Positions 1 through 64,000 of a stretch of 64,000 nt of DNA are shown here, one piece after another (positions within the stretch are counted from its first letter, which is position 1; each line of letters opens with the position of its first letter). The translations under genes were made by a program, and so were the position numbers. The notes beneath the pieces were generated by a model. That model worked only from the letters and a program-made list of their open reading frames with translations, made no database searches and had not been told where the DNA came from. Source of the stretch: Escherichia coli (GTDB taxonomy: Bacteria; Pseudomonadota; Gammaproteobacteria; Enterobacterales; Enterobacteriaceae). The stretch lies in the NCBI RefSeq assembly GCF_044324875.1, contig NZ_CP172185.1; one strand, given 5' to 3'.

Positions 1-663
1 AAGATTTTTATTAGCATTGGGTGGCTGGCGCTCTTGTTATTGAGTTTGCAACCGGTAGCCGACCGCCTGCTGCGTCCCATCGAAAGCACCTATCCGACAT
101 GGAATAATTCGCAAAAAGTGGACTATATCGTGGTGCTCGGAGGTGGTTATACCTGGAACCCGCAGTGGGCACCAAGCTCGAATTTAATCAATAACAGTCT
201 GCCCCGCCTGAATGAAGGTATTCGCTTATGGCGCGAAAATCCGGGATCAAAACTGATCTTCACGGGAGGCGTAGCAAAAACCAATACGGTGAGTACAGCC
301 GAAGTAGGTGCCCGAGTTGCGCAATCGCTGGGCGTGCCGCGCGAGCAAATTATCACTCTGGATTTGCCAAAAGATACCGAAGAAGAAGCTGCGGCAGTGA
401 AACAGGCGATTGGTGACGCCCCTTTCCTGCTGGTGACATCCGCGTCTCATTTGCCGCGGGCGATGATCTTTTTTCAGCAGGAAGGGTTAAATCCGCTGCC
501 AGCCCCGGCGAATCAGTTGGCCATCGACTCGCCGCTTAATCCGTGGGAACGGGCAATCCCTTCTCCGGTCTGGCTGATGCATAGCGATCGTGTTGGCTAT
601 GAAACGCTTGGCCGCATCTGGCAGTGGCTGAAAGGTCCGTCAGGCAAGCCACGGCAAGAGTGA
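1..663 (+). CDS. elyC: Envelope biogenesis factor ElyC (DUF218), 5'-truncated by window edge
   Basis: Open frame runs from position 1; translation matches DUF218/ElyC-type protein; synteny next to ycbJ-kdsB. Confidence 0.8.
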   Translation, partial: KIFISIGWLALLLLSLQPVADRLLRPIESTYPTWNNSQKVDYIVVLGGGYTWNPQWAPSSNLINNSLPRLNEGIRLWRENPGSKLIFTGGVAKTNTVSTAEVGARVAQSLGVPREQIITLDLPKDTEEEAAAVKQAIGDAPFLLVTSASHLPRAMIFFQQEGLNPLPAPANQLAIDSPLNPWERAIPSPVWLMHSDRVGYETLGRIWQWLKGPSGKPRQE

Positions 664-1533
664 TTTTGATGCCAGATCGAAGTTGCGCCGACTAAATCGT
701 CCGGTATTAACCAGTTGCGCAACTTCATCCCATAACACATACAACCAACGCCGCCAGATGAACGACTCCGCCACTGGCGCGCGTTGCAGGTAGCTCCAGA
801 GCAAATCTTCCGCCAGAGAATTATCCATTAGTCGGAACAGTTCGTATTCTCGCGGTGCCCAAAGCATTAGTCCCGGCCCGACCATCGCCAGTAACTGATC
901 GCTGCGCGAATCTTTCAGCATGCTGCGTAAACAGAAGTTACCGTGAATCAGCACACAATTGTCGTTAAAGCCTTCAAATAATGCCGGAAGACATTCGCGA
1001 GTACGAAACAGGATCCGCTTATCCTGCATCGTTAGACCGGTGTTATTGAACTGATTGAGCGTGGTCCATAGCACTTCAACATGTTGCCGGTACCATGAGG
1101 GCCAGAAATTTTCCTGAGTATTGTCGACCGCACCGACGCAACCGCGACTGTCCTGACGGTGCCAGGCCAGTAAGGCTTCAACGATTTGATCTTTGAGTTG
1201 TTCCCAGCGTTCTGGTGTTCGGGCTGGTGCCTCCACCGAAACACCACGCATCCGCTCCAGTAGCAGGACATCGGGGCCGGGGTGTTCTTCATGCGTCATC
1301 ACACCATAAATAGTCGGCATACGGACAGTCCCACTTCTTGCCAGCATGGTGGTTTTCCATGCCAGTTGTCGGGCTTTTCCGGGCGTACTAAAGCTTCTTG
1401 CCATTAACGGCATTGGGTTTCCCTGGCTGTCATACAAAGCCCACAACGCCGTATCCGCTTTTTCATTGACGCACTCAATACGACTGAGTTTTTCGCCCAG
1501 TAAATGGCTTAATTCGGCACGCAGCTGTTCCAT
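640..1533 (-). CDS. ycbJ: Putative phosphotransferase/kinase-like protein YcbJ (297 aa)
   Basis: 297-aa ORF, conserved position upstream of kdsB. Confidence 0.85.
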   Translation of the reverse strand: MEQLRAELSHLLGEKLSRIECVNEKADTALWALYDSQGNPMPLMARSFSTPGKARQLAWKTTMLARSGTVRMPTIYGVMTHEEHPGPDVLLLERMRGVSVEAPARTPERWEQLKDQIVEALLAWHRQDSRGCVGAVDNTQENFWPSWYRQHVEVLWTTLNQFNNTGLTMQDKRILFRTRECLPALFEGFNDNCVLIHGNFCLRSMLKDSRSDQLLAMVGPGLMLWAPREYELFRLMDNSLAEDLLWSYLQRAPVAESFIWRRWLYVLWDEVAQLVNTGRFSRRNFDLASKSLLPWLA

Positions 1534-1686
1534 TCAGATTACCCTCATAAAAGCTACTGCTTTCATAATGAGCGCCAATATAAAAGATGTCACCTGAATG
1601 AGATCAATTGTTGAAAAGAAAAATTGAGGAAAATCGTAACGGTACGACACTCCTCCCAAAATTGGCTGGAGTGTCGTGAAGTGAAA

Positions 1687-2612
<926 letters not shown>

Positions 2613-2663
2613 AGTTCCTCCAGATGGATCGGGTTATGAATGCATAAATCTTATCATAATCAT

Positions 2664-3896
2664 TTATGCGACGGGGTCTATTTCCCAGCCAGTGCGGCAA
2701 TCAGTAAAGAGGCCTTGCGGGCAGCGTCCTAATGTCACCCGCGTTGCCTGCTGCCAGTTAGCGAAATCAGTAATCGCCTGACGTAACCCTTTTTGCAGCG
2801 TTGTCGTTGGTTTAATGCCTTCCTGTAACCACAGAGAGATAACTTCAAGGATGCCTGTCTGGCGATGCATTTTGGCATCCATTCGCCCAACTAATTGCCC
2901 ACGATGTAATAACGGCAGAACAAAATAGCCATACTGGCGTTTCGGCGCTGGGGTATAGCACTCCAGCCGGTAGCTAAAATCAAAAAGCTGCTCTGCGCGT
3001 TTACGATCCCAGACAACAGGATCAAAAGGCGAAAGTACCGCGCTGTGCGTTGCAGTGAGCTTTCCGGCCAGCGCACGCTCGAGTAGCGGCAGCAAATCAG
3101 CATGCAGCCAAATATTGCCCAATTTTTCAACATGCACAGCAATGATTTGCCGCTGTTCAGCCCTCGCTTCGCGCCACGCTGCCAGTGCCGGACGTTTCAG
3201 CCGATAGTAATCTGCCAGCCACTGTTCGCGGAATATTCCCAGGCTACGCGCACTGTTATCCAGCATGATGATTTCTGCTTCTGTTTGCGAAACGAGATCG
3301 CGCTCATCATCCCAGTCAGGCATGACACGGTAGGTTAAATCATAAACGCGCTGGAAGTTGCGCCGTTCAATCACCATCACTTTCCCGGCAGTAAATAAAC
3401 CTTCCAGATGCCGTTTATGCGGCTTCCATTCCCACCAGCCGCTTGCACCTTTACGAGGATGCTCAAAATCGGCTGAACGTACCGGCCCCTTATCATGAAT
3501 ATGCTGAATTAACTGTGCAATTTCCGCCTCATGTTCCTGCATCCAGGCGTCATTGTATTTCCAGCCCATTTTTTCAGGTGCCAGCATGCGGTGGCGAATA
3601 AGACGAAAGTCGCTACGCGGCATAAAGCAGGCTTCATGCGCCCAGTATTCCATTAATTCGCCACGCGCCAGAGACTCATCCAGCCACTGGGCAGGATAAT
3701 TTCCCAGACGACTGAAAAGCACCAGATATGGACTACGGGCAACAATATTAATGGTATCGATTTGCAGCAAGGACATGCGGGAGATCGTTGCCGGAATATC
3801 CTCCAACGATGCTCGACGGCGGGGTTTGTTTAACAGGCCTTGCGCGGCGAGGTGAAGATTACGCGCATCAGCAAGAGAGAGGTGCGGCAGCGACAT
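2664..3896 (-). CDS. ycaQ: Winged-helix DNA-binding protein YcaQ (410 aa)
   Basis: 410-aa ORF in conserved position between lpxK and ycaR. Confidence 0.9.
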   Translation of the reverse strand: MSLPHLSLADARNLHLAAQGLLNKPRRRASLEDIPATISRMSLLQIDTINIVARSPYLVLFSRLGNYPAQWLDESLARGELMEYWAHEACFMPRSDFRLIRHRMLAPEKMGWKYNDAWMQEHEAEIAQLIQHIHDKGPVRSADFEHPRKGASGWWEWKPHKRHLEGLFTAGKVMVIERRNFQRVYDLTYRVMPDWDDERDLVSQTEAEIIMLDNSARSLGIFREQWLADYYRLKRPALAAWREARAEQRQIIAVHVEKLGNIWLHADLLPLLERALAGKLTATHSAVLSPFDPVVWDRKRAEQLFDFSYRLECYTPAPKRQYGYFVLPLLHRGQLVGRMDAKMHRQTGILEVISLWLQEGIKPTTTLQKGLRQAITDFANWQQATRVTLGRCPQGLFTDCRTGWEIDPVA

Positions 3897-3932
3897 TCAT
3901 GACTCCATCAATCGAACGCTGCCGCGGCGTAA

Positions 3933-4919
3933 CTAGTTGCCAGAAGCCAGCGAGGTTAGTTGCGCAAGCAGTTTCGCTGGTTCATCACCTGAAAGCTGTG
4001 CGTCTACAGGCAAATACCACCAATTTTCTTCTGCAAAGGCCCGGCATTTCACCGCATCTTTTTCAGTCATTACCAGCGTTTGCCCGGCGTTTACCAACGC
4101 GCTGACATCCGCATGGTTCAAAGACTGATGATCGGCCAGCGGTACACATTTTTCCGGTTGTACGCCGCACATCTTCAGCGTGGCAAAAAAGCGCGGCGGA
4201 TGTCCAATCCCCGCCATCGCCACTACATGTTCAAGCTGAGCAACGTCACAACGCGTACCGGTACGTAAATTCACCGCCTGACCCGGCAGCAGATGCATGG
4301 GGATTTCACCGCTGCGGGGGACACCGCCGTTGACGATTACCGCATCAACCGACTTTAAGCGCCCCGCTCGCTCACGCATTGGCCCCGCCGGCAACCACCA
4401 ACCATTGCCAAAGCGACGCACACCATCAATAACGACAATTTCCACATCACGCGCCAGACGGTAATGCTGTAAACCGTCGTCGGTTACGATGATCTGCACA
4501 TCAGGGTGTTGCGCCAGAATGGCTTTTACCGCATCAGAACGCACGGGAGAAACCGCAACGGGCGCGCCAGTGCGTTGATAAATCAACACAGGTTCATCAC
4601 CCGCCTGTGCTGTGGTGGTATCTGCCGACAATAACAGCGGATAAGATTCAGCCTTACCACCATATCCCCGCGATACGACCCCCACGCGAATACCGCGCTG
4701 TTGCAGCTGTTCCACCAGCCAGATAACGACCGGGGTTTTTCCGTTGCCGCCTGCGGTGAGATTACCAACCACGACAACCGGTACGGGGGCACGCCAGGCG
4801 CGCTTCAGTTTTAGTTTATAGCAAAGACGGATCGCGCCACTCACCAGGCCATACAACCAGGAGAGTGGCAGCAATAGCCGCCACAAAGGGGATTCACCAG
4901 ACCAGATTTTTTCGATCAT
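3933..4919 (-). CDS. lpxK: Tetraacyldisaccharide 4'-kinase
   Basis: 328-aa ORF with P-loop [14 protein letters not shown]; overlaps msbA stop. Confidence 0.96.
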
Positions 4920-6664
4920 TGACCAAACTGCATTTTGTGAAGTTGCGCGTAAACGCCACGGTGCTCAAGCAAATCGTTATGCGTACCGCGTTCCACAATG
5001 ACACCATCCTCGACGACCACGATTTCGTCTGCCTTTTCAATGGTAGACAAGCGGTGGGCAATCACCAGAGAGGTACGGTTTTTCTGCAACTCATCCAGTG
5101 CCGCCTGAATCGCACGTTCGGATTCGGTATCCAACGCCGAGGTAGCTTCGTCCAGAATCAGAATCGGGCTATCACGCAACAAGGCTCGAGCGATGGCAAT
5201 ACGCTGACGCTGACCGCCAGAGAGCAGCACGCCGTTTTCACCAATCACTGTATCGAGACCGTTATCCATCTTATTGATGAAGTCCATGGCGTAGGCCATA
5301 CGCGCCGCTTCTTCAATTTGCTCACGGCTGTACTGTTCAGTCCGTGCGTAAGCAATGTTGTTGGCAACCGTATCGTTAAACAGATGGACATTCTGCGACA
5401 CCAGAGCAACCTGGTTACGTAACGACGCCAGGGTATACTCGCGCAGATCGTGACCATCCATCAGGATTTCGCCTTCATCAATATCGTAAAAACGTGTGAT
5501 TAGGCTGGCGATGGTTGATTTACCTGAACCAGAGCGTCCAACCAGAGCAACCGTCTTCCCTGCCGGAATTTTCAGGTTGATGTTACGCAATGCGGGCACG
5601 TCACGTCCCGGATAAGTAAAGGTGACATTGCGGAATTCCACGTCGCCAGTCGCACGCTCGATCACGCGCTTACCTTCGTCTTTCTCCTGCTCACTGTCCA
5701 GAATGGTAAACAGCGTCTGACAAGCCGCCATACCGCGCTGGAACTGGGCGTTAACGTTGGTCAGCGATTTCAGCGGACGCATCAGTGCAATCATTGAAGA
5801 GAAAACAACGGTAATCGTACCGGCAGTCAGGCTATCCATGACACTTGGGAAGCTCGCCGCATACAGAACAAACGCCAGCGCCAAAGAGGCGATCAGCTGA
5901 ATGATCGGATCAGAGATGGAAGAGGCTGAAACCATTTTCATCCCCTGAAGACGCATTCGGTTACTGACTTTATCGAAGCGTTTCGTTTCCACTTCCTGAC
6001 CACCGAAAATCAATACTTCTTTGTGGCCCTTCAGCATTTGTTCTGCGCTGGTGGTCACCTGCCCCATGGTGTTCTGCATGTTTTTACTGATGTTACGAAA
6101 ACGCTTCGATACAACGCGAATCGCAATCGAAACAATCGGTGCCAGCACAATCAAAATGATCGACAGTTGCCAGCTGTAATAGAACATCATGATGAACAGG
6201 CCGATGATCGACGCACCTTCACGCACAACAGTAATCAGTGCGCCGGAAGAAGAAGAAGCAACCTGTTCGGAATCGTAGGTGATACGTGACAACAGCGTAC
6301 CCGTTGACTGTTTGTCAAAAAATGAAACAGGCATTCCCATCATGTGACCAAACAGGCGGCGACGCATGGTCATTACCACCTTTCCTGATACCCAGGAGAT
6401 ACAGTAGCTGGAGACATAGCTGGTGATACCACGTAAAATCATCAGCCCGATCACCACCAGCGGCATCCACACCAGCACGGAGCGATCTGTTTTACCAAAG
6501 CCATCATCAAGAAGTGGCTTAAGGAGCGATAACATGAAGGTATCGCTGGCTGCGTTGAGGATTAACGCTACGCCCGCCACGATCAGACCCGCTTTAAAAG
6601 GCGCAATGGTTGGCCACAGTCGGCGGAACGTCTGCCACGTAGAGAGATCTTTGTCGTTATGCAT
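4916..6664 (-). CDS. msbA: Lipid A/LPS ABC exporter (flippase) MsbA
   Basis: 582-aa ORF with TM domain plus ABC ATPase motifs ([17 protein letters not shown]). Confidence 0.97.
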
Positions 6665-6700
6665 TCAAAAAACCAGCATTTGTTGAAATAGCCGCATATT

Positions 6701-8965
6701 CTACCCGTTATCCACTGGCACGCCAAACCACTGATGATACCAACGAGGTAAAATTTGCTCCCTGAGGCTGCTAATCCGCCAGCCTTGCGCTGAAAAATTG
6801 ACCGTTATTTGCCCCTGATGAGGAGTATCAAGCCACTTATAACCCTGTTGTTGATAGCGATGTTTAACTTTGCTTGAGGGCAGTCGCCATGCGTTATAGC
6901 GCGATGCCGATGCGAGTGCCACTTTTCCATTCACTCGCTGAATTAATGGCAACGATGATGAGGTATTACTGCCATGGTGAGGTATCTGAAGTAATGTTGC
7001 CTGCATTTGCTGCCAGTAACGGCTTAGCATCTTTTGTTCAGCGGGGGCTTCAATATCACCGGTTAGAAGAATGCTATTCGTCCCGTCATCAACCTTAACC
7101 ACACAGGAATGGTTATTTCCTTTATCGTTGCTACCTTGTAAAGGCCAGTGCGCGCTGAAACGCAATCCTTGCCATTGCCACGCTTCGCCACGCACACAGG
7201 GCTGATGATGTTCCCAGTTTAACGGACTTCTGATCCATAACATCGGCCATGTATGCAATATTGAGTCCAGCCCTCCCCGGTGATCCAGATGTTCATGACT
7301 CAGAATAACGCCTTCCGGTTCAAGATTATGCCAGTGGAGCCAGGGGATAATCAGTTGTTGCCCACTATCTCCTTCAGGCCAGGCCAGTCCCGTGTCATAG
7401 AGAATCGCTTTGCCGTTTCTGGCTATCACCATTGCCAGCCCTTGCCCGACATCAAGCATGTACACTTGCCACTCGTCAGGTCGAGGTTTTTGCCACAGCG
7501 GCCAGCACATCAGCAAGCCTCCAGCCACACACATTGCTGGCAACGTTCGCCAGGCGTTTAATCGCCATACCACCAGTAAGAACCATGGGGAAAATGATAG
7601 CCATTGCCAACGTTCAGCAATGTTGATCCACCCTTCCGGCAAACTCTTTAACCCCCAGAAAAGTAAAGCCAAAGACCGGTCGGCAAGAAAGCATAACCCC
7701 TGTTCCAGGATTAACGGCCCGCTTAAATGCACAACCATCGCGGCGAGGATTAATGGAACCGTGATAAATGTCACCAGGGGAATTGCAAAAAGATTTGCAA
7801 TAAACGAGGTCAGACTAATGCCATGAAATATGACGATTTGCACGGGCATAAGCAGGAGTGTGATTCCCAGTTGCAGATGGATGAGGGAAACAACCGCACG
7901 CAATACCGGCGGCAGCTGCCACTCAGGACAGGGAAACCACTGATACCAAAAAATCAGTGCCGCGACCGCAGCGGCAGAGAGCCATAAACTTTGCGAGAGA
8001 ATGGCAACAGGATCCATCAGCAAAATTGCCGCCAGACAACATATCCACACATCCCAGCCACTCCATTGTCGCCCACTTAACTTAAGCATTCCCCACATGG
8101 CAAGCGCCACCACGGTACGCAATGCAGGAGGTTGCATCCCAGTCAGCCAGGCATAAAAAGCAGCACAGCAGATTCCGCCAATTAATGGCATTTGCCAGTG
8201 GATCCAGCGCCCAGGCAGAAAAACTTGCCCACCGCGAATGAGTCCGGCAGCCAGCAACGCCGCAAAAGCGATATGCAATCCCGATATCGCCATTAAATGC
8301 GCCGTTCCAGTATCGCGCATGATATTTTTGATTTCTTTGGGAACGGATAACCGTTCCCCCATACCTAAACCAAGAATAACCGCATTCCACGGATAGGGTT
8401 GCAGCGTTGTTTGTAATGACGCCAGATACTGTGCACGCAAGCTACAATTCGGTTCAATGACACTTGCCTGCAGAAAGCGGCCGGTCAGCGGCTGATGCTG
8501 GGCAATGGCATAACGCTGGCTATCAAAGCTGCCATCATTAAGTTGGCCATGAACTGCACGAACTTTGAGTTTCATTGACCATAGTTGTCCGGCACAAACC
8601 GCTTGCGGGAGATATTCACCATACAGCACGAGGCCTGGCGCAGGGAATATACGTCGACCTTGTAGATGAGTGATTTGACCGTAATGAGTGGTCATGCCGT
8701 CAGTAGCAGTGATCTCAACTATTGCATCCTGCGTCGCGCCAGTTAAGGTTTCTCCTGCCCACAAAATTTGCTTTGCCGCTGATATGCCCCAAAGAAAAAA
8801 CAGCAACGTCAGCGCGATATAACGGACGGCTTTAACAGGAATAAATGCCAGTACGCAGGCGAAGACAGTCAGAAACGCAAGGGTTAATGTCCCAGGCAAT
8901 TGGGGCAAAACCAGCAACGGAAAAATTCCGCAAATTATGCATACGCCGACTGTCGTTATTTTCAT
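6701..8965 (-). CDS. ycaI: ComEC/Rec2-family inner membrane protein YcaI
   Basis: Start chosen at internal ATG (MKITTVG) preceded by GGGAGGGG SD; ~754 aa polytopic membrane protein with C-terminal metallo-beta-lactamase-like HxHxDH. Confidence 0.88.
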   Translation of the reverse strand: MKITTVGVCIICGIFPLLVLPQLPGTLTLAFLTVFACVLAFIPVKAVRYIALTLLFFLWGISAAKQILWAGETLTGATQDAIVEITATDGMTTHYGQITHLQGRRIFPAPGLVLYGEYLPQAVCAGQLWSMKLKVRAVHGQLNDGSFDSQRYAIAQHQPLTGRFLQASVIEPNCSLRAQYLASLQTTLQPYPWNAVILGLGMGERLSVPKEIKNIMRDTGTAHLMAISGLHIAFAALLAAGLIRGGQVFLPGRWIHWQMPLIGGICCAAFYAWLTGMQPPALRTVVALAMWGMLKLSGRQWSGWDVWICCLAAILLMDPVAILSQSLWLSAAAVAALIFWYQWFPCPEWQLPPVLRAVVSLIHLQLGITLLLMPVQIVIFHGISLTSFIANLFAIPLVTFITVPLILAAMVVHLSGPLILEQGLCFLADRSLALLFWGLKSLPEGWINIAERWQWLSFSPWFLLVVWRLNAWRTLPAMCVAGGLLMCWPLWQKPRPDEWQVYMLDVGQGLAMVIARNGKAILYDTGLAWPEGDSGQQLIIPWLHWHNLEPEGVILSHEHLDHRGGLDSILHTWPMLWIRSPLNWEHHQPCVRGEAWQWQGLRFSAHWPLQGSNDKGNNHSCVVKVDDGTNSILLTGDIEAPAEQKMLSRYWQQMQATLLQIPHHGSNTSSSLPLIQRVNGKVALASASRYNAWRLPSSKVKHRYQQQGYKWLDTPHQGQITVNFSAQGWRISSLREQILPRWYHQWFGVPVDNG

Positions 8966-9120
8966 GCACCCCTCCCTGTTTATGGAAAGTGTGCAACTTT
9001 GTTGAGCGGTTGTCTGGTGGGAGTTTTGCGTTCCCCGAGGCACGTTCAGAAGAATTTAACGAGAGGGTGAAAACTGCTCAAAACTCTGCGAGGCAGCCTC
9101 CAGTTCCAGATTAGAGAAAT

Positions 9121-9148
9121 GAAAAAAGCACCCGACAGGTGCTTTTCT
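9121..9148 (-). terminator. Rho-independent terminator downstream of ihfB
   Basis: Minus-strand hairpin AGCACC-N5-GGTGCT followed by T6. Confidence 0.6.
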
Positions 9149-9171
9149 CGCGTTCAAGTTTGAGTAAAAAC

Positions 9172-9456
9172 TTAACCGTAAATATTGGCGCGATCGCGCA
9201 GTTCTTTACCTGGTTTAAAGTGAGGAACGTATTTTCCTTCCAGTTCTACTTTATCGCCAGTCTTCGGATTACGTCCGGTACGTGGTGCGCGGTAGTGCAA
9301 AGAGAAACTGCCGAAACCGCGGATTTCAATACGCTCGCCCTGCGCAAGAGTCGAGGCCATATGCTCCAGCATCTCTTTTACTGCATCTTCAACCGTCTTG
9401 GCGGGAATGTGCGATTGCTGGGTGGCAAGTCTTTCTATCAATTCTGACTTGGTCAT
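9172..9456 (-). CDS. ihfB: Integration host factor beta subunit
   Basis: 94-aa [13 protein letters not shown]...[17 protein letters not shown] fold signature. Confidence 0.97.
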
Positions 9457-9615
9457 GATTCCTCCGGTTCCTTAAAGGCAAATTTAGCGGCTGCTGTTGC
9501 TGCATTGATTAAGGGCGGCCGTAGCCGCCCTTAGTGCTTGATTACAGGACGAAACCTGCAATCTGTCAAGTAAACTCAACAAACTTCGGAATAAAAATCC
9601 CGAAGAGTCAGAGAA

Positions 9616-11289
9616 TTACTCGCCTTTAGCTGCTTTGAAAGCTTCAGCCATTGCGTTGTTGGAGAAGTTTGCATCTTCCTGTTTGTTAACAGTTGCGATT
9701 GCATCTTTCTCGTCAGCTTCGTCTTTCGCACGAACAGACAGGCTGATTGCGCGGTTTTTACGATCAACGCCGGTGAATTTAGCTTCAACTTCGTCGCCAA
9801 CGCTCAGAACCAGGGTAGCGTCTTCAACGCGGTCACGGGATGCTTCAGAAGCACGCAGGTAACCTTCAACGCCGTCAGCCAGTTCTACGGTTGCGCCTTT
9901 AGCGTCAACTGCAGTTACTTTACCGGTTACGATAGCGCCTTTCTTGTTCAGAGCAACCCAGTTGTTGAACGGATCTTCTGCGAGCTGTTTAACGCCCAGG
10001 GAGATACGTTCACGTTCTGCGTCAACCTGCAGAACAACTGCAGCGATTTCGTCGCCTTTTTTGTATTCACGAACTGCTTCTTCGCCTGCAACGTTCCAGG
10101 AGATGTCAGACAGGTGAACCAGGCCGTCGATGCCGCCGTCCAGGCCGATGAAGATACCGAAGTCAGTGATAGACTTGATTTTACCTTCAACACGGTCACC
10201 CTTGTTGTGGGTTTCCGCGAACTGCTGCCACGGGTTAGCTTTGCACTGTTTCAGACCCAGGGAGATACGACGACGTTCTTCGTCGATATCCAGAACCATA
10301 ACTTCCACTACATCGCCAACGTTAACAACTTTGGACGGGTGGATGTTTTTGTTGGTCCAATCCATTTCGGAAACGTGTACCAGGCCTTCAACGCCTTCTT
10401 CGATTTCAACGAAGCAGCCGTAGTCGGTCAGGTTGGTCACGCGACCAGTCAGTTTGGTACCTTCCGGATAACGTTTAGCGATAGCTACCCACGGATCTTC
10501 GCCCAGCTGTTTCAGGCCCAGGGATACACGGGTACGTTCGCGGTCGAACTTCAGCACTTTAACAGTGATTTCGTCGCCCACGTTGACGATTTCGCTCGGA
10601 TGCTTAACGCGTTTCCAGGCCATGTCAGTGATGTGCAGCAGGCCGTCAACGCCGCCCAGATCAACGAATGCACCGTAGTCAGTGAGGTTCTTAACGATAC
10701 CTTTAACTTCCATGCCTTCCTGCAGGTTTTCCAGCAGCTGATCGCGCTCTGCGCTGTTTTCGGATTCGATAACGGCACGACGAGAAACAACAACGTTGTT
10801 GCGCTTCTGATCCAGCTTGATTACTTTGAATTCAAGCTCTTTGCCTTCCAGGTGCAGAGTGTCACGCACCGGACGAACGTCTACCAGAGAACCTGGCAGG
10901 AACGCACGAATACCGTTCAGCTCAACAGTGAAGCCGCCCTTAACTTTGCCGTTGATAACACCGGTAACAGTTTCAGCATCTTCGTAAGCTTTTTCCAGCG
11001 TGATCCAGGCTTCGTGACGTTTAGCTTTCTCACGGGACAGCAGAGTTTCACCGAAGCCGTCTTCTACTGCGTCCAGAGCAACGTCAACTTCGTCACCTAC
11101 CTGGATTTCCAGCTCGCCCTGGGCGTTTTTGAACTGCTCAGCCGGGATGGCGGACTCAGATTTCAGACCAGCGTCAACCAGTACTACGTCTTTGTCGATA
11201 GCAACAACAACGCCACGAACGATAGAACCCGGGCGGGTTTCGATTTCTTTTAAGGACTCTTCAAAGAGTTGAGCAAAAGATTCAGTCAT
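9616..11289 (-). CDS. rpsA: 30S ribosomal protein S1
   Basis: 557-aa [24 protein letters not shown] with six S1 repeats; strong codon bias creates a spurious antisense ORF. Confidence 0.98.
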
Positions 11290-11399
11290 GTTTAATCTTC
11301 AGGTTTATATTTAACGTCCACCTGGCTCCATGCCGGATGGGGTTGTTTAACATACCCGCTGTCATTCCATTGCAACGGGGGTACTGCAAATTCGGTCGC

Positions 11400-12083
11400 T
11401 TATGCGAGAGCCAATTTCTGGCGCGCGTATTGTAGCGCTTTTTCAATCACTTGCTCAATGCTTAAGGTGGTGGAATCCAACACTAAAGCATCGGCTGCCG
11501 GAACCAGTGGCGCTACCGCTCGGTTACGATCGCGGTCGTCGCGTTCTTTGATCTCGGCCAAAAGGCGCTCAAAGTTAACACTAAAGCCCTTCTCCTGCAA
11601 CTGTAGCATGCGGCGATGCGCACGTTCTTCCGAGGAGGCGTCAAGGAAAATTTTCACTGGCGCATCAGGGAATACCACCGTTCCCATGTCGCGGCCATCG
11701 GCAATCAAGCCTGGTAATTCGCGAAACGCGCGTTGGCGACGCAATAATGCTTCACGAACGCGTGGGAATGCCGCGACTTGTGAAGCAGCATTCGCCACTT
11801 CCTGAGTACGAATTTCGCCACTGACATCTTCCCCTTCGAGGATCACTTCCAGATTGCCATTGGTCGACACAAAACGTACATCCAGATGGGATGCCAGCGG
11901 CACAAGCGCATCTTCCGATGCAACATCAACATGGTGATGTAATGCCGCCAGTGCCAGTACGCGATAAATTGCACCCGAGTCCAGCAGATGCCATTGCAAC
12001 GCTTCCGCCATAGCCTTACACAAGGTGCCTTTCCCTGCACCGCTTGGGCCATCAATGGTAATAACCGGGGCAATTGCCGTCAT
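11400..12083 (-). CDS. cmk: Cytidylate kinase
   Basis: 227-aa ORF with P-loop GPSGAGKGT. Confidence 0.97.
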
Positions 12084-12255
12084 CTTTATCTCCTTAAAAC
12101 AGGCGTACCGTTAACATAACCGCGCGCATTATACGCGCCGACGCCACAAATCGTTAACGTTGTGTGCAAAAACCAGTTTTGTCTGTATTCAGATGGGGAT
12201 TTATTGCGCAATTATAGCGGGCTGGCAGAAGACCAGCCCGAAAGATGACAATGAT

Positions 12256-13020
12256 TTACTTACCAGAGGCGATACGATCACGGATGTGTTGCGCACGCTC
12301 TGTTGATGGTGGGTGAGAGTCAAACATGGACTGGGTACGACCGCCATCCAGGCTGGCCAATTTTTCAAAGCTGCCAACCAGCCCCTGGGTGCTGATGCCA
12401 CGTTTCTTCAACAGATCAAAGGAGAAATCATCTGCTTCGGACTCTTTATCGCGGGAGTATTTAGCATTGATCGCGCCTTCTGCGATATCACCTAATTGTG
12501 AGCGAGAAAGCTGGGAAGCCACACCGCTGGTAGCGGAAATCGCATCACGTGCGGCAACGATCGCATAAGAAGCTTTCATTTCAGCCAGCGAGTGACCCAA
12601 CGCGACGTGGCCCAGTTCATGACCCAGAACGCCTTCAATTTCGTTGTCGTTCATCATGTCCATCAGGCCACTGTAGACACGAACACAGCCGTTCGCCATC
12701 GCCCATGCGTTGACGTCGCTGGTCATATAAACCTTATAGTTGACCGGCGTGCCATTAATATTGTTACCCAATGCTTTGGCGATTTTTGCCAGACGTTTAC
12801 CGTACTTGCTGGATTTACTTGCGACTTTATTGCCGCTGTCCATTTCGACACAGCCCTGATTGGCGATTGCTTTAGCATCAGCATCGCTTAATGTTGCGGC
12901 TTTATAAGCATTCAGACCTGAGCTGATAGCCAAATCGGTATTAATACCGTGCGTATTCTGACATCCTGTCAGTAAGGCTGCAGAGGTCGCAATCGCCAGC
13001 AATAATTTAGTATTCTTCAT
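12256..13020 (-). CDS. ycaL: M48-family metalloprotease lipoprotein YcaL
   Basis: Lipobox LLTGC and HELGH zinc motif; start set at second ATG (MKNTKLL), alternative start at 13029. Confidence 0.85.
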   Translation of the reverse strand: MKNTKLLLAIATSAALLTGCQNTHGINTDLAISSGLNAYKAATLSDADAKAIANQGCVEMDSGNKVASKSSKYGKRLAKIAKALGNNINGTPVNYKVYMTSDVNAWAMANGCVRVYSGLMDMMNDNEIEGVLGHELGHVALGHSLAEMKASYAIVAARDAISATSGVASQLSRSQLGDIAEGAINAKYSRDKESEADDFSFDLLKKRGISTQGLVGSFEKLASLDGGRTQSMFDSHPPSTERAQHIRDRIASGK

Positions 13021-13117
13021 GTGAATCATCCGTTGATTAATTATATATAAACATTATGTATCAATAAGTTACATTGATAATTAACGCTACCATTAATAAA
13101 AATACCCCACAAGGTCC

Positions 13118-13148
13118 GAAAAAAAACGCCGGCAATGTGCCGACGTCT
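13118..13148 (-). terminator. Rho-independent terminator after aroA
   Basis: Minus-strand hairpin (GACGTCGGCA / TGCCGGCGT) followed by T8. Confidence 0.6.
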
Positions 13149-13189
13149 TTGAAAAGAAAGGATTGTCTATGTTATCGCCCGTTATTCAT

Positions 13190-14473
13190 TCAGCCGGGTT
13201 GACTTATCCGCGCCAATTGCTCGAAATAGTCTGGAAAAGTTTTAGCGGTACATTTTGGATCAAGAATCGTCACAGCCGTATCTGACAACGCCACCAGCGA
13301 GAAACACATCGCCATCCGGTGATCATTGTATGTTGCGATCTCGGCAAAGTTCAGTTTTTCCGGTGGAGTGATACGAATGTAATCGTGCCCCTCTTCTACT
13401 TCCGCACCAACTTTACGCAGTTCTGTTGCCATCGCAAACAGGCGATCGGTCTCTTTAACACGCCAGTTATAGATATTGCGCAGCGTGGTGGTGCCTTTTG
13501 CAAATAACGCCGCCGTGGCAATGGTCATCGCCGCATCAGGAATATGGTTCATATCCATATCAATAGCGTTCAGTTCACCCCGCGTGCAGGAAATATAATC
13601 ATCGCCCCAGCAAATGGTCGCGCCCATTTTTTCCAGCACATCAGCAAAGCGAATATCACCCTGCATACTGTTGCGTCCAATGCCGGTCACTTTTACAGTG
13701 CCGCCTTTGATTGCTGCTGCTGCCAGGAAGTAAGAAGCCGAAGATGCATCGCCTTCGACCAAATAAGTACCCGGAGACTGATAAGACTGCCCGCCTTTTA
13801 CGACAAATTGTTGATAGTGCTGATTTTCAATTTCAACACCAAACGTCTTCATCAGATTGAGTGTGATGTCGATATAAGGTTTAGAAACCAGATCGCCTTT
13901 AATACGAATAACCGTATCTTCCGGCGCAAGAGGCGCAGTCATTAATAGTGCGGTGAGGAACTGGCTGGAAACGGAGCCATCAACGTCAACGTTGCCGCCA
14001 GTAAAGCCGCCCTGTAAACGCAATGGTGGATAATTTTCTTGTTCCAGGTAAGTGATCTTCGCCCCGCCCAGGCGCAGCGCATCCACCAGATGACCAATCG
14101 GGCGCTCTTTCATACGCGGCTCACCAGTCAGCACAATATCATTGCTACCCAGACAAAGAGCTGCCGCCAGCGGGCGCATTGCCGTTCCGGCGTTTCCGAG
14201 GAACAACTCCAGGGCACCTTCTGCGTGTAATGGACCGCCGTTACCGATAATTTCGCAACGCGTACGATCAGCTGAAAGCGTATAGCTTACCCCTAACGCT
14301 GCTAATGCATTCAGCATATGGCGCACGTCATCGCTATCCAGCAGATTGGTTAATACTGTTTTGCCGTGTGCTAATGCCGCCAGCAATAAAGCGCGGTTAG
14401 AAACGCTCTTGGAACCGGGCAGATTAATAGTGCCATCGACACGAGCGATGGGTTGTAACGTCAGGGATTCCAT
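13190..14473 (-). CDS. aroA: 3-phosphoshikimate 1-carboxyvinyltransferase (EPSP synthase)
   Basis: 427-aa [26 protein letters not shown]. Confidence 0.98.
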
Positions 14474-14493
14474 GAACTCAACTCTCTACAACA

Positions 14494-14524
14494 GAAATAA
14501 AAACCCCACAGGCTGACTGTGGGG
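14494..14524 (-). terminator. Intra-operon terminator/attenuator between serC and aroA
   Basis: Minus-strand hairpin CCCCACAG-N6-CTGTGGGG followed by TTTTTATTT. Confidence 0.6.
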
Positions 14525-14543
14525 ATTAAGCAAAATTTCGGCA

Positions 14544-15632
14544 TTAGCCGTGACGGCGTTCGAACTCAATCATGAAGTCTGTCAGCGCTTTAACGCCTTC
14601 CAGTGGCATGGCGTTATAAATGGACGCGCGCATTCCGCCGACCACACGGTGACCTTTCAGTGCATGAAGGCCAGCAGCAAAAGACTCTTCAAGGAACAAT
14701 TTGTCAAGCGCACTGTCCGCCAACTGGAACGGCACGTTCATCCGCGAACGGTTAGCTTTCGCCACGTCATTGCGGTAGAAATCGCTGTTATCAATCACCC
14801 CATACAGCAGTTCTGCTTTTTGCTGATTGATTTTATCCATTGCAGCTACACCGCCGTTCGCTTTCAGCCATTTAAAGACCAGACCAGACAGATACCAGGC
14901 AAATGTCGGCGGCGTGTTAAACATGGAGTCGTTATCGTTGAGAATGGAATAATCCAGAATCGACGGACACGCGATATTCGCTTTGCCCAGCAAATCTTCA
15001 CGAACGATGACGATTGTCAGGCCAGCCGGGCCGATATTTTTCTGCGCGCCAGCGTAAATTACACCATAACGGCTGACGTCAATCGGACGGGAAAGAATGG
15101 TTGAAGAGAAGTCGGCGGCGACCACCACATCTTTGCCGAAGTCTGGCGTTTCGTCGATAGCGATACCGTCGATGGTTTCATTCGGGCAGTAATGCATATA
15201 AGCAGCATTATCAGAGAGTTGCCATTCGCGCATTGGCTTAACCGCGCGCAGACCATCAACAGTCACTTTGGCGTCGAAGACATTAGGCGCGCAATATTTT
15301 TTCGCTTCTTTAATGGCACTTGCCGCCCAGTAACCAGCATCAACATAATCTGCGGTGGTTTTATCACCAAGAATATTCAGCGGTACAGCAGCAAACTGAC
15401 CACGACCGCCGCCGTGGCAGAACAATACTTTGTAGTTGGAGGGGATGTTAAGAAGATCGCGAAAATCCTTCTCGGCTTCCTCTGCAACCTGAATGAACTC
15501 TTTGCCACGGTGACTCACTTCCATCACCGACGTACCAAGACCGTTCCAGTCGCGCAGTTCCTGTTGAGCCTGTTTAAGCACCTCTGCCGGTAGCATTGCC
15601 GGACCAGAACTAAAATTGAAGATTTGAGCCAT
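14544..15632 (-). CDS. serC: Phosphoserine aminotransferase
   Basis: 362-aa [18 protein letters not shown]. Confidence 0.98.
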
Positions 15633-15830
15633 TTCCCCTCACCACGTTGCGTTGCTATTAACCTGCGGTCAATCGATTGCGACCACAGGTAATACATTAT
15701 TCCTGTGGCTATCGGTTTTATCATTCAGTGACACACATCGCAATGAGTAAAACCGTTGAGGGCAAAAATGTGGCTTGCATCACACAAAAGAATCTCTCGG
15801 ATTATTAGCAAAAAGCCGATGTTTTTACTG

Positions 15831-16523
15831 TCACGTCACCCGTTTTGCCCGACTTGCCTTCGTCCATTCTGGATTTGCACAGCGCGGACATAATTGTTTT
15901 TCCCCCGCGTTCATATGAATGATTTCACTGCAACGAATGCAGGCATAGTCCGCCGACTCGGGTACCACTTTGTAACGCTGAGTACAGTCACTGGGTAAAA
16001 TAAGTAAGCCCGGTTTCACCTTGTCATCTTCAAAGAAATAGACACTGATTTGCCCGTTGGTTTCGAGAATCGCCAGACGTACTTGCCCCAACTGCTCTAC
16101 ACCGCGCAATCGTAGCTCCATAAAGAACTCAAATTCCGTCATGTTGGAGTTATTGAGTTTTGACCAGGCCAGCTCGCCATCTTCAATAATGACAACCGGC
16201 TTGCCTTCCAGAAGATCTTCCAGTTTTTCACTGTGCGCCATCAACCACATTACCAGGCGGTATAACAACGCCAGAGTAATAAAGACGATAAGTACCGGGA
16301 CCATCGGCACATCATCATAAAACGCCACATCTCCCGCCGCTGATCCCAGCGTCAGAATGATTAACACTTCAAAAAGCGACATCTGCCGCACACCGCGTCT
16401 TCCGGTCATTTTGAGGAACAAAAAAACCAGTACAAAGGTATAAAGACTACGTAGTGCCACTTCGCCAAGGAAATCAAAAGGCACTTTATCAAATGCCATA
16501 CGGTGGAGATCGAACGCCTTCAT
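15831..16523 (-). CDS. ycaP: DUF421-family membrane protein YcaP
   Basis: 230-aa ORF, conserved location divergent from ycaO. Confidence 0.88.
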   Translation of the reverse strand: MKAFDLHRMAFDKVPFDFLGEVALRSLYTFVLVFLFLKMTGRRGVRQMSLFEVLIILTLGSAAGDVAFYDDVPMVPVLIVFITLALLYRLVMWLMAHSEKLEDLLEGKPVVIIEDGELAWSKLNNSNMTEFEFFMELRLRGVEQLGQVRLAILETNGQISVYFFEDDKVKPGLLILPSDCTQRYKVVPESADYACIRCSEIIHMNAGEKQLCPRCANPEWTKASRAKRVT

Positions 16524-16652
16524 TTTTATGCTCTTATCGTGGTTTATCCACTAAAAGCATAGTCAACAGTTCATCGGCATGGCGGCGGTGATAGTGCCTT
16601 TGAGATAAAACCCGTATTATTGCGCGCTTTCCGTACGACTAAAGTGATTTTC

Positions 16653-18413
16653 ATGACGCAAACATTTATCCCCGGCAAAGATGCCGCACTGGAAGATTCC
16701 ATCGCTCGCTTCCAGCAAAAACTTTCAGACCTCGGCTTTCAGATTGAAGAGGCCTCCTGGCTGAATCCGGTGCCTAACGTCTGGTCTGTACATATTCGCG
16801 ACAAAGAGTGCGCACTGTGTTTTACCAACGGTAAAGGCGCAACCAAAAAAGCGGCGCTGGCTTCTGCACTCGGTGAATATTTCGAGCGTCTCTCAACCAA
16901 CTACTTTTTTGCTGATTTCTGGCTGGGCGAAACCATCGCCAACGGTCCGTTCGTGCATTATCCCAACGAAAAATGGTTCCCACTGAGCGAAAATGACGAT
17001 GTGCCAGAAGGGCTGCTCGATGACCGTCTGCGCGCATTTTACGATCCGGAGAATGAACTGGCCGGCAGTATGCTGATTGACCTGCAATCCGGTAACGAAG
17101 ATCGTGGTATTTGCGGTCTGCCGTTTACGCGTCAGTCTGATAATCAGACCGTTTATATTCCGATGAATATCATTGGTAACCTGTATGTTTCTAACGGTAT
17201 GTCCGCTGGCAATACCCGTAACGAAGCACGCGTTCAGGGGTTGTCCGAAGTTTTCGAACGCTACGTGAAAAACCGCATTATTGCTGAAAGCATCAGCTTG
17301 CCGGAAATCCCGGCAGACGTGCTGGCGCGTTACCCAGCGGTGGTTGAAGCCATCGAAACGCTGGAAGCAGAAGGTTTCCCAATCTTTGCTTATGATGGTT
17401 CGCTTGGCGGTCAGTATCCGGTGATTTGCGTGGTACTGTTCAATCCTGCTAACGGTACCTGCTTTGCCTCTTTCGGTGCGCATCCTGATTTTGGCGTAGC
17501 ACTGGAACGTACCGTGACCGAGCTGCTGCAAGGTCGTGGCCTGAAAGATTTGGATGTGTTTACTCCGCCAACCTTCGATGATGAAGAAGTTGCTGAACAT
17601 ACCAACCTCGAAACGCACTTTATCGATTCCAGCGGTTTAATCTCCTGGGACCTGTTCAAGCAGGATGCCGATTATCCGTTTGTGGACTGGAATTTCTCCG
17701 GCACTACGGAAGAAGAGTTTGCTACGCTGATGGCTATCTTCAACAAAGAAGATAAAGAAGTTTATATTGCCGATTACGAGCATCTGGGCGTTTATGCATG
17801 CCGAATTATCGTACCTGGCATGTCCGATATTTATCCGGCTGAAGATCTGTGGCTGGCGAATAACAGTATGGGCAGCCATTTACGTGAAACGATTCTTTCG
17901 TTACCAGGCAGCGAGTGGGAAAAAGAAGATTACCTGAACCTCATTGAGCAACTGGATGAAGAAGGTTTTGATGACTTTACCCGCGTGCGTGAGCTGTTGG
18001 GTCTGGCGACCGGGTCGGATAACGGTTGGTACACCCTGCGTATCGGAGAATTAAAAGCCATGCTGGCGCTGGCTGGTGGCGATCTGGAACAGGCTCTGGT
18101 CTGGACCGAATGGACGATGGAGTTTAACTCATCGGTATTCAGCCCGGAACGCGCCAACTATTATCGCTGCCTGCAAACGTTGTTATTACTGGCGCAGGAA
18201 GAAGATCGCCAGCCGCTGCAATATCTGAATGCGTTTGTTCGCATGTACGGCGCAGATGCCGTGGAAGCCGCCAGTGCGGCAATGAGCGGCGAAGCGGCGT
18301 TTTATGGCTTGCAACCAGTAGATAGCGATCTGCACGCGTTTGCTGCACATCAGTCGTTGTTGAAGGCCTACGAAAAGCTGCAGCGCGCCAAAGCAGCATT
18401 CTGGGCAAAATAA
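16653..18413 (+). CDS. ycaO: YcaO-domain protein (ribosomal S12 methylthiolation accessory factor)
   Basis: Start at ATG giving MTQTFIPGKD (586 aa); YcaO family. Confidence 0.92.
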   Translation: MTQTFIPGKDAALEDSIARFQQKLSDLGFQIEEASWLNPVPNVWSVHIRDKECALCFTNGKGATKKAALASALGEYFERLSTNYFFADFWLGETIANGPFVHYPNEKWFPLSENDDVPEGLLDDRLRAFYDPENELAGSMLIDLQSGNEDRGICGLPFTRQSDNQTVYIPMNIIGNLYVSNGMSAGNTRNEARVQGLSEVFERYVKNRIIAESISLPEIPADVLARYPAVVEAIETLEAEGFPIFAYDGSLGGQYPVICVVLFNPANGTCFASFGAHPDFGVALERTVTELLQGRGLKDLDVFTPPTFDDEEVAEHTNLETHFIDSSGLISWDLFKQDADYPFVDWNFSGTTEEEFATLMAIFNKEDKEVYIADYEHLGVYACRIIVPGMSDIYPAEDLWLANNSMGSHLRETILSLPGSEWEKEDYLNLIEQLDEEGFDDFTRVRELLGLATGSDNGWYTLRIGELKAMLALAGGDLEQALVWTEWTMEFNSSVFSPERANYYRCLQTLLLLAQEEDRQPLQYLNAFVRMYGADAVEAASAAMSGEAAFYGLQPVDSDLHAFAAHQSLLKAYEKLQRAKAAFWAK

Positions 18414-18744
18414 AATCAAATAGCCTACGCAATGTAGGCTTAATGATTCGTCTGAGTTATATTACGGGGCGTTTTTTTAATGCCCCGCTTTACATATATT
18501 TGCATTAATAAAATAATTGTAATTATAAAGTTAAATATCGGTAATTTATATTTAATAAATACGATCGATATTGTTACTTTATTCGCCTGATGCTCCCTTT
18601 TAATTAACTGTTTTAGCGGAGGATGCGGAAAAAATTCAACTCATTTGTTAATTTTTAAAATTTATTTTTATTTGGATAATCAAATATTTACTCCGTATTT
18701 GCATAAAAACCATGCGAGTTACGGGCCTATAAGCCAGGCGAGAT

Positions 18745-18758
18745 ATGATCTATATCAA
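18745..18758 (+). promoter_or_regulatory. FNR-type half-site dyad in focA-pflB promoter region
   Basis: ATGAT-N4-ATCAA close to TTGAT-N4-ATCAA consensus, followed by TATAAT-like hexamer; exact promoter assignment not resolved. Confidence 0.5.
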
Positions 18759-18818
18759 TTTCTCATCTATAATGCTTTGTTAGTATCTCGTCGCCGACTT
18801 AATAAAGAGAGAGTTAGT

Positions 18819-19676
18819 GTGAAAGCTGACAACCCTTTTGATCTTTTACTTCCTGCAGCAATGGCCAAAGTGGCCGAAGAGGCAGGTGTCTATAAAGCAA
18901 CGAAACATCCGCTTAAGACTTTCTATCTGGCGATTACCGCCGGTGTTTTCATCTCAATCGCATTCGTCTTCTATATCACAGCAACCACTGGCACAGGAAC
19001 AATGCCCTTCGGCATGGCAAAACTGGTTGGCGGTATTTGCTTCTCTCTGGGGCTGATTCTTTGTGTTGTCTGCGGAGCCGATCTCTTTACTTCCACAGTG
19101 TTGATTGTTGTTGCTAAGGCGAGTGGGCGCATCACCTGGGGTCAGTTAGCGAAAAACTGGCTAAATGTCTATTTTGGCAACCTGGTCGGCGCACTGCTGT
19201 TTGTACTTTTAATGTGGCTTTCCGGCGAGTATATGACCGCAAATGGTCAATGGGGACTAAACGTCCTACAAACTGCCGACCACAAAGTGCACCATACTTT
19301 TATTGAGGCCGTCTGCCTTGGTATCCTGGCAAACCTGATGGTATGTCTGGCAGTATGGATGAGTTATTCTGGCCGCAGCCTGATGGATAAAGCGTTCATT
19401 ATGGTGCTACCGGTCGCGATGTTTGTTGCCAGCGGTTTTGAGCACAGTATCGCAAACATGTTTATGATCCCGATGGGTATTGTAATCCGCGACTTCGCAT
19501 CTCCGGAATTCTGGACCGCTGTCGGTTCTGCACCGGAAAATTTTTCTCACCTGACCGTGATGAACTTCATCACTGATAACCTGATTCCGGTTACGATCGG
19601 TAATATTATCGGCGGTGGTTTGTTGGTTGGGTTGACATACTGGGTCATTTACCTGCGTGAAAACGATCACCATTAA
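18819..19676 (+). CDS. focA: Formate channel FocA
   Basis: GTG start giving VKADNPFDLL (285 aa); ORF track extension from upstream TTG is not the real start. Confidence 0.94.
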   Translation: MKADNPFDLLLPAAMAKVAEEAGVYKATKHPLKTFYLAITAGVFISIAFVFYITATTGTGTMPFGMAKLVGGICFSLGLILCVVCGADLFTSTVLIVVAKASGRITWGQLAKNWLNVYFGNLVGALLFVLLMWLSGEYMTANGQWGLNVLQTADHKVHHTFIEAVCLGILANLMVCLAVWMSYSGRSLMDKAFIMVLPVAMFVASGFEHSIANMFMIPMGIVIRDFASPEFWTAVGSAPENFSHLTVMNFITDNLIPVTIGNIIGGGLLVGLTYWVIYLRENDHH

Positions 19677-19730
19677 TGGTTGTCGAAGTACGCAGTAAAT
19701 AAAAAATCCACTTAAGAAGGTAGGTGTTAC

Positions 19731-22013
19731 ATGTCCGAGCTTAATGAAAAGTTAGCCACAGCCTGGGAAGGTTTTACCAAAGGTGACTGGCAGAATGAAG
19801 TAAACGTCCGTGACTTCATTCAGAAAAACTACACTCCGTACGAGGGTGACGAGTCCTTCCTGGCTGGCGCTACTGAAGCGACCACCACCCTGTGGGACAA
19901 AGTAATGGAAGGCGTTAAACTGGAAAACCGCACTCACGCGCCAGTTGACTTTGACACCGCTGTTGCTTCCACCATCACCTCTCACGACGCTGGCTACATC
20001 AACAAAGCGTTGGAAAAAGTTGTTGGTCTGCAGACTGAAGCTCCGCTGAAACGTGCTCTTATCCCGTTCGGTGGTATCAAAATGATCGAAGGTTCCTGCA
20101 AAGCGTACAACCGCGAACTGGACCCGATGATCAAAAAAATCTTCACTGAATACCGTAAAACTCACAACCAGGGCGTGTTCGACGTTTACACTCCGGACAT
20201 CCTGCGTTGCCGTAAATCCGGTGTTCTGACCGGTCTGCCAGATGCTTATGGCCGTGGTCGTATCATCGGTGACTACCGTCGCGTTGCGCTGTACGGTATC
20301 GACTACCTGATGAAAGACAAACTTGCACAGTTCACCTCTCTGCAGGCTGATCTGGAAAACGGCGTAAACCTGGAACAGACTATCCGTCTGCGCGAAGAAA
20401 TCGCTGAACAGCACCGCGCTCTGGGTCAGATGAAAGAAATGGCTGCGAAATACGGCTACGACATCTCTGGTCCGGCTACCAACGCTCAGGAAGCTATCCA
20501 GTGGACTTACTTTGGCTACCTGGCTGCTGTTAAGTCTCAGAACGGTGCTGCAATGTCCTTCGGTCGTACCTCCACCTTCCTGGATGTGTACATCGAACGT
20601 GACCTGAAAGCTGGCAAGATCACCGAACAAGAAGCGCAGGAAATGGTTGACCACCTGGTCATGAAACTGCGTATGGTTCGCTTCCTGCGTACTCCGGAAT
20701 ACGATGAACTGTTCTCTGGCGACCCGATCTGGGCAACCGAATCTATCGGTGGTATGGGCCTCGACGGTCGTACCCTGGTTACCAAAAACAGCTTCCGTTT
20801 CCTGAACACCCTGTACACCATGGGTCCGTCTCCGGAACCGAACATGACCATTCTGTGGTCTGAAAAACTGCCGCTGAACTTCAAGAAATTCGCCGCTAAA
20901 GTGTCCATCGACACCTCTTCTCTGCAGTATGAGAACGATGACCTGATGCGTCCGGACTTCAACAACGATGACTACGCTATCGCTTGCTGCGTAAGCCCGA
21001 TGATCGTTGGTAAACAAATGCAGTTCTTCGGTGCGCGTGCAAACCTGGCGAAAACCATGCTGTACGCAATCAACGGTGGCGTTGACGAAAAACTGAAAAT
21101 GCAGGTTGGTCCGAAGTCTGAGCCGATCAAAGGCGATCTCCTGAACTACGATGAAGTGATGGAGCGCATGGATCACTTCATGGACTGGCTGGCTAAACAG
21201 TACATCACTGCACTGAACATCATCCACTACATGCACGACAAGTACAGCTACGAAGCCTCTCTGATGGCGCTGCACGACCGTGACGTTATCCGCACCATGG
21301 CGTGTGGTATCGCTGGTCTGTCCGTTGCTGCTGACTCCCTGTCTGCAATCAAATATGCGAAAGTTAAACCGATTCGTGACGAAGACGGTCTGGCTATCGA
21401 CTTCGAAATCGAAGGCGAATACCCGCAGTTTGGTAACAACGATCCGCGTGTAGATGACCTGGCTGTTGACCTGGTAGAACGTTTCATGAAGAAAATTCAG
21501 AAACTGCACACCTACCGTGACGCTATCCCGACTCAGTCTGTTCTGACCATCACTTCTAACGTTGTGTATGGTAAGAAAACGGGTAACACCCCAGACGGTC
21601 GTCGTGCTGGCGCGCCGTTCGGACCGGGTGCTAACCCGATGCACGGTCGTGACCAGAAAGGTGCAGTAGCCTCTCTGACTTCCGTTGCTAAACTGCCGTT
21701 TGCTTACGCTAAAGATGGTATCTCCTACACCTTCTCTATCGTTCCGAACGCACTGGGTAAAGACGACGAAGTTCGTAAGACCAACCTGGCTGGTCTGATG
21801 GATGGTTACTTCCACCACGAAGCGTCCATCGAAGGTGGTCAGCACCTGAACGTTAACGTGATGAACCGTGAAATGCTGCTCGACGCGATGGAAAACCCGG
21901 AAAAATATCCGCAGCTGACCATCCGTGTATCTGGCTACGCAGTACGTTTCAACTCGCTGACTAAAGAACAGCAGCAGGACGTTATTACTCGTACCTTCAC
22001 TCAATCTATGTAA
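19731..22013 (+). CDS. pflB: Pyruvate formate-lyase (glycyl radical enzyme)
   Basis: 760-aa ORF with glycyl-radical motif RVSGY near C-terminus. Confidence 0.98.
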
Positions 22014-22055
22014 TTAGATTTGACTGAAATCGTACAGTAAAAAGCGTACAATAAA

Positions 22056-22081
22056 GGCTCCACGAAAGTGGGGCCTTTTTT
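22056..22081 (+). terminator. Rho-independent terminator after pflB
   Basis: GGCTCCAC-GAAA-GTGGGGCC followed by T-run. Confidence 0.7.
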
Positions 22082-22204
22082 AGCACGAGAGCCTTTTTTG
22101 TCAGCTATCTATACTTTAAGGTGACTGCCAAAACAGACTCGACGTAGCCTTCGAGCTGCGCACCAACACGGCCTCAGATGGGCCACATCTGGAGAAACAC
22201 CGCA

Positions 22205-22945
22205 ATGTCAGTTATTGGTCGCATTCACTCCTTTGAATCCTGTGGAACCGTAGACGGCCCGGGTATTCGCTTTATCACCTTTTTCCAGGGCTGCCTGATG
22301 CGCTGCCTGTATTGTCATAACCGCGACACCTGGGACACGCATGGCGGTAAAGAAGTTACCGTTGAAGATTTAATGAAAGAGGTGGTGACCTATCGCCACT
22401 TTATGAACGCTTCCGGCGGCGGCGTTACCGCATCCGGCGGTGAAGCAATCCTGCAAGCTGAGTTTGTTCGTGACTGGTTCCGCGCCTGCAAAAAAGAAGG
22501 CATTCATACCTGTCTGGACACCAACGGTTTTGTTCGTCGTTACGATCCGGTGATTGATGAACTGCTGGAAGTAACCGACCTGGTAATGCTCGATCTCAAA
22601 CAGATGAACGACGAGATCCACCAAAATCTGGTTGGAGTTTCAAACCACCGCACGCTGGAGTTCGCCAAATATCTGGCGAACAAAAATGTGAAGGTGTGGA
22701 TCCGCTACGTTGTTGTCCCAGGCTGGTCTGACGATGACGATTCAGCGCATCGCCTCGGTGAATTTACCCGTGATATGGGCAACGTTGAGAAAATCGAGCT
22801 TCTCCCCTACCACGAACTGGGCAAACACAAATGGGTGGCGATGGGTGAAGAATACAAACTTGATGGTGTTAAACCACCGAAGAAAGAGACCATGGAACGC
22901 GTGAAAGGCATTCTTGAGCAGTACGGTCATAAGGTAATGTTCTAA
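22205..22945 (+). CDS. pflA: Pyruvate formate-lyase activating enzyme (radical SAM)
   Basis: Start at [14 protein letters not shown] (246 aa); CxxxCxxC radical SAM motif (CLMRCLYC). Confidence 0.96.
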
Positions 22946-22955
22946 TTTCCCCGTA

Positions 22956-22988
22956 AAGCGGCAACTTTTTTGAGTTGCCGCTTTTTTA
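22956..22988 (+). terminator. Rho-independent terminator after pflA
   Basis: AAGCGGCAACT...AGTTGCCGCTT followed by TTTTTTATT. Confidence 0.7.
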
Positions 22989-23154
22989 TTCCGCGCTGCA
23001 TAAATAATTCAGAGCTCTATTTCTAACGCCCTTACAGCACAGCTTCCAAATGTATTACCCAAACCGCCAGTATATGTCCTGCGGCTTGCGCGCATTTCTC
23101 GATTATGTAAAAACGGGTCAGATCTGCCAGAGTCAGCGTCACCGGCCACAATAA

Positions 23155-24585
23155 TTATTTGCCATTCGCTTTACGCGCCAGCAGCGGGAATATCAGCCCT
23201 AATCCTACCAGCACAAACGGCGTTGCAACATTCAGCGCCAACTGGAATGTCCACTCTGCGGTGAAGGCTTCCATTTTCGGGAAAATACCAGTCAGGCAGG
23301 CAAAAGCGGTAAAGGCAAAACACCAAATTCCGACGGTCATTGCCAGCGGCTTATTACGAATAAAGACATATTCTGGTTTATATTTCTGCGCCAGGCGAAC
23401 AACTGCAATAAATGCAACAAATACCCATAAATAACGCAGCGGCATCACTACCGAGTTAAGATTCAACAGCCATTTATAGAGATTGTTCATATCACCAATG
23501 CCGAGAGTCGGCAGCATTATCAGGATCGCCACCAGCACCAGGGTCAGAAAATAGCCATTAACGGGCGTACCAGAAGCGTTGGTACGACATAAACTGGCTG
23601 GAATATATTTGCTGTCAGCATCGCCTAATAACACTTTAAGCGGCGCATCAATCGAGAATACCAGCGCAGCTACTTGTCCCAGGGTATTCGCAATGGCATA
23701 AATCACCATTAAAGTATTACCCATGTTGTAATACTCGCCCAGCTTCTGAAAGGCGTAATACTGACCGTTAGTCATTAAGTCATCCGGGATATTACGCGAG
23801 TCAAACATCATCCCCATCGCCAGTGAGCCCAGAATGGCACAAACCGCAACCATCACCGCCAGGCATAACATCCCTTTTGGAAATTCTTTTCCTGGGTTGC
23901 GCGTTTGATTAACGTAAGGAGAAATCTTCTCTGCTCCGCCAACCGCGAAAACCAGCATTGAAATAGTGGTAATGTAGGTAAAGTCGATATGAGGAATGAA
24001 CGTTTCCCAGGTAATGTTTGTGGTCGCAATATGCACTTCAGTAATTGCAGGCGCGGTTACCGCCATCGCCACATACAGGAGCGACATAACAAACATCGCA
24101 ATCCCTGCCACAGAACCGACGATTTTCAGCGATTTCATACCGCGTGAAGCAACCCACATAAAGAAGATAAACAGCACCAGCGTTAACCCCTGTAACGCTA
24201 CGACTGAATATTCTTTGATTAACGAACCGTCGCCTTTCATCGCCCAACCGAGCGCAATCAGTATTGCCTGGGGTTTTTGTGCCAGATAGGGAATATGCAC
24301 TACCCAGTAGGTCCACGCGGCGAGGTAAGCCAGTCCGGGTCCCATCGTGTGTTTAATCCAGGTACTGACCCCGCCCTTCCCATCTTTGAAGGTCGAGCCT
24401 AACTGACCAACAATTAGCGCATAAGGTGTGAAATAGAGCGCAAAGATAAACACCCATGAAAAAACAACCACCAGCCCCTGGTTGGCGTAGTTATTAACAA
24501 CGTTGCCAAAACCCCAGACAGTGATAAAAGACATCAGCGCAATGTTGTACCATCGCAGCTGTTTTTCCTGAACATTCCCAGCCAT
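23155..24585 (-). CDS. ycaM: APC-family putative transporter YcaM
   Basis: Start set at ATG giving MAGNVQEKQLRW (476 aa); polytopic membrane protein. Confidence 0.88.
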   Translation of the reverse strand: MAGNVQEKQLRWYNIALMSFITVWGFGNVVNNYANQGLVVVFSWVFIFALYFTPYALIVGQLGSTFKDGKGGVSTWIKHTMGPGLAYLAAWTYWVVHIPYLAQKPQAILIALGWAMKGDGSLIKEYSVVALQGLTLVLFIFFMWVASRGMKSLKIVGSVAGIAMFVMSLLYVAMAVTAPAITEVHIATTNITWETFIPHIDFTYITTISMLVFAVGGAEKISPYVNQTRNPGKEFPKGMLCLAVMVAVCAILGSLAMGMMFDSRNIPDDLMTNGQYYAFQKLGEYYNMGNTLMVIYAIANTLGQVAALVFSIDAPLKVLLGDADSKYIPASLCRTNASGTPVNGYFLTLVLVAILIMLPTLGIGDMNNLYKWLLNLNSVVMPLRYLWVFVAFIAVVRLAQKYKPEYVFIRNKPLAMTVGIWCFAFTAFACLTGIFPKMEAFTAEWTFQLALNVATPFVLVGLGLIFPLLARKANGK

Positions 24586-24794
24586 AGACAAATCCTTCGC
24601 CAAAATTAAAGGGGCATCTGTAAAACGAGGGATTATGCGCGGCAAATAAGAAGTGCGGAAATAGCGAAATGCAAAATTATAACCTGCTGCACATTTTATT
24701 TTGAAACGAATAAAATTTTGAAAAAAGCAAGTCAGAGAGAAGAAACAGAAAAGCAGAGTGTGAAACAGTAAGTTCACACTCTGCGTTAATTCAT

Positions 24795-25943
24795 TTACAC
24801 GTGAGCAACGGGTTTCGGCGTATGACCGGCGTTGCGAAGCAGCATCAGCAAATAGATAAACGATACGCTGGCGATCATGATAAACAATAAATTATCGGAG
24901 AAATTCTGCATTAGCATAGCGGTAAATGACGGGCCAAGCAGACTTCCCACGGTATAGCTCAACAGTAAGGCCTGGTTCATCGCCACCAGTTGATGATGTT
25001 CAACTTTCTCGCAAGCCCATGCCATCGCCACCGGATATAGCGTAAAGCCAGCGGCACCGAGGATGAATAACGCTGGGGCCATCGCCGCCTGGCTAAGCAT
25101 CGCGATACTGCCGAGAATGACGACAAAGACCTGAACACGCAACACCAGCAGTCGACCAAACTTATCCGCCAGACGTCCAATCGGCCATTGTCCAAGGATA
25201 CCCGCACTGACCAGTACCGCCATCCAGAAACCAATGCTGGCATTGCTCACCCCTTTGTGATTGAGGAACAGCGGCATCAGGCCATATAGAGATCCCAGAA
25301 CGATTCCTGAGATAATGCAGCCATTCACGCCAAGCCGCGCCTGACGGAGTTTTAGCATTGACGTAATTGACGTCGAATCATGGTTTTCAGCCTGCTGATT
25401 CAGCACACGCGTAAACAACAGCGGTAAGATCCCTGCCAACGTCAAACCTGTAACCCACGGCAATACGGACATCAGCTCGGTTGAAACTTTGCTGACCAGT
25501 AACTGGCCTAAAAACGTTCCCACGTAATAAACCATCATATACGCAGCAAGCAAACGCCCACGGTTACGTGACGTCCCACTGCACATCAGCGCGCTCTCAA
25601 CAACCACCCAAATCATGGCACAGCCGACGCCGGCGACAAAACGCCAAGCCAACCAGCTCCAGAATCCAATCATCAGGCCAAGGCCGGCACAGCCAGCGGC
25701 AAAAATGAAGGAGGCCAGATAATAGCTGCGGTTAAAGCCAATGCGCTTAATGACATACCCTGTCAGCAATGTACCGACCAGGTTGCCGGTAAAATAGGAT
25801 GAGCTGACAACGCCTACCTGCCATGTGGACATGTGTTCCTGGGCGAGCCAAAGCGGCACGAGTGTATTTAACACTGCGATCGCCAGAGTCAACAAAAGCA
25901 GGCCAGACAGCAAAAGCATGACAGGCCGGGTATACGTGGACAT
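24795..25943 (-). CDS. ycaD: MFS transporter YcaD
   Basis: 382-aa ORF, 12-TM MFS-type sequence. Confidence 0.92.
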
Positions 25944-26257
25944 GAATTAAAACCGTGAGGAAGTTCAAATTTCATGCGCATCATGCCACCGCCAAAAACA
26001 TTGTCAATGGGTGAAAATACGCGCATATCGCAGCGGAGGTATTATCGATTTATATTACTCATTCATAACGCTAATGCTGGAGAGACGATTAATCTCATCT
26101 GATTGTTTTTATTGATCTAACACAAATTTCATACGCTTCGTTCAGTCGAAAAATTTCATGGTCACAGCAAACTCATATTTCCCGTCTATGCTTTCAGAGC
26201 AATGCATCGCGTCTGACCGATTTCAGACGTACCACTGACTCTCGAAAGGAGAAGAGG

Positions 26258-26884
26258 ATGACCAAACCGTATGTTCGTCTTGATAAAAATGATGCTGCCG
26301 TTTTGCTTGTTGATCACCAGGCTGGTTTACTTTCCCTTGTACGGGATATCGAACCCGATAAGTTTAAAAATAACGTGCTGGCGCTGGGCGACCTGGCTAA
26401 GTATTTCAACTTACCTACTATTCTTACCACCAGTTTTGAAACCGGTCCTAACGGCCCATTAGTTCCAGAACTGAAAGCACAGTTCCCCGATGCACCTTAC
26501 ATTGCTCGCCCGGGCAATATTAACGCCTGGGATAACGAAGATTTTGTAAAAGCTGTCAAAGCGACAGGTAAAAAACAGTTAATTATTGCCGGTGTGGTAA
26601 CCGAAGTTTGCGTGGCATTCCCGGCGCTTTCAGCCATTGAAGAAGGGTTTGATGTATTTGTCGTGACTGATGCATCAGGGACCTTTAATGAAATTACCCG
26701 GCATTCGGCGTGGGATCGCATGTCGCAAGCTGGTGCGCAATTGATGACATGGTTCGGCGTGGCTTGCGAGCTGCACCGTGACTGGCGTAATGATATTGAA
26801 GGACTGGCGACGTTGTTCTCTAACCACATTCCTGATTATCGTAATTTGATGACCAGTTATGACACATTAACGAAGCAGAAATAA
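26258..26884 (+). CDS. ycaC: Isochorismatase-family hydrolase YcaC
   Basis: 208-aa ORF MTKPYVRLDKNDAAVLLVDHQ. Confidence 0.94.
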   Translation: MTKPYVRLDKNDAAVLLVDHQAGLLSLVRDIEPDKFKNNVLALGDLAKYFNLPTILTTSFETGPNGPLVPELKAQFPDAPYIARPGNINAWDNEDFVKAVKATGKKQLIIAGVVTEVCVAFPALSAIEEGFDVFVVTDASGTFNEITRHSAWDRMSQAGAQLMTWFGVACELHRDWRNDIEGLATLFSNHIPDYRNLMTSYDTLTKQK

Positions 26885-26889
26885 AAGAG

Positions 26890-26911
26890 AACCGGGGTCG
26901 AAACCCCGGTT
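26890..26911. terminator. Bidirectional hairpin between convergent ycaC and dmsC
   Basis: AACCGGGGT-CGAA-ACCCCGGTT perfect inverted repeat. Confidence 0.6.
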
Positions 26912-26919
26912 GTTACTGA

Positions 26920-27783
26920 TTAGCTTGCGACGGCCATCCCCACGGTCATATGCAAACCATAGAATACGCCGCGACCGATTAATTCTCCTGCCAGAAGCAG
27001 AATGAATGAGACGGATAGTAGCGGAACCGCAGGCTGATAACCTTTTAGCTGTGGTGCAATCCACAAACACAGGGCAACAGCCAAAAGCACGATCCGCCAG
27101 GACATCAGCGCACCATAGTCCGGCACCAGCGCTGCGGCCTGCTGCACAGAACTATGAATAGTCGCCAGCTCTGCGCCCTGCATCACTGACATCACGCCAC
27201 TCACTACCAGGGCCAGTACAGAAATGGCTGGCAGCAGACGCATCGCCCAGCCATCGACGCCAGCCAGACTCAGCAACAGGTAACCCAGTAACGGGCCGCC
27301 CATGAACATCGTCAGGAAGAAGCCCATCGGTGTCCAGATGCTGTACCAGGTCGGAACGGTATCGATGCTGTTATAGACACGCACCATCATCCAGACAAAG
27401 ACTACGCCAAGAACCATCGTCACCACCAGCCACAGCGTACGCAATGCCGGTGACAGCTTGTTCAGCATTGCCAGTAACCAGCCGATGCCACCAACAGCAA
27501 AAAAGATCGAACCGCTGGCGATTTCGTTACTGAGTGCTGAAGCCCCTACCCGGTTGAGCGAGTTAAAGGCGCGCATCGGTGAACCAAGATGAAGCATAGA
27601 GGCGATAAAGCCAATGCCCATCAGCACCCATAAACCAAACATGCAGGCAATAACACGCTGCTGGGCTTCTGCTCGCAGGTCGCCTTTGAGCAGCGCCAAA
27701 GCCAGAACGATAAAACCACCCGCTACACATTGCCCGAAGACCGTGAAGATCATCAGCGGCCATTCATGCCATCCACTTCCCAT
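26920..27783 (-). CDS. dmsC: DMSO reductase membrane anchor subunit
   Basis: Start at ATG (MGSGWHEWPLMIF) with AAGGAGG SD; 287 aa. Confidence 0.94.
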   Translation of the reverse strand: MGSGWHEWPLMIFTVFGQCVAGGFIVLALALLKGDLRAEAQQRVIACMFGLWVLMGIGFIASMLHLGSPMRAFNSLNRVGASALSNEIASGSIFFAVGGIGWLLAMLNKLSPALRTLWLVVTMVLGVVFVWMMVRVYNSIDTVPTWYSIWTPMGFFLTMFMGGPLLGYLLLSLAGVDGWAMRLLPAISVLALVVSGVMSVMQGAELATIHSSVQQAAALVPDYGALMSWRIVLLAVALCLWIAPQLKGYQPAVPLLSVSFILLLAGELIGRGVFYGLHMTVGMAVAS

Positions 27784-27784
27784 C

Positions 27785-28402
27785 TCACACCTCCTTCGGG
27801 TTTGCCAGATAGCCAGTGGTATCCCCAGTCGGGCGGCTGTTGGCATTGGGTTTGATCACAATATTCGGTTTGGTAAAGTGAGCTCGCGGCAACGGCGCAA
27901 CGGCCGCCAGATCGCCATGTTTTTTACGCAGCTCGTCGATAGGGCCGAAATCCAGCGCCCGCAGCGGGCAGGATTCTACGCAGATCGGCTTTTTCCCTTC
28001 CGCAACACGGTCATAACAACCATCGCATTTGGTCATATGGCCTTTCGTTTCGTTATATTGCGGTGCGCCATACGGGCAAGCCATATGGCAGTAGCGGCAG
28101 CCAATGCACACATCTTCATCGACCACAACAAAACCATCTTCACGTTTATGCATCGCACCGCTCGGGCAGACTTTAGTACAAGCCGGATCTTCGCAGTGGT
28201 TACATGAAATCGACAGATAGTAGGCAAACACGTTCTGATGCCAGACACCGTTATCTTCCTGCCAGTCACCGCCAGCATATTCATAAATGCGGCGGAAGCT
28301 GACTTCCGGCGTCAGATCTTTATAGTCTTTACAGGCCAGCTCGCAGGTTTTGCAACCGGTGCAACGGCTGGAATCAATAAAAAATCCATACTGGGTTGTC
28401 AT
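27785..28402 (-). CDS. dmsB: DMSO reductase iron-sulfur subunit
   Basis: 205-aa ORF with four Cys clusters (CxxCxxCxxxCP). Confidence 0.97.
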   Translation of the reverse strand: MTTQYGFFIDSSRCTGCKTCELACKDYKDLTPEVSFRRIYEYAGGDWQEDNGVWHQNVFAYYLSISCNHCEDPACTKVCPSGAMHKREDGFVVVDEDVCIGCRYCHMACPYGAPQYNETKGHMTKCDGCYDRVAEGKKPICVESCPLRALDFGPIDELRKKHGDLAAVAPLPRAHFTKPNIVIKPNANSRPTGDTTGYLANPKEV

Positions 28403-28412
28403 CGGTTACTCC

Positions 28413-30857
28413 TTACACCTTTTCAACCTGAACAAGGTTTGTATGTGACGGATTCCCCTTAGCGAGAGGAGACGGACGTTGAGTGGTCAGTACATTGATA
28501 CAACCGCCCTTATCGACACGTTTTGCATCCGGGTCATACCAGGCACCTTCACCCAGTGCGACCACACCCGGCATCATTCGTGGCGTCACTTTCGCCTCAA
28601 TATGAACCTCACCACGATCGTTAAAGATCCTGACTTTATCGCCGTTGTTGATACCGCGTTTTTGCGCATCAAGCGGGTTGATCCACATTTCCTGACGGCA
28701 AGCCGCTTTCAGCACATCAACGTTGCCGTAAGTTGAGTGAACGCGAGATTTATAGTGGAAACCCGTAAGCTGCAGCGGATATTGTTTGTTCAGCGGATCC
28801 TGATAACTTTCAAAGCCCGGCGTATAGATCGGCAGTGGATCGATCACATCGCCTTCTGGCAATTCCCAAGTCGCGGCAATGTCAGCCAGCGCCTGCGAAT
28901 AAATCTCAATTTTACCCGATGGCGTGGTCAGTGGATTTGCCTGAGGATCTTCACGGAAAGCTTTATAAGCAACGTGGTGCCCTTGTGGGTCGCGCTTTTT
29001 AAAGATCCCCTGCTTGCGGAACTCTTCAAACGTTGGCAGTTCAGGAATCGCTTCCCGCGACTGGGCATACAGATGCCGCATCCACTCTTCCTGTGTACGG
29101 CCTTCAGTAAACTGTTGCTCAACGCCAAGACGTTTTGCCAGTTCGCTGGTCATTTCATAGATGGTCTTACATTCAAAGCGCGGTTTAATCACCTGATCGT
29201 TGAAAATCACGTAAGACATATTCCCGCAGGATGCATCCAGTGCAAAGTCCATCTGTTCGGAAGCGGTGCAGTCAGGCAGCAGGATGTCAGCATATTTCGC
29301 TGATGAGGTCATGTGGCAGTCGATAACCACAATCAGCTCGCACTTCTTATCATCCTGAAGGATTTCATGGGTACGGTTGATTTCAGAATGCTGGTTAATC
29401 AGGCAGTTACCGGCATAGTTCCAGATCATTTTGATCGGCACATCCAGCTTATCTTTCCCGCGCACACCATCACGCAGCGCTGTCATTTCCGGGCCACGTT
29501 CAATGGCATCGGTCCACATAAACATCGAAATGCTGGTCTGGATCGGGTTTTCGAGGGTCGGCATACGGACAAACGGTAAGCTGTATGAACCTTCACGCGC
29601 GCCGCTGTTGCCTCCGTTAATACCAACGTTACCGGTCAGAATCGCCAGCATCGAGATAGCACGGGTTGCGATTTCACCGTTAGCGTGACGCTGCGGGCCC
29701 CATCCCTGGCTGATAAACGCCGGTTTGGTACTACCGATTTCACGAGCCAATTTGATGATTTTGTCTGCCGGAACACCGGTGATTTGCGAGGCCCATTCCG
29801 GCGTTTTAGCCACGCCATCTGGCCCTTCACCCAGAATATAAGCTTTATAGTGACCATTTTTCGGCGCACTGGCTGGCAGTGTTTTCTCGTCGTAGCCAAC
29901 GCAATATTTATCGAGGAATGCCTGATCCACCAGGTTTTCGGTGATCATGACATACGCCAGACCGTTAACCAGTGCGGCATCTGTTCCTGGACGAATAGGG
30001 ATCCACTCATCTTCGCGCCCGGCACCGGTGTCGGTATAGCGCGGATCGATGATGATCATGCGGGCATTAGATTTCTGACGCGCCTGTTCAAGATAGTAAG
30101 TCACCCCACCGCCACTCATTCGCGTTTCGCCAGGGTTATTACCAAACAGCACTACCAGCTTACTGTTTTCGATATCCGACGGGCTGTTACCATCTGCCCA
30201 GCCGCCATAGGTATAGTTCAAACCTTCCGCAATTTGCGCGGAAGAGTAGTCACCGTAATGGTTCAGATAACCGCCGCAGCAGTTCATCAGGCGAGCGACC
30301 AGGGTATTTCCCGGCGGCCAGGAGCGGGTCATGGTGCCGCCCAGCGTACCGGTACCATAGTTCAGATAGATAGACTCGTTGCCGTACTCTTTGATCAGGC
30401 GCTGCATATTGGTCGCGATGATGTCGTAGGCTTCTTCCCAGCTAATGCGCTCGAATTTGCCTTCACCGCGCGCCCCGACTCGTTTCATCGGATATTTCAG
30501 GCGGTCCGGATTGTAGACACGGCGACGCATGGAACGCCCACGCAGACAGGCGCGCACCTGGTGCAGGCCGTCATAGTTGTCATCGCCGGTATTATCCGTT
30601 TCAACATATTTAATTTCACCGTCCACAACGTGCATACGTAGCGGGCAGCGACTACCACAGTTAACTGTACAGGCGCTCCAGATAACCTTTTCGTCTGATT
30701 TTGCCGGAAGGGCACTATCAACAGCGTGCGCAATCCGACTAAAAGGTAATGTTAACGCGCTGCTTGCCATTGCCAGGCCGCCGATCGCTGTCGTTTTTAC
30801 CAAACCACGGCGACTCACCTCAGCAGCCAATACCGCATCAGGGATTTTCGTTTTCAT
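28413..30857 (-). CDS. dmsA: DMSO reductase molybdopterin catalytic subunit (Tat signal)
   Basis: 814-aa ORF with twin-arginine leader (SRRGLVKTTAIGGLAMA). Confidence 0.97.
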   Translation of the reverse strand: MKTKIPDAVLAAEVSRRGLVKTTAIGGLAMASSALTLPFSRIAHAVDSALPAKSDEKVIWSACTVNCGSRCPLRMHVVDGEIKYVETDNTGDDNYDGLHQVRACLRGRSMRRRVYNPDRLKYPMKRVGARGEGKFERISWEEAYDIIATNMQRLIKEYGNESIYLNYGTGTLGGTMTRSWPPGNTLVARLMNCCGGYLNHYGDYSSAQIAEGLNYTYGGWADGNSPSDIENSKLVVLFGNNPGETRMSGGGVTYYLEQARQKSNARMIIIDPRYTDTGAGREDEWIPIRPGTDAALVNGLAYVMITENLVDQAFLDKYCVGYDEKTLPASAPKNGHYKAYILGEGPDGVAKTPEWASQITGVPADKIIKLAREIGSTKPAFISQGWGPQRHANGEIATRAISMLAILTGNVGINGGNSGAREGSYSLPFVRMPTLENPIQTSISMFMWTDAIERGPEMTALRDGVRGKDKLDVPIKMIWNYAGNCLINQHSEINRTHEILQDDKKCELIVVIDCHMTSSAKYADILLPDCTASEQMDFALDASCGNMSYVIFNDQVIKPRFECKTIYEMTSELAKRLGVEQQFTEGRTQEEWMRHLYAQSREAIPELPTFEEFRKQGIFKKRDPQGHHVAYKAFREDPQANPLTTPSGKIEIYSQALADIAATWELPEGDVIDPLPIYTPGFESYQDPLNKQYPLQLTGFHYKSRVHSTYGNVDVLKAACRQEMWINPLDAQKRGINNGDKVRIFNDRGEVHIEAKVTPRMMPGVVALGEGAWYDPDAKRVDKGGCINVLTTQRPSPLAKGNPSHTNLVQVEKV

Positions 30858-31027
30858 AATGGCTCACTCAAGCTTGCTCACGATTGATTCCAGTAACAAA
30901 CCGTATTGTGTAATTATTTCTATAGCAGTTCGCTATATAGGCTTGTATACATCGAATAATTTGAAAATCAAAGAGATAGGTAGATTTTCACTCGAAAGTA
31001 GTATTACGTGTAAGTGAGGAGTAATTA

Positions 31028-31041
31028 TTGTTCGGTATCAA
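31028..31041 (-). promoter_or_regulatory. FNR binding site of dmsA promoter
   Basis: Minus strand reads TTGATACCGAACAA (TTGAT-N4-AACAA) about 170 nt upstream of dmsA ATG. Confidence 0.7.
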
Positions 31042-31153
31042 AGGGAGACAAAAAAAGCGCCCGCAGGAGATTTAACGGTACTTACTCCTCTTGCTGATTT
31101 CCTTATTTTTCAATAAGTAAACAAAAACAAGGGGAGCAAATTATCACAAATAA

Positions 31154-32158
31154 TTACTGGTCGATGGACAGTTTATGGACACTTTCAGCCAGCGGATTAA
31201 AGCTGATCGCATCCTGTAAAAAGTCCGGTGAAAAATGCGCATACGTCATCGTTTGCTGAATCGTGGCGTGACCCAGGATCCTCTGCAACGTGACGATGTT
31301 CCCGCCGTTCATCATGAAATGCGTGGCGAACGTGTGCCGCATGACATGCGTGGCCTGCCCTTTGGGTAAGTCGGGCTTCACCTCCTGAAGGATCTCCCTG
31401 AAACTGAGATAATCAACCTGATATAACAGGCCGGTCCGGCGGGTTTTAATTAACGGCACAACGGAATCAGCTACAGGAACCGAGCGCGATTTCCCGTTCT
31501 TTGTGTTAAAGAACGTCACCCTGTTACCCACGATGTGTTCCCCGCGAAGCGTTGACGCCTCTTTCCATCTGGCCCCGGTCGAAAGGCACAGAATGGCAAT
31601 GCGTCGTGCATCACCCTCAAGCCGTTTCAGAAGGCGATCAATCTCGTCATCTGAAAGAAAGGCCATTTCTGTATTCTGAACCTTGAGTTTACGTATTCCG
31701 CGCACAGGGTTTTCGTTATGATAAACCTCCGCGTCAATTAACAACGAAAACATCGCAGATAAGGCGCACAGGTCGCGATTGATACTGGACGGCATCAGTC
31801 CCGCCTGCAACTTATCCGAGCGATACTCAATCACGAATTTTCGTGTCATCTGGCTGGCGCGCGGGTCCCCCATTTCACGTATCACCTTCTCCAGTCTGGT
31901 TCTGTAGGTATCACCATATGCCTGATTACGACCATCAAGCATCCACCACACCTCAATCAGTTCTGATAACCGCCGTTGATCGGCGGGCCTTGCCTGCCAC
32001 GGGTTATTGTGGAAATTCTGAAGAACGTATCTTTCGAATTCCTGCGCCTTTGATTTCAGGGTGAAAATCTTACGAATCCGCCTTCCTCCCGCCCCCTGAG
32101 GCCTTACATCAACCTGATAACGTCCGTCTTTGAGTTGCTTAATCGACATGATCAGCAC
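31154..32158 (-). CDS. int: Phage tyrosine integrase (P2 Int-like)
   Basis: 334 aa; conserved ILCLSTGARW...ATHVMRHTFATHFMMNGG...LQRILGH...YAHF (R, H-x-x-R, Y catalytic residues). Confidence 0.93.
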   Translation of the reverse strand: MLIMSIKQLKDGRYQVDVRPQGAGGRRIRKIFTLKSKAQEFERYVLQNFHNNPWQARPADQRRLSELIEVWWMLDGRNQAYGDTYRTRLEKVIREMGDPRASQMTRKFVIEYRSDKLQAGLMPSSINRDLCALSAMFSLLIDAEVYHNENPVRGIRKLKVQNTEMAFLSDDEIDRLLKRLEGDARRIAILCLSTGARWKEASTLRGEHIVGNRVTFFNTKNGKSRSVPVADSVVPLIKTRRTGLLYQVDYLSFREILQEVKPDLPKGQATHVMRHTFATHFMMNGGNIVTLQRILGHATIQQTMTYAHFSPDFLQDAISFNPLAESVHKLSIDQ

Positions 32159-32218
32159 CTCCGACGGATAAACCTGTTAACCCCTGCTTACTGAACGCCG
32201 CCCGTTCAATATACAGCG

Positions 32219-32560
32219 TCAGCCAGCATTGCGGCCTGATTGGGGTGATTTTTGGGTATTGCGGGTTGAAACCTGATCGTCCTCCGACTGCGTGGAGCCA
32301 TCAAGAGAGAGAGCCGGGGCGATCTGACCGGCAACAGGTAGCGTCTTATCTTTGATTAGCCAGAACATATATTTTTCAAACCGATCCACTTGAAGGACGG
32401 CCTCAACAATCTTTGCTCTGGCGATCTTTTGCCCTGACTCATAATTCCTGACAGTTGCCAGAGATAACCCTGTAATATCAGCAAATTGCTTTTGAGTTAG
32501 CCCTTCCGTCTTGCGTATCAAACGCAACTTTTTCGCATAGTCTATTGACAAGATACTCAT
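32219..32560 (-). CDS. Phage immunity repressor (P2 C-like, XRE-type HTH)
   Basis: 113 aa; HTH LTQKQFADITGLSLATVRNYESG; position between int and divergent early operon. Confidence 0.8.
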   Translation of the reverse strand: MSILSIDYAKKLRLIRKTEGLTQKQFADITGLSLATVRNYESGQKIARAKIVEAVLQVDRFEKYMFWLIKDKTLPVAGQIAPALSLDGSTQSEDDQVSTRNTQKSPQSGRNAG

Positions 32561-32663
32561 TTGGGGATTAATCTCCTACAAAAGATAACCGTACGATTAT
32601 CTTTACAAGTCATCAAAAATCATCAAAAGGCGCAACAAGCGCACCAATGCAAGAGGATAACAA

Positions 32664-33185
32664 ATGCGGGAGATTATTGCCGACAAAGAGTTATCTGGCG
32701 CTCAACCGGTTCAGGATGATGGCGCGGACAATGAATTCATTGAAGCTGCCAACGACAACGAACACCTGGAAACCAAAACCAGACCGTCCTACAAAAAGGG
32801 CGCAACCCTACGACTGGACGGCCCAGTCGCAGGACTTGTGTCACTGGAAAAAGGGGCTGCCTATCTGGGGGTAACAAAATCTGCGCTACGCGCCGCCATT
32901 CAGCGCGGGCAGATGCCGGGTCACAAAACGCGCTCAAATCCCGAAGATGAAAAGTCAGACGGTACATGGTGGTTTAACGCCAAAGCCTGGGACGAACTAG
33001 CCGACGAACTACTGGAGTGCGAACCGCCAGAGTGGCACAACTGGAAAAGCTACTGGACGTACGACCGCAAGAAAAGAAAGTTTTCACCGGCAAACAAGGA
33101 GGACTGCCAGACCGTTAAAGGTAAGCAGGTTTACTCCCCCAGAGTTTCAAAACTGGAGCAACTCAAAAACAACCAGCCCGGCTAA
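32664..33185 (+). CDS. Cox/excisionase-like early protein (173 aa)
   Basis: AGAGGA SD 7 nt upstream; central HTH-like AYLGVTKSALRAAIQRGQMP; first gene of rightward early operon. Confidence 0.55.
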   Translation: MREIIADKELSGAQPVQDDGADNEFIEAANDNEHLETKTRPSYKKGATLRLDGPVAGLVSLEKGAAYLGVTKSALRAAIQRGQMPGHKTRSNPEDEKSDGTWWFNAKAWDELADELLECEPPEWHNWKSYWTYDRKKRKFSPANKEDCQTVKGKQVYSPRVSKLEQLKNNQPG

Positions 33186-33193
33186 ACACGAAA

Positions 33194-33400
33194 ATGACCA
33201 GCAATATCATCAATGCCGTTTTGAACATTATATTCCTGGAATTAGGCGTAGTAGTGATTTATCTGCTTGGCAAGCTAACAGGACAAAAAGAACGTTTTAT
33301 TGTCCTCAACGTTCATTACGTCGCAGCTTATTCTAAAGGGCTTTTTCCAATAGTTGTTGGCGCGGGACTTACAGCGTTTGTCATCTGGCTCATCAGGTAG
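33194..33400 (+). CDS. Small hydrophobic protein (68 aa, two predicted TM segments)
   Basis: ORF directly following cox-like gene; weak RBS. Confidence 0.4.
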   Translation: MTSNIINAVLNIIFLELGVVVIYLLGKLTGQKERFIVLNVHYVAAYSKGLFPIVVGAGLTAFVIWLIR

Positions 33401-33682
33401 AGGCACACAACGTAATCATTCGTAGCTATATTTCCGCAATAGTATTCAAGTAAAGGAAGACAACAACATGAAACCAAGACAAAGATTAACCTCCAGAAGT
33501 AGTGACGCATTGCACTTTAAAGCAAAAGACATAATAGCCACAACAAAGGTAGGAGCATAAGTCTATATACACTTTCAGAATTTCTATCTGGAGAGAACAT
33601 TAAAAACGGAAGAGGAAGCCAATGAGTATTTGTTATTCATGAAAGATTGCATAGAAGGAAAAATAAGCGCAGGAGATAAATA

Positions 33683-33991
33683 ATGCGAAAACATTATTCA
33701 CAGCCACATTTCCGCAACAGTGCACCACGCAGCAATAACCGCTGGAGCCTGCGCGAAACACACGCAACGCCGGGCGGTCATGCTGTAAAACAGACTGGTC
33801 AACACACCTGGCTGATTGAGCAGGCCGGACTCGTGATCCACAGATGCCACCGCAATCCGTTTACCGGAAACCGCATTTTTGCACTGAGCAGCGGCGACAA
33901 TCAGTTCGGACAGGATTTCACACTGCACGAAGCCTTGCGAACTGCCGACCGCTTAATCGAGGGGCGCAGCTTTCAGCATACCGACTACTAA
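33683..33991 (+). CDS. Hypothetical phage early protein (102 aa)
   Basis: AGGAG SD upstream of ATG. Confidence 0.45.
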   Translation: MRKHYSQPHFRNSAPRSNNRWSLRETHATPGGHAVKQTGQHTWLIEQAGLVIHRCHRNPFTGNRIFALSSGDNQFGQDFTLHEALRTADRLIEGRSFQHTDY

Positions 33992-34029
33992 GGCAAAAGG
34001 AGTCTTAATAAGACAGAAGAGGCAGCAAG

Positions 34030-34272
34030 ATGAAAAGAGCCTATAAAGAACTCATTAACGACGCGCTTCAGAATTACCATTACGGACTTACAAGCCGTGG
34101 CACTAACGGTGACGCTGTTTCACTTGCAGCACTGACTACAGCAATCAAGGGCCTGACCTGTTGCGCCTTTGGTTCCGGAGATAATGAAGCTCTGACGGAA
34201 TTACAGGCCATTAATAAAGACCTGTCTGAAGGAAACGTAATAACCCCCTTTGTAATTCAGGAGGAAGCATGA
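34030..34272 (+). CDS. Hypothetical phage early protein (80 aa)
   Basis: ORF with plausible RBS; stop overlaps next start (ATGA). Confidence 0.5.
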   Translation: MKRAYKELINDALQNYHYGLTSRGTNGDAVSLAALTTAIKGLTCCAFGSGDNEALTELQAINKDLSEGNVITPFVIQEEA

Positions 34273-34394
34273 GCGTATTTATGTCATGGTTAATTCTTAT
34301 CCTTGCCATTATTTGCGCTGTGGGGATTATGCGGGTAATTAACAGCATTAACACCATTGAATCGTTATTTACTGGCGATAAGCGCCGTAAATAA
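34269..34394 (+). CDS. Small membrane peptide (41 aa), translationally coupled
   Basis: AGGAGG SD, ATGA overlap with upstream ORF; MSVFMSWLILILAIICAVGIMRVI hydrophobic helix; below ORF-track size cutoff. Confidence 0.45.
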   Translation: MSVFMSWLILILAIICAVGIMRVINSINTIESLFTGDKRRK

Positions 34395-34474
34395 ACAGGC
34401 GTTTAACACCAGAAACAACCAGAAACATCCGCTCACGCGGAGGGGTTGACCCGCTCAAAAAGGAGAAATCAGGA

Positions 34475-34768
34475 ATGCTTAATAATAAAAAAAACCGAAT
34501 CATTGATAACAGTGAACAGGTCAACAAAATAATCGAAGGCACAAACAAATTAATTAAGAAAAAAAACAAACTAAGCCGTGAATTAATGGAACATCCGGAA
34601 GAAATATTATTAGCCATGATGCACCAGACAGAAGCGATAGCCATCGCCCTTGCCGTGCAGGCGCTTTCTGAGTTCCGGGAAGAAAACATCAGGCTGGCTC
34701 AGGAGCTGAAAAACCTCAGACGTCAGCTTCAGAGCACTGAGGCTGGCACGTCATCACGAATACACTGA
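34475..34768 (+). CDS. Hypothetical Lys-rich protein (97 aa) in AT-rich island
   Basis: AAGGAG SD; AT-rich codon usage unlike flanking phage DNA. Confidence 0.55.
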   Translation: MLNNKKNRIIDNSEQVNKIIEGTNKLIKKKNKLSRELMEHPEEILLAMMHQTEAIAIALAVQALSEFREENIRLAQELKNLRRQLQSTEAGTSSRIH

Positions 34769-34778
34769 GGGCCACACC

Positions 34779-34988
34779 ATGACTGCAATTCTGAGAAGAC
34801 GCAATAAAACGCTTTTTACCGATACATCCGGGATGGAATACGAAGTGGAAAGCAGTGTCATCGCCACCACCACCCGATGCCCGGCAGGTGACGAACTGAT
34901 TTACGTCCACCTGACGGACGGGTCACAGATAACCGTCCTGACAGAGTCATGGCGCGAACTCGAGATAATAAGCGAGGTAAGAACATGA
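34779..34988 (+). CDS. Hypothetical phage early protein (69 aa)
   Basis: GAGGG SD; compact spacing. Confidence 0.5.
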   Translation: MTAILRRRNKTLFTDTSGMEYEVESSVIATTTRCPAGDELIYVHLTDGSQITVLTESWRELEIISEVRT

Positions 34989-35197
34989 GCAGCAAACACG
35001 ATACCAACGCACGCAGACCAGGCAAAGAGGCGCGTCACCATATCGCCGTAATGCGCAACCTGCTTATGAGTGAAATCGACGATTTTGTGGCAGGCCTGGG
35101 GCAACCGGGCGAACCAGCAACACCAGGCCAGATACACAGGGAATTACGCCGCCGCGTGGAAAACGTCGTGGATTACGTCATAAACCCGAACGACTGA
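34985..35197 (+). CDS. Hypothetical phage early protein (70 aa)
   Basis: ATG overlapping previous stop; GAGGT SD. Confidence 0.5.
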   Translation: MSSKHDTNARRPGKEARHHIAVMRNLLMSEIDDFVAGLGQPGEPATPGQIHRELRRRVENVVDYVINPND

Positions 35198-35236
35198 CGG
35201 GAACATGGCGAGCGTCAGATGACACACGCAGGGCAC

Positions 35237-35719
35237 TTATCGGGAAAAACCGATCGTAATGGCAGCCATCATCTTTTCAGCGAAAGAGAGAGATTCACGA
35301 TGACTGATATTCAGAGACATACAGGCTTTGTTGTACGCCACATTTTCCATGCATTCCAGGACAGGAGAGTCATGCATCTCAAGCTCTGGAAGGCGTGCCA
35401 GCAGAGCTTCCGTACTGAGGAGGGCGCTTTTGGTAATCAACTCATTGTAGCGATGGGCATGCTCACTCGCCGCCTGCGCACGTTGCCCGAAACGACATAT
35501 GAAATTACAGGCTCCGAGAACCACCACCACTGCCCCAAGCACCCAGCCGAAATGCCAGCCGGCTACGATGAACGCACCCGCCGCAAGGATCAAAATGTTG
35601 ATGATCGCATCAAGGCGACGATTGAATACCGCCGCGATGCGCTCCAGCCAGTAGCTGTACCAGAGACGGAACATGACCTCATCCCGTTCTCTCGATTTTT
35701 TACGTTGGTTGTTTTGCAT
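35237..35719 (-). CDS. Membrane protein (160 aa, central double TM hairpin), opposite strand to early operon
   Basis: GAGGGA SD before ATG; hydrophobic stretch INILILAAGAFIVAGWHFGWVLGAVVVVLGACNFI; more protein-like than the overlapping plus-strand ORF. Confidence 0.55.
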   Translation of the reverse strand: MQNNQRKKSRERDEVMFRLWYSYWLERIAAVFNRRLDAIINILILAAGAFIVAGWHFGWVLGAVVVVLGACNFICRFGQRAQAASEHAHRYNELITKSALLSTEALLARLPELEMHDSPVLECMENVAYNKACMSLNISHRESLSFAEKMMAAITIGFSR

Positions 35720-35953
35720 GGTGTTTTATCCCTCATCGTCATCGCTCTGCCCCTAATCAGCGCAGAGTGCAGGGTAACCTGGCTCGTGGAATTTTTGCAG
35801 CCAGACATCTTTACCCCCGGGCGTGTTGAACAAAGTGTCCGCCAGATCCACTGAACGGCGGATTCATCAATGCTAACACGCCCTTCTTTTCCGGTTGAAG
35901 GCGAAAAAACCGGACCATTACCCCGACACAAAACAGAACAACGGAGAACAACT

Positions 35954-36508
35954 ATGCCCGCACTTAAACCTATGGGTGTATCAGGTGTACCACCGAAGCA
36001 TGTCAGAGCCTGGACACAACAGGAAGATGCTCTACTGGTCGGTTTATACCCCTCCCACACCGTACCAGAACTGACAAAACACTTTCAGAGAACCGGGCCA
36101 GCAATACGAAGCCGCATCCGTCTTTTGCTCTCTCAGGGGGTTATCCACACCAAACAACCCCCCCTGAATACAAAAGAACTCAACACGCTCATCAGGAATC
36201 GCCACACAAAAACCATCCGGGAACTCGCGAATGAACTGGGGCGCTCGACATCCACGGTGGGACTGAACCTGAGAAAAAGAGGGTACCGGTTCAGGAAATA
36301 CGGGGAACTCCACCACAGAGCCAGATACAGCGATCACCTGGTGGAGTTGGTAACTGAACTGCGCGATGAACAGGGGATGACATTCAGCGAAATCAGAAAG
36401 TACATCCGGGACATGGCCGGGATATCCCTTAAAAGATGGGTCCTCGCCCGGCTTTACGCACGATATACCGCCGCTGACACCGTGCTTTGCGAACTGCTAC
36501 CGGACTGA
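35954..36508 (+). CDS. DNA-binding protein with repeated Myb/HTH-like units (~184 aa)
   Basis: Start at ATG with GGAGA SD (MPALKPMG); repeats resembling W-T-x-x-E-D-x-x-L Myb/SANT pattern. Confidence 0.5.
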   Translation: MPALKPMGVSGVPPKHVRAWTQQEDALLVGLYPSHTVPELTKHFQRTGPAIRSRIRLLLSQGVIHTKQPPLNTKELNTLIRNRHTKTIRELANELGRSTSTVGLNLRKRGYRFRKYGELHHRARYSDHLVELVTELRDEQGMTFSEIRKYIRDMAGISLKRWVLARLYARYTAADTVLCELLPD

Positions 36509-36606
36509 GTAACCACTATGCACACACAAAAAAACCGCTTGCCATGCCGCAATCAGTCAGGTTACATTTCCGCTGCACCTCATAAAACGGGTGCCGGGAT
36601 TGCAAC

Positions 36607-36648
36607 CCCCGCTGACAACTACAGCGCACAACCGCGCCAGCGGTTTTT
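36607..36648 (+). terminator. Candidate rho-independent terminator
   Basis: CCGCTG...CAGCGG hairpin followed by T7. Confidence 0.45.
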
Positions 36649-36828
36649 TTGTGCGTACCGTATCGCCACGTCTTTTTCGCGCCAGAATTATGGCGGGGCG
36701 TATGGGGCCGACTTCGGTCGGGCCGGTTTCTGTAGTTGCCGGTGGTTGCAACCCTGTACGTCTCGCCACCCAGAATTGCAACCTCTGGATGGTGAGTTTT
36801 CAAAACTTGCAACTACAGAGGCCACACC

Positions 36829-37053
36829 ATGGCAAACCGCAAACAACAGCGCGCATACGCTGCGCGTCGTCACATCCAGACTGAAATCAACCGCAGACTT
36901 TTCCGCGCATTCCGCGTCGCGCATATCATGCACATCAATATGCTGCATGAGCGCAGCCACGCACTGTCAAACATGTATTCCGCCGCTGTATTCAGCTACC
37001 TGGCGGATGACCTGCGCGAGCTGCAGGACCTCATTAACCAGCACCACCACTAA
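36829..37053 (+). CDS. Hypothetical small basic protein (74 aa)
   Basis: ATG preceded by AGAGG; preferred over overlapping low-complexity 205-aa ORF. Confidence 0.4.
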   Translation: MANRKQQRAYAARRHIQTEINRRLFRAFRVAHIMHINMLHERSHALSNMYSAAVFSYLADDLRELQDLINQHHH

Positions 37054-37121
37054 TCAACATCCCGGAGCCATCCCGCCCCCGTACGCGGGAGGCTTCCGCA
37101 CGTCCGTTTCCGGAGGTTCTC

Positions 37122-37535
37122 ATGAAGAGCGTTAAGGGACTTTCAGATATTCAGGATTTTTTTAACTGGATGTGGGCGGTGGATCCACGCCTCGCTTCCC
37201 GTCTCAATGACCTGCACGACTATTACCGCCGCGCCTGTAAACAGGCAGCCCGCAGCGCTGCCACATACGGGGATTTTTCCTTCACCGTTGACGACCGTTA
37301 CCGCGTGGATGTCAGAGACCAGAACCACAGCCTGGAGCTGGGCCTGTTCCACATCAACGGGTGCGACAGCAGCGTTATCAGCTGGTCATCGTCAGAAATG
37401 GTGCTCGTTCTGGAAATGACCACCCACAGCGTGGTCGTGAAAGGGATTAAAACAGCAGAAGACTTTATCGCTGAATACCAGCGCCTTCTTGTGCTGTACC
37501 GGGCTGCATTTCAGAAGGCAACAGCAGGGGAGTAA
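37122..37535 (+). CDS. Hypothetical phage protein (137 aa) immediately upstream of gene A
   Basis: GGAGG SD; tight spacing to replication gene. Confidence 0.55.
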   Translation: MKSVKGLSDIQDFFNWMWAVDPRLASRLNDLHDYYRRACKQAARSAATYGDFSFTVDDRYRVDVRDQNHSLELGLFHINGCDSSVISWSSSEMVLVLEMTTHSVVVKGIKTAEDFIAEYQRLLVLYRAAFQKATAGE

Positions 37536-37540
37536 GCGGA

Positions 37541-40051
37541 ATGAGCCATCACCACACGCACCTGGCGTACCCGTGGAACGCCCCGCTGCCGGTTATTGAT
37601 CCTGAGACATTCGGCAGAGCATTACCGCAGAAGCCAACCGCATTACAACGGGCAATCCGTGACTACCTCACCGAAGACATTCGCACTGAGGCCCGGCTGG
37701 ATGAAGAAACCGTGGCCTTCCTGACAACCACGGACAAAGGTAAGCAAATTAATTCACACCTTCACCGGGACGAAGAGCGGCAGATAAGGCTGGATAAGCT
37801 GGCACGACACAGACGCGAAAATCCGCCAACGGCGGTATCGGAGGCGATAGCCGAACTTCGCACCCTGCCCTCGTTTCTTGCCAGTGTGTTGATCCGTGAT
37901 CTGGCACGACTGAACCGGAAACAGCAAAGTGCCCGCAGTGAAGGTGTAAAAAACAACAGCGCATACGTGGCCGATAATTTCGTTCGCCGTGGACTGCGTG
38001 CGCGCCTGAAACGTATTGAAAGGGTTAACGACCGCTTTGCAACGCCGGCATTCAAAACCACCGTCGTGCGCCATCGCCTTGAAGAACTGCTCACACTGCC
38101 GCAACTCACCCGTGACGAAATCCAGCGCATCGCCACACTGACAGCCCAGGCATTCGCCGCAGAATTTGAACGCATATGTGATGAAGTTCTTGAACGGACA
38201 GGCAAGGATAATGACAGCCCGGTTATCTGGCTGCTGGCCTACCAGAAGGTGGCACGCACAGCCTTAATTCTGGGCATGGTCCCGCCATACTGGCCGGAAC
38301 TCGAAATCAGGCACAACCGACGCACACCGCCGGACCCTGAACGGGTTCCGGGTGCGGTACTGCGCATCACCTGCGCGACCTGGTGGAACAACCAGTTACG
38401 CCACGTCGCCGATCTCTGGCGGGAGGAGTTACTGCGCGCCGCCGGCAGAGTGTCACGTAAACAATCCCCCTATATCAGCCATGAGTCACTACTGGAGTTC
38501 CGCGAGAAGCGCCAGCGCACCTGTGACTTTCTCAAAAGCTGGGATATTGAAAACGAAGACGGCGAGCGCCTGAGTCTGGAGGACGTGTACTGGGCTGGCC
38601 TGGGTAATCCACGCAACCGCCGCAATGAAATGATGGTCTGCGTCAGAGGGATGGAGATGGTGGCCGAATTACGGGCTGACGTCGCATTCTTCATCACAGT
38701 AACCACCCCTTCCCGCTTTCACAGCGTGAACGAGAACGGCAGCCTGAACCCGAAATACAACGGTGCCACAGTACGAGATGCCAGTGATTATCTGGTTTAC
38801 GACTTCTTCGCAGCCGTAAGAAAAAAAATAAAAAAAGAGGGGCTGGGCTGGTACGGCGTGCGAACCGCTGAGCCACACCATGACGGCACGCCACACTGGC
38901 ATATGCTGGTATTCACTTCCCCGGAGAACGCAGAGCGCATCATCGAAATTATGCGCGAAGCAGCAATTAAATCAGATCGCCACGAACTGGGGGACGATAT
39001 TTCACCGCGCTTTAAATGCGAGAAGATAGACCCGGAAAAAGGCACACCGGCAAGCTATATCGCAACCTATATCGGTAAGAACCTGGACGCCAGCGCTTTC
39101 CACAACAATGATCCGAAAACCGGAAAACCTTACGTTGATGAGGAATCCGGGAAAACCATGGCGGAAACCGTGGAGAACGCCATTGCCTGGGCAAGCCTTC
39201 ACCGCATCCGTCAGTTCCAGTTTTTCGGCATTCCGCCCCGCCAGGTATGGCGTGAACTCCGCCGCCTTGCAAGCCAGATGGAGCGCAACCCGGCATCACC
39301 GAAGCACCTCGATCATGACGATATTGACGCCATTATGGCTGCCGCAGATGTGGGATGTTTTGCCACCTACATCATGAAACAGGGTGGTGTGCTCATTCCG
39401 CGCAACCAGTATCTGGTCCGCACCGCATACGAAACCGCAGACGAAGCCAACGACTACGGTGAATTCCCTCAACGTATCTACGGAATCTGCGCCCCGTCGC
39501 TCGGAGAGCGGTACACCATATGCACCCATCCGGACGAGTGGAAACTGGTTAAAAAAGAAACAATACCAGACAACCGCACGGGCGAGGGTTTTGACCTTCA
39601 GGGCGACCCCGTCGCCCCTTGGACTCGTGGCAATAACTGTCCCCGGGATGAAAAAACAGACAATCACGGACCAGAAAACAGGCAGGACCCCGGACGACTG
39701 ACGCTTCCCGAAGAGAACCTGGAAAGCTGGCTGAATACGTTAAGCAGGGGCGATCGGAGAAAACTGCGTAATCAGATTAAAAATCAGCCGTCGGGCGCAA
39801 AAACCGGACAAAACGACACCACACCGGCATCTGACACCCCTGTAAGGGTGGGGATTGTCGTGCCTGCGGATACCGCGACGGACACGCAAATCGCCCGCGA
39901 ACTTGATGCGCTGGGTGTGCAGTTGCCTGACGCGGCCATCATCTCCGTGCGTAACGGTGCCCGTGTGCGTCTGGATAACGGGGGAACAGCGTACTGGGAT
40001 GAGTCAGCCCGTCACATCATCACAGAGCAGCCAGTGGAGGCGGGAGCATGA
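37541..40051 (+). CDS. Phage replication initiation endonuclease (P2 gpA-like, rolling-circle HUH)
   Basis: 836 aa; HUH-type motif GTPHWHMLVF and tyrosine motif YIATYIGKNLD. Confidence 0.88.
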   Translation: MSHHHTHLAYPWNAPLPVIDPETFGRALPQKPTALQRAIRDYLTEDIRTEARLDEETVAFLTTTDKGKQINSHLHRDEERQIRLDKLARHRRENPPTAVSEAIAELRTLPSFLASVLIRDLARLNRKQQSARSEGVKNNSAYVADNFVRRGLRARLKRIERVNDRFATPAFKTTVVRHRLEELLTLPQLTRDEIQRIATLTAQAFAAEFERICDEVLERTGKDNDSPVIWLLAYQKVARTALILGMVPPYWPELEIRHNRRTPPDPERVPGAVLRITCATWWNNQLRHVADLWREELLRAAGRVSRKQSPYISHESLLEFREKRQRTCDFLKSWDIENEDGERLSLEDVYWAGLGNPRNRRNEMMVCVRGMEMVAELRADVAFFITVTTPSRFHSVNENGSLNPKYNGATVRDASDYLVYDFFAAVRKKIKKEGLGWYGVRTAEPHHDGTPHWHMLVFTSPENAERIIEIMREAAIKSDRHELGDDISPRFKCEKIDPEKGTPASYIATYIGKNLDASAFHNNDPKTGKPYVDEESGKTMAETVENAIAWASLHRIRQFQFFGIPPRQVWRELRRLASQMERNPASPKHLDHDDIDAIMAAADVGCFATYIMKQGGVLIPRNQYLVRTAYETADEANDYGEFPQRIYGICAPSLGERYTICTHPDEWKLVKKETIPDNRTGEGFDLQGDPVAPWTRGNNCPRDEKTDNHGPENRQDPGRLTLPEENLESWLNTLSRGDRRKLRNQIKNQPSGAKTGQNDTTPASDTPVRVGIVVPADTATDTQIARELDALGVQLPDAAIISVRNGARVRLDNGGTAYWDESARHIITEQPVEAGA

Positions 40052-40479
40052 CGCGATTTTGCTGCACCATGCAGCGCCCACAGTTTGAGGCCATCATGCG
40101 CCAGCGTATGCCGGTGCTGACACTGTTCAGGCCTGCCACAAGGCCACAACCGGGCGACGAGCTGGAAATCACGATAGTCAGCCCCGATCGCACCACGGAG
40201 ACCACCATCGCCGACATACTCAACAGGCGGCCGGGCAGCGAGAGCCATAGCTGGACTGTCGTCATTCGTCCGCGCCGTTCGCCGGAGGAACCGGAGCCGT
40301 GCACGCCTGCCGGGAAAATCATGCAGAGATATCACGAAGAGCGGACACGCAGGCACAACGGCGGACTGGCCAGAACACTGAACACAGTCAATCACAAGGC
40401 CGCGCTGGCGCGAATGGTCTTTTCACCACAACGCAATTCATTCGCCAGACCAGCACAGAACGGGAGGAAACAACAGTGA
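40048..40479 (+). CDS. Hypothetical phage protein (143 aa)
   Basis: ATGA overlap with gene A stop; GGAGG SD. Confidence 0.5.
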   Translation: MTRFCCTMQRPQFEAIMRQRMPVLTLFRPATRPQPGDELEITIVSPDRTTETTIADILNRRPGSESHSWTVVIRPRRSPEEPEPCTPAGKIMQRYHEERTRRHNGGLARTLNTVNHKAALARMVFSPQRNSFARPAQNGRKQQ

Positions 40480-40670
40480 GCAGAATATTACTTTTTCTGC
40501 TGTTTTTCGCGCCATTCGCACAATCAGCCACGCCGAACTGCGTAGCGAAAAAGAGCAACACCGTTGTCATTGTCCAGTGTGATGACGGCACGGTAACAAT
40601 CACCGACTCGAGCAAAGGAAGCGTCATTGTCTGCCGTAAAGAGAAACCCTGTCAGCGAACCGAACTTTGA
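40476..40670 (+). CDS. Small putative secreted Cys-containing protein (64 aa, GTG start)
   Basis: N-terminal signal-peptide-like SRILLFLLFFAPFAQSA; overlaps previous stop. Confidence 0.4.
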   Translation: MSRILLFLLFFAPFAQSATPNCVAKKSNTVVIVQCDDGTVTITDSSKGSVIVCRKEKPCQRTEL

Positions 40671-40681
40671 AGGAAAAATAT

Positions 40682-40761
40682 ATGAACAGGAAACAGAAGC
40701 AGGAACTGAAAGGCTTCTTACGTAAAGAAATTGCCAGGCTGGAAGATGTGGAATCTCAGTC
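40682..40761 (+). pseudogene. 5' fragment of small phage gene interrupted by IS21-family element
   Basis: MNRKQKQELKGFLRKEIARLEDVESQS... continues in frame at 43407 once the IS and one copy of the target duplication are removed. Confidence 0.8.
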
Positions 40762-40860
40762 TGCGTATTCCGCTCTATTCGATCACGGATTGGCATCGAA
40801 GTCCGATCAGCGATTCGCATCCATTCGATCAACCGGGAACTTAACTTTTTCTACCGCTTT

Positions 40861-41616
40861 TTAACGCGTTTTTTCGCTGCTTTCCACTACCGGGGGATTT
40901 TTCCTCAGTGACTCTCCCTGAAGGACCACTCGGTGTGAGTTATGTACCAGTCTGTCCAGGATGGCATCTGCTGTTGTTGGGTTCTCCATCAGACCATGCC
41001 ATTTATCTACCGGGAACTGGCTTACCACTATCGTGCTGCTTTGTCCGTAACGATCCTCTATGAGCTCCAGAAGGTCATTACACTGGGCGTTACTTAACTG
41101 TTCCAGCCCCAGATCGTCCAGGATTAGAACCTGTATTTTTTGCAACTGTTTCAGATATTTCAGCCAGCTGCCATCAACACGTCCCTGAGCCAGTTGTTCC
41201 AGTAATCGCCCGGTTCTACAGTACCGGACGCTGTGTTTCTGTCGACATGCCTGTTCGCCCAGCGCATTGGCTATCCAGCTCTTGCCACATCCTGTCGGAC
41301 CGGTTATCAGCAGGTTTTTCCTGTGGGTTATGTAGTGGCCGTTCAGCAGTTCTCTCATCTGTTCAGCCCGCAGACCTCTTGAGGCCGGATAGCGCAGCCC
41401 TTCCGGTGTTGCCTGGTATTTCAGGCCGGCATTTTTTCTCAACCGTGCCACACGGCTGTTTTCCCTGCTCAGAAGCTCGTCATCAACCAGCAGCGTCAGC
41501 CTTTCCTCGAACGACAGTTCGTCGTAGGTCTGAGGCGTTTCCCGCTGCCGTATCAGGCTCCCGGCCATCGCCGGGAGTTTCAGTTGGGTCAGTTTGTTTA
41601 ACAGGTTATCACTCAT
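40861..41616 (-). CDS. istB: IS21-family helper ATPase IstB
   Basis: Start MSDNLLNKL; Walker A GPTGCGKS; 251 aa. Confidence 0.93.
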   Translation of the reverse strand: MSDNLLNKLTQLKLPAMAGSLIRQRETPQTYDELSFEERLTLLVDDELLSRENSRVARLRKNAGLKYQATPEGLRYPASRGLRAEQMRELLNGHYITHRKNLLITGPTGCGKSWIANALGEQACRQKHSVRYCRTGRLLEQLAQGRVDGSWLKYLKQLQKIQVLILDDLGLEQLSNAQCNDLLELIEDRYGQSSTIVVSQFPVDKWHGLMENPTTADAILDRLVHNSHRVVLQGESLRKNPPVVESSEKTR

Positions 41617-41632
41617 ACTGTTGTTCCTTCTG

Positions 41633-43168
41633 TCAGTGGTAGTAGCCCGGACCACGCAGGTTTTCATGCTCTGAAGCATATGCCGGATGTTGTTCGCCCT
41701 GGCGGGATAATGGAAGCTCCAGGTTCTCCCGATGGTGACGCAGCAGATTGTCGATAAAGCGTCTGTCAGGGGCGTTATAGTGCAGGGCAACGTAACAGGC
41801 CTTTTCCAGCCGTTCCGGGCCGTATTTTTTCTGAAGTGCCAGCAGCCCCAGAACTGCACGATAAGCCAGTTCCGGATGGGGTTTTGCCTTCAGCATGGAT
41901 TCAACCACCCGGCCTGTGGACGGGCCCGTACGTTTTCCCTGCTCGATCAGGCGTTCCGGTGTCCATGTCCCGTGCTGCCGGTGGCGCTCTGGCATGTGAA
42001 GCGGATTGGTTGTGTGTTTATATTCATGTGTGCTGCGCGGATGTTGCGCCACACACTGCCCCTTGTGCCAGAGCTGTACCACCGACTGCCCCGCCTTCAG
42101 TGACAGACGCTGACCGACCAGTTCGTGTGGAACGGAGTACCAGTGACGGGCATATTCAACGTGGTAGTCAGGGCCAACCTTCACAGCTTTGTATTCCGTG
42201 TATTCATAAGGTGCCAGAGGCAGCGGAGAGAGTGCTGGCGCATCCAGTATGCGGAAGCGTTCTGCACGGGTTTGATTGCCGTACCCCTTCATTGGCCGGT
42301 TATTCATGTCTGTCAGTAACTCCCTAAGGCGCGCATTCAGCGCCCTGAGCGTGTGGAAGGTTTCATTACGGATGCGGGCAAGAAGCCATCGTTCAACGAT
42401 GAGGACGCCGTTTTCTGCTTTTGGTTTATCTTTAGGTTTGCGTGGTCGGGCCGGGATGATAACCGTGCCATAGTGCTCAGCCAGTGCCTGATAACTGTCG
42501 TTGATGACAGGCTCATATCGATCGGCCTTTTTCACTGCGCTTCTGAGGTTATCGGGGATGAGCAGCTTCGGTACGCCGCCCAGGAAGGTCAGGCAACGGC
42601 TGTGGGCATTTAACCATGACATCATGTCCTGACCTTCGCACGCTTCAACGTAGGTATAGTTGGACGCCCCCATTACGGCCACGAAGATTGCCACGCGGCG
42701 TATCTCACCGGTGTCCGGATTAATAACAGGAACCGTAGGACCACAGAAGTCGATAAAAAGCTTTTCGCCGGCACGATGCTCCTGGCGCATGGAGAGACGT
42801 CGCGTTTTTTTCCACTCCCGGTAGCAACGGCAGAAGTGCGAGTATCCCATCGCTTTGTTACCCGCCTGTGCCTTGTATTCCATCCACAACAGTTGCCGCG
42901 TCACACCTGGTTTTCTCATTTCCGTATCGAAGTACAACATGTCAGGCATTACAAGCTCTGATGCAAAGGTGTCTTTGGGCGGAAAAATGAGTTTCTCCAG
43001 CGTGTCATGGGATATATCAGCAGGTAATGGCCATGACAGAGAAGAGGCTTTGAAGCGGGCAAGAACCTCAAAAACGGTTGAGGCGCTGATGTGTAACGTC
43101 AGTCCGATACAACGGTTAGTCAGCTTCTTGTCGAACTTGAGCTGAAGGATCTTAAAACAGGTTTCCAT
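41633..43168 (-). CDS. istA: IS21-family transposase IstA
   Basis: Start METCFKILQ with AGGAG SD; DDE integrase core region; 511 aa. Confidence 0.92.
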   Translation of the reverse strand: METCFKILQLKFDKKLTNRCIGLTLHISASTVFEVLARFKASSLSWPLPADISHDTLEKLIFPPKDTFASELVMPDMLYFDTEMRKPGVTRQLLWMEYKAQAGNKAMGYSHFCRCYREWKKTRRLSMRQEHRAGEKLFIDFCGPTVPVINPDTGEIRRVAIFVAVMGASNYTYVEACEGQDMMSWLNAHSRCLTFLGGVPKLLIPDNLRSAVKKADRYEPVINDSYQALAEHYGTVIIPARPRKPKDKPKAENGVLIVERWLLARIRNETFHTLRALNARLRELLTDMNNRPMKGYGNQTRAERFRILDAPALSPLPLAPYEYTEYKAVKVGPDYHVEYARHWYSVPHELVGQRLSLKAGQSVVQLWHKGQCVAQHPRSTHEYKHTTNPLHMPERHRQHGTWTPERLIEQGKRTGPSTGRVVESMLKAKPHPELAYRAVLGLLALQKKYGPERLEKACYVALHYNAPDRRFIDNLLRHHRENLELPLSRQGEQHPAYASEHENLRGPGYYH

Positions 43169-43406
43169 AGTGCTCCTGGATTTTCTCTTTCTGGACATTG
43201 ACGTCTCCACTGGTTTAAACACGGCAATGGAGACTGTGGTGAAAAGAGTTAATTCCCGGAGTGACTGGCAGGATGCCAATCAATGATCGGAAGCATGCCA
43301 AATCGTGATCGATTGTGATGCCAAACTGTGATCGGAGATGGATGCCAAATCATGATCGATTCGAATGCCAAACTGCGATCGATTCAGATGCCATTTTGCA
43401 TCAGTC

Positions 43407-43641
43407 ATCAGATATTCCATTCGGAATGGATATCAACGACGCCTGTATGCTCCAGGTATACCGCATAGCTCAGGCTGCACTACAGGCAAAACCGTCAGAT
43501 GGACTGGTTAGAGCAGTACGTTTCTATGAACTGGTAAAGCGTGAGAATCCGCCAGTCGAAACCGGAGCATGGCAAGACGCTGTTGACTGGGTGCTCAAAG
43601 AGGCTTGTCAGGTTGTAAACACTGGCATCAAAGGAGACTGA
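43407..43641 (+). pseudogene. 3' fragment of the IS-interrupted phage gene
   Basis: In-frame continuation SDIPFGMDINDACMLQVYRIAQ...; reconstructed intact ORF about 104 aa. Confidence 0.8.
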
Positions 43642-43642
43642 T

Positions 43643-43852
43643 ATGGCTATTGCCGCAAGTTACACCATGCATCTCTATTGTGATTGTCGCCAGTGTACAA
43701 ATGGTAAATATCAAACGCCAGACTTCGGTGAATATATCGGTACGTCATGGACTGGCTGTGCAAAAGAGGCGCGTAAGGATGGCTGGCGAATAAGCAAAGA
43801 CAAAACTCGTGCTTTTGCGCCCGGGCATAAAGTTTTGAGGATTAACAAATGA
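43643..43852 (+). CDS. Small Cys-rich (zinc-ribbon-like) protein, 69 aa
   Basis: AAGGAG SD; CxC-x2-C plus distal Cys. Confidence 0.5.
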   Translation: MAIAASYTMHLYCDCRQCTNGKYQTPDFGEYIGTSWTGCAKEARKDGWRISKDKTRAFAPGHKVLRINK

Positions 43853-44250
43853 CCACTATAACCAAAGAGCGACTACTGACAATCAGGCAGTGGCGCGAAA
43901 CATACGGACCTGGTAGCAACGTTGTACTGCCAGCCGAAGAAGCGGAAAAACTGGCACGGATTGCTTTGGCATCGCTGGAAGCAAAACCAATAGGTGCTTT
44001 CCACATTGCAGAACAGCAGGTCGATGGCACAAGTGACTACATCAAGGATGGGGAGTACCGCTTGCTGACATCTGAAGAACAAAAGATAGCCCAACTTTTA
44101 GGCGATGCATGGAACCTGTATTTTACATTGCCAGTTGAGCATCCAATGGGTAGAGATGAATTTTGCCGGGCAATTCATCATTGCCAAAATATGGTGTTGG
44201 CACGCCCTGCCATCAGGGCGCTGGCCAGTAAGGGGCAAGGCTATAAATAG
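43849..44250 (+). CDS. Hypothetical phage cargo protein (133 aa)
   Basis: ATGA overlap with previous ORF; GAGGA SD. Confidence 0.55.
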   Translation: MTTITKERLLTIRQWRETYGPGSNVVLPAEEAEKLARIALASLEAKPIGAFHIAEQQVDGTSDYIKDGEYRLLTSEEQKIAQLLGDAWNLYFTLPVEHPMGRDEFCRAIHHCQNMVLARPAIRALASKGQGYK

Positions 44251-44257
44251 ATGAGCA

Positions 44258-44284
44258 AAACGCCCTCCTCCAGGGCGTTTATTT
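44258..44284 (+). terminator. Rho-independent terminator after cargo operon
   Basis: ACGCCCT-CCTCC-AGGGCGT followed by TTATTT. Confidence 0.55.
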
Positions 44285-44287
44285 CAA

Positions 44288-44314
44288 TGCACAATAGTGC
44301 ACAAATTTGCACAA
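44288..44314 (+). repeat. Three tandem 10-bp-phased TGCACAA repeats (candidate operator)
   Basis: TGCACAAtag TGCACAAatt TGCACAAttt at 44288, 44298, 44308. Confidence 0.6.
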
Positions 44315-44738
44315 TTTTTTTGAACGACTTTTTGCCCTTCCGGCCCGTGTGGCGTCTGGATCCGTCGGGGATCCGTGCGTGCACGAAAAAAGGCCTTTTT
44401 CTGCGCGCAGGTGACGGGGGAACAGCCCGCGTTTCAGGGGGTAAATAGCATTCCCTGAACGATGTTGCAGTGACACAACAGAATGGCTGTATTTCTCACG
44501 CTGAGCGTGAAAAAGACGTAAGGGCTTTTGATTTGATGGGGTGAAAGATAAGGCCGTCAAAATCGCACTGAGGCAGCGAGAATATGTCGTCAGAGTTGCG
44601 GGGTTGCGTAAGCATCCGCCCGGCGATGATGGCTACAGGGCTGGAGATGTTGTGAAATTATCTGAAGGAATAACCAGCTTGCAGGAGAACCCGGGCAAAG
44701 TCAGAATAGCGGCAGGCATCAACTCAAAAGAGGATAAT

Positions 44739-45245
44739 GTCATGAGCCACTTTAATGATTTATGCCAGATCAATCGTGAAGCTGAAGAAAAACGCGCTGA
44801 GGCAGCTCAAATTTTGCGGGATGAAGCGGCAAGGCTGATTGATTTCTATGAAGAATGGCTGGGGCTTCCATCCATGTACTGGGAAGACGATGATGGCGAC
44901 CTGCACCGCTACGTGGAGACAGGCTTGCCATGTAAGACAGCGGCGGATTTTAGTCCTCTTTCAGTCCACAATATCGCATCTGCACCAGACAATATTTTCC
45001 GCATGGCCGTGCGAACCTGGGTTAAGTCATCTGACAGCAGCTACCCGGTAAGCGTGGTTATTGCACTTGAATTATATTCAGTAGATGCGGAACGGGTGTC
45101 TCTGAGAGTCCGGGTGGAAGACGATATTTCTGTTCGCGTATTTATCAATAAACCCAGCGAAGAAGCCTGGGGCGATGTTGTTATGCACATGAAAAAGCAC
45201 ATCGCTAATCACCTGAAAAAGCGAGCGCCATCAGCACTTCGTTAA
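44739..45245 (+). CDS. Hypothetical protein (168 aa; possible GTG-extended 234-aa form from 44541)
   Basis: AGAGGA SD before ATG 44739; preceded by ~490-bp structured leader. Confidence 0.5.
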   Translation, partial: VMSHFNDLCQINREAEEKRAEAAQILRDEAARLIDFYEEWLGLPSMYWEDDDGDLHRYVETGLPCKTAADFSPLSVHNIASAPDNIFRMAVRTWVKSSDSSYPVSVVIALELYSVDAERVSLRVRVEDDISVRVFINKPSEEAWGDVVMHMKKHIANHLKKRAPSALR

Positions 45246-45260
45246 GCAGAGCTGGAGAGT

Positions 45261-45285
45261 CGGGGCATAAATTTTTTATGCCCCG
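45261..45285. terminator. Bidirectional hairpin terminator between 168-aa gene and portal gene
   Basis: Perfect palindrome CGGGGCATAAA-TTT-TTTATGCCCCG. Confidence 0.6.
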
Positions 45286-45311
45286 GCGAAGCAGCAGACA
45301 AGCGAAGCGCG

Positions 45312-46367
45312 TCAGGATATGGGCTGGGTGTCTAACAGTGCGTAAGGGTTAAAACGGATCACCTCTTCGCCCAGCCAGTCGTTGACGTGTTTCATTGCTT
45401 CCATGACGGGCATCAGTTCGTTAATGGCAAACACACGGGCTGCCTTCTCCACATCCCCGAATGACCCCTTCTCACCCGGCATGGCCCCCATCAGCTGCGG
45501 CGGTACACGGTGCACGGACAGCACATCATCACGCGATGCAGCCTTGACGTTCATGAACTCATCCTTTGCGGTGATTTGCTGAAACGGCAAAATCTGTACG
45601 CCATCCTTACCACCTCCCGCCGCGTGGATGAGCAGATTTTTAAACGCCCCGCCACCACGCGCGCTTTGCAGTGTTTCCCGCAGTTTTTCCATGCTTTCAC
45701 GGTCAACCTGCGCCGCACCGATGTAGACAATACAGCCCGCGTGTGAGCCGTTATCGTAGTAGAGCTTGCGGAAGATATCGGCGGAATGTGACAGGCTGGC
45801 AGACAGCAGGCCGCCCAGGTAATCCGGCATCCCGTAAATCTCCTGGTTGATATCAGGATTCATCAGGTGGCATATCGTCCCCTCACGAAAGCGGTACTCT
45901 TCCTGTCCTTCCTGTATATACCACCATGATTTCATATCGCTGCCACGTCGCATGTATTTCGCCAGCGCCCGGCGCAGGGCCAGCGGTTCGCCAAGCATGT
46001 TGCGCCGCAGCTCAAGACAGGCATTACCGAACACAAACCAGTCCATCGCCACCCCGGCGAACTCCTGGCGGGACAGCAGAGGATGTGGAATATAGCAGCC
46101 CAGCAGCACATTACGTTTGAAGCTGAGCGCCGACTGGTGCCAGGACGTCTGGCGGGCAGCCCGTGCCAGTCCGTACCAGTCAACGGGCGTTTCAAACCAC
46201 CGCCCGTTGTCGGCGCAGTACATGCTGTCCAGCAGGTCGGCCCCTGACAGCCGGTAAGGTCCTTCAAACGTGAAGGCACTCAGTGTCGGGTCGCTTCGCA
46301 GGGAATCCGCAAGGCTGCCCTGCGCTGCGCGGGCGTTCGTACGTCGTTGTTTATTTTTTCTGCTCAT
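45312..46367 (-). CDS. Phage portal protein (P2 gpQ-like)
   Basis: 351 aa; position and sequence type of P2 Q, adjacent to terminase. Confidence 0.9.
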   Translation of the reverse strand: MSRKNKQRRTNARAAQGSLADSLRSDPTLSAFTFEGPYRLSGADLLDSMYCADNGRWFETPVDWYGLARAARQTSWHQSALSFKRNVLLGCYIPHPLLSRQEFAGVAMDWFVFGNACLELRRNMLGEPLALRRALAKYMRRGSDMKSWWYIQEGQEEYRFREGTICHLMNPDINQEIYGMPDYLGGLLSASLSHSADIFRKLYYDNGSHAGCIVYIGAAQVDRESMEKLRETLQSARGGGAFKNLLIHAAGGGKDGVQILPFQQITAKDEFMNVKAASRDDVLSVHRVPPQLMGAMPGEKGSFGDVEKAARVFAINELMPVMEAMKHVNDWLGEEVIRFNPYALLDTQPIS

Positions 46368-48118
46368 CAGAACTCCGTAACACTGAAGGGGGCGGCATCA
46401 TGTTCACCGCCGACAGGTTCGTTGATAACGGCCAGCATGGTGGCCCATGCAAGATCGCCATGGCTTACGCCTCTTGCGCGATCTGTTTCGTAGGTGATAA
46501 ATCCGGCCTGCGTTTTTGTTTTGCGTACCGCGTTAAAGGCGCTCACCAGTTCGCGCTCGCTGCGGTCGTACTCCCACCGCCCGGCGCGCATGAGCTGCAG
46601 CATCTTCAGAACCAGCGTGCGCTTTGATGACAGGGTGAAGGTGTAGGGAATGGCTGCCGGAAAAAAGCGCTTCACAATCTGATACACCGCATCCCCGTGA
46701 CCGCCGGTTACGTCAATACCGATATGCTCAACGTTATAGCGAAAGGTGAACTCTTCAATCACCTTCGCCTGCGCCTCAAACTCCAGCCCCTGCACCCGCC
46801 GCGTCTCCACGGTGCGAAAACGCCCGCCCGGTACGGCTGGCGGCACCACCACGACAACCGCCCCGCTGTCACCGTTCCCGCTACTGCCGTTGGCGTCGTA
46901 CCCAATCCACACAGGGCGGTTCCCCATCGGACGCGGTGCAAACGGCTTCCAGTCCGGCCACTCGTCGTATCCGTCAACACCGCAGCCAATCAGGATATTC
47001 AGGTTAAATGCCGATTCCCCTTCGCGAGCAAATTCACACATGTAGAGATTGCGGAACTCGTCTTCAGTGTTATTGCGCCGGATTTTGTCAATGTTGGTTA
47101 ACGTCCATCCCTGACTGACCACATCTTCCAGCGTCACAATTTGCCGCCAGATATAGTCAGGACAGATAAGGCCGTTATGAAGCGCATTCCAGCTCACATC
47201 AAAATGCTGACGTTTATGAGTACGAAGCCCTTCATTCCAGTGATCGCCGTTCCAGTATGCATACGCCTCATGTGTTTCACTTGATGGCGTGGAAAAATAG
47301 GTACACCGCAAACCATCCAGCGTTGCCATAGCAGCAGCCACCTTGCGCAGCTCTGCGAAACGCCCCGTCCAGAAAAACTCATCAAAATACAGATTCCCTG
47401 TGTACGCTTGCGCGGTGGCCGCAGAAGTGCCGAGAAAATGCAGCTCTGCACCGTTGGAGAGGATGACTTTATCGCCCCCTTTCAGTTCCACATCAACTTC
47501 AGATGCAGCCTTCTGAATAATGCTTTTAAACTGGAGCGCCTGACGACGAGACGCAGACAAAAAAATCTGGTTACGCTGGTAAGGTTGTGCCACATCGTCA
47601 CGCAGCGCCATCAGCAGCGCTTCCTGCGCAAAATACCAGGTCGCCCCAATCTGGCGGGATTTCAGGATCATCCTGTCAGTAATTCCGGCACGCTCACAGG
47701 CACCGATAGCATCAAGCCATTTGCGCTGGTGTCCGGCCAGCCTGTCGGTAATTTTTTCCCGCAGCGCCGCGATCTGTTCCGGCGTGAAATGATTTTTGCG
47801 TTTTTTCGCCCGGCCTTTCTTTCCTGTTGCCGTCTCATCCGGCAGACCGTCATGCAGCTTTTTAAGCTGACGGGTCAGCAAATCAATTTCCTTAAAGTCC
47901 CCGCCTGTTTTATTCTGTTTTTCCGTGAGCTGAATGAGTCGCGCATCCATGGACTGCGTGACACGCTGAACCGGGGGCGTCTCATCCCACTGGTCGCGTT
48001 TTTTCCACGAATGGATCGTGTTCTGGTTGATACCCATAAGGCGGGAAATTTCCGCAACAGGGTAACCCTGCCAGTACAGCTGGCGTGCCCGCTGGCGAAC
48101 AAATGTATCCTGAATCAT
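46367..48118 (-). CDS. Terminase large (ATPase) subunit (P2 gpP-like)
   Basis: 583 aa; N-terminal HTH, ATPase/nuclease-type body; divergent from scaffold gene. Confidence 0.9.
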   Translation of the reverse strand: MIQDTFVRQRARQLYWQGYPVAEISRLMGINQNTIHSWKKRDQWDETPPVQRVTQSMDARLIQLTEKQNKTGGDFKEIDLLTRQLKKLHDGLPDETATGKKGRAKKRKNHFTPEQIAALREKITDRLAGHQRKWLDAIGACERAGITDRMILKSRQIGATWYFAQEALLMALRDDVAQPYQRNQIFLSASRRQALQFKSIIQKAASEVDVELKGGDKVILSNGAELHFLGTSAATAQAYTGNLYFDEFFWTGRFAELRKVAAAMATLDGLRCTYFSTPSSETHEAYAYWNGDHWNEGLRTHKRQHFDVSWNALHNGLICPDYIWRQIVTLEDVVSQGWTLTNIDKIRRNNTEDEFRNLYMCEFAREGESAFNLNILIGCGVDGYDEWPDWKPFAPRPMGNRPVWIGYDANGSSGNGDSGAVVVVVPPAVPGGRFRTVETRRVQGLEFEAQAKVIEEFTFRYNVEHIGIDVTGGHGDAVYQIVKRFFPAAIPYTFTLSSKRTLVLKMLQLMRAGRWEYDRSERELVSAFNAVRKTKTQAGFITYETDRARGVSHGDLAWATMLAVINEPVGGEHDAAPFSVTEF

Positions 48119-48180
48119 TTCTCCCCCTCATGTGATTCAGGCAGTTTACTCACCCCTTACAGGCCTCCTGCCATGCCCGG

Positions 48181-48204
48181 TGTTGTCGGCATTCGCTTAC
48201 AACA
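48181..48204 (+). promoter_or_regulatory. Late-promoter activator site of Ogr/Delta type in divergent P-O intergenic region
   Basis: TGTTGT-N12-ACAACA dyad (contains TGT-N12-ACA) ~70 bp upstream of scaffold gene ATG. Confidence 0.55.
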
Positions 48205-48272
48205 AACGCACTTTGTCTGTCCCTGCCCCGTTTTGCCATCATGAGACAAACGATCATCACGAGGGCCCGACA

Positions 48273-49109
48273 ATGCCTGAACAGAAAAAAACATCCCGTA
48301 AAACATTCCGCGTGGCCGTTTCCGGTCCCACCGCAGACGGTCGCGAAATCAGCGCCGCAGATTTGCGCGCGGCGGCCAGTAACTTCAACCCTGAGATTTA
48401 CGGCGCACGCGTGAACGTGGAGCACTGGCTTTCACCGGTTCCGTCCAGTGAATTTTCCGCCATGGGTGATGTGACGGCACTGAGCACAGAAGAAATCACC
48501 GAAGGTCCGCTGGTCGGTCGTACTGCGCTGTATGCGGAAATCGAACCCACCGACCGCATGAAAAATCTGGTCTCCCGGGGTAAGAAAATTTACTCCAGTA
48601 TTGAGCTGGCACGAAATTTCACCCCTACGGGCACCCCGTATCTTATTGGCCTTGCCATGACAGACACCCCGGCAAGCATCGGCACGGAGCGTCTTCAGTT
48701 CGCCCTGCAGCAGCGCCGTTCGGTCATGACCTTCAATAATCAGCAGACGGAAGCACCGATGTTCTCTGACGCCATTGAGGCTGAAGTGATCGAACTGACG
48801 GAGCGCCGCAGCGAGGAAGGTGCGCAGTGGTTTAACCGCGTGATGAACATGATTGGGCGAGGACGCAGGGCTGACGACACCCGGTTCTCCCGCATTCATG
48901 ACGCCGTTGAGGGGATAGCCTCATCGCATGCCGACCTTCTCGACCGCTTCAGTGCACTGGAATCGCGCCATCAGGCAGACAGACAGAAAGTCGCCACCCT
49001 GTCCACTGAGCTGGCAGAGCTGAAAAACAGACTGCGCGGACTGGACGCTGATCAGCAAAGTCGTTTTACGGCAACCGGCGGGCAGTCCAGACAACTGGCT
49101 GACTACTGA
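48273..49109 (+). CDS. Capsid scaffolding protein (P2 gpO-like)
   Basis: Start MPEQKKTSRKTFRVAVSG with GAGGG SD; 278 aa. Confidence 0.88.
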   Translation: MPEQKKTSRKTFRVAVSGPTADGREISAADLRAAASNFNPEIYGARVNVEHWLSPVPSSEFSAMGDVTALSTEEITEGPLVGRTALYAEIEPTDRMKNLVSRGKKIYSSIELARNFTPTGTPYLIGLAMTDTPASIGTERLQFALQQRRSVMTFNNQQTEAPMFSDAIEAEVIELTERRSEEGAQWFNRVMNMIGRGRRADDTRFSRIHDAVEGIASSHADLLDRFSALESRHQADRQKVATLSTELAELKNRLRGLDADQQSRFTATGGQSRQLADY

Positions 49110-49137
49110 CAGAAATAACCACAAGAGGTGATAACCG

Positions 49138-50277
49138 ATGAATCGGATCATGAGCGATGCCGCGCGGGCCGAGCTTTTTGCTTACCAGGCACAACAGGCG
49201 GAGATGAATAACATCACGATATCTGCGCTCTCCTCCCGCTTTTCGGTACAGCCGGCAGTGCAGCAGAGATTTGAAAACGCATCAAAGGAAAGCCATGATT
49301 TTCTTCAGAAAGCCAACAGCATTGGTGTGACAGAGCAGAAAGGTGAAAAGGTACTCCTGGACACCACCGGGCCGGTTGCGCGCACGAACAGCAGTTATGA
49401 CGGTACAAATCGTCGTAACCCGCTGAATGTGGTGGACATGAAAGCGCGACGCTATGAGTGCGAGCAGGTGAACTACGACACCTTCATCTCCTACCCTCAG
49501 CTTGACATGTGGGCCGGACACCCTGACTTCCAGCTGCGTGTGAGTCGCCAGATTGCCAGACAGGTGGCACTTGATCGCATCATGACAGGTTTTAACGGTA
49601 CGCACCATGCGGAAGTCTCGGATATAAAAAAACACCCGCGACTTGAGGACGTCAATAAGGGGTGGCTGCAGGATATCAGGGACCAGGCCCCGCAACGCGT
49701 CATGAAAGACGTGATGCTGACTGCGCGCAATATGGACAATTCGGTGGCATACACAGGCAGATACGCCAATCCCGATGCACTGGTCCAGGATGCACGCTCA
49801 TCCCTGCTTGACGAATGGCACAAGGACGCAGACGACCTCGTTGTCATCATGGGGCGAAACCTCTTTAACTCCCTGCGCCTGCCGGTCCTGAACAGTATCA
49901 GCATGCAGAATGCGAATGCCGAACTGCTTGCCGGACAGCTCATTGTGTCAACGCGGACCATTGGCGGCCTTGATGTGTACCTTGCGCCATTTTTCCCGGC
50001 TCAGTCAATGCTCATCACCTCATTCAGCAACCTGTCGGTTTACTGGCAGAAGGGGTCCATGCGTCGTCTCATGAAGGATGAGCCCGAATACAACCGTATC
50101 GCCATCTATCAGTCCGTTAACGACTGCTATGTGGTTGAGGACCATGGTAAGTGCGCACTGATTGAGAATATCAGCTTTGCCGAATATGACCATGACGCGC
50201 CGGACTGGTACCGGGACGCCACAAAAGCACTGTCAGCGCAGGCTGAAGACAGGGATGCAGGGGAAGAGGAGGATTAA
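49138..50277 (+). CDS. Major capsid protein (P2 gpN-like)
   Basis: 379 aa; AGAGGTGA SD; conserved NRYECEQVNYD...QLDMWAG...DFQLR region. Confidence 0.92.
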   Translation: MNRIMSDAARAELFAYQAQQAEMNNITISALSSRFSVQPAVQQRFENASKESHDFLQKANSIGVTEQKGEKVLLDTTGPVARTNSSYDGTNRRNPLNVVDMKARRYECEQVNYDTFISYPQLDMWAGHPDFQLRVSRQIARQVALDRIMTGFNGTHHAEVSDIKKHPRLEDVNKGWLQDIRDQAPQRVMKDVMLTARNMDNSVAYTGRYANPDALVQDARSSLLDEWHKDADDLVVIMGRNLFNSLRLPVLNSISMQNANAELLAGQLIVSTRTIGGLDVYLAPFFPAQSMLITSFSNLSVYWQKGSMRRLMKDEPEYNRIAIYQSVNDCYVVEDHGKCALIENISFAEYDHDAPDWYRDATKALSAQAEDRDAGEEED

Positions 50278-50279
50278 CC

Positions 50280-51062
50280 ATGCTGACACCGGCACAGGCT
50301 CATTTCCAGCGCGTGATGGCTTTACGGGCAGGAACGGCAGCAGAAAACGAGGATATCGTGGCCCGCACGGCTCATGAGCAGGTCCTTCACCGTCTGCGCC
50401 TGGCACAGCAACGCATAAAGGGCGTCCAGGCAAAAGCGGCAAAGGCCGCGCTCAAGCGTGAAATGCTGCCGGGTTTTGCAGGCTGGATAGACGGCACGCT
50501 GGAAGCCGACGGCGGACAGCAGGATGAGGTGATAGCCACACTCATGGTGTGGGCCGTGGACTGTGGCGACCTGGCGCTTGCACTGCGCATCGGGGATTAT
50601 GTGGTTCGCCACAACCTCACGATGCCTGACAACTTCGGGCGTACGGCAGCCACGGTACTGACCGAGGAAATCTGCAACCCTGTTCTGACACAGGCCGGAA
50701 CGGATGCACACGCCGATTTGTCCGGCTACATCGAACCGCTGGACACCCTCTGGCAAATTGTCGCGAACCGGGACATGCCCGATGAGGTCCGCGCCAAGCT
50801 GTGCAAGGCATGCGCCTTTGCCCGTCGTGGCCTGACCGATGCCGACAGCATGGCGGTGAGTCTGAAGCTGTTCCGTGAGGCAATGCACCTTAACCCGAAT
50901 GCGGGGGTAAAACGTGAGATTGCCACGCTTTCACGGGCCCTGAAAAAGGCCGGACAGGATGAAGCCGCTGCCGCACAGGAGCCTGCGGCACAGAAAGATA
51001 CAACCAGAGAACAGACCACGACGCCGAAGGCGAAAGCGAAAGCGAAGGCGAAACGTGGTTAA
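50280..51062 (+). CDS. Terminase small/endonuclease subunit (P2 gpM-like)
   Basis: 260 aa; DMPDEVRAKL motif; C-terminal Lys/Ala repeats. Confidence 0.88.
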   Translation: MLTPAQAHFQRVMALRAGTAAENEDIVARTAHEQVLHRLRLAQQRIKGVQAKAAKAALKREMLPGFAGWIDGTLEADGGQQDEVIATLMVWAVDCGDLALALRIGDYVVRHNLTMPDNFGRTAATVLTEEICNPVLTQAGTDAHADLSGYIEPLDTLWQIVANRDMPDEVRAKLCKACAFARRGLTDADSMAVSLKLFREAMHLNPNAGVKREIATLSRALKKAGQDEAAAAQEPAAQKDTTREQTTTPKAKAKAKAKRG

Positions 51063-51164
51063 CGGCTGACCCCGTCAGAAGGCGGCGTGCCGGGCGTTCC
51101 GGTTACGGTTTTCCGTTCCCCTTACACCCGGCACCCACCGCTTTTTTTTCTGAAGGAGCGATTT

Positions 51165-51659
51165 ATGAGCATGGTCGCAAGACCGGAAGCCGCCCCTGCG
51201 CGGGACGACATCACCGACACCGACGACGGCGACGCCACCATCACCGCCGGGGCATTCTGGCCGGAGATTGTGCTGCGGGAGCTGCGCCTTGCAGTACGCC
51301 TGCCGGGCCGCATCACCTCCACACGTCTGGCGCACGTTGCCACGGGAGCCGTGGCTCACGTCACGCGGGAGCTGGAAGAGTGGCAGAAGGCGCAGTCTGC
51401 CGCAGGGTTCAGCATCCTCGCAGAAGTGCCTGCCGCCACCATCAACGGTGAGAGCGTCAACGTATGGCATTACCGCAACGCCGTCTACAGCGCCACCCGC
51501 GCCCTGATTCTGGAACGCTGGCGGGATGTGGACACCACTGATAAAGGGGACCGCCGGGCTGACGCACTGGATGAGCAGATGGAAGACTTATGGCGCGATG
51601 TGCGCTGGTCCGTGGCAGATATTCTGGGTCGCCCCCGTCTTTTTGCGGAGCTGGTGTGA
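51165..51659 (+). CDS. Head completion/stabilisation protein (P2 gpL-like)
   Basis: Start at ATG with AAGGAG SD; 164 aa. Confidence 0.85.
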   Translation: MSMVARPEAAPARDDITDTDDGDATITAGAFWPEIVLRELRLAVRLPGRITSTRLAHVATGAVAHVTRELEEWQKAQSAAGFSILAEVPAATINGESVNVWHYRNAVYSATRALILERWRDVDTTDKGDRRADALDEQMEDLWRDVRWSVADILGRPRLFAELV

Positions 51660-51856
51660 TGAAAGTGAGGGCACTCCAGGGGGATACCGTCGATTTACTC
51701 TGTTTCCGGCACTACGGCACCACGCAGGGGGTGACCGCACAGGTACTTGATGCCAATCCAGGGCTCTGCCGCCAGGTAATTCTGGAAGCGGGACAGGAGG
51801 TGGAGATGCCGGAGCCGGAAAGGAAACAGCAACGCGAAAAGGTAAAGCTATGGTGA
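51659..51856 (+). CDS. Tail protein X-like small protein (65 aa)
   Basis: ATG overlapping gpL stop; position equivalent to P2 X. Confidence 0.7.
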   Translation: MKVRALQGDTVDLLCFRHYGTTQGVTAQVLDANPGLCRQVILEAGQEVEMPEPERKQQREKVKLW

Positions 51857-52140
51857 CGGGATTTTTTCAGCGCGTCAGTGACTGGATCACCTTCTGGGCG
51901 TCAGTGACGGCAACAACCATTGGTGTTATGACCATCAGCGAAAAAATTGCGCTGGCCGGGCTGCTTCTGGGGTCACTTTCCGCCATCCATGCCTGGTGCC
52001 ACCGCAGGCGTACGGAGCAGGCAATGAAGCGCCGCAATGACCTTATCGCCCGCATCCTGGCACGTTCAGAAAACCGCGAGCTTCACGACGGTGAGAGACG
52101 GGCACTGGACAGCGTGAGACAGGACGGAGAAGAGCGGTGA
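51850..52140 (+). CDS. Holin (two TM segments, 96 aa)
   Basis: Membrane protein directly upstream of endolysin, overlapping starts/stops. Confidence 0.7.
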   Translation: MVTGFFQRVSDWITFWASVTATTIGVMTISEKIALAGLLLGSLSAIHAWCHRRRTEQAMKRRNDLIARILARSENRELHDGERRALDSVRQDGEER

Positions 52141-52682
52141 AACTGCCGGTAAAACGTTATGCGGTGGCGGCCATTGTGGCGCTGGGCGTCTCCATGGCAC
52201 CCGGTGAACTGAGAACCTCACGGGAAGCACAGATAAAAATCGCCACCCGGGAAGAGTGCCGGGCGACACCGTACCGTGATATTGCAGGAGTAATGACCGT
52301 GGGATGTGGTTCAACAGGGGGCGTGGAGAACCGGGTTTACGGAGAAAAGGAGGTGGCCCGCCGCTGGGTGAATGACCTGCGGCACGCGGAAAACTGTATC
52401 AACCAGAACTTCAGCGGTGCCGCCATGCCCCAGTCCGCCTTTGAGGCGATGACCGACGCGGCGTTCAACGTCGGCTGTACCGGCCTGATGTGGTACCGGG
52501 ACAGGAGCGGCAACCGGCAGCGCACCACCATCTGGAAGCACGCACAGGCGCACCGCTGGGTGGCGATGTGCGGGAGACTGACCGATTTTGTCAACAGTGG
52601 CGGACGCCGCTCACAGGGGCTGGTTAACCGCCGGGAGGAGTTCAGACAGTGGTGTCTTCGCGACACGGGAGGCAGCACATGA
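52137..52682 (+). CDS. SAR-type endolysin (T4-lysozyme-like GH24 with N-terminal signal-anchor-release segment)
   Basis: N-terminal YAVAAIVALGVSMAPG; catalytic spacing E-x8-D-x5-T (EECRATPYRDIAGVMT). Confidence 0.82.
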   Translation: MKLPVKRYAVAAIVALGVSMAPGELRTSREAQIKIATREECRATPYRDIAGVMTVGCGSTGGVENRVYGEKEVARRWVNDLRHAENCINQNFSGAAMPQSAFEAMTDAAFNVGCTGLMWYRDRSGNRQRTTIWKHAQAHRWVAMCGRLTDFVNSGGRRSQGLVNRREEFRQWCLRDTGGST

Positions 52683-53086
52683 GACCGGTTTACGCCGTGA
52701 TTGTTGCCCTCATGGTGACCACCCTGACGGCGGCGGCCATGTGGCAGTCATACCGGCTGGGGCGTGCCGGTGAGGCACGTGACGCCGCAGAGCAGCAGCT
52801 GGGCGAATACAGCCGGGCGCTGCGTGAGTCCTCCGCCGTTATCAGCGATGCCTCCGCCGTACTGCATGAGGTGATGACGCAGCGACAGAAAAGGGCACAG
52901 GAAGGAGAAGTCAGACGTGAACAGCTTCGCGAAATTGCTGCGACGGATGAGTGCGCCGGCACTCTTCCTGACCACCGTTTTACTGACCGGCTGCGCGAAC
53001 ACACGGAACGCGCCACTGCCCGCGCCCTCCTTCCGGTTCATTCCGGCGGGACTGACGACGGGAACACGGCCCCCGCCCTTCCCTGA
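52679..53086 (+). CDS. i-spanin (LysB/Rz-like)
   Basis: Start MRPVYAVIVALMVTTLTAAAM (N-terminal TM), coiled-coil-like remainder. Confidence 0.7.
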   Translation: MRPVYAVIVALMVTTLTAAAMWQSYRLGRAGEARDAAEQQLGEYSRALRESSAVISDASAVLHEVMTQRQKRAQEGEVRREQLREIAATDECAGTLPDHRFTDRLREHTERATARALLPVHSGGTDDGNTAPALP

Positions 53087-53231
53087 ACACCCCACATGGG
53101 GAAATATCGGGATATGGAGCGACAGCCTCCTGGATGCACTGGAAACCTGCAACGCAGACAAACAGGCCATTGAGGCGCTGGAGCGCCGGAGACTCAACCG
53201 ACAGAACGGAGGGGGACATGCTGAAAAGTAA
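52917..53231 (+). CDS. o-spanin lipoprotein (LysC/Rz1-like), embedded/overlapping with i-spanin in alternate frame
   Basis: GTG start with AAGGAGAAG SD; lipobox LLTGC; Pro-rich mature region. Confidence 0.6.
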   Translation: MNSFAKLLRRMSAPALFLTTVLLTGCANTRNAPLPAPSFRFIPAGLTTGTRPPPFPEHPTWGNIGIWSDSLLDALETCNADKQAIEALERRRLNRQNGGGHAEK

Positions 53232-53682
53232 ATCCCTGAGCACACACATGAGTACAGCGTGCCGGTGGTGCAGGGCCAACCCGGAAAAGTTCACCGTGTT
53301 CATTGAACGTGGCGGGATAGAGACCACCGGCGAGACGCCGACGTTCGTGTACAACTACCGGCTGGTGATGTTCGTGATGGACTACACGGGCGATCTGGAC
53401 AACCTGACGCTTCCACTGATTGTCTGGCTGGCAGAGAACCAGCCGCAGTTGCTGCTTAATCCTGAGCGCAACAACGATATTCAGTTCACGGCGGCCATTA
53501 ACGACGACGACAGCGCGGACGTGCTGTTTGAGCTGCCGTTACGTGAACGCGTGCGCGTCACCCGCAGGGATGACGGCACCCTCATGACAGAACATCTACC
53601 GGAGCCGAAATCACGCATCCCGCAGGACGGCGACTGGTCACACATTCTGGAGGATGTGACGTGGAACATTGTCACCGGATAA
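53218..53682 (+). CDS. Tail completion protein (P2 gpR-like)
   Basis: Start ATG with GGAGGGGGA SD; 154 aa. Confidence 0.8.
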   Translation: MLKSKSLSTHMSTACRWCRANPEKFTVFIERGGIETTGETPTFVYNYRLVMFVMDYTGDLDNLTLPLIVWLAENQPQLLLNPERNNDIQFTAAINDDDSADVLFELPLRERVRVTRRDDGTLMTEHLPEPKSRIPQDGDWSHILEDVTWNIVTG

Positions 53683-53697
53683 CACGCGGAGAATGTT

Positions 53698-54354
53698 ATG
53701 GGGAAACTGAGATACCGTAACCTCGTTCCCGCTGAAGGAATGAGTAACATGTTTGTCAATATCCGGCTGGCAACCAGCCCGCAGGCAGTGAAGCGCATTG
53801 CCGCGCATGTGGGTAAGGAGCTGCGGCGCGTGAACCAGAGCCGGATGCGCGCCCAGAAAGCGCCGGACGGTTCGGTGTGGACACGCCGTAAACGCCGTAT
53901 ATCACGCCTTCAGGAGCGCATCAGCTTTATCTGGCAAAACCAGAACCGCACCCTGAAAAACTGGCATCACGGTTCAGGAAAATACGGCCAGACCATCACC
54001 GGCTGGGATGAAGACCGGAGCGGCATACGTACCTTTTACCGGAGTGATATCCTCCGTTTCCTTGAAATCAGGACACGCCGCATCAACCGTGACACCACAA
54101 AAACGGTGCCGATGTTTGCGAAGCTGCGCACGGCCCGTTATCTGAAAGTGAAGGCGGACGCATCAGGCGTGACGGTGGGCTACAGCGGCGTGGCGGCACG
54201 CATTGCCCGCGTTCACCAGTTCGGGGAGCGCGACCGGGTGGCCGCAGGGATGTATACGGATTATCCGGCCCGTGAACTTCTTGGAATAACACCGGCAGAT
54301 GAACGACTTATTCAGCGTATCATTATGGACAATATCGCGAGGGCTGTGGCATGA
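53698..54354 (+). CDS. Tail completion/virion morphogenesis protein (P2 gpS-like)
   Basis: 218 aa; DGSVWTRRKRR motif typical of S family; alternative start at 53740. Confidence 0.78.
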   Translation: MGKLRYRNLVPAEGMSNMFVNIRLATSPQAVKRIAAHVGKELRRVNQSRMRAQKAPDGSVWTRRKRRISRLQERISFIWQNQNRTLKNWHHGSGKYGQTITGWDEDRSGIRTFYRSDILRFLEIRTRRINRDTTKTVPMFAKLRTARYLKVKADASGVTVGYSGVAARIARVHQFGERDRVAAGMYTDYPARELLGITPADERLIQRIIMDNIARAVA

Positions 54355-54932
54355 ACGCGGAATTAATGCGCCTTATCAGCAACATCATCAGAACCGGCGT
54401 GATTTTCGACGTGAACCCGCAGACCTGGGAGGTCCGGGTGCGCAGTGGCGGACTGGAGACAGGCTGGCTTCGCTGGAGCACCGCGCGGGCGGGCGCGTTC
54501 AGTGTCTGGGTGCCGCCAGCCACCGGTGAACAGGTGGCGTTCGTCTGTATCGGTGGTAATCCCGAAACCGCGATAATCATCGGCAGCCTCTGGAGCGATG
54601 ATATCCCGGCACCGGGCAGCACACTGAAGGAAATCATCATGACAGCACCGGACGGTGCGGTATTCCGCTACGATGCAGACGCCGGTGCACTGGAGGTTAA
54701 GGGGATTAAAACAGCCAGCATTCAGGCCGACACGCGCATCACCCTGGACACGCCGGAGGTGGTGTGTACCCGCAAACTTATCACCGCCACCCTGGAGGTG
54801 CAGAACGGCGGCGAGATGCGCGGCAGCATATCCCACAGCGGCGGCAGCCTGACATCCAACGGTATCACCGTTCATACGCACACCCACGGTGGCGTCAGGA
54901 CGGGCCCGGGCACCACGGGAGGCCCGCAATGA
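54351..54932 (+). CDS. Baseplate spike/assembly protein (P2 gpV-like)
   Basis: 193 aa; C-terminal HTHTHGG spike-tip motif. Confidence 0.9.
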   Translation: MNAELMRLISNIIRTGVIFDVNPQTWEVRVRSGGLETGWLRWSTARAGAFSVWVPPATGEQVAFVCIGGNPETAIIIGSLWSDDIPAPGSTLKEIIMTAPDGAVFRYDADAGALEVKGIKTASIQADTRITLDTPEVVCTRKLITATLEVQNGGEMRGSISHSGGSLTSNGITVHTHTHGGVRTGPGTTGGPQ

Positions 54933-55279
54933 CCGCTGTTTACAGGGGGATGAACCCGCAGGGAACCGGCACGCTGAGCGACAGCGAACACCTGAAAAAC
55001 AGCGTGCGGGATATCCTGACCACACCGCCAGGCAGCCGGGTGATGCGCCGCGAATACGGCAGCCTGTTACCGGACCTCATCGACGAGCCCATGAACGACA
55101 CCACGCGTTTACAGTGCATGAGCGCCACGGTGACTGCGCTGGCGCGCCATGAACCCCGTATAGCACTGCAGAACGTCGATGTGAACTGGCGGGCTGGCGG
55201 ACGCGCCGTGGTGACGTTATCCGGCATCATCACCGAAACCATGCAGAACATCACATTCAGTATCACCCTGAGGGAGTAA
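54929..55279 (+). CDS. Baseplate wedge protein (P2 gpW / gp25-like)
   Basis: Start MTAVYRG overlapping V stop; 116 aa. Confidence 0.87.
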   Translation: MTAVYRGMNPQGTGTLSDSEHLKNSVRDILTTPPGSRVMRREYGSLLPDLIDEPMNDTTRLQCMSATVTALARHEPRIALQNVDVNWRAGGRAVVTLSGIITETMQNITFSITLRE

Positions 55280-55282
55280 ATC

Positions 55283-56179
55283 ATGCCTTCCGTTGACCTG
55301 TCACAGTTACCGGAACCGGCCATCATCGCGCAGCCGGATTTTGAGTCCATCCTGGCAGACATTAAAACCATGATGGTGAGCTCCTTCCCGGAAGAATACC
55401 GCGCCGCCGTCACCCGTGCCCTTACTCTGGAATCCGAGCCATTGAACATCATTTCCCAGGCCATGGCCTTTCGTGAAATGCTGCTTCGCCAGCGCATCAA
55501 TGAAGCCGCCCGCGCCTGCATGCTCAGCCACAGCCGGGGCAGTGACCTGGACAATCTGGCCGCCAACAACAACACCCGCCGCCTGGTCATTCATCCGGCC
55601 ACTGATACCACGGAAGCAGTGATGGAAAGCGACACATCGCTGCGTCTGCGTGCCCAGTCAGCCTGGGACGGCCTGAGTGTGGCCGGACCGTCCGGCGCGT
55701 ATGAGTATTTTGCCCGGAGCGCAAGCGGTCTTGTCCGTGATGCGCGCGCCATCAGCCCGTCACCGGCCACAGTCACCGTCTCCATCCTGTCAGCAGACGG
55801 TGACGGCACCGCCGGTGAGGCGTTACTGAACACGGTGCGCACCGCCCTGAATGCCGAGAACGTGCGCCCGGTTGCCGACCGCCTGACTGTGCAGAGTGCT
55901 ACCATCGTGAACTGGGTAATGGAAGCGAAGCTGTATTTTTATCCAGGGCCGGAGTCTGAACCCATGCTTGCGGCCGCTGACGCCGCTTTCCGTGCATGGC
56001 TGGCAGACCAGGGCCGTATCGGTCAGGACGTGGCCCTGTCAGCCATCACTGCAGCGCTGCATGTTCACGGTGTCCAGCGCGTTGAGGTCATAAAACCCAC
56101 GCAGAACATCACCATCAGTGACACTCAGGCAGCCAGATGTACCACATTCAGCATCAGCGAAGGAGGACGCAATGAGTGA
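55283..56179 (+). CDS. Baseplate assembly protein (P2 gpJ-like)
   Basis: 298 aa, conserved position and size. Confidence 0.9.
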   Translation: MPSVDLSQLPEPAIIAQPDFESILADIKTMMVSSFPEEYRAAVTRALTLESEPLNIISQAMAFREMLLRQRINEAARACMLSHSRGSDLDNLAANNNTRRLVIHPATDTTEAVMESDTSLRLRAQSAWDGLSVAGPSGAYEYFARSASGLVRDARAISPSPATVTVSILSADGDGTAGEALLNTVRTALNAENVRPVADRLTVQSATIVNWVMEAKLYFYPGPESEPMLAAADAAFRAWLADQGRIGQDVALSAITAALHVHGVQRVEVIKPTQNITISDTQAARCTTFSISEGGRNE

Positions 56180-56735
56180 CAGGAAAAAAACAGACAGCGC
56201 ACAGCACAGTACATCACTGCTTCCACCGTCCGCAGGGCCATTCATGCGCGCCACAGAGGCGACAGGAGTACGCATCAGTGCCATACCGGTGGACGCCGAC
56301 ACCCTGTGGTCGCCGGACCGCTGCCCTGCTCACCTCCTGCCCTACCTTGCATGGGCATGTTCCGTTGACAGCTGGGACCGCAACTGGCCGGAAGAGACCA
56401 GGCGACAGGTGATTCGGGACGCATGGATGATACATCGCCACAAAGGGACCATCAGTGCACTCCGCCGCATCGTTGAACCACTGGGCTACCTCATCCGTGT
56501 ATCAGAATGGTGGGAGTTTGACGGCTCGCCCGGGACCTTCACCATTGAGATTGGCACACTTGAAACCGGAGTAAGTGAAGAGCTGCATGAAGAAATGGAG
56601 CGTCTGATTGCCGATGCGCGCCCCGTCAGCCGCCACCTCGTGGGGCTTAGTATCATCCAGGAAATACACGGTGCCATTTACGCCGCTGCCGCAGGTTACG
56701 ACGGCGACATCATCACCATTTACCCGGAAGACTGA
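56172..56735 (+). CDS. Baseplate protein (P2 gpI-like)
   Basis: Start MSDRKK with AAGGAGGA SD, overlaps J stop; 187 aa. Confidence 0.87.
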   Translation: MSDRKKTDSAQHSTSLLPPSAGPFMRATEATGVRISAIPVDADTLWSPDRCPAHLLPYLAWACSVDSWDRNWPEETRRQVIRDAWMIHRHKGTISALRRIVEPLGYLIRVSEWWEFDGSPGTFTIEIGTLETGVSEELHEEMERLIADARPVSRHLVGLSIIQEIHGAIYAAAAGYDGDIITIYPED

Positions 56736-56738
56736 ACC

Positions 56739-58973
56739 ATGAGCACGAGAAAATTCAGAACCCTTATCACCGACATCGGGCTGGCAAAGCTGGCCGCAAC
56801 AACGGCGCCTGGCGGTAGACCTGTACGCCTTACGCACATGGCTGTAGGGGACGGCAATGGAGAGCTTCGTCAGCCGCAGAAAAACCAGACATCGCTTTAC
56901 AATGAGGTTTGGCGCCAGTCTGTCAACCGCGTCTTCACCGACCCGGAGAACCCGAACCGCCTCATCGCCGAACTGGTCATTCCTCCTGAAACCGGCGGAT
57001 TCTGGGTGCGTGAAATTGGTGTGTTTGATGATACAGGTACAATGATTGCAGTAGGAAATACCGCTGAAAGTTACAAGCCCACCAGAGAGGAAGGTTCAGG
57101 GCGGGCGCAGATATTCCGTGCAGTAATCACCGTCACCTCCGACGCCGTGGTGGAACTGGTCATGGACACAACAACAATTCTGCCGACCACGGACTACATT
57201 GATGAGAAAATGGCGGAACACGCACGTTCCCGTAACCACCCTGACGCGACACTGACAGAAAAAGGATTCACCCAACTGAGCAGCGCCACAAACAGCACCT
57301 CTGAAACACTGGCCGCCACACCGAAGGCCGTCAAGGCTGCATATGACCTTGCAGCCGGTAAAGCACCCGCCAGCCACACCCACCCGTGGAATCAGATAAC
57401 TGGTGTGCCATCAGCCTCGCTGACGGCAAAAGGCACCGTACAGCTGAGCAGTGCCACAAACAGTGAGTCAGAGACTGAGGCGGCCACCCCCAAAGCGGTT
57501 AAAGCCTTACACGATATGGTGACGAGCAAGTATACAGGACAGGATGCAACCACCGGACGCAAAGGCATCGTACAGCTGAGCAGCGCCACAAACAGCAATT
57601 CCGAAACACTGGCGGCCACACCGAAGGCAGTAAGTGATGCACTGAGCATGGCGTTCGTGAAGCCAACAACATCCCTGGGGGAAACAGACCTGAACACTCT
57701 GGGGCGTAAGGAAGACGCGGGAGATTATTACCAGCAGAGTGACTCAGGTGCGAGAACAGACAGAAACTATCCTGTAGAGAAGGCAGGAGAGTTACGCATC
57801 CGTGTTGGTGCATGGGGATTCTGCCAGCATGAATACACGAGCTGGGATCCGCCACGAAAATTTATCAGGACAGTTACCGGAAACTTTAACGGTAACGGCC
57901 CATGGTCAGAGTGGGTGGAGGTGACAAACACAGATGCAACAACTGGACGCAAAGGCATCGTACAGCTGAGCAGCGATACAAACAGCAATTCCGAAACGCT
58001 GGCGGCCACACCAAGAGCCGTCAAGGCTGCATATGACCTTGCAGCCGGTAAAGCACCCGCCAGCCACACCCACCCGTGGAATCAGATAACAGGTGTGCCA
58101 TCAGCCTCGCTGACGGCAAAAGGCACCGTACAGCTGAGCAGTGCCACAAACAGTGAGTCAGAGACTGAGGCCGCCACCCCCAAAGCGGTTAAAGCCTTAC
58201 ACGATATGCTGACGAGCAAGTATACAGGACAGGATGCAACCACCGGACGCAAAGGCATCGTACAGCTAAGCAGCGCCACAAACAGCAATTCCGAAACGCT
58301 GGCGGCCACACCAAAAGCTGTTAAAGCTGCGTATGACCTTGCCAACAGCAAAGCCTCGGCAGCCCACACTCATCGCTGGGCTCAGATCACAGACGCCCCT
58401 GTTTTTTCGTCTGTTGCCCGCGTCATCATGGGTAAACAAAGCATAAAAGATATTCTTGATTACTTTGGTTTAGGAGAAGGCTCGACGCTGCCAGTTGGCG
58501 TACCCGTTCCGTGGCCTTCGTCAAGACCACCTGAGGGGTGGTTACAGTGCAACGGTGCCGCATTCACGCGTACAAAATACCCAAAACTGGCGGTGGCCTA
58601 CCCTGACCTCAGGCTACCAGATTTGCGCGGGGAATTTATTCGTGGATGGGATGACCTGCGAATGATTGACAGGGGACGCTTATTGTTATCCACACAGGAA
58701 GCAACATATATTTGTACCGCCATACAGGCGTACCACGGCGTAGCGGGAGGTGCAGATATTCAGGCAGGGATTTCATTTGCATCACATGATAACGACATCA
58801 TAAACATAACCCCTGATCAACCCAGAACCGGTAACGGCATCCTGTACGGCACAAAACCAGTTGACAGATGGGCAATAGCCAGAGCCGGTAAGCTGGTGAG
58901 TAATGAAAAAGACAGATGGATAGCGATCAGACCGCGCAATATCGCTTTTAATTATATTGTGAGGGCAGTTTAA
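56739..58973 (+). CDS. Tail fibre protein (P2 gpH-like) with internal repeat array
   Basis: 744 aa; repeated TGRKGIVQLSSATNSNSETLAATPKAVKAAYDLA units; C-terminal receptor-binding region. Confidence 0.9.
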   Translation: MSTRKFRTLITDIGLAKLAATTAPGGRPVRLTHMAVGDGNGELRQPQKNQTSLYNEVWRQSVNRVFTDPENPNRLIAELVIPPETGGFWVREIGVFDDTGTMIAVGNTAESYKPTREEGSGRAQIFRAVITVTSDAVVELVMDTTTILPTTDYIDEKMAEHARSRNHPDATLTEKGFTQLSSATNSTSETLAATPKAVKAAYDLAAGKAPASHTHPWNQITGVPSASLTAKGTVQLSSATNSESETEAATPKAVKALHDMVTSKYTGQDATTGRKGIVQLSSATNSNSETLAATPKAVSDALSMAFVKPTTSLGETDLNTLGRKEDAGDYYQQSDSGARTDRNYPVEKAGELRIRVGAWGFCQHEYTSWDPPRKFIRTVTGNFNGNGPWSEWVEVTNTDATTGRKGIVQLSSDTNSNSETLAATPRAVKAAYDLAAGKAPASHTHPWNQITGVPSASLTAKGTVQLSSATNSESETEAATPKAVKALHDMLTSKYTGQDATTGRKGIVQLSSATNSNSETLAATPKAVKAAYDLANSKASAAHTHRWAQITDAPVFSSVARVIMGKQSIKDILDYFGLGEGSTLPVGVPVPWPSSRPPEGWLQCNGAAFTRTKYPKLAVAYPDLRLPDLRGEFIRGWDDLRMIDRGRLLLSTQEATYICTAIQAYHGVAGGADIQAGISFASHDNDIINITPDQPRTGNGILYGTKPVDRWAIARAGKLVSNEKDRWIAIRPRNIAFNYIVRAV
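57328..57625 (+). repeat. Copy 1 of ~300-bp near-identical direct repeat inside tail-fibre gene
   Basis: Near-identical to 58018-58315 (offset 690 bp) with five single-base differences noted in the aligned core. Confidence 0.8.
58018..58315 (+). repeat. Copy 2 of ~300-bp direct repeat inside tail-fibre gene
   Basis: See copy 1. Confidence 0.8.
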
Positions 58974-59584
58974 TGAGTAACACTGCAGTTCTGGATGAAA
59001 ACGGTATCGCCACTTTCGCAGGCGATATCACTGTATATCACTATGATGAGGAAACCCGGGAATACACCTCATCCTCTGTGGAGTATCTCGCCCTGGGGGT
59101 GGGTACCCCGGCACATTCATGCGCCGATGCCCCGCCAGAGGCAATGCCGGGTTACGTGATTTGCCGGACGTCCACGCTGGACGGGTGGGAGTATGTCCCC
59201 GATCATCGTGGAGAGACGGTATACAGCACAGAGAACGGTAATCCGGTCCAGATTACCCAACCAGGTGACTACCCGGAAGGGACAACGACAAAACAGCCTG
59301 CCACACCATGGGATACCTGGAACGGTGAGGCGTGGGTAACCGATACAGAACGGCAGCAAGCCGAAGAGCTGGAGGTTGCCAGACAGCAACGCAAGGAACG
59401 GGTGGATCAGGCGATGAAGTCCATCGACCTCATCAACCTTAAGTTGCGGGCAGGTCGCAGTCTGACACCAGAAGAAACGGCAAAACTGAATGCCGTGCTG
59501 GATTATATCGACGAGCTGAACGCACTGGATATCAGCACGGAGCCTGAAATAAGCTGGCCGGAAACACCACCAGAAATGGAATGA
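58973..59584 (+). CDS. Tail fibre assembly chaperone (P2 gpG-like)
   Basis: 203 aa; start overlaps H stop. Confidence 0.87.
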   Translation: MSNTAVLDENGIATFAGDITVYHYDEETREYTSSSVEYLALGVGTPAHSCADAPPEAMPGYVICRTSTLDGWEYVPDHRGETVYSTENGNPVQITQPGDYPEGTTTKQPATPWDTWNGEAWVTDTERQQAEELEVARQQRKERVDQAMKSIDLINLKLRAGRSLTPEETAKLNAVLDYIDELNALDISTEPEISWPETPPEME

Positions 59585-59654
59585 GCGGGGAAAAGGAACG
59601 GGCATTCATAAATAATTCATCATGCAGGTGCCGCAAGAATGCGGCACATTACCT

Positions 59655-60143
59655 TCACATCAGATCATTTACGCCGCTTACTGTGGTATTCCAGACCGAA
59701 CTTAACTTCCCTTTCATTCCCGAAAGCATATCAGACACCGGCGACGAGGCCATACTCTCCCGCAAATCCTCATCACAGCGTTCCAGACTGACAGTGAACT
59801 CAATTTTTTTGGCCTTACCGTGGCGGTCAAGTTCGCTTCGCGTTGTGCGGACAGCCGTTATCACATACATGCCGTATATCTGCCCCACACCGTCAATCAG
59901 CGGCCATGGGCGACCAGTGTAAGCCTGCGTCGTTAAAAGGCTGAGGGAAACCTCACCGCCGGTAATTTCGGGATAAAGCACACCGGACAACGTGATCTGG
60001 TCGTCACCCGCCCCGATATACTGCCAGCTGGCCGAACGATTGATGCGTTCATTTTTAACGTGGCGCCAGGTTTTATTATGTTGCAGTTGTTGATGAGGCA
60101 GCGTACGCAACTCAAAAACAAACATGCCGTAAATCATCATCAT
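59655..60143 (-). CDS. Tail protein U-like
   Basis: 162 aa; follows tape-measure gene on minus strand; conserved ITLSGVL...GRPWPLIDG...YGMYVIT region. Confidence 0.82.
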   Translation of the reverse strand: MMMIYGMFVFELRTLPHQQLQHNKTWRHVKNERINRSASWQYIGAGDDQITLSGVLYPEITGGEVSLSLLTTQAYTGRPWPLIDGVGQIYGMYVITAVRTTRSELDRHGKAKKIEFTVSLERCDEDLRESMASSPVSDMLSGMKGKLSSVWNTTVSGVNDLM

Positions 60144-60154
60144 GCGAGGTACTC

Positions 60155-63100
60155 CTAATCTCTGTCACGGAAACTACCGACTGTCTGGCGGATACGGCGT
60201 TCCATTTCCGCACGGACGGCATCACCCACCATTTTTGCCAGTTCGCGCGGGTTTTGCGTGTGAACATCATGCAGGTGAATATGCAGTTCGCCAGTTAATC
60301 CCCATGGTGCCGGCTCACTCTGGCGCGGTCGGGGCGATGCGGGGGATATGGGCTGGCGCACAGCCTCAACCACCGGACGGGATGTTGCCGCCATCACTGG
60401 TGTCATTAGCGGGGAGAACGTCGGCATGACATCGTGAGTCATAACCGGTTTGATCACCGGCGGAACCACTGGCGTAATATTACCGGACAGTACCGGACGG
60501 ACGACCGGAGGAATAACCGGCACATTATTCACGGACACCACCGGCTTCACGACCGGCGACACGTTCGCCGTGGTGGATATCAGCGGCGAAACACTGACAG
60601 GCGGTGGCGCTGGCAGCGGTGGCAACGAAGGCACACTGACCGACGGCACCTGCGGCAGTCTGACAGGTGGCTCACTGACACTACCCGGTAACAGGGAAGC
60701 TGCTCGGTTAAAGCGTTCCTCCTTCCACTCACCACGAACGGCCAGCGCTTCCGGCAGGTTTTTAAAGATAATATCGCCGGGACCAGCGCGTTTTTTCGCC
60801 TGTTTCGCCTCATCCAGCAGACCACCGGTGTTATCGACGATTTTGTTCAGGCGGCGCATAGTGCCGGTATTCTCCCCCGTCAGGGGTGGTTGCCCCCCTT
60901 TGGGTTTTTCGCCGTCTTTTTTATCCTCGTCCTTTTTCGGCGGATTAATGACGTTAACATCCGCCAGAAGCATGGCAGCTTTCTCGTTCAGCAACTCCTT
61001 CTGTTTTAGTTCTTCCGCCTTTTTCCGGGCGCGCTCAACCGCCGACGGAATCAGCCCGAGTTTTTCCAGCACCCGGGTTAATGAGTCAATCAGCAGCGTA
61101 ACCGGACCGGTCACCAGATTGCTGATAAACTCCCCTACCTTCTGCCCGAACGTACGCCCGGCTTCCGTGCACTTGTCCAGCTCATCCTTTGTTGTGCTTA
61201 CCGGCGCGAACAAATCCACGAACCACTGCCACACACGCCCGATTGTCTGCCCGACATACTCAAACAGCGGTCCCAGTGGTGCCACAGCCTCGCGCAGTGG
61301 CGTAAGCCCCTGCCACAGGCCGGACAAGAACCCGCCCACGACAGCCTTCAGCTGGTCCCAGTGCCGCCAGATAAGCACTGCCGCACCGACCAGTGTCGCC
61401 ACCACAAGGCCCACCGGACTTAACAGAAAACCCAGCGCCCCGCCAAGTGCGCCCACCGCACCACTCACCATCCCCCACAGTGCGGGCAGACCTGACAGTC
61501 TGAGCGCCAGTATTCCGATACCGCGCCCCAGTGAAATCAGTGCGCCGCCAGGTGAAGTGAACGCAGCCAGCAGACCACCACGCAGCGCGCCAAGTCCCGC
61601 CTGCACACCACGAAGCCGCCCCGCAACTACGCCCAGCAGTGCAGCAAACCGTCCGGCACCGGAGGTGATACCGACAAACAGCACGCGCCAGCCACCGATA
61701 CCGCCCAGCGGACCACCGAGTACGCCGCGCAGCTGCGTCAGTAACGGCAGCGCACGACCGAGGCCGGATGTGCCGGTCAGCAGGGCAAACCCAAGACGCA
61801 GTTTTGCCAGCGGCCCCATCAACACACCAGTGGCAAGTGACAGCGCCCCCATGGCCGCAACCGCAGCCAGCAGTACACCACCGGCAATCAGCAGTTGTTT
61901 TGTCAGTTCAGGGTGCGCCTGAGCCAGCGCGGTGACTTTCGCAATAACCCGGGTGAACGACTGCGTGACAGAACGCAGCGGCCCGTCAACGAGGTCAGCG
62001 ACACGGATACGCAGTCCTTCCCATGCGCTGTTCAGTGATTTCAGGTCACCGTCCAGGTTATCAGCCATAACACGGGCAGTGTGATTAAGTTCCCCGGTGG
62101 CCAGTTCAATCTCCTGCGTAAGACGGGGAAGATTATTTTCCCCCGCCGCAGTGACAAGATTCATCAGGGAAACATAGGACTCCTGCCCGGCAATAGCCCT
62201 GAAAAAGGAGACCTGCGCGGCATTACCGTATTTTCGGGTGGCCTGGTACAGCTCATTCAGGATATTTTCCATCCGGCGCATGTTCCCGTAAGCATCCTGC
62301 GTCTCCACGCCAAGCTCTTTCAGTGCCATTGCAGCGGCCTTCGGCGGATCAACCAGACGTGACAGACTGGCACGCAGCGCCGTACCTGCATCACTTCCAC
62401 GGATCCCCACACTGCCAAGGACACCCGTCATGGCTGCCGCCTGTTCAAGGGACAGGCCAAGTGAAGCTGCAACCGGACCCGTGTACTTCATGGTTTCACC
62501 CAGTGAACGGAGATCCGTATTGGTTCGTGTGAAGGTGGCGGCCAGCGTGTCACCCACGCGATCCATCTGGTCAGCGGACAGACCAAACTGTGTGAGGATA
62601 TTCGAACTGATATCGGCAGTCTGTCCCAGGTCCATCCCTGCAGCCATTGCCAGATCAAGCACGCCGGGTAGCGCCGCCTGTATGGCCTGTGGTGTGAAGC
62701 CGGCCATGGCAAGGAACGCCTGACCGCTGGCAGCATCACCGGCGGTAAACTGCGTTTCAGAGCCCAGCTTAATGGCCTGTTCGCGCAGCGCCTTAAACTG
62801 CGGACTGTTTTTGTCAATACGGGTCAGCGCCTGGACGCGTGACATCTCCTTACCAAAACTGACCGCCGGTTGCAGGAAACGTCCGGCCGCATAGCCGCCT
62901 GCCGCCGCCGTACCAACCGCCGTAAGTCCGACCGTTTTAAGTTTTCCCGCCGTCTCCTGAGCACGGGAATATTGCTGGCGTGCCTGCGTGACACGTGCCA
63001 GCGCCTGCCGTTCGCGTTCCAGCTGGTCGTTGTATTGCTGTGTTCGCCGTATGGCCTGTTGAATGGTGTTGTCACTGCCGGAAAGCGCAATACCGTGGCG

Positions 63101-63466
63101 CCGCAGCTCACCACCCAGTTCGCGCATTCGCTGAACTTCACGCGCACGGACCTCATTGAGACGCTCAAGTTTGAGGCTCAAATCGTTCATCAGCTTTTTC
63201 TGTTTGTCAGACAGCACGGTTCCGGCGCGCTGAATTTGCTGAAGTGCGCTTAACTGGCGTTGTGCCCGGGCAATGCCGTTTCCGGCCTTGTTTGCAGCCT
63301 CGCGGGCGCGATCAAATGAACGGGCGTGGCGTTCCAGGTTTTTGATCGCACCCTGCGTTCTCTGTATGGAGTCGCCAAGCTGGCCCATCATGCGACGGGC
63401 GTTTTCGGTGGGACGGGTCAGCCTGTCAACAGCGCTGAAGGCGACCCGTATATCAAGCGTTTTCAT
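60155..63466 (-). CDS. Tail tape measure protein (P2 gpT-like), with C-terminal Pro/Val-rich repeats
   Basis: About 1100 aa; start set at ATG (MKTLDIRV) that overlaps the stop of the predicted E' frameshift extension; upstream GTG alternative at 63502. Confidence 0.88.
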   Translation of the reverse strand: MKTLDIRVAFSAVDRLTRPTENARRMMGQLGDSIQRTQGAIKNLERHARSFDRAREAANKAGNGIARAQRQLSALQQIQRAGTVLSDKQKKLMNDLSLKLERLNEVRAREVQRMRELGGELRRHGIALSGSDNTIQQAIRRTQQYNDQLERERQALARVTQARQQYSRAQETAGKLKTVGLTAVGTAAAGGYAAGRFLQPAVSFGKEMSRVQALTRIDKNSPQFKALREQAIKLGSETQFTAGDAASGQAFLAMAGFTPQAIQAALPGVLDLAMAAGMDLGQTADISSNILTQFGLSADQMDRVGDTLAATFTRTNTDLRSLGETMKYTGPVAASLGLSLEQAAAMTGVLGSVGIRGSDAGTALRASLSRLVDPPKAAAMALKELGVETQDAYGNMRRMENILNELYQATRKYGNAAQVSFFRAIAGQESYVSLMNLVTAAGENNLPRLTQEIELATGELNHTARVMADNLDGDLKSLNSAWEGLRIRVADLVDGPLRSVTQSFTRVIAKVTALAQAHPELTKQLLIAGGVLLAAVAAMGALSLATGVLMGPLAKLRLGFALLTGTSGLGRALPLLTQLRGVLGGPLGGIGGWRVLFVGITSGAGRFAALLGVVAGRLRGVQAGLGALRGGLLAAFTSPGGALISLGRGIGILALRLSGLPALWGMVSGAVGALGGALGFLLSPVGLVVATLVGAAVLIWRHWDQLKAVVGGFLSGLWQGLTPLREAVAPLGPLFEYVGQTIGRVWQWFVDLFAPVSTTKDELDKCTEAGRTFGQKVGEFISNLVTGPVTLLIDSLTRVLEKLGLIPSAVERARKKAEELKQKELLNEKAAMLLADVNVINPPKKDEDKKDGEKPKGGQPPLTGENTGTMRRLNKIVDNTGGLLDEAKQAKKRAGPGDIIFKNLPEALAVRGEWKEERFNRAASLLPGSVSEPPVRLPQVPSVSVPSLPPLPAPPPVSVSPLISTTANVSPVVKPVVSVNNVPVIPPVVRPVLSGNITPVVPPVIKPVMTHDVMPTFSPLMTPVMAATSRPVVEAVRQPISPASPRPRQSEPAPWGLTGELHIHLHDVHTQNPRELAKMVGDAVRAEMERRIRQTVGSFRDRD

Positions 63467-63616
63467 GCTCTGCGTTCCCGCTGCGAAGGGCCGCCCGCTC
63501 ACGCCAGGCGACCACCTCGCCGGGATCCATCAGGAAGATTTCAGCGGGAGACCAGTTGAAAATAACGGCGATATCCGCCACAAAGTCTTCAATATGCTCA
63601 AAGGGCACGACGGTTA

Positions 63617-63979
63617 TCAGCCTGCCGTCGCCGCCACGCTCTTCCCGCCAGAGTCCTGACCGGCCAAAAAATTAACCGCCACCCCGCACAGCTGAATAAA
63701 ATCAGCGGACCCCATGCGCTTAAGCAGAACCTCGTCCAGTCGCGGCGAAGTGACGCGCGGGAGTAACTCAAACATCGCGTCCGTTTTCATGTTCAGCACG
63801 TCAAGCAGTGACAGCCCGCGCAGTGAACCGGCCTGCTGTACAGCAGGCGTGATTTCCACATACGTGATTTTTTTGTTACCGAGCACAAGGGGCGTTTTCA
63901 GCGTCACGCCGCGCTCACTGGTCACGTCCGCCGCATCAGCACCGTCAGTAACAGGGGCAACAACCGGATTTTCTTTCAT
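63617..63979 (-). CDS. Tail tube-associated protein E-like (zero-frame product)
   Basis: 120 aa; immediately upstream of tape measure; contains slippery heptamer near 3' end. Confidence 0.72.
   Translation of the reverse strand: MKENPVVAPVTDGADAADVTSERGVTLKTPLVLGNKKITYVEITPAVQQAGSLRGLSLLDVLNMKTDAMFELLPRVTSPRLDEVLLKRMGSADFIQLCGVAVNFLAGQDSGGKSVAATAG
63665..63671 (-). other. Candidate programmed -1 frameshift site (T TTT TTG) for E/E+E'
   Basis: Minus-strand AAT TTT TTG in E frame; -1 frame stays open ~63 codons and stops (TGA) overlapping tape-measure ATG. Confidence 0.55.
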
Positions 63980-64000
63980 GCATAAAACCTCAAATCAGGG

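Follow-up and report, generated by a model that had tools for sequence, protein, structure and literature searches.

P2-type phages package from circles. For P2, 186, PSP3 and P4, 19-nt 5' ends and a 55-bp conserved core are described in the accounts that PMC3931495 and PMC5694545 give of Ziermann & Calendar 1990. Further cohesive ends within the P2 family start with GGYGNNGCGGGG (PMC3931495, PMC5694545, PMC5247547), and those of phiRSA1, AP3 and Smp131 follow the pattern GGYGNNGNGGGG (PMC5694545, PMC5247547, PMC3931495). The interval between cos and the portal gene Q takes up foreign genes, for example ctx in phiCTX and ORF1-4 in phiRSY1 (PMC5694545), and a hotspot between gpA and gpQ was described by Rousset et al. 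2022 (PMC9122126). In lambda, the nicking site (cosN) is flanked by phased short recognition words with a bend-prone element between them (cosB, arranged R3-I1-R2-R1), where the words are the sites of the terminase small subunit.

Here we analyse a window of 64,000 nucleotides of Escherichia coli DNA and describe, within a P2-family prophage, a probable P2-type cos site, from a clade that is common yet lacks annotation there, together with a moron at a known hotspot. Specifically, we read positions 44288-44446 as the cos of a P88-like P2-family (Peduoviridae) prophage, followed by a 581-bp moron, and assign this reading a probability of roughly 0.82. Both are ordinary kinds of feature and require no change to current concepts; modestly new are the conserved four-repeat geometry with its lineage-specific words and the phrog_5091 alleles beside cos. 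An earlier note on this DNA had considered that the region might contain a packaging site, a regulated accessory gene, or both, of which "both" is borne out, while "regulated" finds no support.

Genomic setting

The region is located in a P2-family prophage, where the portal gene Q and then the terminase gene P follow on the minus strand:

45312-46367, minus strand: portal gene Q
46367-48118, minus strand: terminase gene P, next after Q along the window
from 48132: start of the scaffold gene

The assignment of Q is based on the ORF listing and on the neighbourhood in a near-identical prophage of E. coli TUM9803, the order of which is int, C, cox, gene A, cargo, cos region, Q, P, O, N, M. With gene-A-side cargo on one side and the convergent portal and terminase genes on the other, the region is positioned as in P2 and 186. 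The closest phage records, with ~90% identity, are P88, P88_4B11 (Xuanwuvirus), 500465-2 (Gemsvirus) and Citrobacter phiSM, and none of the matching phage records carries a cos annotation at the related sequence.

Architecture of the proposed cos module

The cos module (44288-44446) lies between the terminator of the upstream cargo operon and the left-end DNA of P88-like phages; the elements of this stretch are as follows:

44258-44284, plus strand: intrinsic terminator of the upstream cargo operon, with stem CGCCCT/AGGGCG followed by TTTATTT (dG -15.2 kcal/mol, z -3.98)
44288-44314, plus strand: three TGCACAA repeats on a 10-bp phase, with copies starting at 44288, 44298 and 44308
44315-44321, plus strand: T7 tract directly 3' of the third repeat, conserved in alignments of TGCAC-type cos sites
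44358-44374, no strand: GGATCC-N5-GGATCC palindrome (GGATCC-GTCGG-GGATCC), in the spacer between the distal and proximal repeats
44380-44386, plus strand: fourth, proximal repeat TGCACGA, at -30 from 44410
44385-44409, no strand: A6-GGCC-T5 palindrome followed by TGCGCGCA, directly 5' of the predicted nick
44410-44428, plus strand: predicted 19-nt cohesive end GGTGACGGGGGAACAGCCC, the cosN equivalent, with a register possibly starting from 44408
44429-44446, plus strand: GCGTTTCAGGGGGTAAAT, the right edge of the cos module, where homology with a satellite-like island (L028) stops
44447-44665, no strand: left-end non-coding DNA of P88-like phages, ~90% identical to P88, 500465-2 and P88_4B11

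The terminator that the earlier note had placed 5' of the region is present, and the 186 terminator t95b occupies the equivalent place, 5' of the 186 repeats. The phased TGCACAA triplet reported in the same note is likewise confirmed and stands out statistically: the 64-kb window holds four copies of TGCACAA against 16 expected, three of these four form the triplet, and such a triplet appeared in none of 100 shuffles. We propose that the distal triplet (44288-44314) constitutes a terminase-recognition element of cos, and it is possible that the adjoining T7 tract (44315-44321) introduces an intrinsic bend.

All three palindromes listed earlier, namely the GGATCC pair, GAAAAAAGGCCTTTTTC at 44385-44401 and CACGCTGAGCGTG at 44497-44509 within the left-end DNA, are found at the locus, and folding of 44285-44741 as RNA yields z = -2.7, so that the density of palindromes is real. 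The GGATCC palindrome is kept in P88-type relatives, and other lineages carry different GC-rich inverted repeats at that place; the palindromes, as distinct from the repeats, vary by lineage and are probably structural features of the spacer. Immediately 5' of the 19-mer, the sequence (T/C)GCGCGCA is present in 105 of 117 IMG/VR loci, these 117 being the IMG/VR contigs that carry the 19-mer together with enough upstream sequence.

Geometry compared with mapped cos sites

The cohesive ends in the window are predicted from sequence, whereas those of P2, 186, PSP3 and P4 are experimentally annotated. For comparison, we used the annotated cohesive-end records of these four, joined their right and left ends and anchored them at the start of the 19-nt end. 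The alignment with P2 and 186, which the earlier note had put forward as a check, reveals four TGCAY repeats at near-equal offsets: TGCAC is located at -122, -112, -102 and -30 from 44410 in the window, and TGCAT at -123/-124 (-120 in PSP3), -111, -101 and -29 in P2, P4, 186 and PSP3. In P88, the TGCAC offsets are -123, -113, -103 and -31. Aligning the G-runs moves the predicted nick 2 nt upstream to 44408, and taking this position as the start makes the P88-type offsets identical to those of P2 (-111, -101 and -29); the register of the nick is uncertain by ~2 nt (44408-44410). In the literature that we searched, we found no account of what the distal repeats might do in P2, 186 or P4.

The likeness to the cos sites of P2, 186, PSP3 and P4 extends beyond the four TGCAY repeats and their near-identical offsets to the position beside Q and P, the terminator upstream, the sharing of the module with a satellite and the predicted G-rich end of ~19 nt, where the window 19-mer fits the family pattern GGYGNNGNGGGG. 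The window is nevertheless distinct from the P2 type in its repeat word, which is TGCAC rather than the TGCAT of P2, P4, 186 and PSP3, in its gpP, which is only 47% identical to P2 gpP, and in the distance from cos to Q, which is 883 bp as compared with 167 bp in P2. The end itself is identical to the real P2 cosL GGCGAGGCGGGGAAAGCAC at only 13 of 19 positions. This count, already given in the earlier note, is accurate but does not by itself serve as an argument for cos: 13/19 is at chance level, and because 17 other sites in the window match P2 cosL at least as well (≥13/19, one of them 14/19), the match is not significant when taken alone. The case for cos rests on the geometry and the comparative evidence rather than on this match.

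As in lambda, the predicted nicking site is accompanied by phased short words with a possibly bend-prone element, but the likeness is without sequence homology, and the window repeats are located on what would form the right end of the mature genome. While the R3-I1-R2-R1 words of lambda cosB are sites of the terminase small subunit, the binder of the window repeats is only putative.

A 581-bp insertion with a phrog_5091 gene

Between the left-end DNA and Q, the window carries a segment that is foreign to P88-type phages:

44666-45246, plus strand: 581-bp insertion, replacing 6 bp of P88-type sequence
44679-44707, plus strand: promoter-like motif TTGCAG-N17-CAGAAT (TTGCAG at 44679-44684, CAGAAT at 44702-44707)
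44742-45245, plus strand: gene for a 167-aa accessory protein of phrog_5091, with Shine-Dalgarno sequence GAGGA at 44730-44734 and stop codon at 45243-45245
45259-45287, no strand: perfect hairpin between the ORF and Q, with a 13-bp stem (dG -28.9, z -6.5)

The boundaries of the insertion are defined by two-piece matches in 14 of 14 phage relatives. In P88-type phages, the counterpart of 44251-44665 (415 bp, ~89% identical) directly abuts the hairpin and the portal gene, and the ORF is missing. The gene is thus lacking from close relatives with clean junctions, as is characteristic of a moron. Among 5,426 complete E. coli genomes, 1,141 have sequence related to the leader and only 28 have the arrangement with the ORF, and the leader region is therefore independent of the ORF.

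Since the hairpin is also resident in P88-type phages that lack the ORF, we consider it the counterpart of P2 tQ. It had been described as a perfect bidirectional hairpin against Q, and the 13-bp hairpin is indeed there; however, in contrast to P2 tQ, the stem is not followed by a U-tract on either strand, such that it could plausibly act as a bidirectional terminator, though not one of the canonical type.

Read from its ATG, the ORF encodes 167 aa, and not 168 aa as stated previously. The homology search proposed in the earlier note identifies the protein as a member of phrog_5091 (E 3.5e-52), with profile positions 1-163 of 164 aligned from the ATG. Homologues with 32-87% identity start at the same Met, and the ATG is further supported as the start because they are 164-169 aa in length. 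An alternative is that the real product is the 234-aa GTG form (44541-45245) or another of the long forms called by PGAP and JGI, which would represent a fusion of a P88 gp22-like ORF with the inserted gene. The frame does exist and is open from 44541, and gene callers give forms of 213, 234 and 236 aa. However, the PHROG profile (164 positions) aligns only from residue 67 of the long form, the DNA 5' of the homologues is unrelated, and the GAGGA located 7 nt before the ATG at 44742 favours the short form. In addition, the N-terminal extension is without coding signature, the substitutions within the 42-codon GTG ORF from 44541 (44541-44667; P88 gp22) being distributed 9/13/11 by codon position, so that this ORF is probably no gene. 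A long product is therefore disfavoured, and we consider it improbable.

In the window, the 42-codon ORF that is annotated in P88 continues in frame into the inserted gene. We also note that identity to P88 drops from ~90% to ~65% across 44590-44650, just 5' of the insertion, which suggests that what was exchanged extends beyond the insert or predates it.

The promoter-like motif recurs beyond the window. CTTGCnn-N17-CAnAAT is found ~35 nt before the ATG in 7 of 7 cos-portal loci (window included) within DNA that is otherwise unrelated, and is missing from the two loci in which the gene resides inside the cargo operon. The window copy agrees with the sigma-70 consensus at 7 of 12 positions, which is below the scan threshold, and a sigma-70 scan of the plus strand returned no promoter at the default threshold. 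Judged by sequence, it is a promoter-like motif that may act as the moron's own promoter.

The phrog_5091 family is small: it forms 21 clusters when grouped at 90% identity, has 7 representatives in a set of 1.8 billion proteins, and its named members are all from enterobacteria. Ten further homologue loci that we inspected (32-75% identity) are all P2-like prophages, in eight of which the gene is directly beside and convergent with the portal gene, the remaining two having it upstream of cos inside the cargo operon; a cos-like element is present 5' of the gene in 7 of 7 portal-adjacent loci checked. Searches of the 167-aa protein against Pfam, NCBIfam, PADLOC, PDB sequences and BFVD gave no match, and the supplements of Rousset et al. 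contain no entry for it. Its AF2 model (pLDDT 87, pTM 0.82) consists of helix, sheet and helix. Its structural matches are confined to bacterial proteins in AFDB50 that are uncharacterised and, at a weak level, to FP domains and capping proteins, where the FP domains of PI31 and Fbxo7 and the actin-capping protein subunits are similar in structure only. From location and divergence, one may guess at an accessory protein-binding role in mobile-element conflict.

A P2-like prophage in GCA_946406005.1 (L023; protein named Serratia marcescens in NCBI) has its phrog_5091 gene upstream of cos, flanked by direct copies of the terminator-like sequence GCCATTGCGCGGCCATTTTT at 3897-3915 and 4517-4537 of the locus, which hints at cassette exchange by recombination at terminators.

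Conservation and covariation of the proposed cos module

More than 120 IMG/VR contigs carry the exact 19-mer. It recurs, together with the repeat layout and within otherwise diverged flanks, in Enterobacter phage phiT5282H, which resembles the window over 44281-44431 only, and in a Salmonella prophage. TGCAC is found at exactly -123, -113, -103 and -31 in 81 of the 117 IMG/VR contigs introduced above. Variant ends in the same frame, GGTGACGGGGGGCAAGCCC, GGCGAGGCGGGGGAGCAAT, GGCGACGAGGGAAGGGCGC and GGCGAGGCGGGGGAGCAAG, are carried by Klebsiella Kp4845-1, an Erwinia prophage, a second E. coli lineage and a metagenomic contig, and connect the window type with the P2 type.

In an Edwardsiella tarda prophage, the word is TGAAC at -113 and -103 (two distal repeats) as well as at -31 (proximal repeat). 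Because two distal repeats and the proximal one are all TGAAC, this covariation, seen in a single lineage, suggests that one protein reads all of the repeats. A search for more TGAAC-type cos sites recovered the same Edwardsiella lineage only. The N-terminal helix-turn-helix of gpP differs between the repeat-word groups, few lineages having been compared.

The same search also returned unrelated AT-rich viral contigs of IMG/VR (L154-L192) with arrays of 5-7 GGTGAACAA repeats, which are probably origin iterons of another phage group.

A satellite-like island in E. coli NCTC9082 (L028; NZ_LR134080.1, 4006155-4020320, beside hpt/can) shares only 44288-44446 with the window (80.8% over 44288-44452), and not the left-end DNA at 44447-44665. 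Its cos, at 7001-7166 of the locus, has repeats at -123, -113, -103 and -31 and a 19-mer with one mismatch. P2 and P4 likewise have only cos in common (PMC9122126). The island encodes an Icd-like protein, a toprim primase, an integrase, an ogr/delta-like protein, a 236-aa hypothetical protein, a 423-aa P2-family major capsid protein and MazEF, and neither a portal nor a terminase gene was found in it. Taken together, conservation, geometry and the satellite delimit a cos module of ~160 bp.

The presence of a capsid gene in this island is unusual for a P4-style satellite.

It might be argued that the TGCACAA repeats are apart from packaging and represent an operator, an iteron or a centromere, for example a parC-like site served by the ParM/ParR of P88, or a site of replication or regulation, given that iterons and parC sites typically show direct repeats with a 10-bp phase and that P88 has parM and parR ~0.8-2 kb upstream. 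Against this, the distance from the repeats to the 19-mer is fixed whatever the cargo, parMR is missing from the window, phiT5282H and the satellite, equivalent TGCAT repeats are found at the same offsets in P2, 186, PSP3 and P4, and the proximal copy changes with the distal copies in Edwardsiella, such that a function of this kind appears very unlikely. Least credible, to the point where we give it almost no weight, is that a structured 5' leader RNA (riboswitch or attenuator) controls the ORF, with the G-rich element coincidental and cos elsewhere, for example at 45246-45311: the density of palindromes, the RNA fold and the chance-level P2 match would suit it, but the ~490-bp structured leader of the earlier note is present at ~90% identity in P88-type phages without the ORF and is conserved in ~1,100 E. 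coli genomes without it, an Rfam scan of 43000-46000 gave no match at E <= 1, the region has a terminator 5' of it and no plus-strand promoter-like site was found for it, the conserved promoter-like motif of the ORF is 35 nt from the ATG within the insertion, and 45246-45311 contains the hairpin only and is not common to the satellite. A cos site of the P2 kind remains our preferred reading of 44288-44446.

The cos-Q interval as a small hotspot

We surveyed the interval in 111 IMG/VR contigs that contain both the 19-mer and a portal gene, measuring the distance from cos to the stop codon of the portal gene:

190-251 bp: 30 contigs, without insert
285-314 bp: 60 contigs, without insert
~886 bp: 3 contigs, with the window-type gene
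896-928 bp: 18 contigs, with a different protein (~174 aa where examined), its gene being inserted beyond the hairpin

The second protein also belongs to phrog_5091 (E 1.4e-67; hhalign probability 97%), which is therefore present in the cos-portal interval of 21 of the 111 contigs, as two deeply diverged alleles. Because both inserts are phrog_5091, the cos-Q interval represents a small hotspot with diverged alleles of one family. The window gene resembles the cargo of phiCTX and phiRSY1 and of the gpA-gpQ hotspot in being a small accessory gene between cos and the portal gene that is missing in close relatives, with a promoter-like motif on one side and a putative terminator hairpin on the other. 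It is distinct in that most of the described cargo resides on the gene-A side of cos and in that phrog_5091 matches no PADLOC model, the PADLOC defence-protein models giving no match for either allele.

The second allele, as seen at +310 to +930 from the 19-mer in L051, L037 and L134, begins MVINYKQLREK and has its own TTGCCG-N17-CAAAAT motif and terminator; in L134 the reading frame is interrupted.

Proposed packaging mechanism

By analogy with P2, we suggest that a terminase composed of gpM and gpP, the latter with an N-terminal helix-turn-helix, would recognise the four TGCAC repeats, that is, the three distal copies on a 10-bp phase with their T-tract and the one proximal copy ~30 nt from the cut. 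The terminase would then introduce nicks with a stagger of ~19 nt and thereby generate a 5' cohesive end near GGTGACGGGGGAACAGCCC, starting from 44408-44410. The next 220 bp correspond to the non-coding left end that is customary for this phage clade. They are followed by the insertion at 44666-45246, a moron that comprises a putative weak sigma-70-like promoter and the 167-aa gene and that ends just before the resident hairpin. For the protein, a member of a fast-diverging family that is habitually located between cos and the portal gene, the likeliest role would be that of an accessory protein-binding factor in phage-phage or phage-host conflict.

A more far-reaching proposal, which we offer as speculation and think rather unlikely as a whole, is that the TGCAY repeats act as a cosB-like code that sets terminase compatibility and that phrog_5091 is a new factor in phage-phage or phage-satellite conflict. 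Should this be true, the pairing of terminases with the Peduoviridae genomes and satellites that they can package would depend on the word (TGCAT, TGCAC or TGAAC), and the repeat words would define helper-satellite compatibility groups. A cosB-like repeat code is not discussed in the literature that we searched.

With related sequence in 1,141 of 5,426 complete E. coli genomes, finding cos allows these genomes to be correctly oriented, and its location permits a guess at the satellites that P88-type phages can mobilise. The ~160-bp module defines a cassette for P88-type cosmids, the words TGCAT, TGCAC and TGAAC provide a simple test of DNA recognition by P2-type terminases, and screens for accessory functions of prophages could include the phrog_5091 gene as a compact candidate.

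Contig ends, deletions at the 19-mer and neighbouring cargo

Among the records of the phage collection, none has its first or last position at the 19-mer, and the literature searched contains neither the 19-mer nor a P88 or Xuanwuvirus cos nor mapped ends for the clade. The ends of IMG/VR contigs were considered as a proxy for physical ends and rejected, because assembly breaks at repeats shared between prophage and satellite give the same pattern; L065 (33,959 bp) has an end 5 nt away from the 19-mer and L071 (30,023 bp) one at 11 nt, and several others stop within 150 nt. Two phage records have deletions of 5-7 nt in or at the 19-mer, with GGAACAG gone in Chuche (L020, PP925824.1) and CCCGC in P88_4B11 (L001/L008, LR595891.1), and the prophage copies are intact. 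Artefacts of assembly or base calling where the DNA physically ends may account for these deletions.

On the gene-A side of cos, the window differs from the TUM9803 prophage at two places. The first is a 2.64-kb insertion (40762-43400) with 6 bp duplicated at the junctions, the minus-strand ORFs of which are of IS21 type and encode a transposase resembling IstA and an IstB-like protein whose Walker A motif reads GPTGCGKS. Because this IS21-type insertion interrupts a cargo gene, the N-terminus of the 108-aa ORF at 43315-43641 matches none of its phage protein families. The second comprises an extra 330 bp (43906-44235) inside the 133-aa cargo ORF at 43849-44250, and represents another indel polymorphism in the gene A-cos hotspot.

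Follow-up and report, generated by a model that had tools for sequence, protein, structure and literature searches.

Genes and features of the prophage

The window, as we call the whole stretch of 64,000 nucleotides that was analyzed, is part of an Escherichia coli chromosome, and its left prophage junction, located beside dmsA, matches complete genomes at up to 99.0%. From the integrase gene to the end of the window, the DNA belongs to a P2-family, P88-like prophage, whose closest sequenced phages are P88 and other members of Xuanwuvirus. Comparison of the P88 proteins with the window (tblastn) gave a collinear map, which passes through the integrase, C, cox, and replication genes and then reaches Q and P on the minus strand (matches at 45315-46367 and 46370-48118, respectively; Table 1). 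Gene O heads a rightward string of late genes (O-N-M-L-X-lysis-R-S-V-W-J-I-H-G) that ends at about position 59584 and in which no strong plus-strand terminator was found. After G, the P88 map continues with U, T, E', and E on the minus strand up to the end of the window. Pfam matches also support the portal, P2 capsid, small terminase, GPL, GpR, and lysozyme assignments. All late genes in the window are full length and collinear with those of P88, and the tape measure gene, which RefSeq flags as a pseudogene in two near-identical prophages, is an open reading frame (ORF) of 1115 aa here. The window stops inside gene E, and the genes FII, FI, D, and ogr would lie beyond its end. Among the near-identical prophages, the one in E. 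coli NRZ14408 is 99.8% identical to positions 29561-64000 of the window apart from insertion sequences and occupies the same dmsA/serS site, and the one in SCU-115 has 99.6% identity in its late genes.

Genes P and O diverge from a 154-bp intergenic control region. The product of gene P, which opens the leftward late operon P-Q, has the Pfam domains Terminase_5, Terminase_6N, and Terminase_6C and shares 86% amino acid identity with the P88 large terminase. Its start codon is the complement of positions 48116-48118, and the C-rich block at its Shine-Dalgarno sequence is kept in close relatives. The product of gene O matches Phage_GPO (1e-87, 294 bits) and is 70% identical in amino acid sequence to P88 gpO; its ATG occupies positions 48273-48275. 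The original prediction, which was made from the letters of the window, had placed a late promoter region between divergent terminase and scaffold genes at 48119-48272, and both the ORFs and the Pfam assignments of gpP and gpO agree with that placement.

Table 1. Positions of the genes and control elements discussed in the text, in window coordinates.
Feature	Position	Strand	Basis
Integrase gene	31184-32149	-	P88 tblastn map
IS21-family insertion sequence	40762-43395	-	TG...CA ends; Pfam
IstB, 332 aa	40864-41859	-	in IS21-family element
IstA, 548 aa	41636-43279	-	in IS21-family element
Gene for a protein of 234-236 aa	44541-45245	+	
Portal gene Q	45312-46367	-	P88 tblastn map, Pfam portal
Gene P, large terminase (ATPase) subunit, 583 aa	46367-48118	-	ORF, Pfam, P88 match
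Divergent intergenic control region P/O, 154 bp	48119-48272	.	
Shine-Dalgarno sequence of P (minus-strand AGGGGGAG)	48121-48128	-	sequence read
Leftward promoter P_P, predicted -10 element (minus-strand TAAACT)	48143-48148	-	alignment with P2 TAGCCT
Predicted late-activator site TGTTGT-N12-ACAACA	48181-48204	.	alignment with P2 and 186 sites, rarity, matrix score
Left half-site TGTTGT	48181-48186	.	
Core TGT-N12-ACA	48184-48201	.	
Spacer cggcattcgctt	48187-48198	.	
Right half-site ACAACA	48199-48204	.	
Weak -35-like element of P_O, TTGTCT	48213-48218	+	15-phage alignment
Predicted extended -10 element of P_O, TGcCATCAT (hexamer CATCAT, 48237-48242)	48234-48242	+	alignment with P2 GAAACT
Shine-Dalgarno sequence of O, GAGGG	48261-48265	+	sequence read
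Gene O, capsid scaffold/protease, 278 aa	48273-49109	+	Pfam Phage_GPO, P88 match

Several other features of the prophage deserve mention. The IS21-family element is flanked by a 6-bp target duplication (TCAGTC, at 40756-40761 and 43396-43401) and splits the homolog of P88 gp20, a small gene that carries no function in its annotation and lies between the replication gene and a cos-like block. That noncoding block, at 44300-44620, is 90% identical to positions 10916-11232 of P88, compared to ~77% for its flanks, and is probably the cos (packaging) region. It includes a palindrome at 44463-44480 (TGTTGCAGTGACACAACA), for which P88 reads TGTCGCAGCGACACGACA. Two of the three differences between these sequences fall at the mirror positions 4 and 15 and preserve the dyad, which suggests a dimer-binding site or a hairpin; the palindrome bears no resemblance to an Ogr operator. 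We also considered the palindrome as a late promoter of the 234-aa gene downstream and rejected it: the T...A flanks (TTGT...ACAA) are missing, as is an xAxxxT hexamer at the expected +44, and the palindrome lies within the cos-like block.

The gene for the 234-236-aa protein is located between the cos-like block and Q, with which it is convergent. Its product has no match in Pfam or PADLOC and is assigned only to phrog_5091 (unknown function). P88 has no intact counterpart, and only the first ~40 codons of the gene match the annotated 42-aa gp22. The gene may be cargo at a variable spot. In the NRZ14408 prophage, a different IS21-like element, ISEc12, is inserted within this gene at the window equivalent of ~44840.

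Integration sites and tail fibers vary among near-identical prophages as well. The prophage resides at dmsA/serS in the window and in NRZ14408 and at rraA/zapB in SCU-115, and the integrase region (window positions 31053-32149) has 97% DNA identity to that of SCU-115; these differing locations may reflect alternative attachment sites or a small change in integrase specificity. The tail fiber gene H (56739-58973) contains internal repeats at 57273-58392, and residues ~170-300 of P88 gpH match four or more overlapping stretches of the window H. The number of repeat copies differs among near-identical prophages, with an H protein of 744 aa in some and of 626 aa in others.

A perfect inverted repeat in the middle of the P/O gap

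The P/O gap reads exactly TGTTGT-N12-ACAACA at 48181-48204, as had been predicted. The center of the dyad, at 48192.5, is 74.5 bp from the start codon of P and 80.5 bp from that of O and is therefore in the middle of the gap. Its right end is 69 bp from the O ATG, which bears out the earlier estimate of about 70 bp. The perfect version of the repeat, with its 12 specified bases, occurs once in the 64 kb of the window, while 0.01 copies are expected (100 shuffles). Relaxed patterns are less discriminating. Allowing up to two mismatches yields 6 matches in the window (3.4 expected), and the five besides the dyad all lie away from late-gene starts. The bare core TGT-N12-ACA has 13 matches versus 16.9 expected and is uninformative by itself. 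Because the bare core occurs at chance level, the significance of the dyad rests on the extended repeat, its position, and its conservation.

We also scored the prophage with a matrix that was trained only on sites of P88 and Klebsiella phages, with the window site excluded. The dyad is the top match in the prophage (24.0 bits, compared to a maximum of 20.1 in 200 shuffles), and a site in the gap between genes FI and D of a near-identical prophage ranks second (16.0 bits).

Two other roles for the dyad were examined and set aside. A structured RNA found no support from Rfam, which has no match in 43400-49200 at E<=1. A terminator or hairpin was rejected because there is no terminator-like site at the dyad or elsewhere in the gap and because the flanking genes diverge, leaving nothing to terminate there.

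The position of the dyad is shared with annotated activator sites of P2-family phages

According to the literature, the consensus of P2 late promoters is TGT-N12-ACA (PMC3931495). To place the window dyad among known sites, we aligned the P-O gaps of 15 P2-family phages with hosts in ten genera, which include Escherichia, Klebsiella, Salmonella, Yersinia, Pseudomonas, Burkholderia, Ralstonia, Mannheimia, and Vibrio. The dyad shares columns with the activator sites annotated in P2 and 186, in agreement with the original prediction that it matches the P2-family late promoter element, and the alignment has the consensus GTTGT...ACAA. The spacer is 13 bases long in the Pseudomonas, Burkholderia, and Ralstonia phages of the alignment.

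The P2 record (NC_001895) lists a single "activator binding site; pO, pP promoters" at 3057-3087 and annotated transcription starts at 3016 on the minus strand for the P operon and at 3127 on the plus strand for the O operon. The site itself is TGT-N12-CCA (3063-3080), and its center is 55.5 bp from both starts. The record of phage 186 (NC_001317) similarly has one site, "B protein; activation of pV and p12," at 3798-3817, between the homologs of P and O. Judged from these records and the alignment, a single central dyad for two back-to-back promoters is the norm in the P2 family.

The half-sites are not uniform. The left half-site varies among relatives of the prophage (TGTTcT in P88, aGgTcT in Kp4849-1), and the P2 sites are imperfect, with CCA or CAA where the consensus has ACA. 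Given this variation in the left half and the imperfect P2 sites, the rules of recognition are loose.

Two divergent promoters are predicted on either side of the dyad

A consensus scan of 47900-48500 detected no sigma-70 consensus promoter on either strand. The only sequences that could be placed as promoter elements, by alignment alone, are TTGTCT-N18-CATCAT on the right and TAAACT on the left. Both hexamers, CATCAT and TAAACT, were picked by alignment and are weak -10 matches. The lack of a sigma-70 promoter in the scan would fit dependence on an activator.

In P2, the -10 hexamers GAAACT (3115-3120) and TAGCCT (3023-3028, minus strand) each lie 7 nt upstream of the annotated start. With this spacing applied to the window, leftward transcription is predicted to begin near 48136 and rightward transcription near 48249. 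Each predicted start is 56.5 bp from the center of the dyad, compared to 55.5 bp for the annotated starts of P2, and the -10-like hexamers begin 44.5 bp from the center on both sides, compared to 43.5 bp in P2. The predicted leaders would be ~24 nt (rightward) and ~18 nt (leftward) long, each with a good ribosome-binding site.

Conservation in the P-O gap was also examined at closer range, in an alignment of the window, P88, and two Klebsiella phages. To the right of the center, the invariant positions in these four sequences include the half-site ACAACAA, the TG of the -35-like TTG, and TGCnATnAT; to the left, they include AGnTT-AC, which gives TAAnCT on the minus strand. Across the 15 P2-family phages, the final G of the -35-like TTG is invariant and the middle T is at least 90% conserved, while the first T is neither. 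P2 has TGG at these positions (-35 to -33, counted from the start at 3127).

From the alignments and the annotation of P2 and 186, we consider it most likely that the one dyad serves both divergent promoters, P_P and P_O, and not the promoter of the scaffold gene alone.

An activator gene and a second dyad in near-identical prophages

No Ogr-like ORF was detected in the window by tblastn with a P2 Ogr probe or by a six-frame scan for CxxC-N15-30-CxxC, and both tests were positive in P88. The activator gene is thus absent from the window, as the original prediction had stated, because the window ends inside gene E. Beyond the equivalent of this point, the prophages of NRZ14408 and SCU-115 both carry, 43 bp after D, a gene that RefSeq annotates as "ogr/Delta-like zinc finger family protein" (WP_029400762.1); in NRZ14408, it is ~3 kb past the equivalent of the window end. 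The encoded 83-aa Ogr homolog matches PF04606 Ogr_Delta with 52.4 bits (cutoff, 26.3) and contains cysteines C4, C7, C32, and C37. Its identity is 71% to an ORF of P88 and 32% to both P2 Ogr and 186 B.

The location of this gene is consistent in a wider sample. The gpU protein of the window is encoded on thousands of contigs, of which six were examined; all six have an 83-aa Ogr_Delta gene at the far end of the tail block, and it directly follows D wherever D was called. By extrapolation from the prophages with 99.6-99.8% identity, we infer that the source genome of the window carries the activator too. The presence of an Ogr/Delta gene just past the window end in those prophages lends support to the earlier proposal that the late regulatory circuitry is retained, and the search for an ogr-type activator in the rest of the prophage that accompanied the proposal had a positive outcome in the near-identical prophages.

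The P88 counterpart of the gene is unannotated: an 86-aa ORF after D, at 34476-34736 (+) of NC_026014, matches Ogr_Delta with 52.3 bits. Upstream of the ogr ATG in a near-identical prophage (L010), two TAAAAT hexamers are located 35-46 nt away, at the stop codon of D and between D and ogr, and a strong terminator-like hairpin is found 3' of ogr (L010 37453-37503 and 37872-37900). This layout resembles that in the P2 record, where ogr has promoter signals of its own and a shared terminator.

The tail block FI-FII-E-T-U is inverted relative to P2, and FI and D are therefore divergent; in the near-identical prophages, they diverge from a gap of 161 bp. A recurrence of the dyad at other late operons, which the original prediction had proposed to look for, was found here: the FI/D gap contains a second perfect TGTTGT-N12-ACAACA (L010 36280-36303; also in L007), with -10-like hexamers ~44 bp on either side. 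In NZ_CP158426, the genes FII, FI, D, and an intact ogr, together with this second dyad, are found within 3403404-3406753.

A motif GCGCGCG-TAATCT / TAATCTCACCCC is also present in the FI/D gap, on the plus strand and directly to the left of the dyad (P88 33222-33243; L010 36258-36275). A similar motif forms the predicted minus-strand -10 element of P_P (window 48140-48160), where its orientation is reversed and its spacing to the dyad is different. The motif in the FI/D gap could be a second promoter, perhaps for early expression of D and ogr, or a coincidence.

Mismatch scans and the matrix revealed no third operator above shuffle noise before R, S, or V. The best candidate, at 53694, scores 11-12 bits, compared to a mean shuffle maximum of 12-13 bits, and the gap before R (53087-53217) has no dyad. 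A core match at 53369-53386 is inside gene R, lacks the extended half-sites, and was treated as a chance match.

The clade therefore appears, from these scans, to use two such operators in all, located in the P/O and FI/D gaps. The simplest reading is that two bidirectional operators would drive four late transcription units, in a small rearrangement of the P2 plan. A stronger version of this idea, to which we give an even chance, is that the late regulon of P88-like (Xuanwuvirus-type) phages has been compressed onto two symmetric, bidirectional Ogr operators with four promoters and that a diverged activator reads the extended TGTTGT/ACAACA half-site. If the two-operator reading is true, the 11-kb O-to-G transcript would be made without a separate V promoter, and one arm of a late operator would be followed directly by D and ogr, resulting in positive feedback on the activator. 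Such an arrangement would be a modest rewiring of the textbook circuit and not a new mechanism.

The dyad as a probable operator of the late activator

We hypothesize that the dyad at 48181-48204 is the operator of the Ogr-type C4 zinc finger late activator of the prophage, and the combined evidence of position, conservation, and the activator gene in near-identical prophages makes this reading highly probable. The activator would be made in lytic growth and would bind the inverted repeat, probably as a dimer or by paired contacts with the half-sites, at an operator centered ~56 bp upstream of each of the two back-to-back promoters. When bound, it would recruit the host sigma-70 RNA polymerase to both. 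P_P would transcribe the terminase and portal genes (P and Q) to the left, and P_O would transcribe the genes to the right, starting with those for the scaffold (O), capsid (N), and small terminase (M). Because -35 elements are weak or absent at both promoters, P_P and P_O are expected to be silent without the activator. P2 Ogr contacts the alpha subunit of RNA polymerase, as is known from the rpoA109 (alpha L290H) literature, and dependence on the C-terminal domain of this subunit is a hallmark of P2-family late promoters. Ogr binding, the start points, the dependence on the activator, and a contact with the alpha subunit are what the sequence leads us to expect at this dyad.

Three alternative explanations were weighed against this hypothesis. 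First, the dyad could be a true Ogr operator by descent that is now a silent relic in a defective prophage, its activator having been lost or mutated or the prophage having been damaged by an insertion sequence. The prophage does contain the IS21-family element, the genes FII, FI, D, and ogr would be beyond the end of the window, which falls inside gene E, and the tape measure gene is flagged as a pseudogene in two near-identical prophages. However, all late genes in the window, including the 1115-aa tape measure ORF, are full length and collinear with P88, and the only gene interrupted by the insertion sequence is a small one, located between the replication gene and the cos region and without known function. 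In addition, the dyad is perfect, and the region 47900-48500 is found at an identity of at least 99% in 25 complete E. coli genomes, which argues for recent activity or purifying selection. We consider a silent relic unlikely.

Second, the dyad could bind another regulator, such as a host factor, Cox, the C repressor, or the N-terminal helix-turn-helix (HTH) domain of gpP, with no activation of the Ogr type. An HTH domain is indeed present at the N terminus of gpP (Terminase_5, HTH_23), and TGT-N12-ACA is not unique to Ogr, since PpsR and CrtJ, which are unrelated regulators, recognize the same motif. Those regulators, however, belong to photosynthetic bacteria and not to E. coli. Moreover, the site has the same aligned position as the annotated activator sites of P2 and 186, the motif recurs at late-gene promoters only and is absent from the early, immunity, and cos regions, and the prophage type encodes an Ogr_Delta protein. 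Binding of a different regulator is, in our assessment, very improbable.

Third, the reading of the palindrome as a functionless chance occurrence, which could draw on the chance-level frequency of the bare core and on the lack of enrichment of matches with up to two mismatches, is effectively refuted by the rarity of the perfect 12-base version and its location in the middle of a 154-bp gap, by the same aligned position being kept across 15 P2-family phages of several genera, by the perfect recurrence of the dyad in the one other gap of this prophage type from which late genes diverge, and by the top rank of the dyad under a matrix derived from other phages.

Occurrence and significance of the control region

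With the operator hypothesis preferred over these alternatives, the feature is, as judged by sequence comparison, a standard late promoter control region of the P2 family, here in an E. coli prophage of the P88-like type. At an identity of at least 99%, this region is present in 25 of 5426 complete E. coli genomes, and more distant versions were found in ~770 genomes. The mechanism is the textbook circuit of P2 and 186, is already known, and opens no new question. What seems to be added here is the dyad shared by P_P and P_O, the placement of the promoter cores, the activator and the second operator in near-identical prophages, and the two-operator organization of the clade.

The main value of these findings lies in annotation: they locate the switch for late genes in a prophage type common in E. 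coli, and they show that RefSeq does not annotate ogr in the type phage P88. They also have a bearing on satellites. P4-like satellite phages take over P2-family helpers via late-activator sites of this kind. Because such satellites exploit these sites, knowing the operator and its cognate activator helps to predict which prophages can act as P4-like helpers.

Comparison with known late-control systems

The closest system is that of P88 and the other Xuanwuvirus phages (Peduoviridae), with which the prophage shares gene order and ~77% nucleotide identity over the head genes. The inverted FI-FII-E-T-U tail block and an Ogr_Delta ORF after D are common to P88 and the prophage type. Unlike the window dyad, the P88 dyads have one or two mismatches each (TGTTcT-N12-ACAACA in the P/O gap and cGTTcT-N12-ACAACA in the FI/D gap). 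We found no published account of the late promoters of P88, whose paper is silent on ogr and on promoters, and no transcript, binding, or reporter data for any P88-like phage in the literature.

A similar arrangement has been described for Stenotrophomonas phage Smp131, whose P and O promoters, PP' and PO', have the same coordinates on opposite strands and use one element resembling TGT-N12-ACA; a CX2CX22CX4C Ogr-like protein was also noted in that phage (PMC3931495). Smp131 is distant in both host and sequence, and its promoters, like those described here, are predictions only (PMC3931495).

In phage 186, p12 and pV share one annotated activator site in front of the homologs of P and O, at the same aligned position as the window dyad. 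The 186 site reads TTGTGTGGGCGGTTGTCCAG, and its right half is degenerate, unlike that of the window site. The 186 B protein is 32% identical to the Ogr homolog of the prophage type, and the 186 tail operon has the P2 orientation, unlike that of the window prophage type.

The resemblance to P2 itself extends to several features: the dyad between divergent P and O genes, ~55-56 bp from each start (predicted starts in the window), weak -10-like elements ~44 bp on either side together with poor -35 elements, and, in the near-identical prophages, an Ogr-family zinc finger gene after the tail gene D. The differences are in the site, the activator, and the number of operators. In contrast to the imperfect TGT-N12-CCA of P2, the window site is a perfect 6+6 palindrome. 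The activator of the prophage type is 32% identical to P2 Ogr and longer (83 versus 72 aa), with 24 instead of 22 residues separating its cysteine pairs. Finally, the P2 record has further, separate activator sites for P_V and P_F and hence three sites for four promoters, whereas the prophage type has only one other site, in the FI/D gap, which would be bidirectional too.

Follow-up and report, generated by a model that had tools for sequence, protein, structure and literature searches.

A P2-like prophage lysis cassette of Escherichia coli with a holin, a predicted SAR-type P1 Lyz-like endolysin and a LysB/LysC-type spanin

As a class, SAR endolysins have a weakly hydrophobic N-terminal TMD, rich in G/A/S/T, that signal peptidase leaves uncut; exported through Sec and tethered as inactive enzymes, they are set free on depolarisation and can lyse cells without a holin. 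They have been defined by a catalytic triad near the N-terminus with the pattern Glu-8x-Asp/Cys-5x-Thr (PMC3556154). The prototype is Lyz of phage P1, with structures of the active (PDB 1XJT) and inactive (PDB 1XJU) forms: it represents a subclass characterized by a thiol in the SAR domain and a cysteine at the position of the triad Asp, disulfide-blocked with C44 (PMC3556154, PMC6116005). In phage 21, the gene order is holin, endolysin and i-spanin/o-spanin (Rz/Rz1), the holin (S21) having two transmembrane domains (TMDs) and belonging to PF04971. In pinholins of this family, TMD1 is weakly hydrophobic and can leave the membrane, and the holes are small, on the nm scale. The activation of its endolysin, R21, is conformational. 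In phage P2, the lysis genes (Y-K-lysA-lysB-lysC) are placed between the tail gene X and the tail-completion gene R. Within the Peduoviridae, a class II holin, a SAR endolysin and a spanin pair have been reported for the P2-like E. coli phage Midge (PMC12697156), while the cassette annotated in the Enterobacter phage phiT5282H (Novemvirus) is of the same type, with a class II holin, a SAR-type endolysin and i-/o-spanins. The kind of cassette described below is thus already known in this family, the likeness to Midge being taken from its published description rather than from a sequence comparison.

The window, that is, the whole stretch of DNA that was analysed (64 kb), contains on its plus strand a lysis cassette at positions 51850-53231. 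It consists of four tightly coupled, intact ORFs, established from the ORF list and from reading of the sequence. All four lie where the sequence-only reading of this DNA had placed them, and each has a significant family match. The flanking genes are of P2 type as judged by Pfam, including head completion L (PF05926), tail X (PF05489) and tail completion R (PF06891). The gene order is therefore L-X-[lysis cassette]-R-S, and the slot is that of the P2 late operon, between X and R. The cassette belongs to a P2-like (Peduoviridae, P88/Xuanwuvirus-related) prophage in the E. coli chromosome and is found at an identity of at least 95% in about 25 of 5426 complete E. coli genomes. A megablast search of positions 51600-53300 against the phage collection gave zero matches, so that the cassette is without a close DNA relative among deposited phages. 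The antisense ORFs at 52751-53245(-) and 52340-52678(-), for which Pfam gave no match, were treated as spurious.

Several further features of the prophage were observed. It adjoins dmsA, and genes of the integrase, repressor-like HTH and Cox families are located at 28948-33800 of the window, which stops within the prophage tail genes; the other end of the prophage, as seen in a related E. coli genome, is situated before serS, close to ogr and a Hok/Gef gene. The tail-fibre gene region (57273-58392) contains internal repeats of about 350 bp with 84-96% identity, which appeared as off-diagonal matches to a related prophage. Moreover, positions 40762-43400 correspond to a 2.6-kb insertion relative to the otherwise 99.8% identical prophage of E. 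coli ECCNB12-2. Its minus strand carries two ORFs, one of 548 aa and one of 332 aa, the latter with a GPTGCGKSW P-loop, and the insertion looks like an IS21-family IstA/IstB element, located in the early region of the prophage after the replication gene.

The first gene of the cassette (51850..52140, plus strand, 96 aa), whose ATG overlaps the stop codon of gene X, matches PHROG 1350 ("holin", E 7e-23). Hydropathy analysis gives two hydrophobic segments, residues 12-30 and 33-49, with a class II topology, which agrees with the two-TM holin that had been proposed upstream of the endolysin. The segments are joined by an invariant S-E-K turn, the conserved hairpin obtained from the alignment of relatives being IGVMTISEKIALAGLLLG, and the C-terminal tail is highly charged, both very basic and very acidic. 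In Pfam, the protein has no match above threshold, the HP1 holin family PF16080 scoring 19.8 bits against a cut-off of 28.8. A pinholin by homology (S21 68 family) was considered and rejected, since PF04971 is absent and the profile comparison with the S21 68 pinholin was negative (hhalign probability 1.4%). The only link to pinholins is a weak match to PHROG 20 (E 4.7e-6). In composition, TMD1 has 53% G/A/S/T and a Hessa sum of +3.0, versus +6.4 for TMD1 of S21. The order of the genes and the two-TMD holin are shared with phage 21, whereas the holin itself falls outside the S21 family. It is also unrelated to Y of P2, which belongs to PF04550 and PHROG 175.

The endolysin gene (52137..52682, plus strand, 181 aa) encodes a muramidase of T4/GH24 type in the P1 Lyz lineage. 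The Pfam search suggested earlier for this interval returned PF00959 (E 1.4e-21, 77.6 bits against a cut-off of 22.3), and the protein is in PHROG 7, a family also holding R21 and P1 Lyz. The closest solved relative is P1 Lyz (1XJT; phmmer E 6.9e-36), with 42-45% identity over nearly the full length, N-terminal hydrophobic segment included. The AF2 model of the endolysin (pLDDT 90.7), when compared by Foldseek, superimposes on active P1 Lyz with a TM of 0.84 and an rmsd of 2.4 over 174 columns, again with the N-terminal helix included, versus a TM of 0.58 for the inactive form (1XJU). R21 is distant (phmmer E 1e-4, 28% identity). The earlier suggestion that the enzyme is nearer to the phage 21/P1 class than to the endolysin K of P2 is supported by its PHROG and by the phmmer match to P1 Lyz, the likeness being much closer for P1 Lyz than for R21. 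The possibility that it might be an orthologue of P2 K without a SAR segment was also checked: it is no orthologue of K, since BLASTP gave zero alignment between the two, and P2 K is in PHROG 90. Unlike the P1 lyz gene, the endolysin gene sits here in a P2-type late operon, directly after its own holin.

The catalytic region (52251..52307, plus strand) comprises E39 (52251-53), C41, D48 (52278-80), T54 (52296-98) and C57 (52305-07). The E-x8-D-x5-T spacing which the sequence-only reading had pointed out can be read directly as E39/D48/T54, with the same spacing as in P1 Lyz. The triad aligns to E42/C51/T57 of P1 Lyz, and C41 to its C44; E39 and T54 are invariant across 21 aligned relatives. 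By its sequence, the protein falls into the class of P1 Lyz and R21, its N-terminal segment being hydrophobic.

The putative SAR segment (residues 1-23, 52137..52205, plus strand) is made up of MKLPVKR and YAVAAIVALGVSMAPG, and is followed by an E. Weak hydrophobicity had been noticed here before: the segment has 16 uncharged residues with 50% G/A/S/T, a shorter stretch than those of P1 Lyz (20) and R21 (23), and on the Hessa scale none of the 19-residue windows of the endolysin N-terminus reaches a TMD score. Residues 1-23 are kept as protein in more than 40 cluster representatives (90%-identity clusters), and in the AF2 model the helix 10-20 packs on the body of the enzyme as in active P1 Lyz.

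Two other readings of the N-terminus have to be weighed against its retention as an anchor. If it were a cleavable Sec signal peptide, the enzyme would be a secreted, soluble periplasmic lysozyme of the type of Lys44 from Oenococcus phage fOg44, and indeed the hydrophobic core is so short that it also resembles a classical h-region, K/R residues lie on its N-terminal flank, S19-M20-A21 fits the -3/-1 rule and A21-P22-G23 before E24 is formally permissible. Nevertheless, this is improbable. Pro22, at least 90% conserved, directly follows the only AXA-like site and so occupies +1 of the SMA site, where a proline blocks signal peptidase I. Furthermore, positions 21 and 23 are not kept small in the family (W is found at 21, and at 23 one of E, Q, D and H), the family alignment shows no conserved cleavage motif of the small-x-small kind, and the packing of the helix 10-20 in the model, as in 1XJT, also speaks against removal of the segment. 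Moreover, the residue at position 8 is the SAR cysteine both in P1 Lyz and in the sister clade, and these proteins require the N-terminal Cys in the mature enzyme, since the P1 Lyz mechanism depends on this residue staying attached (PMC3556154, PMC6116005). The second reading, that translation truly starts at M20 (52194) to give a soluble cytoplasmic enzyme of 163 aa needing a large-hole holin, is favoured by the PGAP annotation of E. coli genomes, in which the CDS begins at that ATG. It is nonetheless very improbable: the ATG at 52194 is without a Shine-Dalgarno sequence, while the GTG at 52137, which overlaps the holin stop codon (GTGA), has GGAG 7 nt upstream (52126-52129); codons 1-19 are conserved at the protein level throughout the relatives, and M20 varies (L, I or F in most of them). 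Lysis gene start codons are in fact often miscalled (PMC6139136). Family conservation and the structure model together suggest that the N-terminus is, with high probability, retained as a signal anchor. The term SAR nevertheless makes a functional claim, which is beyond proof by sequence.

The interpretation that we regard as likely for the whole locus is that of a P2-like prophage lysis cassette with a SAR-type, P1-Lyz-like endolysin, a holin and a LysB/LysC-type spanin. The four translationally coupled genes would be expressed late. Sec would export the endolysin, and the uncleaved, weakly hydrophobic N-terminus would tether the inactive enzyme at the periplasmic face of the inner membrane. 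The two-TMD holin would accumulate and trigger, with collapse of the membrane potential, and the SAR segment would then exit the bilayer to fold against the catalytic body, in the way seen in active P1 Lyz. The released endolysin would thus become an active muramidase using E39/D48/T54, after which the LysB/LysC-type spanin complex would remove the outer membrane. Export, tethering and release of the endolysin we infer from its family (PMC6116005, PMC9025707); the order of events and the size of the holin hole are likewise put forward as predictions. Against such a functional cassette, it might be argued that the prophage is defective and the cassette a relic that has lost its role in lysis, because the early region carries the 2.6-kb IS21-family insertion, which a prophage otherwise 99.8% identical lacks, and an IS21-type insertion at this place implies that the phage itself may not be inducible. 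Yet a relic is hard to reconcile with four intact lysis ORFs, with the preserved coupling of starts and stops and with the 99.5-99.6% identity of the region across about 25 E. coli genomes, and we give this possibility very little credence.

As for the regulation of the presumed SAR-type enzyme, the comparison with P1 Lyz focuses attention on its cysteines. Five are shared (C41, C87, C114, C145 and C173), whereas C13 of P1 Lyz is replaced here by Y8 and Cys51 by Asp48, Cys57 being new. In a set of 47 cluster representatives together with P1 Lyz and phiT5282H, three positions of the endolysin, 8, 48 and 57 (52158-52160, 52278-52280 and 52305-52307, plus strand), covary without intermediates. 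The type found in the window, Y8/D48/C57, is present in 16 representatives, and the P1 type, C8/C48 with I, M or L at 57, in about 30, as well as in P1 Lyz and phiT5282H at the equivalent positions; C41 (C44 of P1 Lyz) is invariant in both types. The endolysin of phiT5282H, 69% identical to the one described here, differs precisely in having kept the P1-type cysteines (C8/C48/I57). In a tree built without the three covarying columns, the Y/D/C group forms a single clade nested among P1-type sequences; being monophyletic, it represents one evolutionary event, and the covariation is no statistical evidence of coupling. In this clade the P1 thiol switch was lost (C8 became Y and C48 became D), the canonical Asp was regained and C57 was gained.

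With Y8 and D48, the endolysin lacks the features of the P1 Lyz subclass, which is activated by disulfide isomerisation: as the SAR cysteine is absent and an Asp occupies the triad position, that mechanism is impossible for this enzyme. It has in common with R21 a Cys-free N-terminal segment and the E-x8-D-x5-T triad, and its activation is presumably conformational, as in R21. A more speculative idea is that the Y8/D48/C57 clade constitutes, among the P1-Lyz-like SAR endolysins, a regulatory subclass not described before, in which thiol isomerisation would have been abandoned, the Asp restored, and a putative C41-C57 disulfide would cage or staple the D48/T54 hairpin, replacing the C13-C44 bond of active P1 Lyz; we hold this to be rather unlikely. 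The loss of the cysteine switch inside the P1-Lyz-like clade is in any case a small, testable point for SAR endolysin regulation, and a minor lead.

Downstream of the endolysin, the i-spanin gene (52679..53086, plus strand, 135 aa) matches PHROG 214 ("Rz-like spanin", E 1.3e-25). Its ATG overlaps the endolysin stop codon (ATGA), with GGGAGG at 52667-52672, 6 nt upstream, and the protein has an N-terminal TMD (residues 4-22), as had been anticipated, followed by a helical periplasmic domain. The o-spanin gene (52917..53231, plus strand, 104 aa) is in the +1 frame relative to that of the i-spanin and starts with GTG, preceded by AAGGAG at 52902-52907 with a 9-nt spacer. The product belongs to the LysC family (Pfam PF23793, E 2.1e-13, 50.4 bits against a cut-off of 27) and to PHROG 456, the same as P2 LysC, and its lipobox is L23-T24-G25-C26, with Cys26 at 52992-94. 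The proposal of an out-of-frame lipoprotein with a GTG start and a Shine-Dalgarno sequence is therefore correct. This start yields a basic n-region (K6, R9, R10), while the internal ATG (M11) would give none, and the V-N-S codons at the beginning are conserved in P88.

The sequence-only reading erred, by contrast, in describing the spanin pair as embedded. The o-spanin gene runs 145 nt beyond the i-spanin stop (53231 versus 53086) and overlaps gene R by 14 nt; as it extends past that stop, the architecture is "overlapped" (P2 lysB/lysC type) according to the definitions of "overlapped" and "embedded" in PMC6139136. The features of a two-component overlapped spanin are all present: the TMD of the i-spanin, the lipobox in the other frame and the overrun of the o-spanin. 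In phage 21, on the contrary, the o-spanin gene is embedded (40795-40977 inside 40575-41036). P2 is similar to the present prophage in the X-R slot and in its overlapped spanins, with an o-spanin running into R, but it differs in that its LysB is in PHROG 89, its holin and endolysin come from unrelated families and it has lysA, an equivalent of which is absent here. LysC-type o-spanin ORFs were also observed, unannotated, in phiT5282H (L003 3721-4089) and P88 (L007 about 3330-3640); their lipoboxes are VTAC and LTGC, respectively, and in both phages they overlap and outrun the i-spanin.

At the DNA level, the prophage is nearest to P88-like Xuanwuviruses, with 78% nucleotide identity over the head genes. 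P88 is the closest of them, with 72-78% over the head, X, R, S and baseplate genes. At the protein level, L and X are 77% and R 69% identical to those of P88, whereas the flanking proteins of P2 are only 35-48% identical. A blastn comparison of the window with P88 gave homology at 50280-51839 (74%), then a gap, and again homology from 52898-53664 (72%) onward, the identity on the two sides of the gap being 72-76%. Consistently, the head-gene megablast match to P88-like phages ends at query position 7823, which is window position 51822. In addition to the holin and endolysin genes, the block without DNA homology to P88-like relatives (51840..52897, plus strand) takes in the first 73 codons of the i-spanin gene, its 5' two thirds. 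In P88, the slot is occupied by a lambda-S-type holin (PF05106) and an M15 peptidase endolysin (PF13539). The joint is also visible in the proteins: the i-spanin is 24.7% identical to that of P88 over residues 1-73 and 59.7% over residues 74-135, and the o-spanin is 66% identical to the unannotated one of P88. A joint inside the i-spanin gene means that the C-terminus of the i-spanin remains with its own o-spanin. The GC content gives no mark of the swapped block (0.58-0.65 inside, versus 0.55-0.65 in the flanks). In phiT5282H, identity to the present cassette is 52% for the holin and only 29% for the i-spanin. Modular replacement of the lysis genes, as suggested earlier, thus holds, on the basis of the blastn comparison with P88, for holin and endolysin and for the i-spanin gene in its 5' two thirds, and does not extend to the 3' end of the latter or to the o-spanin; the comparison supports the view that holin and endolysin have been swapped in relative to the closest phage relatives.

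Regarding the public annotation of these genes, RefSeq/PGAP calls the endolysin from M20 (163 aa), dropping the export segment; one RefSeq record calls the i-spanin from M21 ("DUF2570"), dropping the TMD; lysC is called from a CTG at 52968; and the holin is labelled "hypothetical protein", homologues elsewhere being named "phage tail protein". As a consequence of such miscalls, anyone who searches these prophages for lysins would end up cloning a wrong construct. The chief value of the analysis lies in the correction of these annotations, together with a clean example of mosaicism.

The cassette is an ordinary but intact four-gene lysis unit. Phage lysis genes usually evolve by swapping of this kind, and three unrelated holin-endolysin pairs, those of P2, of P88 and of the prophage described here, share one slot, the breakpoints providing a clean example of lysis-module exchange within the Peduoviridae.

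Follow-up and report, generated by a model that had tools for sequence, protein, structure and literature searches.

The question raised by this locus is how a phage tail-fibre gene came to carry the same stretch of about 300 bp twice, and what such a repeat would mean for the fibre. The window (the whole 64,000-nucleotide stretch of Escherichia coli DNA that was analysed) holds a P2-family prophage, integrated between dmsA and serS, with a gpH-type fibre gene and, directly behind it, a chaperone gene:

56739..58973, plus strand: tail-fibre gene of the P2 gpH type, 744 aa (ORF, Pfam, PGAP, P2 match)
58973..59584, plus strand: tail-fibre assembly chaperone gene, 203 aa (Pfam Caudo_TAP, E 4.5e-27; PGAP 'tail fiber assembly protein')

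Our answer, which we hold to be very probable, is that the repeat is an in-frame segmental duplication in the shaft-coding part of the gene, and that it arose and has been rearranged by recombination between repeat cores.

A sequence-only reading had called this gene H, and domain content and gene order agree. In the 744-aa product Pfam detects Phage_tail_fib (PF12571) at residues 4-151 (E 6.1e-50, 169.5 bits against a cut-off of 23), six stretches of the Phage_fiber_2 repeat (PF03406; E 1e-104, 342 bits against a cut-off of 22) and Collar (PF07484; E 3e-13). As judged by Pfam and PGAP labels, the neighbouring genes run in the P2-type order V-W-J-I-H-chaperone, and PGAP annotates P2-family capsid, portal, terminase, ogr and cox genes in the same prophage. 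In tblastn the Peduovirus P2 fibre and the window fibre are 68.3% identical over query positions 1-541 (53% of the query covered, E 3e-98). Together, the N-terminal domain, the gene order and the similarity to P2 gpH support membership in the P2 gpH type. The gene is no newcomer to annotation: hundreds of E. coli assemblies already list its product as a tail-fibre protein, and PGAP labels all 22 identical copies discussed below 'tail fiber protein'. An NCBIfam scan of the fibre returned one irrelevant match, below threshold, and megablast of the gene against a phage collection gave merely two weak partial matches, which indicates that this prophage type is absent from the deposited phages.

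The fibre is built from a baseplate-attachment N-domain, six Phage_fiber_2 repeats, the third and fourth of them separated by a knob, and a Collar/tip domain. Module parsing thus bears out the repeated fibre units that had been proposed, and resolves them as follows:

56739..57254, plus strand: N-terminal baseplate-attachment domain, aa 1-172 (Pfam PF12571)
57255..57422, plus strand: repeat unit 1, type L, 56 aa, HxH motif SHTHPW (unit parsing; Phage_fiber_2 stretch 171-210)
57423..57554, plus strand: repeat unit 2, type S, 44 aa, Val allele (unit parsing)
57555..57944, plus strand: repeat unit 3, type K, 130 aa, repeat core followed by the knob (profile, AF2, Foldseek)
57945..58112, plus strand: repeat unit 4, type L with HxH (unit parsing)
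58113..58244, plus strand: repeat unit 5, type S, Leu allele (unit parsing)
58245..58412, plus strand: repeat unit 6, terminal and L-like, AHTHRW, leading into the C-terminal region (unit parsing)
58413..58970, plus strand: C-terminal receptor-binding region (Collar PF07484, T4 gp37 match)

Each module has a conserved core of ~20 residues, QLSSATNSxSETLAATPKAV, and behind it a linker of one of three kinds: long (L, a 56-aa period with HxH), short (S, 44 aa) or knob-bearing (K, 130 aa). Written in this way, the window allele reads N-L-S-K-L-S-T-C. At the C-terminal end, the Collar domain occupies aa 587-634 (window 58497-58640) and the T4 gp37 tip structure 2XGF matches the C-terminal region (E 3.5e-12).

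The knob itself, at about aa 299-403 (window 57633-57947), follows the repeat core within unit 3, and no Pfam model matches this region. A profile of 34 homologues (A1) used with hmmsearch recovered the R2 and R1 pyocin fibres (6CT8, E 7e-11; 6CL6, E 7.9e-11; 6CL5, E 1.4e-6). The AF2 model of the knob has six strands at pLDDT 90, and the best PDB matches that Foldseek finds for it are again 6CL6 and 6CL5 (probability 1.00, TM 0.53-0.65, E just ~1e-2). Profile and predicted model both point to a homologue of the R-pyocin fibre knob, with a predicted antiparallel beta-sheet fold; from the chain offset, its pyocin counterpart would be Knob2, at about residues 445-530.

The duplication lies on either side of this knob:

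57327..57625, plus strand: duplication copy 1, covering the unit 1 linker, the whole of unit 2 and the unit 3 core (alignment)
58017..58315, plus strand: duplication copy 2, covering the unit 4 linker, the whole of unit 5 and the unit 6 core (alignment)

The two blocks are identical at 292 of 298 positions (98.0%) at an in-frame offset of 690 bp, so the near-identical direct duplication described from the sequence stands, and the blocks are not substantially diverged. The count of differences rises from five to six, with the last of them 3 nt away from the block end: 57401 T/A, 57482 G/C, 57519 G/C, 57578 G/A, 57608 A/G and 57623 G/A. Five of the six are synonymous, the remaining one exchanging Val and Leu, and the nucleotide identity therefore reflects common descent rather than convergence. 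Upstream, weaker homology continues through 57261-57326 (50/66 identical), giving 94% over the whole of 57261-57625; beyond the homologous stretch, identity at offset 690 drops to ~30%. In modular terms one long (56 aa) and one short (44 aa) module are duplicated, and it is this L+S pair flanking the knob on both sides that yields a 298-bp repeat of 98% identity at offset 690. Shorter similarity is also seen at offsets 300 and 390, since the six Phage_fiber_2 repeats have a common core. Tandem Repeats Finder reported no repeat in the gene because its longest period is 500 and the period here is 690.

Exact repeats in the gene reach 80 nt, whereas none exceeded 18 nt in 100 codon-shuffled controls, and the uninterrupted identical runs inside the 298-bp block measure 80, 74, 58 and 36 bp. 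The minimal processing segment for RecA in E. coli is ~25-50 bp. Judged by identity and length, the duplication thus qualifies as a recombination-prone direct repeat, that is, a candidate RecA substrate.

To see how the fibre varies among related prophages, we drew on complete genomes and on public protein clusters and compared fibres that are near-identical over the first 172 aa and the last 242 aa. The 120 best clusters contain at least ten module orders: LSKLST (the window allele), LSKLLT, LLSKLT, LLSKLST, LSKLSLT, LLSKLLT, LLSLKLT, LSKLLLT, LSKLSLLT and LSLLT. Four of them are represented among complete genomes: LSKLST by 22 records, LLSKLLT by 2, and LLSKLT and LSLLT by 1 each. The comparison of fibre lengths that the sequence-only reading had proposed accordingly gives a range of 626-856 aa with differing module strings, and its suggestion of a substrate for expansion and contraction of the shaft finds comparative support in this allelic series. 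The N-domain is 99.2-99.8% identical across all relatives, including CS5L, in which shaft and tip differ.

The S units are shared between prophages in a telling way. The S unit of copy 1 (GG, Val) agrees with the one S unit of SCU-115 (L003) at 99.2% identity, as against 98.5% with its sister copy; the S unit of copy 2 (CC, Leu) matches the allele of Br_112_kylling, CM2 and 23CRST011, with 99.2% identity to the one S unit of L001, whose variant bases are shared by L002 and L004. The S alleles of both window copies therefore exist singly in other prophages. As each S copy is closer to another prophage's S than to its sister, recombination among repeat cores appears to reshuffle the shaft. Long repeats of their own are carried by P0004 (392 bp at offset 690) and by CM2 and 23CRST011 (~310 bp at offset 858). 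CS5L combines an N-domain of 99.6% identity with ten units and an unrelated tip, and its three S units are 100% identical to one another and merely 75% identical to the window's S; we read it as an independent amplification in another allele.

The sequences show how the modules are arranged, which strings occur among related alleles and how S alleles are shared between prophages; from this we infer the following mechanism. Unequal homologous recombination between similar repeat cores would create and rearrange module strings, with exchange partners that may be two parts of a single gene or else related prophages or phages sharing a cell. The offsets of 300, 390 and 690 bp are all multiples of three, so every exchange would be in frame, and the product would be a fibre with whole modules gained, lost or reordered. 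As a consequence, fibres would differ in how long the shaft is, in how many putative metal sites it has and in whether and where it bears a knob, with the baseplate-binding N-domain and the receptor-binding tip staying constant. Modular fibre repeats reshuffled by homologous recombination are textbook fibre evolution, and fibre variation of this kind is ordinary, well understood and already known, although a search of the literature on repeat mosaicism in P2-like fibres turned up no specific account. On short time scales the duplication is stable, as the gene is unchanged in 22 complete-genome records: the identical 2235-bp gene comes from several countries and hosts, although 8 of the 22 records are of equal size (5,067,659 bp) and probably represent one strain.

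The strongest competing explanation is a simpler history, in which a single recent tandem duplication of the 690-bp L-S-K block occurred in situ, after which the second knob was lost and point mutations arose, with no exchange between alleles. The offset does equal exactly L+S+K (168+132+390 = 690), identity is high and both bounds fall at the end of a repeat core. However, this history takes two steps, duplication and then knob loss, and it fits poorly with the occurrence of both S alleles singly elsewhere at 99.2% identity, as against 98.5% to the sister. Furthermore, the copies differ from each other by 2.0%, whereas the N- and C-parts differ by 0.2-1.2% among alleles, that is, the copies are more diverged than the flanks of the gene. 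We consider such an origin possible, with about one chance in four of being correct.

Unlikely, and less probable than this history, is a toggle that works without a dedicated recombinase: frequent RecA-mediated loss of 690 bp, with rarer regain, would keep populations mixed for 744-aa knob-bearing and 514-aa knob-less fibres. If true, this would imply stochastic heterogeneity in host range and adsorption, a form of bet-hedging, and the 514-aa contigs would be real variants rather than assembly collapses. The 690-bp deletion is in frame and takes out whole modules, and both exact predicted 514-aa products, the Leu and the Val form, are present in public assemblies (8 and 3 contigs, respectively); in nine contigs that we examined there are six junction SNP patterns, with a clean single switch in six of the nine. 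The 514-aa contigs come, however, solely from short-read metagenome or MAG assemblies, and the other three of the nine show patchy multi-switch patterns typical of a collapsed-repeat consensus. For both reasons we rejected these contigs as proof of contraction. The expected 3455-bp span is seen in 0 of 26 complete genomes, and no dedicated recombinase is annotated in near-identical prophage copies. In the opposite direction, an exact look-up of the predicted triplication products (974 aa) in the collection returned none. As short-read metagenome assemblies can produce a collapsed 514-aa gene, repeat-bearing fibres should be treated cautiously in surveys of fibre length or receptor-binding proteins.

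A diversity-generating retroelement (DGR), with one copy as template repeat and the other as variable repeat, is extremely improbable; the sequence-only reading had called it unlikely. While two near-identical repeats of DGR-compatible size do lie in a phage tail-fibre gene, PGAP annotates no reverse transcriptase in near-identical prophage copies and their flanks in other strains; this is also the sense in which the earlier statement that none is nearby holds. Nor are the substitutions adenine-specific, again as first noted: the mismatches listed above place adenine on either side, and five of the six are synonymous third-position changes. Both copies are, moreover, located mid-gene, in frame and in the shaft, not in a C-terminal variable domain. 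An invertible fibre segment of the Gin/Cin/Min type was also considered and set aside: no invertase is annotated in the near-identical copies, and inverted repeats in the region are weak (70-78%) and scattered, none significantly flanking the segment. That an assembler falsely created the duplication is likewise extremely improbable, given the identical gene in 22 complete-genome records and the exact 744-aa protein on 444 contigs.

With recombination between repeat cores as the preferred reading, the locus can be set against known systems. P2 gpH, with its chaperone gpG, is alike in the N-terminal Phage_tail_fib domain, in the place after gpI and before the chaperone, and in having Phage_fiber_2 repeats after the N-domain; it is unlike in that the match covers about half of the query and leaves the knob insertion, the Collar tip and the C-terminal third of the window fibre uncovered. 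The prophages differ as well, the sheath-tube-tape-measure-gpU block being on the opposite strand in the window prophage. Lambda Stf and E. coli prophage fibres (StfR, EHEC collagen-like) carry the same Pf2 (PF03406) repeat, which is common to these fibres with variable domain lengths (PMC3368898). Lambda Stf-type fibres attach by another N-domain, PfN (PF08400), and in them Pf2 stands alongside collagen or coiled-coil segments (PMC3368898), whereas six Pf2 units form most of the window shaft.

The R1/R2 pyocin fibres of Pseudomonas aeruginosa (PA0620; 6CL6, 6CL5, 6CT8) share the homologous knob, and HxH motifs similar to their shaft iron site recur in the window L units as putative metal sites. 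In pyocin fibres the knobs form a tandem pair and the tip is lectin-like, whereas the window fibre has one knob among Pf2 repeats and a Collar/T4 gp37-like tip. R-pyocin knobs are said to stem from duplicated genes and to have a part in recognising surfaces, and fibre architecture is known for its repeats and gene duplications (PMC6116203). Finally, the invertible segments of Mu and P1 and the DGR of Bordetella phage BPP-1 are likewise ways to vary a tail fibre. In these, a programmed invertase (Gin/Cin) or reverse transcriptase acts on the receptor-binding end; in the window gene the variation is in the shaft, and near-identical copies of the prophage have neither enzyme in their annotation. 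Residues 498-556, in the unit-6 region, match structures of Mu fibre protein S (5YVQ and 8JU3, E 1.5e-7).

The locus matters little beyond being a clean example of shaft-module variation. The allelic series does, with the same attachment domain and tip on shafts giving fibres of 626-856 aa and the knob present, absent or shifted, constitute a natural panel for the role of shaft length and an internal knob in adsorption.

Two open reading frames run antisense to the duplicated stretch:

57392..57697, minus strand: antisense ORF, 101 aa, probably non-coding, paralogue of the ORF at 58082-58369 (ORF list; without PGAP annotation)
58082..58369, minus strand: antisense ORF, 95 aa, probably non-coding, duplication-made copy of 57392-57697 (ORF list; without PGAP annotation)

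The antisense and sense frames have a common wobble position, and the substitutions change one amino acid in either frame. The substitution pattern therefore cannot show that these ORFs are spurious, and we dropped the six differences, uninformative in this respect, as proof of it. The duplication had been offered as the explanation of the spurious antisense ORFs; it does not account for why they exist, but it does account for their near-identical pairing.

Comparing the window with itself at an offset of 690 bp confirmed a near-identical duplication in the shaft of the tail-fibre gene: 57327-57625 (copy 1) and 58017-58315 (copy 2) are identical at 292 of 298 positions (98.0%). The sequence-only reading had placed the blocks correctly but counted five differences, and there are six (copy 1/copy 2: 57401 T/A, 57482 G/C, 57519 G/C, 57578 G/A, 57608 A/G and 57623 G/A), five of them synonymous third-position changes and the remaining one Val/Leu. 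Upstream of the block, 57261-57326 is 76% identical to its counterpart, and outside the block and this stretch identity at the same offset drops to ~30%. A repeat search of the sequence recovered the same pair plus a four-member family spaced 300, 390 and 300, the offsets 300, 390 and 690 all being divisible by three; exact repeats within the gene reach 80 nt, and none exceeds 18 nt when its codons are shuffled (n=100).

56739-58973, plus strand: tail-fibre ORF, 744 aa, containing both copies
58973-59584: Caudo_TAP fibre-assembly chaperone (Pfam), the next ORF after the fibre gene

Pfam assigns three families to the fibre ORF: a fibre N-domain of the P2 type (PF12571, E 6e-50), Phage_fiber_2 with six repeats (PF03406, E 1e-104) and Collar (PF07484, E 3e-13). 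Over query residues 1-541 (53% of query covered) the protein is ~68% identical to the fibre of Peduovirus P2 itself; further matches are to the T4 gp37 tip (2XGF) in the Collar region and to Mu fibre protein S (5YVQ) at residues 498-556. The gene follows the baseplate genes V, W, J and I, with the gpU, tape-measure, tube and sheath genes on the opposite strand. An identical gene is found in 22 complete-genome E. coli records, eight of these, of equal record length, being probably one strain, and in complete-genome records its P2-family prophage sits between dmsA and serS. The gene is already annotated in public records; in several NCBI and UniRef entries the identical protein (56739-58973) goes by the name 'short-chain fatty acid transporter', which looks like a propagated misannotation.

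Cutting the protein at every QLSS motif yielded six shaft units:

L (long) unit: 56 aa, linker KAAYDLAAGKAPASHTHPWNQITGVPSASL
S (short) unit: 44 aa, linker KALHDM(V/L)TSKYTGQDATT
K (knob-bearing) unit: 130 aa, third in order, followed by L, S and the terminal L-like unit T

The module order is thus N-L-S-K-L-S-T-C, where N is the attachment domain and C the C-terminal region with the tip. The near-identical block consists of precisely an L linker, a single S unit and the core after it, and both its edges fall where a repeat core ends (…TPKAV). Each L-type unit carries one HxH motif (SHTHPW or AHTHRW; 57375-57392, 58065-58082 and 58365-58382). In the R-pyocin shaft and in T4 gp37, motifs of this kind make up axial iron sites (PMC6116203). 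By analogy, the HxH of each L unit may contribute a putative metal site in the trimer and, with one in every L-type unit, the duplication would add one.

Between the copies lies the following feature:

57633-57947 (fibre residues 299-403): predicted pyocin-type knob domain, from profile and fold matches

While these ~100 residues of unit K have no Pfam-A or NCBIfam match in the library copies searched, a full-library search found relatives in 275 representative clusters at E ≤1e-3, often with several copies per protein. A profile (A1) built from 34 of these clusters matches the R2 and R1 pyocin fibres 6CT8, 6CL6 and 6CL5 (E 7e-11 to 1e-6), and the best PDB fold matches of the segment's confident AlphaFold model (pLDDT 90) are again these pyocin fibres (prob 1.00, TM 0.53-0.65). 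Together, profile and modelled fold identify the segment as a pyocin-type knob, most likely corresponding, by chain offset, to Knob2. Pyocin knobs are thought to derive from gene duplication and to help surface recognition (PMC6116203).

Using both shaft flanks combined as the query, we retrieved 26 complete genomes in which both flanks are at least 99.4% identical. Of the 26, 22 share the window's arrangement, with a flank-to-flank span of 4145 bp.

Fibre arrangements in other genomes
SCU-115: LSLLT, 626 aa, span 3791 bp, without knob
CM2 and 23CRST011: LLSKLLT, 812 aa, span 4349 bp
Br_112_kylling: LLSKLT, 756 aa, span 4181 bp
E. coli CS5L (NZ_CP158311.1, fibre gene at locus 3001-5706): ten repeat units

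Among the best 120 protein clusters, we found the orders LSKLST, LSKLLT, LLSKLT, LLSKLST, LSKLSLT, LLSKLLT, LLSLKLT, LSKLLLT and LSKLSLLT, each with a common 172-aa N-terminus and 242-aa C-terminus. Other fibre alleles have their own long repeats, placed at different boundaries. The CS5L fibre is a shaft-plus-tip swap onto a conserved attachment domain: its N-domain is 99.6% identical to the window's, its three S units match one another at 100% identity and the window's at 75%, and neither its C-terminal tip nor its chaperone is related.

The copy-1 S unit shares nucleotide alleles with the single S unit of SCU-115, and the copy-2 S unit with that of Br_112_kylling, CM2 and 23CRST011; each is 99.2% identical to such an outside counterpart and 98.5% to its sister copy. 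Divergence between the copies (2.0% over the block) exceeds that of the gene flanks among alleles (0.2-1.2%). As judged by sequence comparison, this shows whole modules being gained, lost and reordered repeatedly, with exchange between alleles, as recombination among shared cores predicts. Comparing fibre lengths across related prophages, as had been proposed, revealed variation (626-812 aa among the 26 genomes with matching flanks), and the earlier interpretation of the blocks as repeated fibre units and a recombination substrate is supported, with small corrections, by the module comparison. Among phage fibre genes, reshuffling of modular repeats by homologous recombination is a standard feature (PMC3368898 on Pf2 repeats; PMC6116203 on repeats and duplication).

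Exchange between the copies is expected to yield 514-aa proteins through deletion of 690 bp, in a Leu and a Val form, and triplications of 974 aa. An exact-sequence look-up in the public collection found both 514-aa forms and none of the triplications. The 514-aa carrier contigs that we read (eight Leu, three Val) all come from short-read metagenome or MAG assemblies. In six of the nine examined (L009-L017), the six diagnostic sites show a single switch (ACCAGA in three, TGCAGA in two, TCCAGA in one), and in three they show several (TCGAGA, AGGAGA and TCGGGA). These multi-switch patterns, and the absence of the 514-aa form from the 26 complete genomes with matching flanks, suggest that at least part of the contigs arose by repeat collapse; the remainder could be real deletions. 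Given possible collapse, we do not count these contigs as proof of contraction, and they counsel caution for fibre surveys built on such assemblies. The sole less ordinary reading left, frequent switching within populations between fibres with and without the knob, appears quite improbable.

The gene's presence in 22 complete-genome records, and that of the identical protein on 444 contigs, rules out an assembly artefact. An invertible segment was rejected, with no invertase annotated in near-identical prophage copies and no meaningful inverted repeats. A diversity-generating retroelement had already been considered unlikely, and we concur: the mismatches are mostly synonymous and not adenine-specific, both copies lie mid-shaft, and the annotation of near-identical prophage copies and their flanks in other strains contains no reverse transcriptase.

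57392-57697 and 58082-58369, minus strand: antisense ORFs, both left unannotated by PGAP

The duplication had been said to explain these ORFs as spurious. It does account for their being copies of each other; since antisense and sense frames share the wobble position, however, substitutions cannot discriminate coding status, and 'spurious' does not follow.

Elsewhere in the prophage we observed:

40762-43394: IS21-family insertion, 2633 bp, ends TG...CA, flanked by a 6-bp target duplication TCAGTC (40756-40761 and 43395-43400)
41633-43279, minus strand: IstA of this insertion
40861-41859, minus strand: IstB of this insertion
60155-63502, minus strand: intact tape-measure ORF, 1115 aa (1103 aa from other gene callers), with a PhageMin_Tail domain and a Pro/Val-rich C-terminal third

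In strain TUM1886, whose prophage is otherwise 99.7% identical, the insertion is absent and its site falls within a small hypothetical gene that lies downstream of the gene for the replication endonuclease. PGAP flags the TUM1886 tape-measure as 'incomplete, missing C-terminus'; it differs from the window's by substitutions only, with no indel. At the same dmsA-serS site, strain LH10-b-1 carries a prophage remnant (NZ_CP100530.1, 3140196-3158046) without genes for replication, capsid and lysis and with damage to the tape-measure gene; the fibre gene it retains is identical to the window's.

Follow-up and report, generated by a model that had tools for sequence, protein, structure and literature searches.

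An inverted tail-gene block of the P88 type in a P2-like Escherichia coli prophage, with a predicted shared late-promoter site between sheath and D

In phage P2, the seven tail genes of the F operon (FI-FII-E-E'-T-U-D) are co-directional with H-G, D is the last gene of the operon, and ogr lies downstream of D. Near the end of a 64,000-nucleotide stretch of E. coli DNA (NZ_CP172185.1; the window), a P2-like tail region departs from this order, and the question is whether it belongs to a damaged prophage or to an intact one that is organized differently. An earlier note placed H and G on the plus strand and the tape measure, U and E on the minus strand, and proposed an inversion of the tail module, a junction of two prophage segments or loss of D, any of which would make tail assembly doubtful. 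The strand assignments, E' included, were confirmed by the positions of the open reading frames, and the gap of about 70 bp with a hairpin that the note had described between G and U proved to be 70 bp exactly. The features concerned are listed below; L001 is a genome that is 99.9% identical.

56739..58973, plus strand: H-like tail fibre gene (P2 H equivalent), ORF of 744 aa; L001 has "tail fiber protein" annotated at the corresponding position
58973..59584, plus strand: G-like tail fibre assembly gene (P2 G equivalent), 203 aa; phrog_105 "tail fiber assembly", E = 2e-87, and L001 annotation
59585..59654, no strand: convergence spacer from the G stop to the U stop
59628..59647, no strand: hairpin GTGCCGCA-AGAA-TGCGGCAC, whose GC-rich stem of 8 bp encloses a 4-nt loop; separated from the U stop by 7 nt
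59655..60143, minus strand: gpU homologue (tail protein), 162 aa; phrog_76; 50% identity to P2 gpU, E = 4e-46
60155..63466, minus strand: tape measure gene gpT, 1103 aa, ATG at 63466; phrog_28, E = 1e-181
63453..63671, minus strand: E' extension frame, entered through a -1 frameshift at T TTT TTG (63665-63671); "GpE family phage tail protein" in L001
63617..63979, minus strand: gpE homologue (tail assembly chaperone), 120 aa; phrog_103, E = 4e-31

The rightward baseplate/fibre operon ends with the G-like gene, preceded by an H-like gene that carries internal repeats of about 350 bp (57273-57622 and 57963-58312; identity, 95.7%), and U is the last gene of the inverted block that faces it. The -1 frameshift at T TTT TTG and the overlap with T are shared with P2; when both frames were translated, the E' frame was open to 63453 and overlapped the T ATG. 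For T, the ATG at 63466 was taken as the start, a longer ORF of 1115 aa being available from an upstream GTG. The protein aligns end to end with T of phage P88 (55% identity) and contains two internal expansions, and its reading frame is unbroken both in the window and in L001, where PGAP nevertheless marks it "pseudo." The PHROG families agree with the tail gene identities, and Rfam gave no match between 56000 and 64000.

The region past 64000 was read in near-identical genomes (junction identity, at least 99%) rather than in the source genome. In L001, the window end is followed by tube and sheath on the minus strand and then by D and ogr on the plus strand, phrog_55/phrog_23 being assigned to the tube and sheath pair, both of which lie outside the window:

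L001 25531..26049, minus strand: tube gene (FII)
L001 26049..27332, minus strand: sheath gene (FI)

D starts 1993 bp past the equivalent of the window end, on the plus strand, in at least five genomes. It is full length, with 46% identity to P2 gpD over residues 10 to 356 of 363, and is followed by an Ogr homologue of 83 aa (PGAP name, ogr/Delta-like), an Ogr-type C4 zinc-finger activator that shares 42% identity and the CPLC...C..C motif with P2 Ogr. Between U and G, no ORF resembles D. The earlier observation that no D follows U thus holds inside the window and fails beyond it, and the proposed loss of D is contradicted by a full-length D, together with ogr, just outside; the downstream sequence that the note had pointed to places both genes past tube and sheath, and neither is itself inverted. 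We infer that tube, sheath, D and ogr are present in the source genome as well, which past 64000 is expected to carry a 161-bp sheath/D spacer with GTTGTCTCCTGACAGCGACAACAAA. The tail module is that of a P2-like contractile tail, with FI and FII adjacent, an E/E' frameshift overlapping the T start, and an intact frameshift site, T, U and D (D as read in the near-identical genome). The prophage is one element between integrase and ogr, its late genes of the P2 type form a full set, and its GC content is continuous at 52 to 63%.

Compared with P2, 186, phiCTX and Burkholderia KS5, in which these genes are collinear, the whole of FI-FII-E-E'-T-U lies inverted, as a single block flanked by G and D, and the proposed inversion of the tail module is therefore borne out. 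The resulting order is H-G -> <- U-T-E'-E-FII-FI | D-ogr ->, in which the FI-to-U block lies opposite to H-G and converges on G, while D and ogr diverge from sheath. When the junction was compared with a phage collection, megablast returned only a partial fibre-assembly match, and relatives surfaced by blastn at lower identity. The inverted order was also found in P88, PhiR44_2, phiSM, phiT5282H, 3LV2017 and the prophage of E. coli JX21CE33; Kp4845-1 (unannotated) and KSP20 (a partial record) show the sheath/D junction alone. Among 5426 complete E. coli genomes, 1163 contain the divergent sheath/D junction in one piece, and none has the U of the window lineage joined collinearly to D. P88 forms plaques (burst size, about 65), and its tail is contractile and measures 137 to 140 nm (PMC5285337); phiSM is a functional phage (PMC6456863). 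These results show that the P88-type order is fixed and widespread and that infectious virions with contractile tails can be made with it. The doubt that the earlier note cast on tail assembly is refuted, since P88 is functional with exactly this order and with D encoded elsewhere. The arrangement is already known in that it is present in public phage records; our literature search found no explicit description of the block inversion or of a pD promoter.

The closest counterparts are P88 (Peduoviridae, genus Xuanwuvirus), PhiR44_2, P884B11 and Citrobacter phiSM, whose gene order is identical to that of the window lineage and which resemble it in the size, central site and flanking hexamers of the sheath/D spacer and in a hok-like gene near the right end. 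The sheath and D proteins of the two are 77% and 79% identical, respectively. At the DNA level, P88 and the window lineage are only about 70 to 77% identical over the structural genes, the early region being largely unrelated. The genus level of the ICTV is about 70% nucleotide identity over the full length; the 70-to-77% figure covers the late genes, with little early similarity, and the right end of the prophage lies outside the window. The window lineage differs from the P88 group in that its G/U junction holds neither an invertible fibre segment nor an invertase. Compared with P88, its T has 168 aa more (1103 against 935 aa), its sheath carries an insertion of 33 aa, its hairpin has no U-tract, and the left half-site of the activator site described below reads TGT instead of TCT. 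Together, these observations leave us highly confident that the P2-like (Peduoviridae) prophage within which the window ends is intact and of the P88 type, and that a single ancestral inversion of six genes produced its order, which is fixed and functional.

Three other readings of the gene order were considered. A recent, strain-specific inversion or an assembly error that broke the F operon and left a defective prophage would account for an order unlike that of P2 and for the pseudogene flag on T in one genome, but the same order recurs in independent complete genomes and in isolated phages from several genera, the T ORF is intact, and the sheath/D spacer holds conserved promoter-like elements; these comparisons refute the explanation, which we regard as extremely improbable. 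No more weight can be given to the view that the G/U junction is the seam of two prophage fragments, with D lost, in a remnant or tailocin-like element. The convergent genes with their very short spacer, as well as the absence of D inside the window, would fit such a seam; however, D and ogr come after sheath in the near-identical genomes, for which the reading is thereby refuted, and the junction of two prophages is unsupported because the identical seam occurs within single autonomous phage genomes and because base composition is continuous across the element. The tail order is thus ordinary and not a defect, as it is the standard, working order of the P88 type, which makes up a large branch among P2-like phages, and D lies about 2 kb past the window end. 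The 6.2-kb tail block might instead be a programmed segment inverted by a Gin/Hin-type invertase, and here the relatives are suggestive: in them, a DNA invertase is located precisely where G meets U, and DNA switching at this place does occur in P88-type prophages. The part that switches, however, is the fibre segment, which, with its invertase, corresponds to the Gin/Cin/Hin/Pin fibre switches (Mu G, P1 C, e14 P) and switches in vivo. The tail block has no flanking inverted repeats that could act as crossover sites, no invertase is annotated in the prophage (L001 annotation), and the genomes were 1163 in one orientation and 0 in the other, so that a programmed switch is almost certainly not the explanation. 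The tail-block inversion is a fixed evolutionary rearrangement and not a switch.

The 70-bp G/U spacer is the left breakpoint of the ancestral inversion, and it corresponds to the Z/fun cargo slot of P2 (between G and FI). In relatives it is likewise a cargo slot, holding an invertible fibre segment (G' and H') with a DNA invertase in P88, phiSM and E. coli JX21CE33 and 253 bp in PhiR44_2. The hairpin in the spacer folds as predicted (minus-strand region, z = -2.4), and a perfect 8-bp stem with a loop of 3 to 8 nt is expected, by our estimate, in about 0.6% of 70-bp stretches. Assignment of 59628-59647 as an intrinsic (Rho-independent) terminator was rejected: the stem is present, neither strand has a U-tract or T-run, and a simple terminator scan did not call it. 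Stem-loops nevertheless lie 7 to 25 nt past the U stop in all seven lineages examined, five of which have canonical A/T-flanked terminators there, and the hairpin occupies the place at which relatives have their bidirectional terminator. Transcripts of G and U would converge and meet at a stem-loop, which in most relatives is a bidirectional intrinsic terminator and in the window lineage only a hairpin without a U-tract.

Neighbor-joining trees of sheath and D, which were small and without bootstrap, placed all nine inverted-type genomes in one clade, with the P88 group as the sister of the window lineage in each tree. The tail genes of HP1, which had been retrieved for use as an outgroup, are too differently arranged to inform. 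This clustering points to a single old inversion beneath the P88-type order. In such an event, FI-FII-E-E'-T-U would have been inverted once in a common ancestor together with the late promoter pF. One breakpoint would have separated G from the sequence upstream of pF and the second would have separated U from D, and D and ogr would have retained their original orientation. A search for inverted repeats at the block boundaries yielded nothing meaningful, the best block-spanning pair being 21 nt long with 81% complementarity and lying within coding sequence. That the neighboring invertase of relatives caused the inversion is pure speculation.

Inversion of the block would have set the pF activator site back to back with D, and we therefore turn to the sheath/D spacer, which is 161 bp in L001 and 151 to 157 bp in the other eight of nine genomes. 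The islands of conservation in it comprise a site in the middle and two hexamers that flank this site, predicted to be an Ogr-type activator site with the motif GTTGT-N12-ACAACAAA and two -10-like elements. The dyad TGT-N12-ACA within it (TGTCTCCTGACAGCGACA, L001 27409-27426) lies upstream of a late gene. A strict search with TGT-N12-ACA was discarded as a genome-wide criterion; it performed at chance level (8 found, 11 expected) and missed the annotated P2 sites, which read TGT-N12-CCA, and a lineage-specific extended motif was adopted for these reasons. This motif, GTT(G/C)T-N12-ACAACAAA, occurs exactly twice per genome (chance expectation, 0.06 to 0.14), in the P/O spacer and in the sheath/D spacer, and a third, pV-like activator site gave chance-level matches only. 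The two sites covary by lineage, both reading GTTGT in the window lineage and both GTTCT in P88; the left half-site is TCT rather than TGT in P88, phiT5282H and Kp4845-1. The first of the two lies within the window, where its spacer is the twin of the sheath/D spacer past 64000:

48119..48272, no strand: divergent P/O late-promoter spacer, 154 bp; one activator site in its middle, at 48182-48206

In late promoters that depend on Ogr, B or Delta, the site is centered about 55 bp upstream of the start, a -10 is present without a good -35, and transcription requires the activator and the alpha subunit of RNA polymerase. The geometry of the sheath/D spacer is close to that of mapped late promoters, with the -10-like hexamers at a fitting distance to either side. 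From the center of the site to the sheath ATG, the distance is 82.5 to 88.5 bp (85.5 bp in the window lineage, compared with 83 bp for P2 pF and 82.5 bp for 186 pJ), and to the D ATG it is 68.5 to 76.5 bp (79 bp for P2 pP). Eight of eight arms have, at columns 56 to 62, a hexamer whose second letter is A and whose sixth is T, and mapped P2 and 186 starts fall at columns 68 to 71. On the D side, the hexamer (aACCAT or gACCAT) makes a weak -10, with a short predicted leader of about 13 to 20 nt. In the P2 record, one central dyad is common to pP and pO, with starts 111 bp apart; the sheath/D spacer has the same geometry, as predicted from sequence, and in the window lineage its site is identical in sequence to the site of the P/O spacer. 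As a dyad for an Ogr-type zinc-finger activator, the pF site could serve both directions, like the pP/pO site of P2, and the -10-like element at mirror-image distance would give D its own Ogr-dependent late promoter. Since the spacer copies the shared-site design of pP/pO, the single activator site may well drive D in addition to sheath. On balance, we favor the broader proposal that the inversion turned a one-way pF site into a second bidirectional late-promoter hub, such that all late genes would be expressed from two Ogr-type sites (Q-P | O...G and U...FI | D-ogr) and D would have been rescued by capturing the back side of the dyad. If true, the P88-type phages would provide a clean example from nature of how a rearrangement can lead to promoter capture.

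D might instead have an independent promoter, for example one of the sigma-70 type, constitutive or early, or one within the 5' end of sheath, with the central site serving pF only. The poor match of the D-side hexamer to a -10 would fit, and there is a precedent in ogr/B just downstream, which has its own non-late promoter in P2 and 186. Yet the position and sequence of the D-side element are conserved among six or seven diverged lineages that vary around it, it lies as far from the site as the O-side hexamer of the P/O spacer does, and the spacer stays within 151 to 161 bp, so that we consider an independent D promoter unlikely, albeit worth bearing in mind. The literature that we searched contained no transcription start, footprint or reporter data for the sheath/D spacer of any P88-type phage.

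The main value of these findings is as a correction. Templates for prophage intactness that are built on P2 only would misscore very common E. coli prophages, of a class carried by about one in five E. coli genomes, as rearranged or D-less, and a PGAP pseudogene flag on an intact tape measure would strengthen the same error. The predicted activator site shared by pF and pD would be a small, testable addition to the P2/186 model of late-gene regulation and leaves the understanding of P88-type phages unchanged. Elsewhere in the window, an IS21-family insertion sits in an accessory gene of the prophage; the ORF at 40861..41859, for which a weak PADLOC match to "DrmD" had hinted at defense cargo, was identified by NCBIfam as the IstB helper ATPase of an IS21-family element.

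The final 7 kb of the window carry tail genes of a prophage, in which U, T, and E, on the minus strand, converge on G across a gap containing a hairpin, with 70 bp between the stop codons of G and U. The ORFs and this gap confirm the convergence described in the earlier note, and no D-like ORF was found between U and G among the ORFs of the window.

Prophage features in the window
40861..41859, minus: istB, IS21-family element
41633..43279, minus: istA, IS21-family element
48119-48272 (154 bp): P/O spacer of the window lineage, with a single, centrally placed site whose sequence type is that of the sheath/D site
56739..58973, plus: tail fibre gene
58973..59584, plus: fibre assembly gene (G); PHROG family agrees
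59628..59647: hairpin GTGCCGCA-AGAA-TGCGGCAC, within the 70-bp G/U spacer
59655..60143, minus: gpU homologue, 50% identical to P2 gpU; PHROG family agrees
60155..63466, minus: tape measure gene (T), 55% identity end to end with the P88 tape measure; PHROG agrees
63453..63671, minus: E' frame
63617..63979, minus: gpE; PHROG family agrees

The P2 record has the collinear order H-G-fun(Z)-FI-FII-E-E'-T-U-D-ogr, in line with the earlier note, and 186, phiCTX, and Burkholderia KS5 are also collinear. The region from 58500 to 64000 is present at ≥99% identity in 25 complete E. coli genomes, and the locus of E. coli NRZ14408 (L001) differs from it by six mismatches in 5.5 kb. Past the window-equivalent end, L001 continues with tube (minus), sheath (minus), a 161-bp spacer, a gpD homologue (plus), and an ogr/Delta-type zinc-finger gene (plus), followed by a hok-like gene and, further along, serS. 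The gpD homologue is full length and 46% identical to P2 gpD over essentially the whole length, and the Ogr homologue shares 42% identity with P2 Ogr and has the cysteine motif. In at least 5 of the near-identical genomes, the start of D lies exactly 1993 bp beyond the point that corresponds to the end of the window. Since D and ogr are found downstream in these genomes, D was not lost, as had been suggested, but merely lies outside the window. As read from the near-identical locus, FI-FII-E-E'-T-U is inverted as one unit between G and D, and of the explanations offered previously it is the inversion of the tail module that holds.

The sheath gene, spacer, and D were used together as a blastn query, and a match was counted when recovered as one co-oriented piece. 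The divergent sheath/D junction was present in 1163 of 5426 complete E. coli genomes, in Xuanwuvirus (P88, P884B11, PhiR44_2, and Citrobacter phiSM), in Enterobacter phiT5282H (Novemvirus), Klebsiella 3LV2017 (Reginaelenavirus), and the Klebsiella Kp48xx series (Reipivirus), and in Serratia KSP20. The complete order (H-G rightward, U-T-E'-E-FII-FI leftward, D-ogr rightward) is annotated in P88, PhiR44_2, phiSM, phiT5282H, 3LV2017, and the E. coli JX21CE33 prophage. Such a gene order is normal for a large branch of Peduoviridae, already sequenced and partly ICTV classified; explicit discussion of the inverted tail block was not found in a literature search. P88 is induced by mitomycin C, forms plaques (burst size, about 65), and has a contractile tail of 137 to 140 nm (PMC5285337), and phiSM, 76.8% identical to P88, is a functional temperate phage (PMC6456863). 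Working phages with the same order are just what the earlier note had named as refuting evidence, and they overturn its doubt about tail assembly. The phiSM paper calls the tails noncontractile, yet the genome encodes sheath and tube (PMC6456863). In E. coli O157:H7 and some other strains (EDL933, NZ_CP124740.1, 4761931-4763520, and similar records), the match covered only the sheath gene and about 230 bp at the beginning of D (query 5-1673), suggesting that a P88-type remnant whose D is truncated is present there. In OR565851.1 (Shae_phiSM), the label "late control gene D protein" is wrongly placed on the sheath gene and the label "ogr" on D; the D ORF of AB452988.1 (KSP20) is overextended into the sheath gene, and the sheath start of NC_049429.1 (phiT5282H) is overextended by 15 codons.

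The earlier note had also considered a junction of two prophage segments. GC content is continuous across the G/U junction and the same order occurs in whole phages, and a seam between two fragments was rejected. The tail block as an invertible switch was likewise rejected: the segment that flips at the G/U junction of P88-type prophages, in ST131 isolates, is a fibre segment and not the tail block (preprint 10.1101/2022.05.07.487787). When a hypothetical un-inverted junction was built by joining the window lineage's U directly to its D, it was found in one piece in 0 complete E. coli genomes, versus 1163 with the inverted junction. No inverted repeats were found at the block boundaries, and no DNA invertase is annotated in the prophage of L001. 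In small neighbor-joining trees of sheath and of D, built without bootstrap and rooted with phiCTX, the nine inverted-type genomes formed one clade separate from P2 and 186. The simplest account is that the block was inverted once, in the ancestor of this clade.

The copy in the window keeps the E/E' −1 frameshift site, T TTT TTG, with a −1 frame that stays open as far as a stop overlapping the T start, as is also the case in P2. PGAP labels T in L001 (21656-24967) "pseudo, missing C-terminus"; because the ORF is unbroken at 1103 codons in both the window and L001, this label is an annotation artefact, likely caused by two expansions within T compared with other tape measures. One of these (about aa 505-660) is hydrophobic and rich in Gly, Ala, and Leu, and the other (about aa 935-1030) is rich in Pro and Val. 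The tape measure has 1103 aa in the window lineage, compared to 935 aa in P88, and should tail length scale as it does in P88, a longer tail would be expected. The L001 sheath (26049-27332) has 427 aa, compared to 390 to 396 aa in the others, with a single 33-aa insertion at about residues 90 to 122 that is absent from the sheaths of P88 and all others in the comparison. The sole lesion seen in the prophage was the IS21-family element (about 40762-43400), far from the tail genes, which is flanked by a 6-bp target duplication in a small hypothetical gene of the accessory region. The NRZ14408 prophage lacks this element but has ISEc12 at a different site (L001, about 3764-6345).

The inversion leaves D without a codirectional gene upstream of it, and D would therefore need its own promoter within the spacer. 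This spacer, measured after start codon correction, is 151 to 161 bp in 9/9 genomes and contains three conserved islands, while the rest of its sequence has diverged. The middle island is the dyad GTT(G/C)T-N12-ACAACAAAA, and the outer two are short elements flanking it. The dyad center is 82.5 to 88.5 bp from the sheath ATG, matching P2 pF (83) and 186 pJ (82.5), and 68.5 to 76.5 bp from the D ATG, versus 79 for P2 pP. Seen from the sheath gene, the strong TTGTTGT half-site is promoter distal; this orientation, shared with P2 pF, pV, and pO, fits pF having moved with the inverted block. In 8 of 8 promoter arms, columns 56 to 62 of a common register hold a hexamer whose second base is A and whose sixth is T, and mapped P2 and 186 starts fall in columns 68 to 71 of this register; the D-side −10-like hexamer is weak. 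We propose a shared pF/pD activator site, in which the central Ogr-type site would drive pF leftward (FI to U) and a predicted pD rightward (D, perhaps ogr). This predicted site is the sole mildly new element. The P2 record offers a precedent: divergent pP and pO use one annotated activator binding site, with mapped starts 111 bp apart. The putative activator site covaries by lineage across the P/O and sheath/D spacers, reading GTTGT...ACAACAAA in both spacers of the window lineage and GTTCT...ACAACAAAA in both spacers of P88. When up to one mismatch was allowed, L001 (9689 and 27407), P88 (L002; 14214 and 33253), and PhiR44_2 each had exactly two copies of the extended motif, located in these two spacers, where 0.06 to 0.14 would be expected by chance; in the window it lies at 48182-48206. 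P88-type genomes seem to carry just two Ogr-type activator sites, both in the middle of a divergent spacer. A separate pV-like site was not found in these genomes, S and V overlap, and the baseplate/fibre genes may be transcribed within the O operon, unlike in P2.

At the G/U convergence point, a stem-loop follows the U stop by 7 to 25 nt in every lineage examined. In P88, PhiR44_2, phiSM, phiT5282H, and 3LV2017, it forms a canonical terminator with A and T tracts at its flanks, capable of working bidirectionally; in JX21CE33, a T-run lies on the U strand. The window hairpin occupies the same position but has a U-tract on neither strand and was not called in a terminator scan; it is probably a local terminator or 3'-end stabilizer. 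The junction also serves as a cargo slot, with an alternative fibre/assembly gene pair and a DNA invertase in P88 (L002, 24860-27564), phiSM (L009, 2100-4567), and JX21CE33 (L010, 2487-4416; frameshifted), and measures 253 bp in PhiR44_2 and 70 bp in the window (59585-59654). Within the tail fibre gene, two direct repeats of ~350 bp (57273-57622 and 57963-58312; 95.7% identical) encode repeated fibre motifs and could be recombination substrates that change fibre length. In L001, identical 18-mers, TGTCCAGTATCAATGACA, at 30795-30812 and 31444-31461, 649 bp apart, sit in an unannotated 2.6-kb stretch from the hok-like gene to serS, hinting at a direct repeat near the right end of the prophage.
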